Below are positions 1 to 64,000 of a stretch of 64,000 nucleotides of DNA, one piece after another. Numbering within the stretch: position 1 is the stretch's first letter; every line of letters starts with the position of its first letter. The notes under the pieces were generated by a model that was not told where the DNA came from, made no database searches, and was given only the letters and a program-made list of their open reading frames with translations. Both the position numbers and the translations under genes were made by a program. The DNA is from Lingula anatina (Eukaryota; Animalia; Brachiopoda): the NCBI GenBank assembly GCA_051362555.1, contig JBPQGU010000016.1, positions 5,766,001 through 5,830,000 of the forward strand, written 5' to 3'.

Positions 1-1093
1 ACCGTGCATAGGGTCTGGTCTCGGTATAGAAACACTGGATCAAGAGACAAATTGCCTCTGATGGGTCGTCCAAGAAAAACTACTGGCCGTGAAGACCGAC
101 GACTGATTTTGATGTCCAGGTTGTCAAAGTTCGACACTGCTTGTCAGTTGACAACACAGTGGAACAATTTCACACATAAGAATGTGTCCGTGAAAATTGC
201 TAGGCGTCGGTTACATGCTCAGAGAGTGAACAGCAGGGTAGCAAGACTGAAACCTCTTATATCGTTACAAAACAGGCAACGTAGAGTAAACTAGGGTCAA
301 CAGGATCTGGAACTGGACAGTTCATGACAATTGGTCCTATATATTTTTCTGATGAGTGTCGCTTTGGTCTGACCTCTGATGACAGACGGGTACTATGCTG
401 GCAAACTGCTGGTAAAGCATTTGAACCACATGCACTGAATTTTCGAACCCGGAGCAGCATATTCATCATGGTGTGGGGCTGCATCAGCATCCATGGCTTG
501 GGCGAATTGATAGTGGTTAATGGAAACATGAATCACTAGAAATATATCGATGTTTTGGAGTCAGGCTTGCTACCAACTATAACTAACATGTTTGGTGACA
601 GGAATTATCCATTTGTTCACCAGGATGACAATGCTCCATGTCACAGGCCCAGAGCAGTTGATCATTGGTTTGACCAACAGGACATTCGCAGGGTGATGTG
701 GCCTGCCCAGAGTCCGGATGCAAACATAATAGAAAATGTGTGGAATGATATGTCAAAACTTTTTACAAATGCCCGTCTAACCAGCAGAGAAACTCTGTTA
801 TATTCAGTTTTTCATGCTTGGGCCAGCATAAGCCCTGAACGCATCAGACAATTATATGAAACCTTACTTCGTAGACTGGCACCTATTATTAGGTCACGTG
901 GCTATGTCACTAAGTACTAATTTTGGACTTGAAACTGCATATTTTGGTAGAATGTATATTTTGTTCTCATTTTGTGATTTTTTGTGAAATTTGATGTTAA
1001 TGAAATGATACCAGGAGCATATCATTCCACAGTCATTTACCTCCCCCATAGTATTGGCTCAGTAGGGGTGACACTTCTTTTGTCCAGTGTGTG
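1..1093 (+). mobile_element. Tc1/mariner (DD34E-type) DNA transposon, degenerate transposase, left end outside window
   Basis: ORFs 4-294, 324-539 and 555-920 read as one Tc1 transposase: GRPRKTT-x-REDR HTH region, FSDE, MVWGCIS, QDDNAPCH, WPAQSPDANIIENVW, GYVTKY. It is broken by TAG stops at 292 and 537 and a frameshift near 320. A TIR-like end ...CTTTTGTCCAGTGTGTG is followed by TA at 1094-1095. Confidence 0.9.
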
Positions 1094-1096
1094 TAG

Positions 1097-1602
1097 TTAG
1101 ACGTATTTGACGCGTTTCGAACAACCCCAGAACTTACTGAACGTGCTGCTAACGTTGAGCTACCGTATGATGGCGTGTTGGCAGCGTTTAGTGGAATTGG
1201 GGTATAAAATTGGGGTTCGCAGGAGGAACCCGTCAGTACTCCTGAAGAATCCATGGTGAGCAGATGTGCATGTCACCCGAGAGATGGAGAATCCGAGAAG
1301 GCTGAGACAAGAATACGTGGTCGTCGGCCGTACGCTGCGGTGCGGTATGCATAAGTTAGACTGGCGTTGGGCATAAGTTGTGAACGCCGGTAACACGCTA
1401 CGCATTCGTTGGTATAAAGTGTCTATAAGTAATAGAAACGTTCTATATAAGTTACTAATACGTCATGTATACGCTGAACTCGTTATGAATACGGTATGTA
1501 TACGCCAAAAATTGAAAAAAAAACGTCGTCAATTCAACGTATGATATCAAAATGATCACGTCGGGCATACGCTGGCGAAATCGTCAAGGTGTGACAGGGC
1601 CA
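1097..1602. mobile_element. Probable non-autonomous PIF/Harbinger-type element fragment (right end only)
   Basis: CpG-rich island with many short ACG/CGT sub-repeats. It ends AAGGTGTGACAGGGCCA followed by TAA, resembling the Harbinger end at 51600-51618. The left part appears cut off by the Tc1. Confidence 0.4.
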
Positions 1603-3329
1603 TAATCAGTGAATTGCGTTTATATGCCATTGTAGGTGGACAATCAAAATATCGTACCCCTTTCGGACCTCTTCCCCTTGATGGAGGCCTGTGTTATAGC
1701 CTGAAGACTGGTCTAAACTTTAAGACCGATATTTAAGTCAACTCGAAAACAAGATTAAGTAGTAAGTATACCTGGCGCCTGTTTTATAAGTGGATAGAGA
1801 CTGATCTTGAAGTGAAGAGGGTCGTCTTTTTTTGGAGCAAGTTAAGGGCTATCACCGTTTTGTGACAGCAGACCATCTCTCAGTGATTACTTGTGGTTCA
1901 ACAGAATACATCGGTTATATTAGAGACCTAATTATTTTTTCTGATAAGGGTGATGTGAACTCCTTGAATTCACCTAACGAGGACAGCTTAGACGAAAATT
2001 AAAAAGAATGACCAGATTTCTGTCGTTGGAGCGAAGATTATCCGATACGTGTATCTTACAGATCTTTTCAGAGAGTCTTATTGGCAACCTAATTTATCAC
2101 TGCAATCATCTTATCACTTCCTACCGTTTTATAGTGTCAGATAATTGAAGCGGGAATTAAGGCATGGATTTAGTAACTCTATTAATATTTGCGGGAAGTC
2201 GGGCTATCTAACACGAATTTAGACACTTTAACGAAAAAAAAAACACATTTCACCCCAAAATAAAACATTCAGATTATTTATAAATACAATAACCAGGTCA
2301 ATCTCTTCTGAGGACATGTCCCTCTATTGGAAGTTAAAAGATGGGGTATGTTAAAGGTTATTTTAGGTTATAATAGGTGTAAAGTTACTGGAACACAGTT
2401 AAACGTTTCAATCAAGTAAATACGCGTAAAATACAAAATGAATAACAAAAGGAGACATTCCCTGATTTTTGTAATCAGTCATTTCTCGTTCTAGGATTAT
2501 TACCCCAATCTTTAGAGATAACTTTTTTAAATAAAATATCTGGATGAAGGCACCAAGAATGGCTACATAACGTACAGGTACTATATGCATTTTATTTAAT
2601 CAATACAATAAAAACTGATTTAATCACTTTGTTTGGCAAGCGGAGTTGTTTGTCGTATACTTAAGAGATCATATACCGCCGATAATCTCATTCTCAACAA
2701 TTGCTTTGCTCCCCGGGGAATTCATCGTGTCTCCTGTATTTCAGTTGACACTCATCAGTCACTGCATAATTTATCTTGGATTGCGTGCTCGAATCAAATT
2801 AATAAAAACGGTAATGGTAGGTATAAGAAAAGCGATTGACGACAAGCGTATTACTTACCATTGTACATGCATTAGATGAAATACTTTACAACAGAGTCTG
2901 ACTCTTTTGTTATCTTTTTTAATCTGTATTGATGCGTTTCAAATATTTACACACAGCGTTGCCTGGGCCTCTTTGAACTGTATTTTGTTTTCGTTCAGAA
3001 GAACGACTCACGCTATAATCTTCTGTAAAAGAAGTAACCTAGGCTTACCTTATAGCGTGTGCATCATAAATTCCTTTAGAGATCATGTGGCTTTGTGGTT
3101 TTCTTTTCACCTTGTGTCATTGTGCAACAGGGGAAACGTAAGACGCCATTGTGTTATTATCACGTTTTACTTAGCGCCTGGTCCGCAAATGTCAATTTAG
3201 ACTATTCACTGGCATAACTTTTGTGTAAAGTAACACATTTTTAGTTTGAACAAGGAGTTTTTAAGACTCTTTTGATTGTACACCGAGCTTACCACCGTCT
3301 GGAGAACGAACTGGTGGCTTGAAAGCTGA

Positions 3330-3493
3330 ATGTATGTATGTATGTATGTATGTATGTATGTATGAATGACAGTGTGTGTGTGTGTGTGTGTATGTATGTG
3401 TGTGTGACAGTGTGTGTGTGTGTGTGTATGTATGTATGTGTGACAGTGTGTGTGTGTGTGTATGTGTGTGTGTATGTGTGACAGTATGTGTGT

Positions 3494-3541
<48 letters not shown>

Positions 3542-3636
3542 GTGACAGTGTGTGTGTGTGTGTGTATGTGTGACAGTATGTGTGTGTGTGTGTGTGACAG
3601 TATGTGTATGTGTGTATGTGTGTGTGTGTGTGTGTG
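3330..3636. repeat. Compound microsatellite (GTAT)n/(GT)n with recurring GTGACAGT interruptions
   Basis: Seen directly; it explains the His/Thr and Cys/Val ORFs at 3261-3647. Confidence 0.95.
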
Positions 3637-6499
3637 CAATTAGCCATTACGACCTGCCATCACTTCCGGCTCCCAGCTCCCTCAAAACTTCTTAAGGTAC
3701 AATTATGCAACTCCAGGGTAATGCTGTCAGCAATAACTATGATTGATTAATGTTTATGCCCCTCGTGTATCAGTGAAAACACAATTTCTTGTGGTCTGGT
3801 ATCTTTTGGAAAATTTGATTTTCGTGTCGTTTTTTGTAGATCACATATTTAACTGGTGATTGTTATCGTTCTCGACAAGGATGCTGTTGAGACCTAAATG
3901 GATATGTTGTTTTGATAACATTTCTTTGTATTATTTTGCATCAATTACAAAGCAAAAAGATACATGTAGTAAGCTTTTAAAACCAGAAATCATCAATATC
4001 GGGGGTTTTTTTTGGCATCCAGTGTGCGTTGGATCCTCATCTAGAAAACAATCCACAGTATTTACTTTCTGCCATTATCACCAAGGAACAGTATAACCTC
4101 TCCAACATTGTTGAAATAATTACGATCGACGATTTCGTTTCCTAGTCTTAGGCCTAAATGTTTCGACTCGTGCCTCAATCCCCATTACACGAGTAAATAA
4201 TAGGTTTAATAGGTTAATAGGTTTCCTTAGCCTGATCTCTATAGCCTAAAAAATAATACTCCACTATAAATGCACATGTGCACACAATAATATCCTATAA
4301 CCCCCTTAAGCATCAACAGAAATGTGTCTCAAATTCTTGCTATGAGTTTAATTACCAAAGATACCCCAATTTATATAATTATCACTTCAGAGGTACCCTT
4401 AACAGGACTGAAACACTCGTGAACGGAGCTGGTATTAAGAAATAACAGACACATGCCTTCCGACAAATCTTAGGTCTAACGAATATATGCAATCTTTCAT
4501 GGGGTGGAGGTTGTAATTAGTTTTGACACTGGTCCAAATCTTTCTCCGAGAAAACCTATCAAGTGTTATATCTCCTCATAAACCATTACATAATAAAATA
4601 AGGATGTGAAATGAAAAGCTGTTGAAATAAGCTTTTTATTGATATGCAACATATTGCTGTCTCTTGGTCGATCAAGAATGGCCACGTTCTAGGCAACCCC
4701 TGTCCTTGTCTGTATATAGTTAAGGGAACCAACCACCTCACCAATAAATAAATGAATAAATAAATGAATTGAATCAGCAAAAAAATTAAAGACGTTTTCA
4801 TATACTTCGAAATGCCCCATATTTCACGTCTCCAAGATGATCGATTTAATGCCCTATATCCCCCACCGTTCTCCTGGACTACCAACAATAAGAAACGTTA
4901 CTATATAAACAGGGGAATTAAGGTTCATTTTGCAGAATTGACTTGAAATTGGATTCTAAGCGTGGGTGATCCATTCCGTAGATAGACATTTGGTTTGAGG
5001 ATATCGCGAGGTATACTTGCTCGTGTTAGGTGGTGGTGTGGGGGGGGGGGGGGGGGGGAGAGTCGTGGTCAGGAGTGTGAATGAATCAGAATGTATCAAG
5101 ATTCATGCCTTCACTTAGAGAGCACCTTTTTTGTCAGAAAAAGACCCCCCTCCCATTCTACTGGCTACAGATCTGGCATTATTTCCAATATCTGCCACGC
5201 TCTTGTTTTCAAGTTTTAACACATGAAGCAAGCCATTACTTAAATTATAATGATTCTTCTCTGAAAAGCAGCAGAGCAAAAGTGATAGGCCTATCGTGCA
5301 GACTTCAGTGAATCTTTATAGAACGTATTTGATATCCCTGTCATCCCGGGCTTCATGGTAAGGTACCAACAGGCGCGGGGTGAACGGTTAGGTACCAACA
5401 TCTAACCCAGAACTTCCTAGGAACTCTTTCCGCGTTTTTCATTTATCCTCGTAGACTTACGACCGCGACACATACCAATACTTACTCAGTCCCAATGTTC
5501 AGGCTCAAAGTAGATTACAATAAAACCTTTCTCAATGCTGCAATTTATTTGGGATTGAAGGTGAAAATAATTTCCCCTTATATCCCAAAGCAGGAGAAGC
5601 TGACTCACCGAATATTGATACTAATATTACTCTTACTGGTTTAATACGCATTTATTATAGATTGTTGATATCAATATACGGCCTTCTGAAAAATAATCAT
5701 ATTTGGTTCTGATTTATACACTATACTTTTTTCAGTTCCCCGACGAGATTTACAAAGTGTATGTTTTTGTATATTTGTGTGATTTGCCAAAGATACAAGA
5801 TACCCATGAGTAATGTACAGGTGAGGACCATTGTGAAAGGAACTAATGCAATTGGGTTTTTTAAATCTAAAATCTGAGACGTGTATTTCGTCGTGTATCT
5901 AACATAAATACTGAATTTCTATTGGATTTAGTATCATTTCACAGAGTAATCCATCAAATAGATACCACACAGCGAAATGTGATAAGTATTGGCAGTAAAT
6001 TAGCATTCACTACCAGATTCAGTGCTAAAATTCATTTTCGATTTGTTGGTAAATTAAACATGATCGGATATCGTTAAGAGCTTTCCGTTAAGTCAGTTAG
6101 TGATAGCCTACTGCGAAGAGCGTCAAATATAAGATGGTGGCACAATATGCCAAAATGTTGCGAATTCTGTGCAGGTCAGATTTTGCGGTAATTAACGCTG
6201 AAGTTGTGTTTTTCCAACTTGTACAGACGCTTCACAAAAAATCTATAGTTTTTATGGGTGGACGATACTAAGTTTTTTGTTTGATTGGCGGGAAAATGAC
6301 AACATATTTCTCTAGGGTCCCTCATTACTATCAATCAATAGTTATAATTTGGTCAAAGCGGTCAACTAAATGAAAGCCGGTCAAAGTAACTTATTTTCTG
6401 TACAAATATCCGTCAGTTTGGACGGCATACTACGAAGGGCGCATTTATGTCTCAGCCAACAGCAAATTCCGTTCCTGAAAATTATTACACAAAATAAAA

Positions 6500-6830
6500 T
6501 AAGGAAGAAATTATATTGGAACTCTTTAGAATTCCATCGACCTGCCATAAAAGGCACAAGGTCCCGCTGGATGTCTTCAGATCTTTAACAATGTGACAAA
6601 TTCTGTTGGCGTCTCATAAATATTCCACTTGTCTGATCTCGGCCTCTTTCCAGATTGCTCGTGTGATTAGAACGCTTTTCATCGCTGACTCGGCGATGAT
6701 TTGAACGCTAATTGATCTGATGTCGACAACAGTTAAGGATATGTAAAGCGATGTGCCTGAGCAGATGATGACGGATGAGTTGAAGTTAATTGGGTTTGAA
6801 GCCCCGCACTGAGGAGAGAGGTCCTTCTTC
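6500..6830 (-). mobile_element. Possible decayed Harbinger (HARBI1-like) transposase C-terminal fragment
   Basis: Minus-strand translation DEKRSNHTSNLERGRDQTSGIFMRR resembles the Harbinger E..FN...S..R..IEQTFGILKRRF motif; heavily degraded. Confidence 0.3.
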
Positions 6831-6914
6831 GACGAGAAAAAAGTGGAGGTGTAAAATGTGAAAAATACTACAGTAAATGTTAGTAAGCGTTTTGTAACTT
6901 TATTAAAATATGCA

Positions 6915-8443
6915 AATATGTAAGGCAAATTCGTAAATGAGGTTGAATACTAAGTTTGCAATTACGCAGATATTTCTCTGATACTTCGCGATGAGGAAGT
7001 GTCACTAAATGAACAATTCGACAAACTTTTTGCCGAATGCTCGTGCCTGAGGGTCAGTTTTGAGAAGACCGAAGCAATTTGGATTGGATCTAAGAGGGGT
7101 AGTAATGAAAAATTAAAAGCAAACATAAAAATTTCATAGGAATAATAGAGGTCAACTTAAACTTTTGGGAATCAAGTATGATTTATCTAAAATCGATTTC
7201 TAAGAAGAAAATTTCAAAGAAAAACTTGAAAAGTTAAATATTGAACTTTCTTTAATGGGCAAGATGACAGTCATCACATCCCTGGCGCCCCCATCCTTGT
7301 CCGGGTATTTACAGAGTTACCCAAACCAGGAAAATGTTTTTTAAAGAAATCGATAACATTACGTTCTTGATGTTATGGGAAGCCCAGTTGACAGATTAAA
7401 AGAGGCAGAATGAGGAAAGACTCTTTACATGATGGACTACGAGTACCTGACTTTAAATTCTTTTCAAGAGCACTGAAACATGCTTAGGTACAAAAAATAA
7501 TTGACGAAAAAAAAAACAGCGAAAGTGGAAAATATTATTTATGGAAAAATTTTGAAAACATTGGGTGGCAATGAATTTTGATTTCTCACAAGAAATTGTT
7601 TATATGTGAAAAAGAATATATTAAATTCGTTTTGACAAGGTGTTATAAATGCGAGGGCGAGTTCACATGTCAATCCTAATGTCCGCCTGAAATGTTATCA
7701 AAAAAGGTTTACTTTATCTCTAATACTGTGAATGCTAGAGGGGAATTTTACACATAAGAAGAATTGAAGTTAAAACGGCGGTAACTTTAGTTTTCTCTAA
7801 CGTTTGGTTCTAAAGAATCGTTTCAAGGAAACTTGCGCTCTGTTACAGGAGATTATGGAGAAAATATTGATAAAAGTTTGAATGATAACATCAGCAATCA
7901 ATTCAATAGATAAGGTTACAAATTTTTCTTATATCATGCATTTAAAAAGCAGTCTGGGAGACAAGGAAACTCAGGATGCGAGCATAAACCATGATGTTTA
8001 CTTAACTGATTAACGGTTAGAGAAAATCATGGAAACATAACAGTAATACTTCCATGAGTGAATGAAGCTTAGTGAGTCACGAATACGTTCATTTTGCCAC
8101 ATTGAGACACAAACTTTAGTACAATCATTTTTGGGATGTGCGTTCATGTCCAGAACATATGTGCATGTCCTCTACAGTGTGTACATAAAATTATGAATTC
8201 GAGCTTGAGAGAAAAATAGAATTGTTGTGTAAGGTGCCATTGATTACGGTTCCCAGCGGACTACCATTTTTCAGACCGGGCCTTCATATTCCTATATTGC
8301 TTATTTTAAAAGAAATATCTATATGCAGAGCTAGGGCCGAAATACCTAATTGGACTAATGTCTGTTCATATATTAAGATTTATCGCAAAATAGACTTGTA
8401 CTCTGTCTTCTTGCAGGTGGATATTGATACAATAAGCTTAAGT

Positions 8444-8450
<7 letters not shown>
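6915..8450 (+). mobile_element. Decayed L1/Tx1-clade non-LTR retrotransposon ORF2 remnant
   Basis: Plus-strand pieces NYADISLILR (RT YADD region), SCLRVSFEKTEAIWIGSK and LSLMGKMTVITSLAP, plus a C-terminal ET...HFwxC-like segment near 8100-8150. Many stops and frameshifts; followed by (GTAT)n at about 8447-8485. Confidence 0.75.
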
Positions 8451-8475
<25 letters not shown>

Positions 8476-9874
8476 TGTATGTATGCACATGTGTATGTGT
8501 GTGTTTGTGGGTTTATGTGATAATACATATCTAAAAGAACATGTAAAAGTCGGGTGAAATTGCTGAACTTAGATCAGGATTAAACATTAAATACTGAACC
8601 TCCGTGGCGTTATAAATCTCGCTATCTTTTCATGTATTTCAGTAATTGTAAATAAATATCTTCCATCTTAAACAGGACAAAAGTCTGTCATCTCGCTTGG
8701 CAGTGACATACAAAAACATTTTGTGAAATATCTACGTTTTAATTCCAAGCATATAAGAACAAGCATTTGAACGTTTAAAGAATTGTTGGTTTCCATCAAG
8801 AGACTGTCCAGCAGTTGCCGTCCTTAAACAATTCAAATTACTTTAAATTAAGACATGATATTACGCTCTTCAAAACAACAACAACAACAACAACAAAATA
8901 ATAATAATAATAATAATAATAAAAATAATAATAAATAAACGGCGTTCATACAAGTTCTTATATCGTCCAGAATTATGCAGTAGTTACCTGCCAAATTCTC
9001 TTCTTACCACAGTGCCAAAATGCGTTTGTTAATTTCAGACCATGATTACTATTATGATTGATGACTGCCAGTACACATTGTCCAATCAGTTATTTCGACG
9101 AAAGATTGGTTATTTTATTGTAACATTTTTCATGATTATCAATTAAATACATATGATACAGATAATAACTTTGGTTTTGCTTGCCAGAAGCTCCAGTGTT
9201 CCACGAGGCTGCGTCGTCACGCTTTCTTAGCATTCATGGTGCCTCATACTCTCTGACCACATGGGTCGTCGGAAAAAGAATTCTTCTTCAATATTGTAAT
9301 AGGCTATACTACAAACACAAGTAAATATCAGAGGGCAAGTGTCTCACTTGTCACCAGACACAGAACGAACTTTGTGGCTCTGTCGTCTCGTTTGAAGCAA
9401 ATCGCAAACAGTTACCAATATGCATCACAAAAACATATTGTCGCCTCTTCCTTTTAAAGTTAGTTCGGACCTCTTCCCTACATCAAAATATGAAAGGAAA
9501 AATGGCACAAGAGTCTGTAGAAGCACATTTGGTTTGCTCCGTCTGTACATCAGTTGTTCAGATATTTCTTTCTCAGCGAGTGGAAAGGTCCCTCATTGAC
9601 ACCGGGTATCTACTACCCTCTACAAGGGCGACAGATTGATTTTCCACAGATATTCACAGATATGTCTAAAGATAAATAGACAGTTATTTTGGCTCTCGCC
9701 TCAGCAAAAATGTCAACAATAATAACTGCGGCCCTGGTAGAGGGTAGAGGGTAAATATGTAACACTGATTGCGTTTATGTACATGTAGAAGCACAGGATC
9801 CGCACTGGGGGGTTTACATGACATTTCAGAAATAAGATCTTTTTGTTCTCAATTAATATCAAAAACTAGGTTCT

Positions 9875-10966
9875 TTAGGTGTCTTTTAAAAGAATGGACT
9901 CCGTATAACGATCAGAAGAACGATGAAAGCTGCTTCTTCCCTTTCTCCTGGAATGGCGGCCACAAAACGTCTCTCTGAGTAACTCTCGGAAACGCTTCCC
10001 GAACGCACAATAGATCAGAAAATTAACTGCCGAGTTGCATGTCACCATAAGATTACTTAACTCTCCCAAATATTTGTATCCAGTCTGTTCTGGATCCACA
10101 GCATACCATATCTGAGTTACAAGTGCCGGCAGCTGGCAAACAATGAACACGCACACCACTAAAATTAACATGAAGGTAATATTGGTTTCCGATGATGCCT
10201 GGTTTCTACTAGCAGCTCTTAGGGACTGTACGCTCATGATCCGTCGATCGGTGTTTGCCCTGTGAACAACCAGTATTAAGTTGATGTTAAGAAAAATTAA
10301 AGTGGCTAGGGGGATCACAAAATTCACCAGGCAGTATAGGGCGAAGGTATAGACGTAATGGTAGTCCTGGTCTTCCTGCAGAGCAGTTGGAACTGATACC
10401 GGTTTCAGGGTAGTGGTAGTGGTATTGTCAACACACGTCAAGTCATACGATATATAAAATTCGAAAAATCGTGGCAAGTTGAAGAGAACGGAGATCAAAG
10501 AGACGGTCGCCGTGGCTATTTTGGCCTTGGAAATTGTTGACAAACTTCGGACGCGGTGAGGCATCTTAACAGCAATGTATCGATCAACAGTTACAACAAC
10601 TACCAGCCAAACGGCCGCTGTCTGGAAGGTCATTCCAAGCGGCCATATCCACGTGTCCATGATATAGCCTATCTCGCTGAAACATTTCAAAAGCCCAGTA
10701 TTAGGATGAACAGTTGGTAACACCAACAGCAGGGCAATAATAAGAACAAGGTTGTCCATCACCGCCATGGCACGAAGCAGAAAAAATGTCACCGATCTTT
10801 TGGTATCCCGCATTAGAGTAAAAAAGGCTAACGTATTTCCAAGTAACCCCAGCAGACATAGGGGGGCCGTGATGTAGGCGTTCACCACGAACTGATAGAG
10901 GAGAAAATCTGGGTCTTCTCCAGCGATCTGGCTTAAGTTAGAACCCGTGCAATTAAGGGCGTCCAT
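9875..10966 (-). CDS. Rhodopsin-family (class A) neuropeptide GPCR, FMRFamide receptor/sex peptide receptor-like, 363 aa, single coding exon
   Basis: Seven hydrophobic segments with class A motifs: GLLGN (TM1), MAVMD (TM2), DRYIAV (TM3), FNLPRFFE (TM4/ECL2), FIVCQLP (TM6), NSAVNFLIYCAFGKRFR (TM7/H8). N-glycosylation sequons NCT and NLS at the N-terminus. Splice acceptor TTTTTATTTCAG on the minus strand puts the exon start at 11038, so 5' UTR exons lie upstream. Confidence 0.93.
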   Translation of the reverse strand: MDALNCTGSNLSQIAGEDPDFLLYQFVVNAYITAPLCLLGLLGNTLAFFTLMRDTKRSVTFFLLRAMAVMDNLVLIIALLLVLPTVHPNTGLLKCFSEIGYIMDTWIWPLGMTFQTAAVWLVVVVTVDRYIAVKMPHRVRSLSTISKAKIATATVSLISVLFNLPRFFEFYISYDLTCVDNTTTTTLKPVSVPTALQEDQDYHYVYTFALYCLVNFVIPLATLIFLNINLILVVHRANTDRRIMSVQSLRAASRNQASSETNITFMLILVVCVFIVCQLPALVTQIWYAVDPEQTGYKYLGELSNLMVTCNSAVNFLIYCAFGKRFRELLRETFCGRHSRRKGRSSFHRSSDRYTESILLKDT

Positions 10967-11561
10967 TCTCTCGTGCGTCTTTAGTAAAACTTGTTCGGCA
11001 GGTGGTTAACGAGATGAGGATCCATACATTGATAGACTCTGAAATAAAAAGACATTTAATGATTTGTACATTTGTAACTATCAAATTGCATGTGAACTCG
11101 TTACGAGCATGAATGATTCAACGCTTGGGTTATGAGTTATGCATGGAAAGATGATTATGAAACGGCGTAACAATAGGATTGATTACCAAGCATATAATAC
11201 TATAGTAATCAGGTAAATTATGCATACTAATGACTTGCATTCGACTTTGTTGTACGACTCCAACTTGTTTGTTTTCTAGATGCATTTCAAGTGAACTCAT
11301 GTACCTTAACACATTTACATAACATAATACAAAAAAACAAAAACACACACGGCAAGCCACGCATAAACTCCATAAAGTTATTAAGTTACTCTTTATGTTT
11401 GTCACAGAAAAAAACGACGAAAGTGATCGCATTTTAACATGAGGAATGGTGTGGATTTGTATAACAACCGGCGCAGCATTCACTGAAAGGTGCATGTCCA
11501 CCAATAAGTAAATATTTTACCCTTCAATAAAACAAAGACTGGCCTACCATGAGAATGGCAT

Positions 11562-11597
<36 letters not shown>

Positions 11598-14500
11598 GTG
11601 GGGGAAGCACAATTGAGTGTTCGTTGGTAAAATAAGACATTTGTTTTCTAGAAATAGTACTTTTAAGCTTAAAAGCAACACCTCAAAGAGCTCCTCAGCC
11701 ACGCTAGAATTCCACAGTGTCCGCTCATTCATTACATAGTAACTGACAAGTGTATGGGAAAGACAACGGTAATGATGCTTCCACTGTCAATAGGCAACAA
11801 GCACATCTTGAAAAAAAGAACGCTGGTTTGGGCGGTGTGGGAAAATGATTTATCACTTGGAAAAAAAACGAAAAGAAATCTCTTTTGAGTCCTGTCGCCC
11901 CATATTTGATTCTTACGGACGTCTGCACTTTTAGAGCCTAAAGGAATACGAAACGTCGCCTTTTATGGTTTACTTGTCTAAAAAATAACAATCACATAAA
12001 TATAGTTCTTGCCAAGCGTTGAACCTCGAGGAAAGCGCTTTTGTCAGCTTCATATGAAGTGTCATCCATGGCGAGTCGACCGACTTTTTTTCAAGAACTT
12101 TCATTTTAAAATTGAGTATACGGTTGTACGCGACTACAAGTGTACCGTTAGTATTTAAATATTTTTTTAAAAATTCAAAGTGTGGCATTAAAATATCGCT
12201 CGAACCACCTTGACTAGGTCTTGCATGCATAATTTGATCCGTTCTTTTACTTAAAGAATGTATTATGATGATGGCAACCGATGGACTAAACAAGGAAGGT
12301 TAAGAGTTGACATTGTCACTATAATGACAATTATAGTAAAAACGTAACCTGTAATCAAGAAAAAAATAAAATGTACCTAAAAAATAAACAAACCTGGTAA
12401 TATAGTCAATACATTACATTTCCAAATATCAAACGCCATGGTTTTTCTACATTACAGGTATAACCCCCTCGAAGTCAAATGGCGGCCTTCTTTATCTCTC
12501 TCTGCCACCCCTAGAACCCTCCGATACTGGAAGGATGCTTCTCGGATGCCATCTGGCCCCTTTGTAATGGCACACTTTGGTTACCCCCCTCTCCATCCCC
12601 CTCTCCCCCCCCCCCCACCCCAGGCCTCAAAACGTGTCACCCGGAACAAGATCATGAGGAGAAGAATGTCGTCACACTTCAGCAACCACCTGGCTGTTAC
12701 CTTGCAGACACACCTCGTGGTCTAGAGACAGTGTAACTTCTTGGGCGTTATAGTATTTATTTCGGTATCTTTTAACGTTACCAACAGCACGTAAAGTACA
12801 TATAGAAACGTGCTGCATGTTTTACTAATAAACGTGTGGTTTACACGTATAGTTATTCTGTCAGCCCTCACGTTCTGTGGCAATAAAAACGATTTACTCT
12901 CGCCCACAAAGATGCATTTTCTTGTGTAGGATATCAATGTTTTAGCCTATTTGAACCTTCGATAATTAAGAAAATCTTATATATAAACGCTTACCTGTAC
13001 GTTGATACATATATGAAGAATAGATCCCAGTCACAATCTCTCCTATTGAATATCTTTATTTACGGATACATTAAACATTAGGTTTCCTGTGCTTTGTGAT
13101 CTCTAAGGACACTTTTGAGCTACGCTTACCTTTGCTTTATTTTGTTTCCAACGCGTTTTTAGGCACTTCAACGGTTTCAGCGGTGGCGAAAGTTGTGACG
13201 TGAATGCATTTCTAGGAAGGCAAACACCATGCTCCAAAACTTCACACAGTTAGTCAGACCATGCGTATGGGAATGTTTGAAAAATTAGAACATACCTTGC
13301 GATATCCGCAGTTACCTGAAAGGCACGTCCCGAGACAAAAAGCACCCCATTTTTTACGTGACATAGATTCTTTCATTCCATGCTCTCATCTCACCTTTTT
13401 CATCTGTGTACTCTGCTGTTTGTTCGGAACGATCAACGAAAATATATACTGCAGCTGAATGGGAATGTCGATATGGTGATGCATGATTATCTTTTCTTCC
13501 TGTATCCAATTGTTACCAAAAACTCAGAACGCAGTCTATCCCACTACTCATCTATCATCTGTCAACTTTCACCTGCCCTCATCAATTTTCCAGTTGTGTT
13601 AAAAATTGCTCTTTTTGGATTTAGAAAATGTCAATGTCCTCGAAGTACCGTCCGATATACTGACACAAAACGATCTTCCTGGTTTGACTGAAGTTGCATG
13701 TACATCCCCATTAGAAGCCAGTCGTGTAACTTGTGTAACCAGAAACGAATGTCATTAATTTCCCTGCAACTCCCTCTATCGGAAGATTCTCATGTTATAG
13801 TACAGGGAATCGAGGCAGCTCGAAACGCAAACATTGTTACGTTTTGTTTAATGCTACACTGAAAAAATAGTGACAAAAAGTAATGAGGGGTGTATCTGTT
13901 TTGCGGTCTTTCTGGGGATATTGAGAACTGTAATAGCAACAGTTACAAAGATGGATATCGTTACGTTATAGCCAAGGCCGGTAGGAGATTTCCATTTAGA
14001 TGCCGCTCATGAAGTAATAGTGCATGGCACTAATGTGATCAATTCTGGGAAACAGAAGCACGAAATCGAATATGTAGCCAATGTTTTGGCAGGCTAGACG
14101 CACAGAAGTGTTCAAATAAAAATGTTTAACCGATTTTGCCCTATCTGCCATGCCATTTGTGCACATACATGTAATGGGTTTATTATGGGCCGAGAGCGGC
14201 GCTTTGACCAGTGATCTAAATACTCGGTTGATAACCCCAGCGTCTCTCGTTAACCCTTGAAGTGATCAAAATGCAAAGAAAATGGCTTGAGATGTCTGGG
14301 AATGATCATTGTCTTCACTTTCGGCCCATAGAAAGTGACCGTCTTCTTTATATTTTTAAAAGTCATTCAGCCATTGGAACCGCTCCAGCGGAACCACATG
14401 CTACAGCTGAGAGAAGAGGTGATTCTCTAATAGATTCCGACACCAAGTGTGGATAAAACAGCAACTGCTACTTTTTTCAGGTTCCAGGGGTTTTAGTGAA

Positions 14501-16250
14501 AAGGGATTCGACTATGTAGGGTCTCCTCAAGCCAAAAATAATAATGCCTAAGTGAGTCTGTGCCCTGAAGTTCATAATTAACTGGGAACCTGCCCCCCAT
14601 AACGTCAGCATGCCCCTGCCAGAACCGACACAGCCCTGCTGATGACTTTAAGGTGGTTTTCACTGAATTGCGAAAGTGGCCGAAACCCAAGGTCATTAGA
14701 TATAAGGGTTATGAAAATCTTGATACTTGACACAGAATCAGTCTAGTTGTTATGAAGACGTTTAGACTTGTACTGCATGCTGTTTATACATGTATCAGAG
14801 AGTATGACATGAAAACTTAGTGAATACTTGAAAGGCATTCAGATAGACAAGTGTCTCAGCAAAGAAAAATATTAACTTATGACTTATCAGTAATTAATGT
14901 ATCATCACCAAAACCTAATCACTTTTAAGTTAAACCTGTTCTGAACTATACTTAAAATTTCGTCAAAATACACCTTTTTTAAGCTAAGTTATTGGCGAAC
15001 AACCAGAGGTGAAAACATTCTTGCCAGCGGTAGATGTGCGTATTTTCTTATCTTGGGCTACCGTTTTGTAATATAATGTTCTGCGCGACTTTTTATGCAG
15101 AATAAAAATGAATTAATTGATACCGATATCGACGAATTCATACAAACCGTAATTATACACAGCACTCATTTGTGATGGAAATATTTACCATTTACCATTT
15201 TGATGTATAGACGTGAACCAAACAAAAATTAGAATCATCAATTTTTCAATGTTAACAATGATGTCTTATGGATTCATGTCAGTCACACGGTGTCAAACAA
15301 TCATGTTAACTACCTGGTTTTGTGACAGGTAGGTACAGCATGCCAAGAGTTTGTTCATGACAGATACCTGTTGTCAGGTGTTTATAACGACTCCAAACAA
15401 ATTTGAAGAAAATTGCAATTTGTTCTGAATGTAGTTCGTTGCCAATTTATCTCAAAATCTACATGATATAGCTGATAAACCACTCAAGCACCAAAAGTTT
15501 CTCGGTTTGTGTTAAGATATTTTCAGATCCCATGAGTAGACATTAAGATACCTAGTGCGTCACCAGTCTTGGCGACATTGAGTAAGGTCGTGTTTTGATT
15601 AATTTGACACCAAAACACTGGTTTTGAATATATTCAAGTTCCCAATCTTTATTGAAATCAGAAGGGGGCTGGGGAGGGAGGGGGGGGGGTGCCCAAAATG
15701 AATCTAACTCACACATCCCACGTCAGTTTCTAAGGGTACTTGCATCTCCTAATCAGTAAAACATTTCTAACAGCGGTATTAATCATGTCAACCATAATTA
15801 CTATTCACTTTCTCTCAGGTTTCGCTCAATTTGTGTGATTCACTCTCATGCTTCTTAGAACGTCACGGTGAGGAGACCGACATTTTTGTCTTCAATGTAA
15901 TTATTCTTGATAAGATTCATTTGTGTAAGATAAAAAATGCTGCCAGAACGATCACTTAAAATTGCAGCAGCGAGCAAATGTAATTTTTTCCCAAGAATAA
16001 GAAATACTGCCCATCTTTCCTAACATTTGGACAAAATGTTTTCTCATTTCAAACTAGAATGTGTCACATAATATTGACGTGGATTTCTCTGGTATCAAAA
16101 AGCATTAATTTTGATTATCAACAAAGAAGGAATGCATATTTTTGCCACAAGCAAGTAATTTCTTTCTGACAAAAACTATTAACTCGCTTCGTTTTGAAAT
16201 GAAATGCACACAGAACCCAGGAAAATGTCAACGAAATCTTACATAGGCCT

Positions 16251-16527
16251 TTATTACCTCCGCCAAGGAGGTAATGTTTTCACCGCTGTTTGTTTGTTTG
16301 GCTGTCATCAACATAACTCAGAAAGTTATGGACCGATTTTGATGAAATTTTCAGAAACTGTCAGAAGTGAGCCAAGGAACAGATGGTTAGTTTTTGGTGG
16401 TGATCCGTATCAATAATCAATCAATAATCAATAATAAAAAATATTGAAAATTTAGGGGTGAAAAGGCATTGGATGGAGACTTTGCTGCCTCGGCGGAGGT
16501 CTGCGCTCTCTGAGTGCTTTTCTAGTT
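16251..16527 (+). mobile_element. Non-autonomous Helentron-associated element (HINE/DINE-1-like)
   Basis: Starts TTATTACCTCCGCCAAGGAGG and has an internal (GTTT)n microsatellite. Inverted subterminal repeat CCTCGGCGGAGGT at 16488-16500, then a 3' hairpin GCGCTCTCTGAGTGC and a CTAGTT end. Confidence 0.8.
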
Positions 16528-17023
16528 TTGTTTCTACAATAGCACACGCTCTGGTGATTTCAGCAAGTTTGACGGCCATTTGTGAGCCAAATTGATGTTT
16601 CTCTTTCGTTTTTACTGCCTTATTTACAAAATATCTCACCTGTGCAGGTAAATGCCGTCCCTACCTAGCGGAGCACTTCCGCAGATTCACAATTTTCCAA
16701 ATTTCTTCTCCACATACTTTTGGCTCGTGATAATAACGGTGCTTTTTTATCATTTCAAAATCGGAATATTTACACAGTATCGTACTAAGCAATTACGAGA
16801 AAATAATTTTTCTGACAGATATTGGATTTCTTATTTCCCTAAAGACATCCGTTATACAGTGTTGCATCTTTGTTGCAAAAAATGATTAAAACTCCCTGGG
16901 TAACAGAACAGGAAGCTACCACTGCTGTAAATTTGGATTAAACTCATGATTTCCTAGTGGAACCATACAAACACACATTGACTTTATCAGAAGAAAATAG
17001 CTTAATTTGACCCCCCATCTACC

Positions 17024-17058
<35 letters not shown>

Positions 17059-19578
17059 CACACACAAACACACACTATCAAGATGCCTAGATTACCAAAG
17101 TAACTTTGTCCCCAAGAAACAGCTGTATGATCATATTTACGAAGCAACTGATACTTATATTTATAAATTAACTGATATGTTGTAAAACATTGTGACTGCA
17201 AGGACAACTCTTATGCGTTATACAAAACGCATCAAAACCAAAATCAACGCAGGTTAACTTGACAAAAATATCTTATATGGTTGTTGGGCAGTGTTGAGAA
17301 GAGTTGGGAAGGGGGAAAAAAGGGGGGGGGGATTTGCCATTACCTTTGCGTGAATACTTTTCCTTATTAAAACAATTGATCGCTAACCAAATGACCACAC
17401 TTTGCACGCTCTCGGTTTAAGCACACATAGAGGTTAGCCAGTCACTGATAATTGAGCAAAATTCCCTCAGACAAGTCATTATCTTTTACACTCCATCTTC
17501 TTGACTAGTCTGTCCAATTGATTAGTCCAAACTCCCCGATGACCTGAAACTGAAGTTCTTCTAAATTGTATAAATGAGCATGTAATAAACATCAGCGCAA
17601 AACCCCGCAAGACTTTAATGGCAATGGTCAACTTCCTCATTATCTATTGTATATAACATCTTCTCAAAGAGGAAGTAATAAGAAGAAACTGGATTGCCTT
17701 TCCAACCTTTTGCCACTAATATGCAAATACAAAAATTTGTCTCCAGAGGTTCGCTTCCAATAATTGCGATTCACCCCAAGATACATTCAAACCTAGTTTC
17801 TTAAACAATGCCGCCAACTTTGTTACATAGTATTTATAAAAAGAGGGGGGCCCACCCAAAGCCCTGCCCACCTTCTTGAAAATAATTAATAAATAAAAAT
17901 GATTGGAGAAAAAACAGTGGACACACTTGCTTCATATTCTTCGAGATCCTCTAAATAACTCAAAACTTAAAAATACATAACAGTAAATTGGAAACAATGA
18001 AGGCCTAACTTACACTTTGCTGTTTTCCATATCATGCTTTTCTTAATAATTTGACACAATGGGTATAGAATTTAATTGATCCTTCGTTTTTATCTTACAA
18101 TATTTATTTGGCATTCTCCAACAGGCAAGAATAATCTAACATGACTGCCCGCTATTCATTCCCGGAACTGGTTTTCTTCTCTGCTCTGATCTCTATCAAT
18201 AATGGGACGTTTTTATCTAGAAATTTCCCAACTAGGGATAATAAAGAAATAGCATCAATGTACGAATAACCCCCAAAAGCTCTTTATGTGGACCACATAT
18301 CTGGTGGAAAAATGCATTAGTCCAGTGAATACGTCTGTTGGTTTGTTAAATTGATCTTTCATATGCATTTGCAGGCTAATCACGTGGATGTTGGCGGCTA
18401 CAAAATGAACAAACATCTCTAGAAATTTTGACGTGTTTATTTTCATTACAATCGCATGACCAGTAGATATCTTCTTAAACTGAATTGAACCTTGCGGAAG
18501 CACAAAGTAATTAAGATGTATACCTGTCATTGTAGAATGCAATTAACACTGGCCACGCTGGTGCGTAAATCGGTAGAAAGTAACTGTTTTCCAGTCCTCT
18601 TGAATATTATTGCAAATGTCGTTATGCACATGCAGCGAATGCGTATGTGTGTTTTACAGATGGTTGCATTTGGTAGCAATAGTGAATGTCGGACACAGGA
18701 TAGGCCCTATATGCTAAAATTGTTTTGGGTATTTTGCAGTATTAGTTTGTGAAATACATTTGGCATGTATTTTTTCTCTCCTGTTAGATTTAGTATTGAG
18801 CCTTAATCTTCCATTTTGTTTGGAGGTGAGGGGGGGGGGATAAATAAGTTTTAGCTACGATAGTAATAGTCTCTTGTTTTATGTCTATTCCTTAAATGAA
18901 TCTGTAATTGGAATTCTATCTCTGCGCTAACATATAAAGCTATCATATGACCATTACCTACATACTGACTTAAATATTGATACCCGGGAAGACTGACAAT
19001 TTACTCTTTGATATTTCTAATAAGTAATGAAAAAAATGCAAAAGAAGAAGGTAACAGACATCGGTCTAGGCTTGATTTATATTAAATCACAGAAGACTTA
19101 GTCCCTCATTCCAGAGAAAATTACATTTTAATACCAGGGGTAATCCCGTTCTGATTGGTTACTAGCGAGCCCAGTTTGCGGGGTCATGTGCAGATGAGGA
19201 TTGAATTAAGTCAGCGATGACATGCGACTTGAAATTGGACTTGCTTGTATTGAATGGGCGGTCCCTTTGAGTTCAATGTGATATGGGATTTGAATAAGAA
19301 AAATTACACTTACAAATTTCCTGAGGTAAACAAACCAAGCCAATGTGTTGATTTACATGTACAAACCAGCAAAAGAAGCAAACTACGCTTTTTGTTTCGC
19401 TTCTTTTAAGTCTTTAAAAAATTAATTTTGTCGTCAGTCACTGACAACATCAACATCGTGTGCAAAATTAGCCTTTCCAAACATAGCGGGACATTTGCTA
19501 ATGTAAGTGTAACCCCCAATTAAGGATGCAAAATGGTGACTATACATGTATAGTCCCGTGTCAAGTACAAGATCCATG

Positions 19579-19825
19579 CAGTGGCGAATTTAGAGGGGGG
19601 GGGGGGGGGGGGGTCAGGGGTGTCGGGGTGTGTGTGTGTCCTGACCCCTCTTTCGATTTCTGGTCCCCTCTTGAAATTAGTATTTTTACTAGCTGAATCA
19701 TAGTTCTTAACCGTACTAAAAATATTCAGGGCCCGCTGAAGGGCCCCGAACCCCACGCCAAGGGGGGGGGGGGGTCGGCTTTGGATCCGCGGACCCCCCT
19801 TCAAATAATCTTGAATCCGCCCCTG
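19579..19825. mobile_element. hAT-type MITE with 8-bp TSD
   Basis: Ends CAGTGGCGAATT...AATCCGCCCCTG. Flanks GATCCATG (19571-78) and GGTCCATG (19826-33) match at 7 of 8 positions. Contains internal G/C runs. Confidence 0.8.
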
Positions 19826-21899
19826 GGTCCATGGGTGTGAGTGGATCATTTTTATAAAACCATCGTTACATATATCCCATCATGATATCAATTAGAAGTA
19901 TCAATCAGCGACGTACTTGCATGTAGGTTTCAAGGAAAGATCAAAACGCTATCATTTTGGACTGCTTAATTTTTAAATCTCATCTCGGACTCACCTACGT
20001 TAACGCTAGGACCTCGTGTGTTTGTACGCCACCCTTTACTAAAACCACATGTACAGATTGGTTGTTACTACATATTCACAGATATGTATCTGGATAATTC
20101 TGTACAATATTCTGTAGAAGGCAAAGGAATCCATTTGTATAGTACATGTATTAAAATACAACATTAGTATTGTTGCATTCTCATAACTATTTCTTTCAGA
20201 TCTACAATGACGTCTGTTACAATTATTTTTTCGTTGCATCTAGCTAAGATTACAAAAACACTTGTCCAAAGTTAGATAATTATCTGGTGTCTGGTCTTAC
20301 CTGGGATCTGAAGGAATAGAAGACTCTCGGGTGTCGGTTACCTGGGGAATTAGCAAGAATAAGAATGATGGGTCTAAGCATGGACAAATGACTTATACTG
20401 TTTTCTACAGTGTCTGAGTATGATCCCTGGAAAATGGCGGAAATTGATGATAATACGTTTGACAAGTACATAAATAATTTAAGAGAAATATAAGGTTAAA
20501 GCAAATCTAATTTCTTCCAGAAATACGCAATTTTCCCTACCCGGGAATTAAGGCTCGAGCCGTCCTTTGACTTGAACTGGATGTTTTGAGCCACTTTTCG
20601 TTAAATTATTAATTCTAAATAACTCCACAGTCATTTATACCGCTATGTTTCCCTAACATTTAAGAAGGAAGTATGGACATCAGGTGGTGTTATTTGAGAT
20701 TCCGCAATCTATATACCATCTTTAAATCATTAGGAAAATTCGATTTTGGTTGTAACTGAATTAGCATCACTTAGGTTCAGACCCGTAAAACACTTCAAGA
20801 GTCGTTTCTATTTATACACAGTGCCAATTGCAGGAGAAATTTAAAAGCACAGCTTTGTCTCTGGCTGTCAGAAATGCAGGGCAGTCTTAGCGTGTAAGGT
20901 GTATTGTTTACCGTAGTATGAAGAATGCAATAAGAGATAAAAACAAAAACAGTTTAAATAAAAAAGTCGTTGAAAAAAGTTAATGTTTAACTTTGGGAAC
21001 CCTCCTTGTTTTCTGAGCCTTAGGTCCTACGCACGCCAACTTCTTAATTGCCTACATGTAGATCTGGCATCCTCCTTCACGCACCGTTACTACCCTACAT
21101 AAGTTAACGATGTGGTGATCAAAGTAACGGTTTGGGGGAGAAACGATGCCATGATAAAATTATCTCTTTACTGGGGGTGGACGGGGGAAGGGGGGTGTTG
21201 GATATGGACACAGAAAAAATGACTTTGAGGTTTTTTAAGACGCGTTCCGAATACTTTTCACAGATCTGTCAAACATTATTTTTGTGATCGGCGCGGTAAA
21301 CTTCAAATAAGTTAGATGCGACATGTATAGAAATTTACAAACGAAAAGCTGAGCGGTCGCGGTTCAGGCTAACAGAATAAAGTTACTCGTAAAATTATGA
21401 TATTATATCAGAACCAGTAGACCTATAACCAGTATTTTACATACGCTATGCTGTGCACATGAAATTTACAGATGAAACGAATAGTCCAAGCTAAGTATTA
21501 GCATTACATTTACTATTCCAGCACGTTTACGTTGAGCCAATCAATGTTGTATAAATAAATATGACATATCTAGTTTGCTAAAATCGACCAAATTACCACA
21601 GAAGATAATTATTTTGAATATTTTTGATTCTCCAATTTACTACTTCCAAGCAGGGATCACTCAAGACAGTCAAAAGATAGTCAAGCGAAATAACGACAGT
21701 CTAGCGACGGCACAACGAAGAAGAATTGATTTTTTTTTAAATAAAAAATCCTTATCAATTTTTCTGGTGTTTTTTTTTCCTAGAGGGACAACGCTTTTTA
21801 TTTGAAAGTACATAAACAACTTACCTGAACATGAAAACTAATAATTTTTGATAATTTTTAACAGATAAGGTTCATAGATAAATGTTGCCAAAATAATCC

Positions 21900-22400
21900 A
21901 AATTAGCAGCTCCGGATTAACCCCGCCCCTGTCAGACATCTTTTTGAATCGCGCGCGTAACCTTTGCTTCTTCACTTTCGGCCTTACATCCGGGTACTTA
22001 CCGCAAGTAAGGCCCCATAATACCCTGTGTTACGTACTCACGAGGCTATGTAAGGTTTATATATCCATGTTCTGGAAAACTGTGTCTTCCGTCGCACCTT
22101 CTACAATATACAATGTAATTCGCATTTTTCAAGTTTTTTTTAATCAGTTCACTCACCAGTTTGATAACCTTTTATATCTTTTTGGATGAAATAACGCCAG
22201 GCATTCGTGCATCCTCAGTCAGTGCTTCCATTTACGCGCTAATTGTAAAAAGTCACGAAGGTAAGTGTAACACAGGGTGTGTTGGGACCTTATCGGCGTA
22301 TTTCACGTGCAGGTACCGAAAACTGAGTCAAGCGGAATCCGGAAGTCCGTATTCGACCTCCTTGACGGCCTTTTTAATTTCCCCAGATTTGTTAGTCAGT
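21900..22400. promoter_or_regulatory. CpG-rich putative (bidirectional) promoter with short non-coding plus-strand first exon ~22217-22260
   Basis: GC box CCCCGCCCC 21921, CGCGCGCG ~21950, Inr-like TCAGTC 22215, donor AAG|GTAAGT at 22261, E-box CACGTG 22304, AP-1 TGAGTCA 22324, ETS CCGGAAGT 22339. Minus-strand consensus donors at 22001 and 21824. Confidence 0.55.
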
Positions 22401-24387
22401 AAAGAGGGATTTAAAGTTGATTATTCTGAGATAAATATCAAGGATAATTCCCACTGAAGTGCTGCAGATCGTATGAAATAATCTTAACTGACTTACCATA
22501 GTTTATTCTTATTATTCAACTCCTAACTTTCAGATTTACGTAAGTATCCAGGCAATTTATGACCGTTATAAACCTCGTTATAATCATTAGATGTTTCATG
22601 GGATTTACACATATTCTGGGGAGAACAAATTTCAAAATCTCATAAATTGCAACATGAATTTACTAAATCAGCAAAATGCATGTTATTCACTGTAAGCCTG
22701 CGTAATTATAGGGATACTAAATATGATTTAGGTTTGACTTGATCGGTGTTCATTTTTGTCTCGGATGAATTCTAATAAAACTGATTAAATAAAATGTTTT
22801 CATAAATATCTGGAAAATTAACTGACTACCAACTCCCTTTAGGCCATGTGTGTCCAAGCTTGTGGAACTTGCATTTCGTCTATTTTAACGTACAATATAT
22901 CCAACTGAGGGAAAGAACATTTGTATTTGCAGGATATGTTACAATAAAAATTCTATAATCATTTACAAAAAATGGTATTGGCCAACTTATCATAGATCAA
23001 TGTTGAAGTCCTTGAAATTAATTACAAGCATACAAATGTCCAGTGCTAGTAGCTCACTAAAGCCACCATGAATGTAATTCATACATAAAATTAAAGTTGT
23101 TTTAGAGAAAAAAAACTTGATACTGAATGTGCATCCAATACATACCTGTCCAAGTATATCTGTACACCTGTCCATGCATTTAGCAAGGAGATAGGAATTA
23201 AGGTAAGATCTGGGAACAGGAGGATAGTTATAAAATATTACAATGGACAGCTCCTACCTGGTCTTGGTTGCACTACATGTGTAGCTACATGTATCACTTG
23301 CTTTGATGTTATCCTTGTCGTAAAGCAGGTTTTTATTACCAAGCTGCATGTCAGAAACAAAGTTAGTGGATTAATATTGGCATTGTTTCCTTGTTTTTTC
23401 ATAACCCCTTATAATCTGCTGGTCTGCTCTCCCAGGTCCATCAATTATCAAACATGCCTGCTTGTAGTATGTGTATTCACATTTATTGTTTGCCCCCCAG
23501 TGACCAAGCTGTACATGTTCTAGTTGTTCAATGCATCAGTAGATGTCTGTGATATGAATACATATATATACTCACCATGAGCTGAGGGAACTGTGCTTTC
23601 TTGCTTGGTTAACACTGTACACAGCACTGGCTCAATACACTGTTTTTATAGACCTTGGGTTTAAATAGTAATGTCTAAAAAAAAAGAAAAAAAAAAGCAG
23701 ATTTAGTCATTTCTTACTATACTGTTCATGTTGTAAATGATTGATGATATCTGAAATGGTTTTGATGTACACAGTACATGTATATGCAAGGAAGTTACTG
23801 TTAAGAAAAAACACTTGTTTTTAAAGGGACTAATTATGTGATTGTCAATTTCTTAAAAGATACTAATTTTCTCTTCAGTGAGCCTAATTACACTTGTTGT
23901 CATAGGGTGCATTGCATCCAGAAGTAACGACATTACAACCCTGCTCAAAATTTGAATAGTGTCTACTTGGTAACACTTCACTTTGCTTAAGCCATCCAAG
24001 GAACAATTATGCATGCCACTTAAGAAGGAACTTAAGGCATTTTAGAGTTCTGAAATAAATGGCATGGTGGTTGGAAATAATGATTACTTAAATATTATTG
24101 TAGAAGCCAGAAAACTATATTTCTAAATTGTACATTTTGCACACAAGAACCCTGTAAAGTGTCTCTTTAACACCACATATAATATGATGGTTCTTTGTAG
24201 GAAGCAATGCATGCGTCATGGGCAATATTTAAAAGGGTGCTATATCCTCTTACTGCGGGGGAGTGGGGTTTGGGGAATTACACACACATTTTATATATTT
24301 ATTAAAGGGCCGTGTAGGCCAGTCTAAGTTCAATTGGAGTGAAAGTGAAAAAACGTCATCTGATATTTCATATCCTGTTCAGCCATG

Positions 24388-24668
24388 CAGTGGCGGATCA
24401 AGGGGGGGACAGGGGGGGTCCTGACCCCCCCCCTTTTAATTTCTGAAAACTAATAATCCCCTCTTGAAATTAGAATTTGACCAGCTGAATCATAGTTCTA
24501 AACTATATATACCAAAGGCACCATTCACCTTCTAAAATACCAACATTTTTTCTGGCCCCTCAGCAGGTCTGTACCCCACACGAGGGGGGGGGGGGGGGGA
24601 GCTTCGCATCCGCATTCCCCCCCCCCCCCCCCCCCCCCCCCCCCGAAATAATTCTGGATCCACCCCTG
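24388..24668. mobile_element. MITE, same family as 19579-19825
   Basis: Ends CAGTGGCGGATC...GGATCCACCCCTG and shares the internal CCCTCTTGAAATTAG..AGCTGAATCATAGTTCT core. No clear TSD. Confidence 0.75.
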
Positions 24669-25132
24669 TCATATATATATATCAAGGACAATGTCCACAT
24701 TGGGGGATGTGGTCTGAATGCCCTGTATATGAACTGAAACTCAGGAATACAGTTGGATGAAATTTTTAAAGTTAAAGATAACACCATCTTTATACCAATA
24801 ATATCAAGACTCCTGTGTGCAAATATCTGAGCTAGTTCTAGAACTTTTATCCTCATCAGAAATCTCATTAGGACTGCTGGATGATTTTAGGTGAGAACAG
24901 CTCACTTAATTAGTACTGTGTGTGATAAATTTGTTTTTTAAAACAATTAAAATTGTTGATGAACATGCAATTGTCTGCAAGTCTTAAATGTTGTGAAATG
25001 CCATTTATTGAGTATTCATTTCATGGATAAAACATTTAAAATTGCAAATTCATCTTGTTTATTTAACATGCATAATTTTGGACATGTAGGCATCTGCAAT
25101 ATAGGTTTGAAAGTGAAGCCTAATATTGGGTC

Positions 25133-25390
25133 GATTTTGAGTAGAAGTGGAAGAACAACTGAATTACCAATGCGGATATAGAAAATCTAATTGCCTAATG
25201 ACGTATGCCATTCTCATTTATCTTTTTTAAGTAAGATTTTGTCATTGTTTTGCAGCTAATTGAGTCAGTTTTGAGTATGAGTGGAAGAACAACAGAAATA
25301 CCAATGCGGATGTAGAAAATCTAATTGCTTAATGGCATATGCCATTCTCATTTATCTTTTTTTATTAAGATTTTGTCAGTTTTTTGCTTG
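25133..25390. repeat. Diverged ~135-bp tandem duplication
   Basis: AGTGGAAGAACAAC.GAA.TACCAATGCGGAT.TAGAAAATCTAATTGC.TAATG...ATGCCATTCTCATTTATCTTTTTT occurs twice. Confidence 0.9.
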
Positions 25391-27113
25391 AGGAGTAAGT
25401 GCTGTGTAGTAAACCCATAAAGCTTGAAATTGTAATTCAATAATAAAAAAATTACCACCCACTTGTAGATGATTGCATATATAATACCACAGAAACTGGA
25501 TGATAACTGAATTTGTATGAGAGCGCATGTGTTGGTGTTGTCTGGGTGTTGATGAAGAGTTTGTCCTTGGTGGAGGACAGAAGAACTCAAGGCCAGATGC
25601 CCTCCTCGCTAGGCAGTTTTTTAGGGGTTGCGTTTATTGTTTGGGACAGGTTCTGGATAACAGTACATCCTGGGAGAGGGGCCATCTCAAAATTGTAGGG
25701 AGGCGTGTTCTCTCAGTATGTTTACACTTCATTCTTTAGTAGTTACCTCTTAGTGAGTCAACACCCCCTCTCTCTGTAATTAAACTTTCTGTAACACAAG
25801 TATTAACATAGGAGTCTTGTTTTAGGTAGAAATGCTACCACATGTAGTACATGAACTATCAAGATACTGAAACAATGCAGTATTTCCATCTACTAGTGTA
25901 TTATTGACACCTAACCCTTTGAAAGGAGTATTTAGTTAACGGAACTCTGTACAAAACTGGTGATACGGTCCCTTAATTAAATTAATTCAAGTGAAAATCA
26001 CATGACGGACTGTCACTTGAGGTCCTATTGTTTGTCTTGACAGTTTTGATCATTTCAACCTGGTGTATCATGGGGGACAGAGCTTGCTGCAGAAACTTAG
26101 TCTTTGGCATTATTTTGCTAACATTGGTAGGTACATCTCTATTTTTTGTTTTTTATCAATATTGTAATAAAAATATACATTAAGGACATCTTCTTTAATG
26201 CAAGTGAGGTAAGGGTTTCACAGGGAAAGTTTTATATTTTTGTTTTGATTAGTCAGCAATTTCAGACACAAATATTTGTGCTTCATTTGGTATTTACTGC
26301 AGAAAATGAAATCAGTGGTTTAATTTCGATTTTGTTTTCAAAAGATATGATTAATATCCTTACTAGTTGTTAAGTATGTATATATCTGATAATTTAAGGT
26401 ATGGCTATGAAACTTTGAAATCTAACTAAAAAAAATAAATAAAAATAAATAAATAAATAAATAAAAAAGAAAAAAAAAACATTTGGATTTGAATGTGTGA
26501 TGTAATCAGTTTGACCAGAGCATTCAAGTTGGTTTTGTTGTGTTATAATAATACATGTAGGTTACTATAATAGGATTATTCTACAGTATTTTTCTTCACT
26601 AACATATTTTTCTTTATTCATAATTATTTTTGTCACTTCTTTGACAGTCAGTGCACCACATTACTTATTTTAATTTGTCAACATAATGGCTTGGTTATTA
26701 CATAACAGAGTTACACTGAATTCTAAATCTGCCCCTGGTATTCCACTCGGTGTGAATTAAGAGGGTATGTCTGGTGTGTGACAGCCTATGTCATCATTAG
26801 CCCACAGCCTCGCTTTGAACACTTTGGTATTTCGCTGTCATGCTTGTCTGTATTTTAATATGTTTTGGTGTATTCCAAGCACCATAACAAAATACAAGTG
26901 CAGTCATCCTATTGTGAGAAGCACCCCCCCCCCCCCTTCAGTGGGCCCCAAAATATTTTGGTATTTGAGAAGGCAAACGGTACCATTTGGAACAGTTTAG
27001 AACTATGATGCAGTTTGACATAATTCTAATTTCAAGAGGGGACCATTGGTGTGATCTTTTTCAGAAATCAAAGGAGGGGGGGGGGAGGCCAGGACCTCCT
27101 GATCCACCCTTAA

Positions 27114-30100
27114 GGGGACAGATAGGGTTAACTACGCTTAAAATCATGTTTTTGAGTTTTTTGTGTGTTTCTATTAATCAAAAAAGTATCTAACGTTGGC
27201 TGTAATAATTATTTTGAATTTGCACCGCAAAATGTGTCTTTTGATGAGTTTTTCAACCGGCACGCGCCCCAGTCAGGCTGACAACTAAGCCACGCCTCTG
27301 TTGCTAAGGGCCGTTGCCATGAGGGGGGCGGAGCATAGGTAATGAGTTATAAGCCGATTACGTGTGCGGTAATAGGTCATAAGTCTTACATCAGCTAAGC
27401 AGTGAAGAAGTCGAGTACGCTATGGGGAAGAGAAAAGTTCGTGTTAAAAAGCCATTTCCAGAGGAAAGAAAGAAAATTTTGAAAGAGAGTATGCGCGGCG
27501 GTTGGGGAAAACCGGTATTTGCTGAGTCGGATGACGAGAGAGAGAATCTACCTGGAGCGAGCGCTCGTAAGATACTGAAGGACTTAGAACAGCCCTCGGA
27601 GTCTTCAGACAGTGCTCGCGAGGAAGAAACCGTAGCTACTGGGACCTTTAAAAAAACATTTGAACTTCATTAGGCCTATACAGCTTGTTTATTGGGAAGT
27701 CCAACGACACAGTAAATCAGTCTTTTGATTTTTTGTAATGCATATGGAAATAAAATTGGGATTTCTGAGCAAAATGTTATCTAGATTTCAGTAGAAAAAG
27801 GCTTCATGTTACATAAAAGAGAATAACCTCATGTTAATCTTCATACCTGGTTTAAATCGCACACTATAAGCACTTAGTCATTGTTGCAGGAGTAGATAGA
27901 CCTAATGTTAAAAAAATGGTAGCCAAAGACAAAGGCATCAAGATTCCCATGTTATGATAATGTCTACTCATAAGAAGGATGACATCGTTCTTTCTTCCTT
28001 TTTTTTACACTTCTGGTCTTATCTAGCCCAGAAAAATTTAACACCCCCAGGGAACTTGTTTTATGTAGCCTAAATAGTGGCCTACTTTAGTTGCAGCTTG
28101 AACTTGGCATTCAAATCTTGATCTGGTTGACAGTCAAGTTTCATTGTTGCTTCCTGTTATCAGAGTCTAGCCAAAACTGCTAAATGTTCCATATGGCAGA
28201 ACTGATCTTATCACATTTCTCAATTACGCAAGGTTGGACAAAGCACTACTACAACGATTAATTAACAGTGTCATCACTGGTTTGACAGTTTGAAAGTCAA
28301 CAAGTTTTATATTGTATCTTTGTACGTTAATCCAGCCAATAGTAGGAAAAGAAATTTTAATGGAAAACACAGCAGTGACAAATTAAAATTATTTTTGAAA
28401 GCACATTTATTGCATTACTTGAGACACCTGCTTTGACCACGACAGGTGAGCACTGCTACCCAACCCCCTTTTATAGCTTATCAAATCTTTCAAATTGAGA
28501 CCTCTAAAAGCAATATGAATATAATGTTTTTCTTTGTTTAGATTATGATTTTATTATACAATAATTCTGACAGTATTTTAATTAACTAGTATGTATTAAT
28601 CATAGTAGGCAGTAGGAAAAATTGCTCTAAAAATAGTACACCACCATCGTTGATAAAGTCGCCACTAGAAAATCCCTTTGGTGGCCATTTCCCTGAGCTA
28701 AATGCATAAGTGAATATCAACAAACAGTTGTCACACGCATTTGTTCACAGCTATACTCGATACAGCCGATAAAATATGCCTATATCAACATGTATCTGAT
28801 GCAAACTGATATTGCAGCCCGTCGGAGGAGTGTTGGTATTATCGCTGATTAAATTACCTTAAGGTTTAGAAATCCTCCTGAGGCCCATGGACTGACGCTA
28901 AAAACCCAAGTGAATATGACCAAGTGGTCGTCACAAGAAATTGTCCTTTGGTCTGTTTGATATGAACGATCAAAGTTCGCCAATTTAACATTGAGAGTAA
29001 TGGGCTAGTCCTAAAATCGAGCCTCATTCTGGGTTAGATAATCCCGTAACCGACTGTAAGAATAGGTGCTCAGCAACATGATGTTCATAGGACAGCTTGG
29101 CAGAATTCCTCCATGGAAACCGCATACCCAGTCTAAAAGAAGCGAAAAAAGACCATAGCTGTTGTAAAAATTACATAATCATCCTAGTAGGCATACAGAA
29201 AGAGAAAAAAGGTTTTTTGATAAAAGTTATATAGTTTGTATATGTAGCTCCCAAAAATTTTTTGCATCATTATACTTAATCTGTATACTTGGAGTAAATA
29301 AAGAACTATCCCAGGAAAGCCTATTAGATAGAAAAATACAATGCCAACATATTTTACTTTAAACCCTGTTTGTAATTGGATAAAGGTTTGTACACTTGCA
29401 ATAAGAAATTTTACCTTATCTTACCTGTCTAATCTCAGCTTTCACCTGGTTGGGTATGATTGCCCTGATAAAAGAAAGCACATCTGCTGGGAAGCTGTAA
29501 TGGCATCCGTCCGGCCCAATGTCTTGCTTCTGTATAAAAAAAATTACAAAAAATGAATGTTATAACCAAGTGATAGAAACTGGATAAAGTCAACTTCTAA
29601 TAAAAATCTTATTTAACCTTTTAAAAGTCAGACTCTGTAAAGAAATAGCCCTGCACTATTACAAAATACTTTAACCAACACATTTTACACGTTTGTAATA
29701 AAAAGTGAAAAACAACATTTTTGTCCTAATGTTTTGCAAAGGAACTCATACTGAAGATTGCTATATTAAAAATAACGTGTTTTTTTTACCTTCAATGCCC
29801 TTGCCCAAGAGCTGTAGTGCATGAAACGAATTTTAATGTGTTTTTCCTTTCATTTTTGCGGCTGTGACTGTATGATCTAATCCTTTTGCGAACTCTTTCC
29901 CATCAAACCTAAAAATAAAAGGAAGGTATGATAAATACGACGCACGTGGTACCTCAACACATCAGACTTATTCATAAGATAACTTCATTCAGTGCCCTGT
30001 GTGATCTAGTATTAGACGCAATCCACGGTAAAATGCCGACGCAACTTTTACATGCTTCAAAAGATTTGAATAGATACTTTTTTACAATCAACACGTTCGT

Positions 30101-31285
30101 GGTTTCAAAACTCACCTACACTCAGCCATTTCACTCAAAAGCCTTCTCTCAGCCACTTTTATCGCTGGTTCTTGTGCAGCTGAGCGTCTCCCCTTTATCT
30201 TAGCTGGCATTTTGAGAAATACTGCTATGAGATAATCGCTGGATTTTTCCGTTGATCTGACGATTACCAAGTGTCGTGCAAAATAATCCTGCAGCGTTAC
30301 CCGTCAAAAAAACTCGTGTTAACACAAGTGACGGACACTTGCTCTCGACACAGTTTTATCTGATCACTTTGCCGATAACAAAGAAGGAATCTCTCAGGTA
30401 AAATTACTCGATTGCCGAGGAAGAGCCATTGAAACGATCAAATGCAACTTCACACCTCTTAATTGCGGTTAAACGTAATCGCCTTTGTTAGCGCTTCCTT
30501 CTACTTATCCTTGACACCCTACGGGGCATCACTAGGCTAGGACCCTCTCCAGAGCTGTCAATCAAAGTGGCGGCACGCTTACATGCCTAACGAGTGGTCG
30601 GAAAATGTAACAAAAGCACGATTTTCTGCCCCTTCAAAGCACCCAAACAAAATATTTTTAGATGACAATAAGCAATGGTTCCATCTGATCGTATAACCGA
30701 TAACAGGTAAATTTGCCAGCTAAGCATTTTGACTAATAAGCCCTGTTAACCAACCTGTGAACGTTTTTGGCTGTTTTAACAGCTTTCTATATTGACGAGA
30801 TAAGTGAATTGCTGCCGAGTATATCTCACTATCTGAGCAACCGATCGTTACAAAAGTTGCACCTATTGTTGTTAGGAATGTGGACTACAGCATGATATCA
30901 GGGGTTTAAGAGGAAATTGTTTGTTTGAAAGTTATCGCCTTTTAAAGTGAATAACCCATTGAAATATGGGCTGATTTAACGTAAAAGATGATAAAATCAA
31001 AAGTAAATAGTTAAAGACAATTCCCTGGTACCGCGCTGTAGTGCTTTCACCCAGCTTTATGAGGCCTTTTGAATCACTTGAATAGCTGTCTTGGTTATAG
31101 AGAAAATCCCAATACCGAAAACGGCATTTTTCCCCTCAAATTGGCGCCAGAGCGTCATCCGTTGGACACTGTACTTAATCCCCGTCTTTAATTGGCCTTT
31201 TGGGAAGTTTGTTTTAATTTTTTATTAAAACTTACAAGCCAAGGGCTTTGTTTCTATGACTTTGGTCCTTTTACTATAAGTCCCC
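27114..31285. mobile_element. Decayed TTAA-targeting DNA transposon (Kolobok-like), possibly nested copies
   Basis: TTAA|GGGGACAGATAG at the left and CTATAAGTCCCC|TTAA at the right (10/12 inverted match). CpG-rich relative to its flanks. Basic N-terminal ORF 27422-27673 (MGKRK...SARKI), and a converging minus-strand decayed frame (MPRRVSRISRRKR... CKSC) near 30530-30000. Confidence 0.45.
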
Positions 31286-32557
31286 TTAACCTGGCACTGA
31301 GATTTATATGTAGATGTGGTACATATTCACTATCACTGGAACAGTTTGACCCATACCAGTCCTGTTTGATACATGTAAATGCCAATTATTTTATCTTTTT
31401 ACTTGATATTCATTGGGAGGTTTTAATTGATGAAAATGCTAGTCATGTTTGGAAAATCAGCATGACTGGATTATTTTTCAAATGGCTTATCATACTTCTT
31501 GTGGTATTTTTCACATAGCTCTGTTGTTACTTATAACCATTCCAGAATTTTTTCCTTTAAAAGTGATGAATCATGCTAACTAACCTGTTATTTTGGTAAA
31601 CATCTGTAAGAAAACAATTTCTTGTTCTCCCTGTTTTACATCAAGCACCAGGAATTGCTCTGAGAACATTGACGGAGAATGTCCGTTTGAAAATAACAAC
31701 CCTCATGTGACTTCACTTCAGGATACAATAACACGTGGACTGGATAATATACATTGGACCATTTGAAAATTATGGGGCAAACACACAGAAGATTTGTACT
31801 TTAAATGGGGCCACAATCCTGGTTTTAATTTATTAAGCCAAACATCTGGTTTTAAGAGTAAACGCTTAGTTAACTTGTGCCCTGGAGGTCCTTCCTCATA
31901 GTTTGGACTGTGGAGAAATTGAGAACAAATCTTATTTAAAAAATATCAAAGAGTCTCTATAAATTTGATTTAGTTAAAGTTCAAAATTATTAAATCATAA
32001 ATACAAGCTTGTAAATATGGGTGAAGTTGAATTTCTCATAATTTTCATTTTCAGGAAAATCATTTTTATTTAGTAGACTCAAATGTAGCAGTATTCCCAA
32101 CAGTTTTTCATTGTGAAATCGGCTCTTAGTTATACTAGTAGAAAATGTTGCATTGAAATTTATCATTTTTTATATTTGATAATATGTATTTTTTTTCAGT
32201 TTTCATCCAAGTAAACAAGTTAATATTGCCTGGCAGTGAGAACAGGCTGTATCAGGTACCTCTGTTACAGCTATATGTACATGTAGCAGGGTTGTTGTTG
32301 TTGTTGTTGTGTGTGTGTGTATTTGTTTACAGTGAATATCTGCAGTTATATTTCTACCCCAACACATTGGAATGTAATATTGTTTGTATGAGATACTGAA
32401 GTCAGTGGTAGTGTCCAGAGCTGTAAGCACCTCTGTATCTGGGACCATCAGCCATTTCTAGCAACTGTGAAACTCGGTATTGTGACAAGCACCAGCCATG
32501 GAAGATTTTTTATTTTTGTCATTTAATAACTTTCTGTTACAACTCTTTATCTTCTAG

Positions 32558-32806
32558 CCTGCCTCAGTTGCTGGGTTAGGTTTTGTAGAAATCCTGTCTG
32601 TCACGCCTACTGCTGTCTCCCCTACTGCTGTCTCCCTGTCAGAGCTCAAAGAACTGCGTCCATGGCAGGTTGCTTTGAAGTCTGGGGGAAACCTTAGGGT
32701 TCTTGATTCCTGTCATCTTCACATGAATACAGTCCCTGCGGCAGACGACCAGGATGTCATTATTAAGAATATGGAGAAGTGCAAACTGGACTTTACACAT
32801 TGGAAG
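32558..32806 (+). CDS. Coding exon: Notch-ligand-like N-terminal (C2/MNNL-like) region, not in ORF track
   Basis: 83 stop-free codons: PASVAGLGFVEILSVTPTAVSPTAVSLSELKELRPWQVALKSGGNLRVLDSCHLHMNTVPAADDQDVIIKNMEKCKLDFTHWK. GFVEI resembles Delta SGxFEL and LDFTHW resembles Delta FxFxW. The phase-0 donor AAG|GTATAA joins the DSL exon in frame. Confidence 0.6.
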
Positions 32807-35139
32807 GTATAATCTTCATGAGTTCTGCTACATGTGGATGATTTATTGTCGTTCCTCACTCTATAACATATACTTCAAACATATTTATCTTAATTAGCCA
32901 AAAGTTATGATAATTATTGGATAATTATGAAAAATATGTTTATCATTATTATCCAAAAATTGTTCTATGATTTGCTTACATTATAATGATAACTGAAGAC
33001 CTTAAAAATATTTTTAAAAGTTTTAAAAATAAGCTGGGGTGAAGACAGAGTGTAAATGTTTGTGTGTGATCCATGCATGTTGAAGAAAAGGTAGAATGTG
33101 GGAACAAGGTATACTGTTGTCTTTTTTTATAATTTGTGAGGGACTGCTGTGGTACATGTAAGTGGTATTTACAATAAGAACATCAATTTAGTTGTAATCT
33201 ACCCCAATTACAGCCTCTTTTCATGCTATTATTAGAGCAGTTTGCAAGTTCTATCATATGGGCTAGTTCATGTTGTAAAAAAATCTGTTCTTTTTTCTTG
33301 GATTGAACTCAAAGGAGGATTTTTAGTAAACCATGGTGCAACCATTTCACCAACTGTACAAAATTTTGGTTAATTTAAAGTAAACATGAAAACACATTAA
33401 AGCTACCTGAACTGGAAGACAGGTGTGTTGATCTAAAGGCAGCAAACAGTTGTCAAATAAAATAACTTTTAACCTCTTAACAGATACAGGAGCAAAAATT
33501 AAGTAAAATAACATTTCTGGCATTTACCTGTACATCTTCTGTTGAACGTGGAGCAAGTGGTTTCTTATGAATACTCGGCAATGTTTGTAGACCAAGAAAC
33601 GCAGACTAAGATATTTGTAGTTAGGAGTCATATTTATATTTATGCACCCCACCTTCCAAATTGTATTTGCTCAGTCTTAAGAGGGTTTGACCATTGGATA
33701 TTATTATTATTATAAAGATTAGCATTGGGTTTCCTCTGTATAACATATGACTGTTGCACCCAGTAGAATATGAATGATGACAAAGCTTCATGTTACATAG
33801 TAAAAGTTCATGCCCAGAAGTGGTCAAGAATTAATGGACATTGATCTGCATTCAAGATGAATTAAAAATGAGGATATGTTTACTTACTTCAGTAAGACAA
33901 AAAACATTGCCCCCCCCCCCCCCTTCCCACACACCCCAGTCACACACCTGTTTATTGTCCTATATCCTGGATATTAGAGTGTAGGTTTTTATAAAACAAC
34001 TAAATATATTACTACCTGGCCTGGGGGTATTGCAGAAAAACATTTTCTTTACACAGTGACTTCATTTTACACAGGTAAAACAATCATGAATTGCACAGTG
34101 GTAAAAGCAATATTTTGTATAATAATAATAATACAAAATTTAAGACCCTTTCACAGCAGTATGCTGTTATGGTAAAATCTGTACCAAACACTTTGAGAAG
34201 TCCTGGCTAACCTATTATTTCTTATTACACTAGCTGTTGTACAATGTATTACTCCTTTTGACAAGTTCCTCGCAAGCTTCATCCCTGCTGTTTAGTTGAT
34301 TAACTGAGGTGACTCTTTTTATGTAATAGGCAGGCTAATGAGCGGCTCTCAAAGTATACCAGTACAGGCTTTTTTTTTTTTTTTTTTTGGCGGGGGGGGG
34401 AGGGGGGGGAGGCATCCGACATACCAGTGGACTGACATATTAAGATTCTGTTCTTTATATACATGTAACTACATTAGTTTGAGTATGCTCAGCCTTACAG
34501 ATACAAGTTTTAAGCTTTATAAGTCAGCATGTGGAATTGATTTTGTTAGAATGTGACACTTTGTTTCCTTGGTAATATAATTCCATCTTTAATACTAAAT
34601 CATATCCTGGCTTGTTTATTTAATTCTTGGTAGGTATCAAATGAAACTGAAACTGAAATAAGACAAATTGGTTTATTGTTTGAAGTACTGGGTACCATTT
34701 GAAGATGCCAGCTCAGTTAGCAAGTACTAAATAATGTCAAATTTTTGCTTCTAAACTTAACATATACTGGAGTTACAAACGGCATAACTTAACGAAATAT
34801 TACATTGAACAAGTATTTTCTAACTTCTTCACTGCATGGTGCAGTTTAAAACTTTTTATTTCTGTTGCCCGAGAGATTAATTTTGGTTGTTTTTTGGCTT
34901 GCAGATTTTATTTGCACGGTGTAAAAAATGGGTACCAGTAAATTATATTCGTTACAGGACATATTTAATACCTTCATCACATCGCTATCTTTAAGGAAAG
35001 CTCCTCTTACATCATATCTATATAAAGAACATTTTTCAGATTGCAGTCTTTTTCTTGGCAATTAATTGGTATTTTAATATAAAATAAAAAATAATGAGTT
35101 ATTTCAAAATTTTAGTTTAACTATTTTTTTTTATTTCAG

Positions 35140-35431
35140 GAACCTCTTTATTTGGCATTTTCATCAGAAACTGATCCTGTAGCATACAACATGACACTGC
35201 CACGTCTCCTGGGGTCCTCCACACATATGGTGTGCTCTTCTAAACACTCTCCCTCTGTCCAGGTGTGTCTACGTGTCCACCTGGCAGTGCAGTGTGGAAC
35301 ATATTACTATGGGGACAACTGTGATGTTTACTGTCGCATACAAGAAAGAGAAGAACGTTACACTTGCGACCCAAGGACGGGGTTGAAGAAGTGTGCAAAT
35401 GGCTACAGAGGATACGGCTGCATGATCAAAG
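35140..35431 (+). CDS. Coding exon encoding a DSL (Delta/Serrate/LAG-2) domain
   Basis: Strong acceptor TTTTTTATTTCAG (phase 0). Translation ...VQCGTYYYGDNCDVYCRIQEREERYTCDPRTGLKKCANGYRGYGCMIK has the six DSL cysteines with C..YYYG..C..YC and YTCD..G.K.C..G..G..C spacing. Donor AAAG|GTTGGT, phase 1. Confidence 0.85.
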
Positions 35432-37924
35432 GTTGGTGTAAAATTTTAATGCTGTGCAGGACGGCTTCTGAGGGATAAAAGTAAAATGCTTTGAACTAAG
35501 AACATCTAATGATGTTTATTTCTTTCCTGCAAGTTTTTGTTTTCAGGGAGACGATGGCAGCCAGTTAATGCATTTTATTGATGGGCTTCTCTTTTTTTAC
35601 CTCAAAAGCAAAGAAGTGTCTATAAGTACTTAACTTTAAGGAGCATTCTATCTGTTTTTTGTCCAGATTCCTCCATCAAAAGGATCCTGATAACAAAGTA
35701 ATCTGGGAAAATCAGTGACAGTTGATAAAATATTGGTAATGTGTACATTTTTGAAATATTCTTTTTTTGTTGAATTGTTTCAGACATTAGCATAAATCAC
35801 CATACTGGGGCCAGGTTATTCCAGGCTGGGGACCATGAAACAATGTGTCCTTGGGTTCCAAGTTCTAGTCAAGGTTAATATTCTTAAAGGTCCACCAGTC
35901 TCACCTGATCCCTTACTTCAATACCATACATTTTTTCAGGACACTTTTCATTAAACAGTTGAGGTCAGTGGTAGACACCATGTAAAAAACAGACTTCTTA
36001 CATTATAAAGATTGCTGGAGGCATCTTCAGTGGGATATTTGAGTATTTAAAGTAAATTTCAGATATATTCTAGGGACCACATCAATTTTTTTGTATATTG
36101 TCCCATATACTCAAATACTCAAAATCAAAATAACCCACTGTACTTGTAAGTGTATATATCTGCTTGTTCACTTTAAATTTGAAAGTTTTGGGTATTTATT
36201 GCTCCTTCAAAACATGTACACCAATTCACCATGTAACTTTGGCCTGTTTGTTTGAAAGAAAACCATGCTGCAACATGCATTCCTTGTGATATCCATGCAG
36301 TTGTCTAATTCCTAGCTCAGACTTGATAGACGACATTTGACTTGACTCAGCAGCAGCTCTGCTAATTGTGTGAACAAAATTTAATTTGGGATCTGCCGTG
36401 GAATATGTAATCTGTGTTAAATAACCCCCCCCCCGTCAAAGGTTATAGCACCCTTCAAGGGCAGTATATATTCATTGTCAGTTGTTTTTGCAAATCAAGA
36501 GATTCAGTCAGCTTGTATTCACACTGCATGCTGTCTAAGGACAACTTATGTACATTCATGAGTGGATTTTGCTTTTATTTAAATTAAGCCCTTATTTGGA
36601 ACTGGTTGTACATATTAATAACTAATAAATCAATGAAAATTTCTAGTCTTAACACTAGCTGAAATTTGCAGTCATGACCCATAGTATTAAGTGGGCCTTG
36701 TCTGGCTTCTGTGACTTTCTCAAAACCCGTAGTGATTACATTACCTCTATTCTACATAGTTGAAAATTCATTAAAGACATCACTGTCAAAAACAATATAT
36801 ACAGGGGTAGGATGATTGATATTTGGGCAGTTAAAGTTGTTTTTAATTTTGCCAAACTCTGATGAGACTTCATGGCTCCACCTTAACTAATTGACTAGGT
36901 GTAATCAAAATAGCCATCTAAATGATTGATCAACTTAGTTGTTAACTGCCATGGCCAGGAAGTTATTGTAATCAGTTATGGATAAATGAATTCTTCAAAA
37001 ATTACAGGACATGGTCTTATTGGGGTAAGTTTCTGATAGTTTATCAAAATTTTAGCTAATGAATTTCCTTACTTGTATGTGGATGTAGGGGGGGGGGATA
37101 TGGTATAATAAATAATAATGCATATTGGGGAGACACAGTGCCAAAACTGTTATTTATGGCCCCAGTGGATCCAAACTTTTGATATCATTGTGGAATTTTA
37201 TTATTTTATTTATTATTTTTTAGGGGGGCAGTCACAATGTTGTAAAAAAGTTTTGCATCCCTGGTTTTGTTCTGCATGGTTTTTCTTTTAAATGAAAAAT
37301 ATGCGATATGAATGTTAATGATTGATAATTGAATGTCAGACATGCTCCCGTCATGAGATCTCCATATAAATAGAATATTGTTGGGAATTGGCTTTTATGT
37401 ATGTATATGCATTCAGCCTAGAAATCTGAGAATAACCTAGGATTGCAAAGGTAGCCAGGCCCCTCATGTCCAGTTGTGAAGGTCAGTATCAACTTGACCT
37501 TTTAAATTATCCTGCTGTGGTATACAAAGTTGATTGCACATGTACTTTTACTGATATATTATGTAATTGGCAGAGTTTCTGTTCTTTTCATAGAATGTAA
37601 ACTATAACCATTTTTTGTCTATTTTGTATAGTTCAACATCAAAAAGCATCTGATCTGTATTTTAGTTGTACCCATCTGTCAGATCAAAACGCTACTGATG
37701 GATGATGGGGGGGGGGGGGGGGGGGGGGGAGGGGAGGGGGGGGGCATGGGGGTTTGCCCTACTAGAGTACCTCCAAGCTTCTCATTTAAAGGAAAAAACA
37801 TGCAGAACAAAACCAGGGCTACAATACAATTTTACAACATTGTGATTACTCAAGAAAAAAAAAACCAATAGTCTACATTATGTGGAATAAACACATGAAT
37901 GATTATATGACTGTGCACAGCCGT

Positions 37925-38660
37925 ACAAGAACATTGAACAATAATGAATTAAAGAACACAGGAAATTAAGTTGTAGATCAATTGAGGAGAAATGTGACAA
38001 GATGTTTTTACTGCTTTTACCCTGTATGTGCTACCCAGAGCTTTCTACAGCTCACTCCAGATACTGTGACACATCGAGATTGGTGTGACATTTAAAAAAA
38101 ATCTTTTTGATATATTTAATTTTGTCAGTTTCATGCATTTAGCTATTTCAAACAGGGCTGGTTGAGGATAAATTATTCAACCTAAAAAACTTTTTATTTT
38201 GCAGAAATCTAAAAATTGTAAAAACAATTAAGTATCAATATTTAACATTAGTATTAAAATATTATTGCTGGCATTGTGTGCACATGTCATGTAAACTACA
38301 CACTGCATGAAGGAAGTACAATTTGATGGGAGTTATAGTTTCCAACTTTGGTGATAAGTTTGTCCTGGCAGTTTAATCTCTGTGTAAGATCACTGGATGA
38401 CCAAAGTCAAATTGTGGATATAAAAGCTTTAATATATCAATGTTTTTCAGCATTTGATAGTGATACCACCTTAGGGCTTTCTAGTGTTTGGGATAAATAT
38501 ACAAATATTAGTGACAGATCTGGGCAGAGACACAGAAACCAGCAAAATAGCAACAGATGTAGAAAACATTGAACAATATGAATAAAGAACAATGAAATTA
38601 AGTTGGAGATCAATTGAGGAAAAATGTGACAAGATGTTTTTACTGCTTTTACCCTGTATA
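37925..38660. repeat. Dispersed ~100-bp direct repeat (37925-38030 and 38565-38660)
   Basis: AACATTGAACAATA..GAA..AAAGAAC...GAAATTAAGTTG.AGATCAATTGAGGA.AAATGTGACAAGATGTTTTTACTGCTTTTACCCTGTAT occurs twice. Confidence 0.85.
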
Positions 38661-41370
38661 TGTAACAAGTGAATCTTCAACTACTTCAGCTGTCACGTTT
38701 AGAGATTCCACAATTAAATGAAATGTGCATTTAAAGTGGATTTTAGTTGACATCAAAGAGAAACTTGCTGGTTAAAATTATCAATTCATAAGAACTTGCT
38801 TGTACATGTAGTACAATAAATAAATATTAAACAGATATATCAACAAAAGTGGCAAATGGGCTTACCTTCTCCTTGGTGATTTAACTACTCTTTAAGGTCA
38901 ATACTTTGTCCAGAAATAAAAATTCTGAGAGCTCACTGTTTACTGAAATAAAGTTGCCCTATTGCACAATTTCATATCTGCCCTGGCATCAAATTATAAT
39001 AAAATTGAATCAAATTTGTTCAAGTATACTTGCCTCTATTGATTGATTCCTCTGTATACTTTCATGCTAAGACTAGCTCTCAAGGAAAAAGGACAGGTGT
39101 GAAATTTCACATCTCTTCCTCAGGTGCGTGAGTCTGACTGCTGGTTTCTGTAGAGAAGTTCTGGTAATTTGGCCTGCCCTCTGCAGAGAGAGAGATAAGT
39201 GCTACCAATGATAATGTAATCAGTAATGCTCTTTTCTGCTATGTTGTTTTCAGTGGTAATCTGTCAGCAATGAATATCTTATTATAAATCTGTCGGTCCC
39301 CAGCGGAGTTCTTGATTAGTTTGCTGATTAGAACTCACATGAGAACACTGCCAGAATACAATAGACATAAGACATCAAGGTGTGAGATATCAGTTAACAA
39401 AACATTTATTGATTCAAACTATTATTACTGAATAATTAATACATACAATCACGAATTCAATACCAATTATGAGGAACAAAAGTGGTTGAGATTGGCCTAG
39501 GGCTCATTCACATCCGATCCAACTCCGCAGCCAGACCCTCACTGGATCATACAATCAGGTTAACAGACTAAGACGCTGCCTCCTGGTATTGAGTAGAATA
39601 TAGAAAATCTGGTGATAATACCAGTATGTTGGAAACAACAGGGGGAGTACTTACCTGTTAAACTTATTGCATTCAGCAAGAGTCCTCACAGAGTTGGATT
39701 GATCTGCATAGAGTGATACTTTCATTGGAAATGAGCCCTAATTGTGCTGCTTGGATTTAGAGGGCCTTTGTATAACTGTCGGGACATAGCTTAGAATATC
39801 AATATTCTGAGAGCTTTTGTTCCATTAAAATTCAACTTCAACAACAAATGGATATCAAATTTTTATCAATATTGTTTTCCAGATTCCCAACACATATACA
39901 AGTTGTCTTTTTTTTTTTTTTTTTTTGCTGTTGATTGACTCTGTTTATGGCATTATGTGTTTCATTATCCAGTCAAGCATACAGTACCTGATATGATCTA
40001 CTATTACATGGGAAGCCTTTAAGTATGTAATGTTATATACTTATCAAATTTTCAGTATGCTGAATCATTAGGCTAGGCAAAAATACAGGAGGTTCTTCCA
40101 GAACTGAAGTCAGCTTTTTATTTTGTTTCGGATGCATTTGTTACAGAGTGCATTCCATGTGGTTGATATTAAGACCAGTTAAATCCACACCTGTGGTGAC
40201 TGAATGGAAGTAATTTTTCTCCAAGCATTTCATTTTTTATCCACAACTAAATGTTACGTTATTTTTGGATGTACGAGAAGTAATCACATTTATTTCACCT
40301 CTAGAAATCACATTAAGGAAAAAAAGAGGCAAATTGTTTATTTTGCCATTTCTTAATTGTACTAGTGGCTTGTTTTGCCTTCAGTGTGGTATTTCAGTCT
40401 TCTTTGGAGCTCAGTTTCAACTCGGCAGGTTCTTGCCATTATATCCTATATCCATCTAGGTAAATGGCAGAGCTCTGGGGGCACATTGCCCGGAGTTAAA
40501 TACAGAACAGTGAGGCAGTTTGGTACAATTGTTCTATCAGAAATGTTATAGTGGCCCCAGTGTGGATATGATATTGTGATGAATGTCTGTTTTGAGGTCT
40601 GACTTGATGTAAATGTTTACCATTAATTCACCATAGTGAAGTTAGAGGTGAGTGGATGCTAAGAACCCCCTATTTATCATGGGTAGGAATATCATTTTAT
40701 GATTACAGTTCTCCCGACACCAAACAATAAAAGTAAGAAAATGGGAAGATTTAATTAGCAGAAGTGTGTTTACAATGAAAATAATTCTTGGATGCAGGGA
40801 TATGCATTTATCTAATATATGATTTAACTAGTATATATAGGAGGTATAATTTGCTTAATATCTTTATGGAAATGTTTTTAAGATAGTTGTCAATTTCTGG
40901 TAAAGCAATATCTATATTCTGGTCGGTAAACTTGCTATTTCATGATTTTATTAGGTGTGGGTGTTACAGTGTAACTGGTTCTTGAACAGTACATATGTTA
41001 ATTTTAGCTAAATATTGGGCCCATCATACTCATTTAGAATTTCCATCTTAATTGTCAGAATTTAGTACTTTGAAGGGAATATGCTTGGTCTATCAACAGA
41101 CACAATATTATTAGTGGAATTCTCAACTAAGCATCCAGCAGTGACTGCAGTTGCCTATATATAAGGTAGAACCAGGATTCCAGGCTCAGTATTTTCTAGC
41201 CATTCATTCACACCATACTTAATTCCCAGCACTACTTGATAGCTCTGGTCTGTTTATGTGTTGATATTCTGATTTATTTTTATTGCTTTGGTAGTGCAGT
41301 GTATGCTCCTGATATACTAATTCCTATCTTGATTTAAAAACTAGGTTCACATACCTAGATCGATCTAATA

Positions 41371-41560
41371 GGATCGATCCATCTCCGAAGGGTTTCTAGC
41401 TAAACTGCTTTCAGCTGAAACAGCTTAGATGTCTGGCACGCCTTCTGAAGCTGCTAAATGATAATTAATTACCCCTAGTAGCTTCAGTCGGCTTGACAGA
41501 CATCTAAACCCCTTAAGTTGATTGCAATTTAGCAAGAATCCCCTTGGAGATAGATTGATC
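41371..41560. mobile_element. Palindromic foldback MITE-like element
   Basis: Left arm GGATCGATCCATCTCCGAAGGGTTTCTAGCTAAACTGC versus reverse complement of the right arm GGATCAATCTATCTCCAAGGGGATTCTTGCTAAATTGC. The imperfect palindrome continues to a centre near 41465. Confidence 0.7.
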
Positions 41561-42658
41561 CACAGTTAGTATGATGGCGTCTGGGAATGGTCTCTATAAG
41601 CGTAATTGCTGGGTTGTGCAATAATTTAAGCCTTCAGGTTTTTTATGTAACTGTACTCTGGTATACCCTGTATGAGGCTGTATCATATATGTTATATAGT
41701 TACAAAGATATGCATAACCTTTGCATACTTCAGTATACCCACCATGCAGTCTCTGTTCGTTAGATGTAAAATGGATAACTAAATTATACACAGAAACCTA
41801 CAGGGAAAAGAGGTTATTTGGCTTTAATCTTAAAACTTCTTTGATCACAAACATGATCAGTTCTAAGGAATCACTGCAATGTACAAGTGGAAATATCACA
41901 TTATTCCAAGAATGAATCTTCTCGCATGCACGGCGTATGTTTAGTGATATGGCCCTCAGAATTTTGTTTTATATTTTAGTCAGGGAGTTTGATAATGTTA
42001 ATATATTTGTAGATAGTTCTGCCATTAATGCAAGTAAAATTGGGGCCTTAATAATTAGATTTGATGAATGTTTGTTTTATGTATCCATTAATGTTTTAGG
42101 GTTATTGACTTTGGCACAGATTTGTAATTATTAAGTTTTGCGAATGTGTAAAAGGAATGATAGCCACAGTAGATTGTTAATGCTTCCAAATATACCCACA
42201 GTATTGTGTTAAGTTGTGAAAATAGACTTGTAAAAATAGATAAATCCATATTTAATACTTACATTAATGCAAAAGTAGTAGAAAGTTGCAAATGATCTGA
42301 AGCACTCTAAGAGAACAAAGAAGTGTACTAATTAAAGTTGGCTCTTTTCTAGAAAAGACAAGCTGTGCAGATGAGTTTTTTCATTTCGTCCAATTACTAA
42401 ATCATGTAGCAGCGCTTTGACAATTGTTTTGATTTCAGTTGACCAGCATGAGTTGACTTGCAAATAAGATCCAATACTAATGCTCCAAGCTTGCTTTTTA
42501 TGTACAGACACTGTGAGTGGATTCAGAACAGAGGACTAACTGATCTGCGGATCAAATATGGTGGTCTACCCACTAAAATGCTTTCCAATTAGACACTGAA
42601 TAGATTCCCCATGGGGATAATTCAACAAGCATTCAAGTGGATTGGCCATATTTGATCC

Positions 42659-42796
42659 GGGCCATATTTGATCAAATGTTCACTATAGAACCTTCGGACC
42701 AATGAACCCTTGATTAAAAAATCGATAAAAATGTTACCACTTTTCGGACCAATGAACCTTCGGACCAATGAACCTTCGGACTATCGAGACGCCCCC
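42659..42796. mobile_element. Short MITE with GGACCAATGAACC sub-repeats, 8-bp TSD
   Basis: Flanked by TTTGATCC (42651-58 and 42797-804). Same family as 55194-55352. Confidence 0.7.
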
Positions 42797-44264
42797 TTTG
42801 ATCCATGGATTCGTTAGGCTGCTGTACATTCTGAATACACTTTGTATGTCTGGACATATAGCCACCACCTGTCTGTGTACGCCATTAGCATCAGTGTGCA
42901 CTTGTCTCACTTTTTTTAAACATGTTTATTAGTTTATGAGAATTATAATTAGTGTTCCTCACTTAATCATAAAAAGGCAAATTGCATTTTTATCTGCATG
43001 GTTAGTTGATTTAGTTGAAAATGCACCACAGATTTCTTTTAACTCTATTGTATAGTAAACAAATAGTTTTTGATATACCTGTAGTTAATACACCCAATTA
43101 TGTATGATTTCTTATTAGCCAAAGAGTTAAGACCCTCTTAAATTTTGAGCACTTGAAATGGCATTTTGTAATTAATTTAATAAATAATAACTTATTTAAA
43201 GTGTAACAGTCTGCATATTCTCACTTGCACCATATATAGTGATGTCTGATGGTCCTCCCTCTATAGAGGAAATGAAGACAAAATGATAAACCGTAGGGCA
43301 GCCAGAGTTTTTATAACTCTGTTGTACATTATGACATCATATCAGCATGGCACATTACACACGTTAACAGCAAGTATAATTTGAGAAATGAGAAAGTAAG
43401 TGGAAAATGGCATATCAACATGTGTACCATTAGATTTGTTGCAATTATATGGTGATTTTGTGGTAGACGGGGTATGATGAAAAACCACTTCTTGACTTCA
43501 TATTTAACTTGGTTCAAACTCATTTAAAGTTGATTTATATAAATATCATATGAAGAAATTGACATTGACGTGATTTATCTTGACATCTTGTACTTGAGGT
43601 GAGTGTGTGTGGCGGGGGTGGGGGTGGGGGTGGTGGGGGTCTAGGGGGTGTAGGATGAAATTATAACGTTACCATTTCTAGTAACCTGAGGATATGTACA
43701 GCTAGGGTACCTCCTATAAAATTGGTTACTATTAGTACATGTATTACTATTAGTACATATATACATCTGTAATTTTCTTGTCTCTTTCTTAATCACAGTA
43801 AAAATCAAGTGATTAAGTTTGTTTAATAAGGATATTTGGGGGCCTTGGACTCACTGATCCACAGATCAAATATGGCCGACCCACTTGAAAGCTTGCTGCC
43901 AAAACCCCACATAGAATCCATTAGGGGAAAACAAGGAATCAGTTATTCCTTGGATCAACTTCTTTCTGAACAGGCCCTTAGATAATTTCTTAGGCATGGG
44001 ATTCTTATTGCAGACAGTCGCTGTCAAGAGTTCTGGCAAATATCCAGTACAGAAATACCTTTTTATGACCCATGAAACCCACATAGTCACTGATAACAAG
44101 AATATTGAAATGTGCAAAAATGGACCAGTTGAAGAGAAACCATGCAACTATTCATTTTGGCCAGAAAATGGATTTTCCTGGGGTAAGGGACAATTTTCCC
44201 ATCCTTACCAATGGATAATGAATCCATTATGACATTCAAAGTTAGTCCTTGGTTTTTTCTTAAA

Positions 44265-44295
<31 letters not shown>

Positions 44296-44854
44296 GTAAT
44301 ATTCCCTTAAGAAATTATTACAGAGTGTATACCCATCTATGGAGGTTACGTGATGTGATGGCAAGCACAAATTCCAGAATCATTGCATTAACCACTGTTT
44401 TGGTAGTAAAATAGAATTAATTATTATATTTCTGTAAGTTGTTTACAATGTATTTATTGTGCACTATGGATATCATAGAAACAGTTGTTATCCCTTTAAT
44501 TGTAATTGAAGCTGTGAAGCCCTGAGATCAGATGTTGTAGCTGAGATGTTACTCTTGCATGACCATAGTCACCTTGGATGTTGCTGATCCCTTCTAGCTG
44601 TTTGCAAAACTCAATTATGAAAATCTTTCCAGTTGTGTTCCAGGACTTTAAAGGACCTTTGGATACTGAATGTGTTCATGTATGATCAGTATATGATTGA
44701 AGATTGATTGTGCTTCTTTTTATTTTTTACGTTCTTTTACTTAATGTGGTAACTGTTTTTAGTAGTTGCAAAAACAATAGTTCTGGAAATAGACACATTT
44801 TCTGTCATCCACATTTATCTGAAGACAACCTCCCATTTGTTTTTCAATTGCAAG

Positions 44855-45030
44855 TATTCCTAGCTGACAAAACTGCCCACAGTTTCCTGACATATGGAGG
44901 GCGACGACGTCATAAACGAGCCAATAGCTTTTTTGAAGAGTTCAAAGAAGGCAATTTTGAGAGAGAATGTGTCGAGGAGACGTGTAGCTGGGATGAAGCC
45001 ATGGAGATCTATGAGAATTATGAGAGGGCT
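44855..45030 (+). CDS. Gla cassette exon A: gamma-carboxylase propeptide + furin site + Gla domain
   Basis: Acceptor TTTTCAATTGCAAG (phase 1) and donor GCT|GTGAGT (phase 0). Translation (V)[21 protein letters not shown]|[37 protein letters not shown] shows F/A/L propeptide spacing, an RxKR site and the ERECxEExC Gla loop. Confidence 0.93.
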
Positions 45031-46064
45031 GTGAGTTAAATGGCATGACATATATGCAACCATAAATATAGCATTTACTGTATGTATTATATGCAAAATG
45101 TATGCTGTTGTTTGCTACCTCAATCTGCATGTTTTACATATTATGTGCAATGTTTTTCTACATTAAACATATATACAGTATATGCATGTTAATATATATA
45201 CTGGTATATTCCATTTGTGCCCAGGTGTGAAATACTTATAATATGACATTATATATATTTTATGCCTGTATGGAATGTTTGCCTATAGCTATTTACCCTG
45301 CATGTTTTGGATATGTGCATTCTTATTTCAAGCTCTATAATCTCTATATATATGTGAACTGACCCATATCAGGTGCCAGACAACTATAGCTAGCTGTCAC
45401 TGTAATTATATACTCCTGCCTTGGTATACCCATGTTACTGACAGGTGGCATGTGTGTTTTTAATTTTTTTAATATGTTTTCTCTTCTAAGTTTCCTTTTT
45501 CTTTTACTTTCTGTTAGCAGAACAGGTGTGTTACACCCCCTTATCAGAGGACTGTATTCTTGGTGTCTTTATGTTTTTCTTTTTTCTGAAAATGTGTTTT
45601 GGGAAAGCATTTTATAGATTTTTTGTTGCCAAAACTCATTATTTACTTATGAATGACATCCCGTAATTGCTTGAAGTTAATGCCACACAGTTGTTGTTTT
45701 AACCAACAAAAGTAAAAATGAAAATGTCAGACAGCTACAGTAAATGATGCACAGTGGTTATGAGGCAAATACAGAAGGTAGCTTGAAACAGACTATTTCA
45801 CCTGGCACTGCAGGTAATTCCCACTGTGTAACAGACTCAGAACAGGTGTCTTGTTAGAATTCAGTTGTTGTTGTTTAAACAGATTGTTCAGGTGAAGGTG
45901 TGCATGCACTTATATAACCTGCATGGTCGGCTAAGTACATCAGTAAGCTTGAAAAACTTTTGTAAAACTGTGAAATATATTTGTTTTACAAGGCACTGAA
46001 CAGGCAATTTTCAGCATTTTTCAAGTGGACTCAGTCATTACATATTAAGTAACAAAATCAATTT

Positions 46065-46083
46065 GTGTATGTGTGTGTGTGTG

Positions 46084-46118
<35 letters not shown>
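46065..46118. repeat. (GT)n(GA)n microsatellite just upstream of exon B acceptor
   Basis: Seen directly; it ends about 35 nt before the AG at 46151-52. Confidence 0.9.
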
Positions 46119-46152
46119 TGTATTTTAGCATATCACATATTATGCTTTCCAG

Positions 46153-46331
46153 TATTTCTAGACCAGCATGATGCTAGAACTTTCCTGCATGCACATGCGC
46201 GTTCTAAGCGTGCGAACACGGGCTGGCTGGGTACGGAGGAGGTGCTGGCAGGGAACCTGGAGCGCGAGTGCGTAGAGGAAGTGTGTTCTTGGGAGGAAGC
46301 AAATGAAGTCTTTGAGAATGGAGAGAGAACC
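46153..46331 (+). CDS. Gla cassette exon B: second propeptide + furin site + Gla domain (not in ORF track)
   Basis: Acceptor TATGCTTTCCAG (phase 1) and donor ACC|GTAAGG (phase 0). Manual translation: (V)FLDQHDARTFLHAHARSKR|ANTGWLGTEEVLAGNLERECVEEVCSWEEANEVFENGERT, 59 full codons without a stop. Confidence 0.93.
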
Positions 46332-46830
46332 GTAAGGAGAAGCAGAATTGAGCAAGATGTCCTGATGCAGCTTATTGCATTTATTAAATTACTATTACTA
46401 TGTTATTTTTAATTCATATTATTTTTCAAATTAATGGACTTTGGCCCTTTTTAAAAAAAAATGAACAGAATATGCACTTTAAAGTGTTTAGATGAAGATA
46501 TAAATGTTTTTCCTTCTTTGCTTGCTAGTTTTATTGAACCATTTAACCAATAACCTATGAATTAAACCACTTGTAGGGACCCATGAGTACAATTCTATAC
46601 CTTCTGTGTGTATTTATATATGATTAATGAACTCCAAACATGACATGTTTAAAACATTATGGCTATATACTAGTAATGAATCTCAAAATCTGATATATCT
46701 TGGTACTAAAATTAACCCCCAGTGACTTATCTTTTACCCTATAACTATTTGTACATGTACCAGCTTTTATGTTCATATCCTGTCACTGTTTCACAATTGG
46801 TGTGATAATTACCATAAATATCTATTTCAG

Positions 46831-46855
46831 AGAGAGTACTGGGTAAGGAGAAATG
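46831..46855 (+). CDS. 25-nt aromatic-stack exon (REYWVRRN-D)
   Basis: TCTATTTCAG|AGA GAG TAC TGG GTA AGG AGA AAT G|GTATGT, phase 0 to 1. It links either Gla exon to EGF1 in frame, and its xE(Y/F)W motif matches factor IX exon 3 (TEFWKQYV-D). Confidence 0.88.
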
Positions 46856-47034
46856 GTATGTAATTTGTTTTAAATTATTCTTTAAATTATTGGAAATATA
46901 TTTTTATATGTAATGGAAAAATATAATTTAATTTGGCAATTGTTTGACATTTGACTTTGTTCCATGTTGTGACATATATACATTACAAAATCAGCTGTGA
47001 TAATTTTTTTAAGATTGGTCCATTTTTATGCCAG

Positions 47035-47154
47035 ATCCTAACCAGTGTGATTCCAACCCGTGTGTCTCAGAGGGGACCAGCAGATGTGAAGATTTATTCC
47101 AGAACTATAGATGTCACTGCAGGCAAGGATACACTGGAAGCAATTGTCACATCA
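47035..47154 (+). CDS. EGF1 exon of Gla-EGF protein
   Basis: (D)PNQCDSNPCVSEGTSRCEDLFQNYRCHCRQGYTGSNCHI; AG...GTGAGT boundaries, phase 1-1, 120 nt. Confidence 0.93.
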
Positions 47155-47376
47155 GTGAGTCAGAATGTCCACAAGCAACTCATATCAGCTGTCATATAGC
47201 AGTTTCAAGACATTTATGTACTTATATATAAAATTCCACAATATGGGCCTACCCTTAAGAGTTGAGTTGTTGTTTTTGTTTTATTAGGAGGAGAGAGGGT
47301 GGGGGAGATTATGTATATACTGAGTATTGCAGGAACTCACAAACCCAATCTGAAAAACATTTTTATCTGTTCTCAG

Positions 47377-47423
47377 ATATAGATGACTGTGGGACAAATT
47401 GTCTAAATGGAGCTATATGCACT
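47377..47423 (+). CDS. EGF2 first-half exon
   Basis: TTCTCAG|(N)IDDCGTNCLNGAICT|GTAGGT; phase 1-0, joins [10 protein letters not shown]. Confidence 0.88.
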
Positions 47424-47590
47424 GTAGGTATACAACTGTATAATATCTTTATTAATCATAGATTTTGACAACCCATTTAAAAACCTTATTTATGAAATTG
47501 CTTTGTTTATTGTATATGCTGCAAATTAAAAGATTGTGTTTAATATTGTCATTAATGGCATACAACTTTATGTATGTCTGTATATTAAAA

Positions 47591-47643
<53 letters not shown>

Positions 47644-47689
47644 TGACTTTAAAAATGAAAAGAATTCTGCTCACAATCTTACTCTCCAG

Positions 47690-47849
47690 GACCTGATCAA
47701 TGACTATCACTGCACCTGTGCCCCAGGATTCCGCGGCACTAACTGTGAAATTAACATTAACGAGTGCCAGAGCAACCCTTGTCAAAATGGCGGCACGTGT
47801 CAAGACGGAGCAAACCGTTGGAGCTGCCAGTGTGCTCCAGGATGGACAG
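47690..47849 (+). CDS. EGF2 second half + EGF3 exon
   Basis: CTCTCCAG|[53 protein letters not shown](G)|GTTAGT; phase 0-1. Confidence 0.93.
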
Positions 47850-48507
47850 GTTAGTGGTCGTTTTGAATTAGCTTTAATTTCAGACTGCTGCTGTTATTGT
47901 TTCAAATTGTTTCTAATATAGATTACATTAACCAAAAAGTGAGGGTATTAACTTGAAGAACCAGTTGGAAGCACAGGAAGCAAAGCTCCAGAACGTAATT
48001 ACCCATTATAATATTTCTCAGTTCCAGTTCATACTTATAAAACAAGTATACTCTTCTATCTGACCAACAAATGAATTCACAGTAACAGTTAATGGGACAG
48101 AAGTGTGTTAGCTAGTCAAATATTTGGGTAAATCCTACCTCCCCCTTCCCAAATTGGAGGAGGGTTGGGGAGCCAGCTTGCAGCATATCCTGGCCATATA
48201 CTGGACCCTTAGAGAGGAACAAAATTTACCAAATCTTATCTAGATTTCTTAATCTTATGATACATCATCATAGATATTTTATATAACAGTGCGAAAAGTA
48301 TCATTTGAGTACCATCATACCCTGTGCTTCTGACTGTGTGCTATCTCAATTTGTTACTATGGTAGTATGGTGAAAACTTAAGAATTTTGCTGGCTTTGAA
48401 AATTTTGTTAGCAGATGATTTTTCTGCTGAAGATTTTTTTCACTTTGAAAAATTACCCAAAACTAAAAAAGAGACTTGCTTATCAGCTTTAAAATGATTT
48501 CTATTAG

Positions 48508-48675
48508 GTGTATCCTGCCAGTTTGACATCAATGAATGTATGTCAGCACCTTGTCTGAACGGTGGGACGTGTAACAATCTGCAGAACATGTTTACCTGTG
48601 ATTGTGTCCAGGGATTTGCAGGGAATGGATGTGAAATTAATGTGGATGATTGTTACCTTGATCAGTGCCTGAATG
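48508..48675 (+). CDS. EGF3 end + EGF4 + EGF5 start exon
   Basis: CTATTAG|(G)VSCQFDINECMSAPCLNGGTCNNLQNMFTCDCVQGFAGNGCEINVDDCYLDQCLN(G)|GTATGG; phase 1-1. Confidence 0.93.
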
Positions 48676-48919
48676 GTATGGGGGTGTTTTTTAAGTATTG
48701 TTTGCATTCGATATTCCTGAGGACGTTGATATTAATACATTTTTCAATCTCAAAATGTGTTATAATATTTTCCTGGATTTTTTTCTTGTTTAAACAAACC
48801 ATGAAACTTTGTTGTTATAAGCTTGGCTTTATAATTTTGCAAAAACACATTTCTTTTCAAGAAAAATATCCTTATAATAATCAGACAAATAAGGTCTTTG
48901 TCATGTCTTCTTTCCCCAG

Positions 48920-49084
48920 GTGGTTCTTGCATTGATTTAGTCAATGACTTCAGCTGTATCTGTCCCCCAGGATTCTCTGGTCCCACATGTGAAGTCAACA
49001 TTAACGAGTGTGAGAGTTCTCCCTGCCTGAACCAAGCTACCTGTATTGATGCTGACAATGGCTTCCTGTGTGAATGTTTACCAG
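48920..49084 (+). CDS. EGF5 end + EGF6 (incomplete) exon; gene probably continues beyond window
   Basis: TTTCCCCAG|(G)GSCIDLVNDFSCICPPGFSGPTCEVNINECESSPCLNQATCIDADNGFLCECLP(G)|GTAGGT. The sixth Cys of EGF6 is missing and I found no matching next exon by eye up to 64000. Confidence 0.92.
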
Positions 49085-50321
49085 GTAGGTCACTCTGGTT
49101 GGTGTGTGGTCTGAATGGGATTGGATCAGAAAACCATTTTTTATGGCTGTTTTTGTTGTTATCAGATCTACTGGCATGGAAAACAACAATGGAGCACTGC
49201 AATTAGTGTCTAGTGTCTAGTTTCCAGTTTTGCTTTTCATAAATGAACCTGGCAATTAGGAACTTGTTTCATTTTTATATAAAGACTCTTTAATATATAC
49301 GTACCGATATATAAGTGTACCAGTACTCCCTTGTGCTATTCTAGCTTCCCTACAATACTAACAGTCAAGGTCACAAGAAAGTAGTTAATTTGGCTGCTCC
49401 TATTGGCTGGCCAACTCACCACACTGATAGGAAAAAAAACATTATGGGCCATGATGGGTGGTCATCTCGTTCTCAGTGTATGGCCTGGAGAGACCATTAC
49501 ACACTGCCTGGCTTCCAGGGTGAAGGTTACCTGCTGGTCACAGTAAACCCTAATCTCTGATTGCCCCTTCCTTCCTCCACTCCTGGTTCCCTCCACAAAA
49601 ATTATTCTAGTTTCTCAGTGTCAGAATTGATTTTGTAAAATGGTACTATTTTCTGGTGGCCAGAATGGTTTTTGAAAAATGAAGCTACATGTATGTTCTG
49701 GTTGCCAAGTTTTTTTTTTTAAAAAGGACACCGGTTTTTGGTTGATTTAATCATAGATATTGATCTGCGGTCTTTTTGGTCTCTGCGATGTCGAGGTGGA
49801 GGCCATAATTAATATTGAGCATGGCTTTTGCAATGAAGGCACTGCAGACACTGATCAGAGGTTGTCTCAGTCTCAGCCTCAGCGCACGGCAAGATAAAAC
49901 TGTTACACACTGCTTCAGCATACATGTTACAATACAGCTTCAGCGCCTGAAAGCTGCCTGTGTGCCGTAGACATTGATGGACAATTGACCCTTTTTCTGT
50001 CCACTCCTTTTTCTCTCCGCAAAAAACAATATGGTTGTTATTCCTATATTGAGAGAACCACATATCAAACAGGAGGATTTGTTTTATTCCACATATGATA
50101 TACACTAGCAGCTGCAAAGAGTTAAGACAATAATAATAAAAAAACAATAAATACCTCTCTATCTTTACCATGACACAATTAAAAAAACAACATGGAAAAC
50201 AAGTTAGTTTGTGATATTTTGTGAAATATGTCTTTGGAATCGCCATTGTATAACATGGTAGCCAATGGGTATCTCAAGCACCACATGACTAAAATTCAGT
50301 CAATAAAGCAGCAATCAGTAA

Positions 50322-51615
50322 AACCCCCTTTATACTGGACAGCATCCTTTCTGCGTCCTTTGTGCAACCATGAAACTGGCCAGGATGCCGTCGGACGCTC
50401 AAAGAACGCAAGATGATTGCCAAGATAGCACAAAGAACGTTCAAGCAACGCCAAGGACAACATGGACGCTGCAAAGTTTTGAGCATGTTCAAAACAATAG
50501 CAGAGAGAACGCCATGGAGGATGGACGTTGCAAGGTCGCTCAAGGGATGCAGAGAGAACGCACAAGGATCGCCGTGGTCGCAGAAAGAAGGCACAAGCAT
50601 CGCTTTGGTTGCAGAATGAATGCTCAACGATCGGCCAGTTGTAGGCACGTAAAGTATATTTTTCACTCTCAAACGGGGCCGCACTAGGGTATTTTTCACC
50701 AGAGACAGAAAAACTTAGGGCAACAGCTACTAGTGATCTCATACCAGCCTCCATTTGGTATTTCTTCCTAACATTCCTGAACCAATCCATTTTTGGAGAT
50801 AATTTTAGAACGAACATTTTGTTTTTTTTCAAGATCTTGTTGCAGTTTCTGTAGACTGTGTCTTTTGAAAATGGATTCAAAAGTTTTGTGGTGTCAGTCA
50901 GCCTTTCTGGTCTTCAGCACCTGTCCATCCATCTTATAAGGACAACAGTGATCATCTGGCTTACGGTAATGTGCCATGAATTTCGATCAGTAGAAAATAA
51001 TTCAATTTAGGAAAAGATCATTTGGCCGAAATTCATGAAATGGAGGTGCTCAGAACTTCCAAATGTACGAATTTCATGGAATTTGTCAATTTTGACCGGA
51101 AATTGTCTGTTCGTTGCTATGCCTTCTGTTATCTTCTCCCGACGATCTATTTAGAGTTACCATAATGTATGATGTGTGAGTGTCGGTAATTGCGACCAAA
51201 GGGATACACGTACTTTCACCCAATCACTGTGTATGGCCAAAGGTGCTAGATAACGAGCAGTATTGTTGGCTAGGGAAACAAAACAGCATCGTTATTAGTA
51301 GTGTCGTTTTTCAAAAGCGATTCTGGCAGCAAGAAACTAGTGTCGTCTTAATGGTTACTCAAAACATCGCAATGGACACTGTGGTTTGCACAGGGGACAC
51401 ACAGGGGAGGCAGACTGGACACTCAGTGGACACACAGGTCGCTGGCAGTTTTAATGGTAAAATCAGGATTCAGTCCTTCAAAGGACACTCAAGGAATGCA
51501 GATGCCTTTACACTGAGACACGATTTAATTACTTTGGCGACCATTAAGCTTCCTGGCCACATTTTTTGATCGCAGAAGGGATGCAGAGAAGACCCCCTCC
51601 AGTGTAAAGGGGCCT
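50322..51615 (-). mobile_element. Non-autonomous PIF/Harbinger element with TAA TSD
   Basis: TIRs AACCCCCTTTATACTGGA and AGGCCCCTTTACACTGGA (15/18). TAA at 50319-21 and 51616-18. The empty site GTCAGTAACATGCTAC is present in the paralogous flank at ~55841. The internal minus-strand remnant MEAGMRSLVAVALSFSVSGEKYPS resembles Harbinger transposase LEPGLKLAITLRFLATGDxYxS. Confidence 0.88.
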
Positions 51616-51647
51616 TAACATGCTACCTTTAGTCATTGCCAACATCA

Positions 51648-52184
51648 TTAGTCACGGCTACCTAAAATGACATCAGTGGTATTGAACTCTTGATGGTACC
51701 AATAGAGCTCGTATGCACTCATAAATTCCTCCGCATCAAGGACGCCATTAGCGTTCTGATCAATTACATCAAAAATTGGTTGAATCTCAGCTGTGTTGCG
51801 AAAAACAAAAAGGAATTTGGAATACTCATCTACTGTCCACTTGCCATCACAGTCGATATCAAACGTGCCAAACATATCTGATGAGATTTCAGCGATCTCC
51901 TCTGTTGAAATAGGAATGTCTATCTCGGACTCTTGAAGAAATTCTTCCAATGTAATGTTTGTTTTATAGTTTGTGTATTTGTTTGACCACCAGACCTTAA
52001 AGGCATTGGAAAACATACCATTCACTGCCATAGCTCTCCAAGACGGCAGAACTTTTTGAGCTCGTTTTGTTGTTAAACCATCATGTTCTTCTTCAGTAAC
52101 GATGCCATCTTCATCAACGTCAATGATATCAAAGAATGCTTTGTACTTGGTAACCCAGTAGGAACTAAACTTTCGGTTGGTGTT
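51648..52184 (-). CDS. EF-hand protein copy 1, main coding exon (SCP/aequorin/calexcitin fold)
   Basis: Acceptor ATATTTTAG (phase 0); NTNRKFSSYWVTKYKAFFDIIDVDEDGIVTEEEH...TDVILGSRD*. EF loops DVDEDGIVTEEE, DIDCDGKWTVDE and DQNANGVLDAEE, with a degenerate EF2. Confidence 0.9.
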   Translation of the reverse strand, partial: NTNRKFSSYWVTKYKAFFDIIDVDEDGIVTEEEHDGLTTKRAQKVLPSWRAMAVNGMFSNAFKVWWSNKYTNYKTNITLEEFLQESEIDIPISTEEIAEISSDMFGTFDIDCDGKWTVDEYSKFLFVFRNTAEIQPIFDVIDQNANGVLDAEEFMSAYELYWYHQEFNTTDVILGSRD

Positions 52185-52641
52185 CTAAAATATGACGAAG
52201 AAATGACCCGTCTTTCATATTAGGAGGTGATCTCTGGCTAGGATTTATATATCATATTTTGCAGGTGTATTATTTGTTTTAGATATGACATTTTCTTGCA
52301 TGTATTTTGTTTGAATATTTGAAATCTATTTTTGAATTGGGTTTAAAATGGATATACAGTATGAGATGCTGTAATTGTTTTGAACAGGTGTATTATTTTT
52401 CTTAGAAATGAGATTGATTATGCCAAATAAATATTGGTTTTATGAAAAATTGGTTTTATGAAAAATATGTTGAGTTACCATCCAAGAAAAACTTATTTAG
52501 TGAGGTTAAACACGCTAAAAGGTTACAGACCAGCAGAAAATTCCACCCCAACTCCCTGTACTTAAGAAACATATACTGCCTGCCTGATAATATCTGTCTT
52601 AGCTTGTTTAACTAAACCGGTGAACACTTTTCTGGACCTAC

Positions 52642-52716
52642 CTTCAAAATACTTGAAGAATCAACAGCTTGTACAGCAACCAGTAGGAGCAGAGTTATCA
52701 GCTTAATGGATGCCAT
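52642..52716 (-). CDS. EF-hand protein copy 1, signal-peptide exon (not in ORF track)
   Basis: ATAATGG start; MASIKLITLLLLVAVQAVDSSSILK|GTAGGT (phase 0) joins the 52184 exon to give 203 aa. The exon acceptor puts the exon start at 52744. Confidence 0.85.
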
Positions 52717-53226
52717 TATTTTAAAGTTTGACTTGCCAAGATTTCTAAAACAAGGGAATCAACAGAAACAAAAAGTAAACAATCAGTATGAAATATAAAC
52801 TATAATTAAGTCCATTTTTAAAAGAAATAGGGTTCTCTTTTACACCTAATTACATCTTCCACAAATATTTAACACACTTATAAGTAATAATAATAATAAT
52901 AATAATAATGATAAGAAGTATAATGCATTTATTATAACTCAAATCACTTGAGTTGTACATTTAAAAGTGGAGAATTCCTAGCTGATATTAAATATTTATG
53001 CCTGGTCTTTATGGATCTGTTCAGTCATGAATCGGTCTTATCTCAGTTGGGAAAATACAAAGCAATGTGGCTCTACAAAGCTGTTACACATGTAGCTCTA
53101 CGATGTATCGACTACAATCAAAGCACTACTACATGTATCGAGAAGAGACAAAGCTAGGGTGCCATTTTCATTATAGATATAATGATAAAATATCCCCCAA
53201 ATGTTATTGAACAGTCCATGCCTTAC

Positions 53227-53311
53227 CAGTTTTCTGTCCTACAGTTCTTAGGAGATTTAATTGTTCCTTGACTGATGGATGGAGTTTCAAGGAGCGTGGT
53301 TTATTTAAATA
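53227..53311 (-). promoter_or_regulatory. Putative core promoter and non-coding exon 1 of EF-hand copy 1
   Basis: On the minus strand: TATTTAAATAAA (53311-53300), Inr-like TCAGTC (53275-53270), and donor CTG|GTAAGG after 53227. Confidence 0.6.
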
Positions 53312-55193
53312 CAATATATTCCAGATAAAGTTGCTTCATCACGTACGCGTGTCCCCTATTCCTCATGTTATCAATCCTATTTTACCAGCAGGTTTCAAAG
53401 CCCACCTTTATGTAATAAAATGTAAGCGCCAAACTACATGTTCATATGGGCCGAGGCCGAGTGTGCTGAGACCAAGATGTCCGCCAGTTGATTTGTAGCT
53501 GCGGTGCACAGTATAAGCCTTCACTGCAGAATTGGTGCTCCATATTGCGGTCTCTCCCCTCTAAGCGGTTAGGTAAAAAAAAAAAAAAGGCAGATCATTG
53601 TCTATGGTGCACAGGTAGCACTTGCTGCGGAAACCATGCTGACTATTACAATCCCAGTGTGCGAGGAGGCCAATATGGTTGCCAATCATTGTTTGCAATT
53701 TAATATCCTAGGCTGGGGAACAGATTTAAGACATCAAGGTGTCTCACCTTGCTGTAGAATGGACAGAGTTTGAATTTATTTTATTTAAAAAAAAAAGAAA
53801 GGAAAAAAAAAAAAAAACGATTCTGGCAACTAGCAATGTAGTGTTTTTTTTTAAACATGAACCTGGCAACTAAAAACTATAGGGTCTTTTTTCCAATACG
53901 ATTCTGATGCTGAGGATCGTTTAATCATTTTTGTGGGGGGAAAAAGGAGTGGATGGAGGAAAGAGCAACTGCCAATTGATGTCTACCACAACCAGGTCAC
54001 TTTCACCTTGGAAGGCAGGCTGTGAATTATGGTCTCTTGATGGGAGGCCAAAATGACCAACGATTGATGTCAACAGCCCACAGGTAGCCTTCACCACGTA
54101 AGCTGGGCAGGGTGTTGCTGTCTCTCCTCCCAATATACTGACAACTAGATGATCACCTATTGATGTCCCCTGCCTTGAGGGAAGCTTGAGTGTCTCTTTG
54201 TTGTTTGGGATATAATTTTTTATTTTATTGAATTTTAAAAAATGATTCTGGTCCCCGAAACCAGTGTTTTTTTTTATTCTGGCAACAAGAAACCAGTACC
54301 AGTTTTTGAAAAAAATGAACCTTGCTACTAGAAACTATTTTTGTTTTTGAAAAATGATCCTCGCAACCAGAAAATTGTGTGGTTTTTCATGAAAATTCTG
54401 ACAAAAATCTGGCTAGTATTATGTATGTGTATGTGTGTGTGTTCGTTTATGTGTGTGCATGTGTGTGTAGGGGGGGGGGGGAGGGGGGGGAAGAGAGAGG
54501 GGTGGGGGATTCCAAGGTCGTGTACACTAAGCAACCAGAAAATAGTATTGTTCTTCAAAAATTGACCAGTGTCACTTTTTCTAAAAAGCAATTATCGTTA
54601 TCAGGAAGAAGTGGTCTTCAAAATATTATGAAAAGAAAACTAATTAAAGATTTCATCCAACTGCTACCCTACAGGATTTTCTGGACCCAACCAAACTTTT
54701 TTTTAAATTTATTTTTATTTTATTTCATTTTATTTTATTTTTTTATTTTTTATTTTTTTTATTTCGGCTTTTTCCTTTCACAGGTGTCGAGCAAAGAGTA
54801 AACAATACCTATGAGAAGTTCAATCACTGAGCTAAAATGTAGCAAAAATGTTGCTAAAACATGCCAAACAGTTACAAGTGTTGCATAGGGTAAACAGTGT
54901 ATCAGTGTAAGAGATTCAATAACTTTGTTAGCATGTTGGTAAAATCATGCCAACGAGTTGCACTCTTTGCCTAGCCAGGTCAGCCCCAATCTTTGCTAAA
55001 CTTTTTCACAAACAACAAAAAGCACACTCCCTCAGTCTCCCTATTACCTCCCCATTCCCATCCCTTCCCCCACACAATCAAATGATTCTTGCAACTAAGT
55101 GTCAGAAATGTTTATTTCTTAATACAACATTAGTTTTTTGTTGCCAGAATTGTTTTTTAAATAGAATTAATTCCACCTACAGCAAAGCAAGAC

Positions 55194-55352
55194 GGGGCCG
55201 TAGCAATAGTCCGAAGGTTCATTGGTCCAAATGTTCACTAATGAACCATCGGACCAATGAACCCTTGATTAAAAAAACGATGAAAAAGTTACCATTTTTC
55301 GGACCAATGAACCTTCGGACCAATGATCCTTTGGTCTATTGAGACGACCCCC
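55194..55352. mobile_element. Short MITE with GGACCAATGAACC sub-repeats, perfect 8-bp TSD
   Basis: AGCAAGAC at 55186-93 and 55353-60; GGGG...CCCC termini with AATAG.CC inverted match. Confidence 0.8.
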
Positions 55353-55877
55353 AGCAAGACATGGGCAGGACCCCCCTGACACCCCTCTCCCAAATCTGCC
55401 CCTGTAGTGTCAGAACTGATTTTGTCAAATGACACTAGTTTCTGGTTGCCATAATTTTTTTTTTTTTTATTTTTAATAATTGTTTTTTCTTCTGTCCACT
55501 CCGTTTTCTCTCTGCAAAAACATTATGGGTGTTATTCTTATTTTGAGAGAAACACATATCAAACAGGATTTGTTTTATTCCATATATGATATACACTAGC
55601 AGCTGGAATGAGTAAAGACAATAATAAAAATCTAACTGCAGGAATACCTCTCGATATTTTTACCATGACACTATTTCAAAGGAAACTGTAAAGCATGGAA
55701 AAACAAGTAAGTGTGTGATATTTTGTGAAATTTGTCTTTGTAAGGAATCGCCATTGTTTAACATATGGTAGCCAATGGGTATCTCAAGCACCACATGACT
55801 AAAATGCAGTCAGATGGGAAGAAGAAACAGTAAAGCAGCAGTCAGTAACATGCTACAATTAGTCATTGCCAACATCA

Positions 55878-56414
55878 TTAGGCACGGCTACCAAAAATGA
55901 TATCAGTGGTGCTGAACTCTTGATGGTACCAGAAGAGGTAGTATGCACTAACAAATTCCTTTGCATCAAGGACGCCATTTGCATTCTGATCAATTGCATC
56001 AAAAATTGGTTGAATCTCAGCTGTGTTGCGGTGAACAAACAGAAATTTGGAATACTCATCTACTGTCAACGTGCTATCGCAGTCAATATCAAATGTGCCA
56101 AACATATTTGATGAGATTTCAGCGGCCTCCTCCGTTGAAATAAAAATATCCACCTCAATCTCTTGAAGAAATTCTTCGAATGTAATATTTGTTTTATAGT
56201 TTGTGTATTTGTTTGACCACCAGACTTGAAAGGCATTTGAAAACATACCATTCACTGCCATAGCTCTCCAAGAAGGCAGAACTTTTCTAGCTCGTTTTGT
56301 TGTTAAACCAACATATTCTTCCATCGTAACGATGCCATCTTCATCAACGTCAATGATATCAAAGAAAGCTTTGTACTTTGTAATCCAGTAGGAACTTAAG
56401 TTTCGGTTGGTGTT
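55878..56414 (-). CDS. EF-hand protein copy 2, main coding exon (paralog of 51648-52184); signal exon not found in window
   Basis: Same 537-nt length and acceptor as copy 1; NTNRNLSSYWITKYKAFFDIIDVDEDGIVTMEEY...TDIIFGSRA*; open frame. The EF3 loop reads DIDCDSTLTVDE. Confidence 0.85.
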   Translation of the reverse strand, partial: NTNRNLSSYWITKYKAFFDIIDVDEDGIVTMEEYVGLTTKRARKVLPSWRAMAVNGMFSNAFQVWWSNKYTNYKTNITFEEFLQEIEVDIFISTEEAAEISSNMFGTFDIDCDSTLTVDEYSKFLFVHRNTAEIQPIFDAIDQNANGVLDAKEFVSAYYLFWYHQEFSTTDIIFGSRA

Positions 56415-56484
56415 CTAAAATATGAAGAAATGATCATTTATTGGCTGGACATGTCTGTCTTTCACATAAGGAGAGGATATCTCT

Positions 56485-56838
56485 CAGACATGCTGAAACT
56501 CTCGGTCCAATCAGTCATGACAGACAGAATTTGTCTGGACTAGCTGGTTAAAAAATTGGACATGGTCAGTCCAAAGGACCGGTCGATAAGAGTTTTAAGA
56601 GCTGCCATTTTTAATATACAGTCATCATTTGACATATTTCACTAATATAAAACCCAAAGTGTTTTCCCTTCTATTTCTAACTGATCACATTCACAAACAA
56701 AGTAATCTACTTAATCGTAGTATCCATCTCAAATGAATAGGATGATTTTTGGCCTGGCAAAAATCCACACGGCTCGGCAAATTTTTCACTACTGCCGGCC
56801 CAATATACGGCCCTTCTGAAAGGTTTTCAGCATGTCTG
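56485..56838. mobile_element. 354-bp MITE with perfect 14-bp TIR in intron of EF-hand copy 2
   Basis: CAGACATGCTGAAA at both ends (inverted), with flanks ATCTCT and ACCTCT. Absent from the paralogous intron (GGTGATCTCTGGCTAG at ~52226). Confidence 0.85.
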
Positions 56839-57182
56839 ACCTCTGGCTAGAATTTATATATCATATTTTGCAGGTGTATAATTTGTTTTCAGTATTCTAT
56901 CTTCTTGCATGTATTTTGTTTAAATATTTGAAAAATATTTTTGAATAGGGTTTAAAATAAACATGCAGTATGAGATGCTGTAATTGTTTTGAACAGGTGT
57001 ATTATTTTTCTTAGAAATGACATTGATTATGCCAAATAAATATTGGCTTTTTTCTTTTTTGTTTATAAACATGTTGAGTCACCATCCAAGAAAAAATAGC
57101 ATTCTCTTATTCAATGAAGTGAAACACTAAAAGGTTACAGACCAGCAGAAAATTCCACCCAAACTCTCTGCACTTAAATTAA

Positions 57183-60100
57183 AGGATTTGAGACACATAA
57201 AAATCGATTTCTCGAATTCTGAAGATTCAGCACTCAATCTATACACCAGAGGTATGTTTTAATTGATCCCCGCTATTTAAAAATTATAAAAACAATCTGT
57301 TAGTAGAAAAAAAGCGTTTTAGTAAACCTTACCTCAATATGCATAAATGAAGCAACAGATCTGGGTCATGTGGTACTGTGACGACAATAGTCGAGTTGCC
57401 ACTCCCATAGGCCCAATAGTCGAACCCTGCAATGTTCTTTCCTGTAAACTTTTTTTGCTGAAATGCATTCTTCAGGTAGAGAGAAGCAAAATTAGCTTGG
57501 TTGCTATTTCCGAGACCTTGAGCTTTTTTCAATATGGCCGTCAATTTATGAGGAAAAATAGAAAAACGACCAGAAGTCGCCGGGTAAACTTTATTGACAC
57601 CTTTTTTGAACGTGTATCCTATCAGGAGAGCACAACAGTACTAGTGAATACGCTTAATCGCATACCACTTAGCAAAAAAACCAAAATGGCCATCAAAACA
57701 TAAGGCAGAAGATGATAAAAGCTGCAGAATCAGTTTGTTTTTTGCATATTTAGTTTTATTAAAACCATATCCCCTTTTAATATTTATGTTAATTATAATA
57801 TTTTGTTAGTCATGATCTTAAACTCTTGGAATCACCTTATCTGACAATTCAATAACCCCCCAAGAGTCTGTTTGCTACTTCCCTTGGTCCCATAGTCAAA
57901 TACTTAGAATGTTATTCCCTGAAATTTTTAAAAGAATTTAATACTTGGGGGGTATAAAAGCCAATTTGATTTGGGCTTTCTTGGCAGTGGCTACATACAG
58001 AACATTGATCAATTTTCAAAATTCAAGATGGCCGTCAATGATATAAGAAATATATTATAATATCATTATATAATAAATAAATAATTATGTAACATAGCAA
58101 AGAGTCGGGTTTAAAGTGCATGGTGTTCTGCATTTCAAATGACCGCTAAAACATGCCCAAAAAGGTAAAAAAAATTAGTTAAATTACGCTTTAAACTGAT
58201 AATTCGGCGTATAATATATATCAAACCCTTTTATTTATTGACAAAGTGTACTTGAAAGGTACAGTTAAACTAAGACTCTATAAAAGAGGATCATTGATAA
58301 TGCTGACCATTATGTAAGTTCTCTTTTTAATACAGTCTCAATCTGATGAAAAGTTCATCAAGGGCCAACAGGAGGTTCTGCAGGAATTTGGGCACAGGGA
58401 GTCCAAAATCTTTTGGTTATATACTGACAACCATTAAAAACTTTCAGGCCATATTCTTCGAAATAATTGTTATTTTGAAGCACTAAACTGGATTATTTTC
58501 ATATGAATCATTTCTTTAGGACATTGGTAGACAGAACCATAAAATCTTAAGTTTCATGAATAGTTTCAAAACAAAAATGGCACCAGCCCAACACAAAGTT
58601 ACAACAGTCAATAGCCGATACGATCTCTGCTTGCTTCGATGCAGGCGGCGATCTGTTGGCGCATGCTCGGACAATAAGTGTGGATGGGATGGTGTCGTGC
58701 GAAATCCTATTCCAGCCTTGTCATAGTGCCTGGATCAGCTGCTGCCTTGGCCAACGGACGGCCAAGATATATGTAGTACCACAAGTGTTTAATCGGATTC
58801 ATATCCGGAGAATAGACAGGCCAGGGTAGGACATCCACCCTTGGGACTCCAGATGCACTTGGATCATTTGTGCCGAATGTGAACGGGTCTTGTCCTGTTG
58901 GGTAACGGTGGTATCAGTTTTCTGCTGCATGAACGAGGTCATGTGGCTTTGCAGAATCTGATCTATGTAGTGACAAGCACTTACTGGTATGTTGCCATCA
59001 ACGATCACCATCGGTTGACCCCCAGCAAGTGTCGACGCACAGAGGGACTGCTGCTCCGGTTGGCGAAATTGGTCCCGCAGCTGATGCAACTTGATGTAGC
59101 GATCCTGGTCTGGAGTTGAGACTCTCTCGCCCAGGCTGCGGTATATAGCTAACAGAGCCTGGCATGTTGTGGCATTCAACCAGGTTCCTGATTGTGGGGT
59201 GGGAACAGCCCCTACATTGTAGCTCAAATCAGACTCCCCTCACACCCAGTGCCCAGAGATGTACGTTGTTCACATGATAGACATGGCATGATTCCGTTCA
59301 CTGGACTAACAACATTGGTGGCCTTTTTTGGGCCTTTATAGGCCTCCAAAACCAATCCTCAAAATGTGCAGGTGCCCACTGAGTATTGCTCAATGTGTAT
59401 TTGGTCCATTTTTGCAAAAAAAAAAAAGGCTTACCCATGTGCAATGAACCATGTCAACATTACAACTCATCATTATTTTAACTACCCGAGCACTAAGTCA
59501 TCAATAAATCCACAATGAATAATTACATCTACCCTACAAGTATAAAAATGCATACATTCCTGTCTCAAAGCTTCCATTATCTGTAAGTATAAATTGGCAA
59601 AAACAACATTTCAAATACATGATGTCGATGGGTAGCCCTCGCATACCCCCGAACCATGTCACGTTGTCAAGAATAGCTGACCTCATGGGCCCTTACCGCT
59701 GGATTTGTATACCCCTGCTTGGATCTTGATTATTTATAATAAAATTCATTATTAAACAACAAAAATGCCTTAGGTGTTAAAATATTAAAAAAGTTTACAA
59801 AAAGAAAAAAAAAGGATTAGAATAATCAAACCTGAAGAAAAACTATTTGACGCATTTTTTTATTTCAAAATCATTTAGTTTACACATACTAGAATGATAA
59901 TGCCTTTCATTAAATCATCCACGATGTAATTTTTGATTTAGAATGAAAAACTAGTTGTCAGGACTGAGATATCCGCAATCAGTGTTTGGTTTGATCATAG
60001 AGTAGCATTGACGGACATATTGGTTTTCGTTTTTCGTATCATTTAACCTTTTATTGTGTGCTATGTTTTGAACGCAGGTATATCGGTTTTTTCTTTATAT

Positions 60101-60985
60101 ATGTATTTATATTTGTTCCAGTTAAAGTCTATTTCAGTTAAAAGCCTTGTAGTTTTACAGTTGTTTCTTTGCCCTTCCAATATGTTTTGGAGGCCATTTT
60201 TATTAAAATAACTTGCAAAAATGAAATAAATGATCGCACTTTGCATGTATATAAACATAAATATGCATTGATGAACAATGAAGTGAAGCATCAATTTTTT
60301 TATTTGAATGTATGGCTCTTCATATAACAAATTGACGGCCATCTTGAATTTTGAAAAAATATCAATATCTTGTATGTATCATCTGGCAAATAAAGTCAAG
60401 TTTATAAGCTTCTGTAAGTTTTGTAACCCAGATGAAATGATTTCTTTTTAAAAAGCTTGTAACATATAACAAAGCAAGCTTTGACTATGGGGCTCGTCGG
60501 AGTGGCAAATGGACTCTCAGGAGATGGCACCGTCTGCCACCATCTGATTGATGTCAAATAAGCAGTTTCTTAGGGTCATGACTAACAAATTATCATCATG
60601 GATGTAAATAGAAAAGGCAGATATGTTTTTAATAAGACTAAATTTCCAAAAAACGAACTTATTTTGCAGCTTTTTTCACATTCTGCCGTATGTTTTGACG
60701 GCCATTTTGGTTTTTTTGCTATATGTAACTGGCTTAACTGTATTCACTAGTACTGTTGTGCTCTCCTGATCGGATACACGTTTAAAAAAGCTGTCAATGA
60801 AGTTTACCCGGTGACTTCTGCTCGTTTTTCTATTTTTTGTCATAAATTGACGGCCATATTGAAAAATGCTCAGTGTCTCGGAAATAGCAACCAAGCTAAT
60901 TTTGCTTCTCTCAACCTAAAGAATGCATTTCAGCTAAAAAAGTTTACAGGAAAAAACATTGCAGGGTTAGCGTTCTGGCTACTCG
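57183..60985. mobile_element. Large foldback/TTAA-type DNA element with long inverted arms
   Basis: Homology to the copy-1 intron stops at TTAA 57174-77. Arms ~57420-58040 and ~60335-60970 are diverged reverse complements, also visible as the mirrored ORFs 57347+ and 60676-. Confidence 0.7.
58600..59290 (-). mobile_element. Highly decayed Tc1 transposase remnant nested in the foldback element
   Basis: QQDKTRSHSAQMIQVHLESQG resembles QQDNARPHTA, followed after a frameshift by a WP..SPDMNPIKHLW-like segment. Confidence 0.65.
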
Positions 60986-61379
60986 ACTACAATGAGGATA
61001 AAGGTCTATGAGACTCAACTGAGCTGCATGGTGCATACAGACAGAGAAGCTTAGTAAAGTTGTGTTGAACGGGGTTGAGCAATTTTCGTTATCTCTCAGT
61101 GTGTTGCCATGGGATCTCCAAAATTGCAGCACTCGTTGACAATCTTTTCTTTGTCTGTGATGGTCTTCTATGACTTACTAACTTTGGTGACAATAGTTGC
61201 GATGCTCGAGATCATGGTCACCTCAGGTGGTTTAGATCATATCAAAAGCTGATAGTCTTTCACATTAACTGTCATCAGTTGGCAAGCTTGCTAATTGTTG
61301 ATGCATTTTAAATGCATTGTAGTTGACCAAGAGCTCGTTAACAATAAAACCTGTTAATTATGCACTGCTGCACTTCCCA

Positions 61380-62445
61380 AGCCAGGTAATAACAGGTATC
61401 AAACTCGTCTTGGTGGGCTTTCATATTTTTCAATATATCTCATTTATTTCATGGGGTTATTTTATTGGTATTTGTAAATGACGTTAAATATCAATATTTA
61501 AACAATTGAGTTCAAACACAGTCGCGAACATTAATAAAAGTAATTGCTCTCAGGGTATCTTGAAGCATGCGTGTGCCCAGGCATTACTTCCGTGGAAGAA
61601 AATGTGTTGAGGAAAAACAGGAAAAAGAGCGGTATGTTAAAGAAAAATGGGAACTGCTGTAATAAAATGGTTCGTAATCATAATTCGTTTATGCTTTGAG
61701 GATTTGTTTCTGAAGGTTACTTCATCTGAAATATTAAATAATTTAAAAGATTTATCATTTTATAACTTGAAACAGAAGTTCTGCGTCTGTACTCAAAATT
61801 TTTTTGCAAATTTGTAAGCTTTGTCAAACCCCAAAACATGTAGCAGATCAAGGTAAAAGAGCATTGTTTGCTACTAGTAGCTTGGAAAAAATCATTACTT
61901 TAATGTGTTTTCTAAATGTGCAGTTTTACGTACGTTACTATTTTTTAAATTATGCATGGAGATTTAACCTGGTAAGGGATATAAGAAAGGCACATATGGA
62001 TTTTTTAAAAGAATGTTGGGTGTAAAAAAGAGCACTTCTGATAACTTAGTTCATTGTACATAACTTAGTATATTATGAAAAGCGGGAGATACCCAGTTCT
62101 TTTAAGTATGAAGCTACAATTTTTTTAATATTGATTTAAATCCCCTCTTCGAAAAATTGTATTATAACAGTCTGCTATAAAGATCTACTCAAGAAAAAAA
62201 TTTGCTTGGGTAAAATTGAGTACGGAATGAACTGGAGACACTTGGCTTGTCATTAAGATTAGATTTCACGAAAATATGTCAGATAACTTTATACTGTCCT
62301 TGAAAGAGTAAAGATTGAAAAATAATTTTAGACAAAGATTTATTAAAAGGCTATTGCACCAAAATCTTGTTGAAAATTTTACACTGCAATTCTATTTAAA
62401 TATGCTTAGGAACTAATTGCCAAATTTAGACTTTCATCACATAAC
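61380..62445 (+). mobile_element. Decayed non-LTR retrotransposon (LINE) ORF2 C-terminal remnant
   Basis: Plus-strand pieces resembling H..F.K..LGVKKST..NLV..E.GRYP (~61990-62095) and IAKFRLSSHN (~62416-62445). Confidence 0.6.
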
Positions 62446-64000
62446 AGGGGCGTAACCAGACCTGCAAAAATTGTACGCACAGATTTTAAAAAATTCCGAG
62501 CACGTACAGCAAAATGTAGACTAACCCAAAACATGAAGGACAGCGTAATCACAGCAAATGTACCACATATATATGTGGTATATAATAGCTTAATTTCCAT
62601 TAATAATAAAATCATCATTTAAGTCAAAAATATTCTCGCGATTTAATAAATATTCTAATTTACCCAGAATGGTATATTTATTTAAAAGGAGGCTAACTGA
62701 ATTATAGTTTTATTATTTGTTTGTGAAAATTGCTCATGTCACCCTGTTAGTTTGGAGGTCTAAGCTTGATCAAGTCTGTGTTAAAATTCCTATGAAGCTG
62801 TGCAAGAAAAATTCTTCCTCTGTTTCTCTAGCTCCTCAATAACAGGGGCGTAACCAGACCTTTAAAAATTGTACGCACAGATTTTTAAAATTCCCAGCAA
62901 AATGTAGACTAATGCAAGAGATGATGATCGAAGGACAGCGTAATTACAGCATATGTAGGGCCTACCACACATCGCAGCTTAATTTCCATTTTAATGGAAT
63001 ATAAAAATAATAAAATCATCATTTAGTCAGAAATATTCTCGCAATTAAAAAAGTTTCAATATTCTTATTACCCAGAACGGTATATTTATTTAAAAGGAGG
63101 CTAGCTTCGCATATGTGGAACCCCTTCGAATAATCCTGGATCCACCTCTGAGTTGAACTAACATACGGTTTCATTCACCTTACATGTGGATGCATGGCTC
63201 CCAAAAACAACCAACGACAGAGCTCTGATACATCTAAGTTTAATTATTTGTTTGTAAAAATTGCCCATGTCACCCTGTTAGTTTGGAGGGGTAAGCTGGG
63301 TCAAGTCCATGTCAAAATTCTTTGAAGCTTTGCAGGAAAAATTCTTCCTTTGTTTCTCTAGCTCCTTCTTTAACCTGGTGTCCAGATTTTATCTAGTGCC
63401 CCCAGGGTTGCGGGAGCTGCTCTTCGAAAATAACACTCAGGCAGATTTTTACCTGAGATAAATATCGCCAGCGAGAATGCGTTCAAGAAAGAGGGTACAG
63501 AAGAGTTGAGGGCCACTGAACCTTTCAATTAACAGGTAAAGGAAGTTCCAGTTAGATGGACGATTAAGATAGGACTTGTTAAGGTTACGGGCATTGTTTA
63601 CCTCAGTTTCCAAGACGGGGGAGGAGGGGGGGTCAGAACAATAGTGCCTATACAATTGATACAGAGGGTTTGTACATACAGGTGACTTTAATAAGCAGAG
63701 GATTTTCTTTTGTATTCCGTGAAAAATACACTAAATTTATATAAAATAATAACATTTTTTTATACAACGTTTATTCAAAAGAATGAAGTGGAGGCAAGGC
63801 GCTGGAAGCATTATATGCTAATAATATCATGGTTGGCCAAAAAAATTGTACGCACAGTGCATCCGTGCATATGCCTAGTTACGCCCATGAATAAACCTGG
63901 TGTTCAGATTTTATCTAGTACCCCCAGGTCTGCGGGAGCTGCTCTTTGAAACAAATGCACAGGTAGATTTTTACCTGAGATTAATATCGCCAGCGAGAGT
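62444..64000. repeat. Cluster of diverged direct repeats
   Basis: Units starting AACAGGGGCGTAACCAGACCT at ~62444 and ~62841 share about 400 bp. 63372-63480 repeats at 63893-64000 (AACCTGGTG..CAGATTTTATCTAGT...AATATCGCCAGCGAGA). Confidence 0.85.

Follow-up and report, generated by a model that had tools for sequence, protein, structure and literature searches.

The question raised by this locus is whether one gene joins a Notch-ligand-like C2-DSL head to a Gla-EGF chain, or whether two separate genes lie side by side. A chimeric precursor had been proposed (here called the original prediction) from a stretch of Lingula anatina DNA 64,000 nucleotides long, the whole of which is referred to below as the window. 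The features found are listed in Table 1.

Table 1. Exons and candidate exons of the DSL-Gla locus, in window positions
Feature	Position	Strand	Remarks
Signal-peptide exon	26044..26126	+	ATG 26070; ends in phase 0; in frame with next exon
Signal-peptide end and first part of divergent C2-like domain	32558..32806	+	phase 0-0
C2-like second part and DSL domain	35140..35431	+	292 nt; phase 0-1; Pfam DSL match
Possible short alternative terminal exon (putative)	35547..35581	+	acceptor score not distinctive
GlaA: propeptide, extended basic linker, RHKR, Gla domain	44855..45030	+	phase 1-0; Pfam Gla
Candidate second signal-peptide exon, would serve GlaB	45432..45525	+	ATG 45432/45450/45474; ends in phase 1
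GlaB: propeptide, RSKR, Gla domain	46153..46331	+	phase 1-0; Pfam Gla; N-terminal loop 3 residues longer
Aromatic-stack exon	46831..46855	+	25 nt; phase 0-1; aligns with XP_074663134.1 stack segment
EGF1	47035..47154	+	7-residue C2-C3 spacing
EGF2-5 (calcium-binding type) and incomplete EGF6	47377-47423, 47690-47849, 48508-48675, 48920-49084	+	

The signal, C2-like, DSL, stack and EGF exons and two intact propeptide-Gla exons are real and have compatible phases. The phase-1 end of the DSL exon at 35431 and the TA start of both Gla exons, as originally reported, were confirmed, and the reading frame stays open through all EGF exons to 49084 when DSL is joined either to GlaA (486 codons) or to GlaB (487 codons). 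The phase agreement between DSL and Gla is by itself roughly a one-in-three chance event, and is weak evidence for the splice. A stop codon arises when GlaA is joined directly to GlaB, and also when Gla is skipped with the stack exon kept; a putative Gla-skipping splice from DSL to EGF1 would stay in frame. Only one stack exon was found, and both Gla exons require it. Tandem use of GlaA and GlaB was rejected on the stop at their direct join, the five candidate bridging mini-exons having weak donors and no stack motif. The signal exon at 26044, the stack exon and the candidate signal exon ending at 45525 were absent from the original prediction. The locus contains six EGF repeats, the last of them incomplete, and scanning the window to 64000 found no EGF or transmembrane exon downstream of 49084, nor the 3′ end of the gene. 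As this end is missing, a secreted and a membrane-anchored product are both possible.

Both Gla exons match Pfam PF00594 (GlaA 48.2 bits, GlaB 52.8 bits, cut-off 27), and each Gla domain contains 12 Glu residues, stack exon included. The two share 21 of 32 core residues, 12 of these 21 being encoded by different codons, and their flanks have no similarity; the GlaA sequence looks constrained. According to PMC13187478, the carboxylase reads propeptide residues -16, -10 and -7/-6 and tolerates sequence N-terminal to its site, and PMC8911121 describes disruption of the Gla fold by an uncleaved propeptide. At this locus F(-16), A/G(-10) and hydrophobic residues at -7/-6 are present; F, A, F and L are invariant in GlaA, GlaB and a predicted nemertean protein, XP_074663134.1. 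In all three the residues are correctly spaced among themselves and 3-8 additional residues stand ahead of the cut site, which is RHKR in GlaA, RSKR in GlaB and RVKR in XP_074663134.1. The predicted mature start of GlaA aligns from residue 1 of the factor X light chain. The residue pattern, the RHKR and RSKR sites and the factor X register fit the propeptide and furin logic put forward originally. A tree of Gla domains (25 rows) was unresolved.

XP_074663134.1 is an uncharacterized RefSeq predicted protein of 292 amino acids (LOC141915481) from Tubulanus polymorphus. It contains, in one chain, signal peptide, C2-like domain, DSL, propeptide, dibasic site, Gla, stack and EGF in that order, with Gla, DSL and EGF all above their Pfam cut-offs and the propeptide and RVKR directly behind DSL. 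Gla is the sole entry in the Pfam list precomputed for it, so that its DSL is easily overlooked. The window model and XP_074663134.1 align collinearly, with 47% identity in DSL and 53% in EGF1. Among 240 proteins compared with the window, the nemertean protein ranks first on stack plus EGF1, but only fourth on DSL alone. The two N-domains aligned globally better than nearly all shuffled controls (1 of 2000 as good), and their local alignment was not significant (98 of 1000 shuffles). The 7-residue C2-C3 spacing of EGF1 is common to the window, XP_074663134.1 and a Gas6 protein. The Tubulanus protein carries one Gla domain and stops after EGF1, against two Gla exons and six or more EGFs in the window. 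Because this predicted protein has the same domain order and is collinear with the window model, the chimera probably represents a gene that has been conserved, and since the two models share their layout, the two parts are likely to form one secreted precursor.

Searches for further proteins of this kind gave XP_074663134.1 alone among the matches listed. It was the only protein with DSL and Gla among 94 DSL matches and among 224 proteins examined for both domains. In a DSL-Gla profile search seeded with it, 310 of 1407 matched; one of the 120 matches listed had both domains, and the named ones among these 120, the seed excepted, were chordate proteins, none listing DSL. Searching the DSL exon against longer proteins yielded none from 20 candidates, and the GlaA search gave one from six, a protein from a frog in which two clotting-factor units occur. 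The locus's own protein was not recovered among the matches listed in the DSL-exon, GlaA or DSL-Gla-profile searches. The same protein collection does contain another protein of the window. None of the 16 Gla loci from a metagenome scan had a DSL match, and atlas searches gave plain DSL and plain Gla clusters. A literature search, with subscription papers and InterPro outside its range, found no report joining Gla domain, DSL and Notch ligand. 'Gla' does not occur as a whole word in the main text of PMC12166595 or in the readable supplements to PMC5356439 and PMC8166818, one PDF of pictures in PMC8166818 lying outside the search. The architecture, with its internal carboxylase propeptide, is real and apparently undescribed.

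It could be argued that the locus instead comprises two neighbours: a gene for a secreted protein of C2-DSL alone, with 35547 as its last exon, and an ordinary signal-Gla-EGF gene, the nemertean model then being an annotation fusion of the same two genes. The terminal exon named in the original prediction reads as stated and is usable, with AATAAA sites downstream; its acceptor score, however, is equalled by 21 of 534 AG sites in the same intron. Stand-alone signal-propeptide-Gla-EGF proteins do exist among the metagenome loci (L009, L014), DSL-only genes are reported from bivalves in PMC8166818, and GlaB has a candidate signal exon of its own. Nevertheless, two genes would leave the intact GlaA without a first exon, and no CpG-rich promoter lies inside the intron from 35432 to 44854. 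Such an arrangement would also demand that order, strand and frame compatibility be retained across two diverged genomes, in addition to an annotation error, and we consider it improbable.

The earlier statement that 35.4-44.8 kb contains neither a convincing signal exon nor a CpG-rich promoter held up. Our heuristic scan for signal peptides (not SignalP) found 0, 1 and 3 phase-1 matches in 35432-44854 at three thresholds, none convincing and at the level of the minus strand (1, 2 and 2), and CpG observed/expected was 0.22-0.26 across 31.5-49.7 kb compared with 0.93 at 20-23 kb. Upstream of the 26044 exon, the CpG-rich region at 21-22.3 kb probably has a non-coding first exon close by. GlaA looks constrained, yet is without a signal exon of its own and lies upstream of the only internal candidate; it therefore requires a phase-1 exon further upstream, and among the coding exons found the DSL exon is the closest.

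The candidate second signal exon sits between GlaA and GlaB, just beyond the interval searched in the original prediction. It is one of four window-wide matches at the strictest threshold, against an expectation of 0.012 per 1.12 kb and phase, a figure obtained post hoc with the threshold picked after the exon had been seen; looser thresholds raise the expectation to 0.04-0.16. Among the same four matches, 26126 belonged to the donor training set and another joins in frame to an EF-hand gene. The hydrophobic codons of the 45525 exon come from a T-rich tract resembling a polypyrimidine tract, and the exon has no basic n-region. Since a candidate phase-1 signal exon stands between the Gla exons, a single gene having two 5′ ends is the likeliest design, with a long, furin-cut C2-DSL-GlaA-EGF form and a short signal-GlaB-EGF form; we give this design slightly better than an even chance. 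The chimeric precursor as originally proposed is independently supported by the nemertean model, in which the domains follow one another in the same order.

In the closest competing scheme a single promoter would serve both Gla exons, DSL being spliced to GlaA or GlaB in a mutually exclusive manner to give two chimeric precursors that differ in their membrane-binding loops, and the 45525 exon would be a chance T-rich reading. Such a scheme would suit the equal phases of GlaA and GlaB, both open from DSL and stopped when used jointly, the 3-residue difference between their N-terminal loops, and the strongly CpG-poor intron between them (observed/expected 0.07 at 45-46 kb), which is unlike the upstream promoter region. 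It has more difficulty with a phase-1 signal-like exon placed exactly ahead of GlaB, for which the chance expectation is 0.012-0.16 depending on threshold, and with the propeptides: the long basic linker is shared by GlaA and XP_074663134.1, whereas the GlaB propeptide is shorter and more ordinary. We regard a single promoter as doubtful, though it deserves serious attention. GlaA and GlaB had been described as alternatives behind DSL; both frames are indeed open, but because GlaB has a candidate signal exon the two may not be simple alternatives.

With two 5′ ends, the long form would have the C2-DSL head spliced to GlaA, and furin would cut it so that a C2-DSL fragment separates from a Gla-EGF chain that binds membranes; the short form would start at the internal signal exon and use GlaB. 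In textbook Gla families the Gla domain is N-terminal and the propeptide lies immediately behind the signal peptide; this would be the arrangement of the candidate short form (45525 to GlaB), and not of the long form. The long precursor would first be secreted. Gamma-glutamyl carboxylase would bind its internal propeptide and carboxylate up to 12 Glu residues, and furin would cleave after RHKR, freeing the N-terminus in the factor X register, as the Gla fold needs. The head has ten cysteines, an even number, so that the C2-DSL and Gla-EGF halves are not expected to stay linked by a spare disulfide after the cut. The Gla-EGF chain might then show calcium-dependent binding to phosphatidylserine membranes or to mineral, bridging in the way of Gas6 and protein S.

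Whether the head also acts in Notch signalling depends on its likeness to Notch ligands. The window DSL scores 27.9 bits against Pfam PF01414 (cut-off 24.2) and matches Jagged, Serrate and Delta structures in the PDB (best E 8e-4). The C2 label of the original prediction fared less well. Against the C2 (MNNL) profile, the window N-domain gave a shuffle-level score equalled by 43 of 200 shuffles, and that of XP_074663134.1 a score equalled by 35 of 200, with six held-out members at 50-117 bits. The predicted model of XP_074663134.1 is C2-like and closest to the C2-DSL structures of Jagged and Delta (Foldseek E 3e-8, VIA Z 8.5), this model having been built using a C2-DSL alignment and the single-sequence model reaching a pLDDT of 33. 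The label rests on that nemertean model, without sequence-profile support.

At the position taken to be that of Jagged1 F207, neither the window DSL nor the XP_074663134.1 DSL has an aromatic residue. Mutation of F207 in Jagged1 abolishes Notch binding, according to PMC3888931. Canonical Delta/Jagged Notch ligands are defined in PMC5356439. Compared with Jagged1 (5uk5, 4cc0), DLL4 (5mvx) and Drosophila Delta (7alk), the locus shares a signal peptide, DSL and later EGF repeats, and a C2 likeness of the N-domain is predicted in the nemertean relative. It differs in that its N-domain is shorter and not recognised by the family profile, and in that propeptide-Gla exons stand directly behind DSL, ahead of the EGF repeats; DOS-type EGFs were not found behind DSL, PF21700 and PF21795 being below cut-off in all four EGF stretches scanned. 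Canonical ligands have nine or more EGFs, a transmembrane segment and an intracellular tail; six EGFs, the last incomplete, were found to 64000 here, and the gene may extend beyond the window.

Independently of splicing, the C2-DSL fragment, once released, or the precursor in its uncut state might be a Notch modulator, in which case carboxylation and furin would tune Notch signalling. The DSL passing its Pfam cut-off and the best match of the predicted XP_074663134.1 model to Jagged and Delta structures are consistent with this, and a second lipid-binding module would suit the theme, Notch-ligand C2 domains binding phospholipid with calcium according to PMC3888931. The non-aromatic F207 position, the Gla domain standing where Delta and Serrate have EGFs behind DSL, and the failure to find a transmembrane exon within the window argue against it, and we think a modulator role unlikely. 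The link to Notch signalling that was originally suggested is weak on the same three counts, and Notch signalling is unproven. Rather than a canonical Notch activator, the C2-DSL head is most likely a large pro-domain that keeps Gla masked and is removed by cleavage.

Matrix Gla protein is a small peptide that is not known to have folded upstream domains or a coagulation-type Gla domain. It has sequence N-terminal to its carboxylase recognition site and is a precedent for an internal site, according to PMC13187478. F9, as described in PMC8911121, has a propeptide-Gla exon, a short stack exon and an EGF exon, as here. The vitamin K-dependent Gla-EGF proteins (factors VII, IX and X, protein C, and Gas6/protein S) differ from this locus, in which no protease or laminin-G exon was found within the window and the long-form propeptide would lie some 200 residues into the chain, preceded by folded domains. 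Kulman et al. are said to have described in 2006 four invertebrate Gla proteins outside clotting, Ci-Gla1 to 4 of Ciona intestinalis, some reportedly resembling developmental EGF proteins; unlike in the window, their Gla domains are reportedly N-terminal with no DSL ahead.

We hold it quite unlikely that these genes represent an old invertebrate family of two-in-one precursors, in which carboxylase would read a propeptide buried behind the C2-DSL head, one furin cut would release a Notch modulator in soluble form together with an equimolar amount of a membrane-binding, vitamin K-dependent Gla-EGF chain, and an internal promoter would supply Gla-EGF alone. In such a family vitamin K status would be coupled to Notch signalling, and the Gla-stack-EGF cassette would have a role outside clotting; a real Notch effect, currently without support, would raise the stakes further.

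An internal propeptide-Gla behind a folded C2-DSL head in two diverged genomes would, if true, mean that activation of the cassette is possible from within a polyprotein and that the head of a Notch ligand is able to act as a pro-domain. The F9-type set of propeptide-Gla, short stack and EGF exons is also seen here in a non-clotting gene, and the locus offers a tangible substrate with which to study the role of vitamin K carboxylation in invertebrates.

The exons of the original prediction were all found, each bounded by GT-AG, in AT-rich animal DNA (GC about 0.35–0.38). Two exons were added to them. All four EGF stretches scanned were above the Pfam cut-off, and the frame is open for 486 codons through GlaA, the first of the two propeptide-Gla exons, or 487 through the second, GlaB. 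A transcript model containing both was rejected, because a stop codon results. The last repeat, EGF6, is cut short, and the rest of the window, searched to 64000, yielded neither another EGF exon nor a membrane exon. The frame that follows the acceptor downstream starts GFSG, like the end that EGF6 lacks; it is without the cysteine, stops after ten codons, and could be a chance frame or an exon in decay. Immediately beyond the last exon found for the Gla-EGF gene, and antisense to it, lies a multi-EF-hand gene in two tandem copies, 89% identical. Copy 1 has a signal exon (donor 52642) that splices in frame, and would encode a secreted EF-hand protein; the 1 kb examined upstream of copy 2 showed no comparable exon.

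Features in the window and in metagenome Gla loci (L numbers); Pfam cut-offs are 24.2 bits for DSL and 27 bits for Gla
Feature	Position	Strand	Remarks
Signal exon	26044-26126	+	Added here; absent from original list
CpG-rich stretch	27001-31500		o/e 0.68
C2-like exon	32558-32806	+	Phase 0-0
DSL exon	35140-35431	+	Phase 0-1; 27.9 bits
GlaA exon	44855-45030	+	Phase 1-0; 48.2 bits
GlaB exon	46153-46331	+	Phase 1-0; 52.8 bits
25-nt exon	46831-46855	+	Source of aromatic stack; added here
EGF exons	47035-47154, 47377-47423, 47690-47849, 48508-48675, 48920-49084	+	
Acceptor and short frame	54675	+	
EF-hand gene, copy 1	51651-52700	-	
EF-hand gene, copy 2	55881-56414	-	
Rhodopsin-family GPCR	9878-10966	-	Single frame (7tm_1, Srw-type)
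Broken frames	1-917	+	Resemble a Tc1-type transposase
Inverted repeat pair	57423-57821 / 60570-60968		399 nt, 87% identity
Secreted signal-propeptide-Gla-EGF repeats	L009:339-1547, L014:23-1285		Acidic tail
Secreted Gla, then small cysteine domain	L008:174-671, L015:1354-1842		Domain presumably like a chitin-binding module
Gla exon	L001:3881-4081, L002:3876-4076		Grouped with ascidian Gla receptor tyrosine kinases P0181, P0187 (tree row: L001 only)

Pooling both single-gene readings, we consider that DSL is probably spliced to Gla. The evidence is indirect, and its strongest part comes from a relative. When the DSL exon was searched against 1.84 billion representative proteins, one of the 94 matches also carried a Gla domain: P0018 (RefSeq XP_074663134.1), from the nemertean Tubulanus polymorphus. 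Its order is signal, N-domain, DSL, propeptide, RVKR, Gla, stack and EGF, with Gla, DSL and EGF each exceeding Pfam cut-offs. Gene models of related species had been proposed as a check, and this one aligns along its whole length with the model built for the window (47% identity in DSL, 53% in EGF1). For the stack and EGF1 it ranks best among 240 fetched proteins, and the global alignment of the two N-domains beats 1999 of 2000 shuffles; the N-domains of 15 other C2-DSL proteins reach a z of 2.8 at most. On the other side, P0018 is a single predicted gene model and places fourth of the 240 on DSL alone, and the N-domains, when aligned locally, fall short of significance (98 of 1000 shuffles did as well). 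No second protein with DSL and Gla was found by searches with the DSL exon or GlaA, in the metagenome scan, in a set of 224 fetched proteins, or among the 120 of 310 DSL-Gla profile matches listed. Nor did these searches return the window's own protein, though its GPCR is in the collection; they covered models up to 2000 residues, and a longer protein would fall outside. P0018 ends two residues past EGF1. As far as the protein sequence shows, this agrees with translation running on through a phase-1 donor placed like the donor of EGF1 in the window, so the Tubulanus gene may also go on with further EGFs.

Within the window, phase compatibility of DSL and Gla taken alone is weak evidence for the splice. 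The 9.4-kb intron between them was said to contain no convincing signal exon and no CpG-rich promoter, and both statements hold. Candidate signal exons numbered 0, 1 and 3 at three thresholds, against 1, 2 and 2 on the minus strand. CpG o/e was 0.22–0.26 over 31.5–49.7 kb versus 0.93 at 20–23 kb, and the intron's maximum per 500 nt (0.64) is located on a repeat. A terminal exon at 35547, proposed as a sign of two separate genes, does have its acceptor, yet 21 of the intron's 534 AG sites match that score. The CpG-rich stretch lies in the intron separating the signal and C2-like exons, in a gene body otherwise depleted, and may represent inserted elements or an additional promoter.

In their cores GlaA and GlaB agree at 21 of 32 residues, with different codons used at 12 of these, and their flanks are unrelated; both look to be under constraint. 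The stretch between them contains a candidate signal exon with a strong donor; it ends in phase 1 at 45525. At the strictest threshold just four such exons remain across both strands of the window: the first signal exon of this gene (a member of the donor training set), this candidate, the exon spliced to the EF-hand gene, and one unexplained. By chance, 0.012 such exons would be expected in this phase and interval at that threshold, which was picked after the candidate was seen, and 0.04–0.16 at looser ones. The hydrophobic codons derive from a T-rich tract, which could be plain intron. If the exon is real, GlaB would belong to a short conventional signal-propeptide-Gla-EGF form, and GlaA, upstream of it and sharing a long basic linker with P0018, to the chimera; the single stack exon would have to serve both. 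We lean towards such a two-promoter design.

The Notch link of the original prediction fared poorly: the position of Jagged1 F207, as placed by a residue numbering that we assume, is not aromatic in the window or P0018. A passage of PMC3888931 reports that F207A abolishes Jagged1 binding to Notch. A profile from 21 N-domains of DSL matches scored window and P0018 at shuffle level, and six held-out members at 50–117 bits. An AlphaFold2 model of P0018 (29-row alignment of DSL matches; mean pLDDT 73, pTM 0.50) matched Jagged and Delta structures with a Foldseek E of 3e-8, a result biased by that alignment, and, with the same bias, C2 domains generally (VIA Z 8.5 for Jagged2, 8.4 for cPLA2). Single-sequence prediction failed to yield a supporting model. 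Judged on the model, the N-domain is likely a shortened C2; a true Notch role for the product seems unlikely. Under the definitions of PMC5356439, an extra domain makes a DSL protein 'DSL-like', and such proteins were excluded from that survey; sections of PMC8166818 describe lophotrochozoan DSL genes as expanded and varied, naming no Gla fusion. Our literature search for a protein joining Gla, DSL and Notch ligand found no description (one picture-only supplement lay outside its scope), and portions of PMC9643190 and PMC3141003, which deal with Gla or carboxylation in invertebrates, do not describe this architecture. The precomputed domain list of P0018 gives Gla alone, which may be why the pairing is overlooked.

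The human carboxylase, in passages of PMC13187478, reads propeptide positions −16, −10 and −7/−6, and handles matrix Gla protein, whose site has preceding N-terminal sequence. Residues at these positions are invariant across GlaA, GlaB and P0018. Directly after RHKR, GlaA aligns from factor X light chain residue 1, and each Gla domain has 12 Glu. The factor IX gene has these exons in the same succession, propeptide-Gla, then a short stack exon, then EGF; in the protein, an uncleaved propeptide disrupts Gla fold and membrane binding (PMC8911121, in part). Because that fold needs the propeptide removed, an intact Gla conserved behind the C2-DSL head implies cleavage. With ten cysteines counted in the head from the alignment, the halves would probably separate after the cut. 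We infer that the Gla-EGF chain would be carboxylated, cleaved and membrane-binding. Calcium-binding motifs start EGF2–6, and across the EGFs there are four sites matching the O-fucose consensus and four matching that for O-glucose. The spacing of EGF1 is shared by just two of the 95 matched EGFs, those of P0018 and a Gas6 protein, which suggests that Gla-stack-EGF1 moves as one ancient unit. The locus is real: an uncommon arrangement of known parts.

Follow-up and report, generated by a model that had tools for sequence, protein, structure and literature searches.

Alternative Gla exons in a DSL-Gla-EGF gene of Lingula anatina and a candidate RBFOX element between them

We find that a gene of the brachiopod Lingula anatina encodes a protein of the order C2-DSL-propeptide-furin site-Gla-EGF and carries two neighbouring Gla exons, A and B, which are old duplicates of each other and only one of which can be used at a time in frame. 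By analogy with known switches, the cluster of TGCATG words between them may be an RBFOX element which favours exon A together with a GU-binding cofactor, a reading that we regard as evenly balanced. What appears to be new, judging from the literature searched, is a pair of splice-alternative Gla exons in a known and little-studied protein type, along with the candidate RBFOX switch.

Sequence and read data

All coordinates are those of the window, by which we mean the whole 64-kb stretch of DNA analysed, and this window was used as the background for TGCATG in place of genome-wide introns. RNA evidence came from seven of nine available raw-read runs of the same species (X1, X3, X4, X5, X6, X7 and X9), whose samples carry no tissue labels. 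In the set of four runs (X4, X5, X6 and X9) 34, 12, 24 and 14 reads per run were found at the locus, and a joint was listed from a threshold of 3 reads.

Results

The exons assigned to the gene are collected in Table 1 together with the features of the intron between A and B. Besides the candidate signal-peptide exon given there, which is preferred, another at 31462-31503 was considered and dropped, as it failed the scan. The exon likely to encode the first part of the C2-like domain had no Pfam match and no listed joint. At the other end of the gene, Pfam EGF matches were obtained in four of the five EGF-coding exons, the 47-nt exon having been left out of the scan; three joints of the GT-AG type were listed in the EGF region, a loose read end at 49082 had no match in the window, and the exon following 49084 lies outside it. 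The reads that join the DSL exon to exon A place the Gla module inside the protein, in the order C2-like, DSL, propeptide, basic site, Gla, the 25-nt EYW exon and EGFs. DSL, propeptide, basic site, Gla and EGF thus follow each other in one transcript, as is characteristic of Ci-Gla2.

Table 1. Positions of the gene's exons and of the sequence elements around Gla exons A and B.
Feature	Position	Strand	Remarks
Candidate signal-peptide exon	26070-26126	+	Predicted; ATG, hydrophobic core, phase-0 donor GTAGGT; best of scan upstream of 32558
Likely first part of C2-like domain	32558-32806	+	AG/GT ends, in frame with DSL exon; low X4 depth
End of C2-like domain and DSL exon	35140-35431	+	Ends in phase 1; PF01414 E 2.8e-6, above cut-off; joined to A
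TGCATG upstream of A	44556-44561	+	299 nt before exon A
Gla exon A	44855-45030	+	176 nt, phase 1 to 0; PF00594 E 1.3e-12; reads in 4/4 runs
A-B intron	45031-46152	+	1122 nt; 5 TGCATG, 2 more GCATG, 6 CAGGTG
Four (T)GCATG	45043-45304	+	+13, +96, +153, +269 from A donor; predicted pro-A
TGCATG pair	45901-45925	+	-252, -233 from B acceptor; predicted repressors of B
(TG)21 then (AG)n tract	46064-46119	+	Just 5' of B acceptor; candidate cofactor site
Gla exon B	46153-46331	+	179 nt, phase 1 to 0; PF00594 E 4.9e-14; reads in 3/4 runs
Shared mini-exon, aromatic stack (REYWVRRN)	46831-46855	+	25 nt; depth in its bin in 3/4 runs
Five EGF-coding exons	47035-47154, 47377-47423, 47690-47849, 48508-48675, 48920-49084	+	

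Several other features were noticed in the window. Two near-duplicate single-ORF EF-hand genes, which we take to be sarcoplasmic calcium-binding-like, lie at 51651-52184 and 55881-56414 on the minus strand, probably inside an intron of more than 15 kb after 49084. An intronless rhodopsin-family GPCR of 376 codons, Srw/peptide-receptor-like, is found at 9878-11005 (minus strand). A broken remnant of a Tc1/mariner-like transposase, recognised by eye in the translations, lies at 1-917. Dispersed repeats at 39600-44480 and 50250-50700 attract heavy RNA read matches from other loci.

Both Gla exons match PF00594 above the cut-off. Exon A encodes a propeptide, a basic cleavage site RRRHKR and a Gla domain beginning ANSFFEE, and exon B a propeptide, an RSKR site and a Gla domain beginning ANTGWLGTEE; the predicted product accordingly has the marks of a Gla protein, namely propeptide, basic site, a Glu-rich domain with an ExxxExC loop, and an aromatic stack. 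As neighbours of like length and phase, homologous to each other and with intact splice sites (AG/GT ends), A and B have the properties of tandem duplicate exons, and no third copy was found in the window. They are 55% identical, which does not exceed the similarity of each to a vertebrate Gla domain. Each has 11 Glu, and both Cys are kept in B. In the core, where DNA identity is 64%, 21 of 32 residues are shared and 12 of these 21 are encoded by different codons, which indicates that the duplication is old and that B, which looks maintained by selection, was apparently not left to drift. A tree of seven Gla segments had support for none of its four branches. Pairing of the docking-selector kind was also considered; the inverted repeats in 44480-47034 are short and AT-rich, and no competing arm was seen among the 25 of 60 pairs listed.

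With the exon ends defined by reads, a transcript with A alone stays open for 467 codons and one with B alone for 468, whereas joining A to B leads to a stop at 46159 and omitting both leads to a stop at 46854. Double inclusion and double skipping are both excluded by these early stops, and A and B are therefore mutually exclusive at the level of the frame. Skipping of A, B and the mini-exon all together (35431 to 47035) keeps the frame and might yield a Gla-less C2-DSL-EGF protein, a form unseen in the reads.

Reads at the locus were of sense orientation in the stranded runs. The joint from the DSL exon to exon A was listed with 3 reads in X4, and loose letters matched the end of the DSL exon in 28 of 28 tested. 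Joints from A or B to the shared mini-exon (A-C, B-C), from the DSL exon to B and from A to B were absent at 3 reads or more, at a depth (12-34 reads per run) too low to exclude A-B. In X9 the bin totals equal the exact exon ends, with 39 nt at the end of A, 28 nt at the end of B and 48 nt on the 25-nt mini-exon, and in X6 they likewise match exon ends (28 and 25 nt); this arithmetic implies single A-to-C and B-to-C reads, and in both runs the reads on B end at its donor. As the A-C and B-C joints stay below threshold, exclusivity at the RNA level rests on the frame and on this bin arithmetic. Read bases in the bins of A and B were 920/161 in X4, 262/0 in X5, 770/289 in X6 (A including unspliced reads) and 207/30 in X9, so that A exceeded B in all four, a pattern which fits a broad default use of A as well as a tissue-restricted choice. 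Among the remaining runs, X1 showed a depth of 0.38 in the bin containing B against 0.08 in the bin that includes part of A (a handful of reads), X7 the reverse (0.21 against 0.35; few reads) and X3 no depth in either. In X6 (44500-45155), sense reads were also seen 5' of A, and four reads cross the A donor unspliced and carry 45041 T>G; likely these represent unspliced precursor. In run X4 some 484 read bases fall within the intron, across 45320-45811. A strong cryptic acceptor, a long pyrimidine tract followed by TAG/CAG, lies at 45480-45527.

The original prediction had placed an RBFOX cluster between the two exons, and every site it named was recovered: TGCATG at 45126, 45183, 45299, 45901 and 45920 on the plus strand of the A-B intron and at 46186 within exon B, with additional GCATG at 45043, 45448 and 46166, the two exon B sites being at +14 (GCATG) and +34 (TGCATG). 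The UG repeat said to precede the B acceptor is a (TG)21 at 46064-46105, that is 89-48 nt before it, and is an ordinary microsatellite, of which others are present in the window. TGCATG is indeed absent from the 499-nt intron 3' of B, where about 0.3 would be expected, hence the absence has little weight. The sense words of the intron further include six CAGGTG (45222, 45370, 45442, 45523, 45843 and 45889), with one CACCTG at 45799; the CAGGTG set (45222-45894) could be an E-box cluster or decoy CAG/GU junctions.

The estimate of about 0.2 TGCATG expected in the A-B intron proved too low, as it follows from single-base composition only (0.24). The plus strand of the window without this intron has 0.57 TGCATG per kb, which gives 0.64 expected against 5 seen (Poisson P(>=5)=5e-4), while dinucleotide and trinucleotide shuffles of the intron gave means of 1.22 and 1.34 (P 0.007 and 0.005), or 0.98 and 1.18 (P 0.003 and 0.002) with the microsatellite taken out. 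Thus the density does exceed background, and none of the 54 other 1122-nt tiles of the window holds more than three TGCATG, but the excess is 4-8 fold and not about 25 fold, with P values of 5e-4 to 7e-3 that do not yet allow for post hoc choice. Among hexamers of the intron TGCATG ranked 10th of 770. By itself, the motif cluster is a moderate signal.

As to position, (U)GCAUG words are sense-enriched near the exons, and eight of the nine (T)GCATG of the intron and exon B fall at positions from which, by the RBFOX map, A would be favoured or B repressed; the remaining one is mid-intron. The site at -299 of A, which the original prediction left out, would oppose A under the same map. Functional RBFOX sites are mostly nearer to the exon than -233. 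The proposed A/B switch is in agreement with two frame-incompatible Gla exons that are both transcribed and with sites consistent with the RBFOX map. Taken by themselves, the three TGCATG in the first 300 nt of the intron do not rise significantly above what local composition predicts (P 0.05-0.15).

Comparison with known switches gave a mixed outcome for the two analogies that had been proposed. The layout of FGFR2 IIIb/IIIc fits: there, as here, tandem duplicate exons of a cell-surface protein are accompanied by UGCAUG before and in the downstream exon and by a GU element in front of the acceptor. Fox-2 represses the downstream exon of FGFR2 via UGCAUG upstream of and inside it and cooperates with ESRP on the GU-rich element before the acceptor, and Fox2 is broadly expressed, the upstream exon favoured by RBFOX being epithelial and ESRP setting the specificity (PMC2880598, PMC2777236). 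The swapped part is half an Ig domain in FGFR2 and the whole propeptide-Gla module in the window gene, and the FGFR2 switch has been tested by experiment and is conserved, ours being a candidate. The egl-15 analogy fits less well. In egl-15 5B/5A (ASD-1/FOX-1 with SUP-12) and in unc-32 7a/7b, RBFOX and a GU-binding partner choose between exclusive exons, but neither site layout resembles that of the window gene: in egl-15 the sites are located before 5B, the upstream exon, muscle uses 5A further downstream and specificity comes from SUP-12, and the RBFOX site of unc-32 is in intron 7b.

To place the protein we compared it with sequences on record. When the DSL exon was used in a search, one of 94 matches carried a Gla domain, namely Tubulanus polymorphus XP_074663134.1 (P0028), which has the same domain order. 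With P0028 as query against proteins longer than 511 aa, one of 107 was Ciona gla2, that is Ci-Gla2 (ABJ09591.1/Q008W4). Kulman et al. reportedly described Ci-Gla1-4 in 2006. Both proteins share with the window gene the series signal peptide, C2-like, DSL, internal propeptide, basic site, Gla and EGFs, and the first EGF begins DPNQC in the window gene and in Ci-Gla2 alike; sequence databases thus already contain the DSL-Gla-EGF architecture. Ci-Gla2 continues with many EGFs and then a transmembrane segment, whereas the C-terminal end of the window gene is out of view. One identical Gla segment is present in five of five Ciona records and one Gla segment in the single Tubulanus record, in contrast to the two alternatives here. 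When the DSL exon was run through a word-index search, none of 20 candidates matched; for exon B, 11 of 45 candidates were Gla proteins, nine of them vertebrate by name and two unnamed. A metagenome scan with exon A returned three matches, short or weak, and the ESM Atlas separate DSL or Gla clusters only, all with scores below 0.9. Our literature search, which reached few subscription papers, found none that describes splice-alternative Gla exons for a gene of the DSL-Gla type. An optional Gla exon exists in the ascidian Gla-RTK.

Canonical Notch ligands (Delta/Serrate/Jagged) have the same C2-DSL-EGF order, and the DSL cysteines are kept here, but the window gene inserts a cleavable propeptide-Gla block between DSL and EGF1. 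Neither the window exons nor P0028 nor Ci-Gla2 matched PF07657 (MNNL). The low-confidence model of the nemertean P0028 (mean pLDDT 52) is predicted to be beta-rich N-terminally and resembles C2-DSL and C2 structures, with DLL1, DLL4 and Jagged as its best matches. The Notch-binding face of the Jagged1 DSL is given as F199, R201, R203, D205 and F207 (PMC3415683). The corresponding residues here are Y, R, Q, R and E, so that one of five is identical (R201) and one conservative. Since this face is lost bar R201, the protein is not to be classed as a canonical Notch ligand.

Discussion

The FGFR2-like layout, GU tract included, makes the joint action of RBFOX and a GU-binding cofactor in biasing splicing towards A the best reading of the locus. 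RBFOX would bind the (U)GCAUG sites, favouring A and repressing B; a cofactor on the GU tract would act with it, and this cofactor, rather than the RBFOX level, would set the tissue pattern. The two out-of-frame forms would be removed by nonsense-mediated decay.

The main alternative, possible if less probable, is that the exons are exclusive and the cluster incidental, being made of alternating purine-pyrimidine, CpG-decayed words picked post hoc, and that the weak UG/AG-masked acceptor of B and the frame filter decide; factors of the CELF, hnRNP M or TDP-43 type would be candidates for binding the UG/AG tract. Such an explanation draws strength from the acceptor itself, with seven other AG within the 47 nt upstream of it and a lack of consensus branch words over 120 nt, and from the prevalence of A over B in four of four runs. 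It is likewise helped by shuffles that expect 1.0-1.3 TGCATG, by the local P of 0.05-0.15 at the 5' sites and by a sense excess over the whole window, which has 41 TGCATG on the plus strand against 21 on the minus strand (binomial P 0.015) and 21.5-33 expected under Markov orders 1-4, only the plus strand being above low-order expectation. Random placement of the 41 gave some 1161-nt stretch with at least 5 in 17% of trials (scan P 0.17) and with at least 6 in 2.5%. Yet the enrichment persists under trinucleotide shuffling (P 0.002-0.005), and the densest cluster in 64 kb falls exactly on the sole duplicate, and sole alternative, exon pair found. CpG is depleted (o/e 0.55), but CpG decay is strand-symmetric and the sites of the A-B intron are split 5 sense to 1 antisense. 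We consider it extremely unlikely that exon B is only a decaying duplicate, spliced as noise, which would leave nothing to switch. B is the minor form in four of four runs, is absent in X5 and has no listed joint into it; against decay, B keeps intact AG/GT ends, a cleavage site, an open frame, 11 Glu and both Cys, although its identity to A is 55% and the DNA of the core is 64% identical, and in X6 and X9 the B reads end at the donor.

Two further readings concern what the intron words do. The original prediction held that RBFOX-expressing muscle and neurons select A and other tissues B, so that RBFOX expression alone would be the switch. The site positions do suit A-on/B-off, and X1 hints at B above A (0.38 against 0.08, a handful of reads from an unlabelled sample), but the conclusion does not follow and we hold it to be improbable: a second factor, ESRP in FGFR2 and SUP-12 in egl-15, gives the specificity, the RBFOX proteins of both systems are described as having broad expression, the upstream exon of FGFR2 is epithelial, and the egl-15 layout differs. 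Alternatively, the words could mark a DNA enhancer built of the six CAGGTG and one CACCTG, E-boxes which we take to be of the Snail/ZEB/proneural type, with TGCATG as a by-product. Delta genes are E-box targets, and CAGGTG is more strongly enriched than TGCATG (6 against 0.34-0.35 expected, P ~2e-6; P<=0.001 in shuffles). We think such an enhancer very unlikely as the explanation, since a strand bias of 6:1 is more in keeping with an RNA word or with decoy CAG/GU junctions than with a DNA site and the sites inside exon B are left unexplained; it would also be compatible with RBFOX control.

Returning to a choice between A and B by RBFOX and a GU-binding cofactor, its effect on the protein may be considered. 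In vertebrate Gla proteins the propeptide recruits the carboxylase. By the biochemistry of those proteins, cleavage of the furin type at RHKR or RSKR would expose the Gla N-terminus and set free a C2-DSL piece. Exchanging one exon for the other would then replace the propeptide that docks the carboxylase as well as the loop that binds the membrane (ANSFFEE or ANTGWLGTEE). The Gla-EGF product is likely membrane-anchored, by analogy with Ci-Gla2. The C2 domains of Notch ligands bind phospholipid in a calcium-dependent manner (PMC3888931), and the precursor would therefore carry two lipid-binding modules. A wider picture, which we put forward tentatively and regard as rather doubtful, is that of a Notch-ligand-like precursor common to tunicates and lophotrochozoans which is cut at an internal furin site into a soluble C2-DSL part and a membrane Gla-EGF lipid sensor, with an RBFOX-cofactor switch in Lingula anatina that swaps the whole Gla module, for carboxylase docking and membrane binding alike, by tissue.

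The locus bears on the role of Gla domains before vertebrate clotting, and carries the architecture of Ci-Gla2 outside the tunicates, into at least one nemertean and Lingula anatina. On a single scaffold it presents two natural Gla variants, in which carboxylation and lipid binding are directly comparable. If the RBFOX element is real, the switch layout of FGFR2 would be repeated in an unrelated invertebrate gene, and a vitamin K-dependent domain selected by splicing would, if true, link vitamin K with signalling by cell contact well before blood clotting arose.
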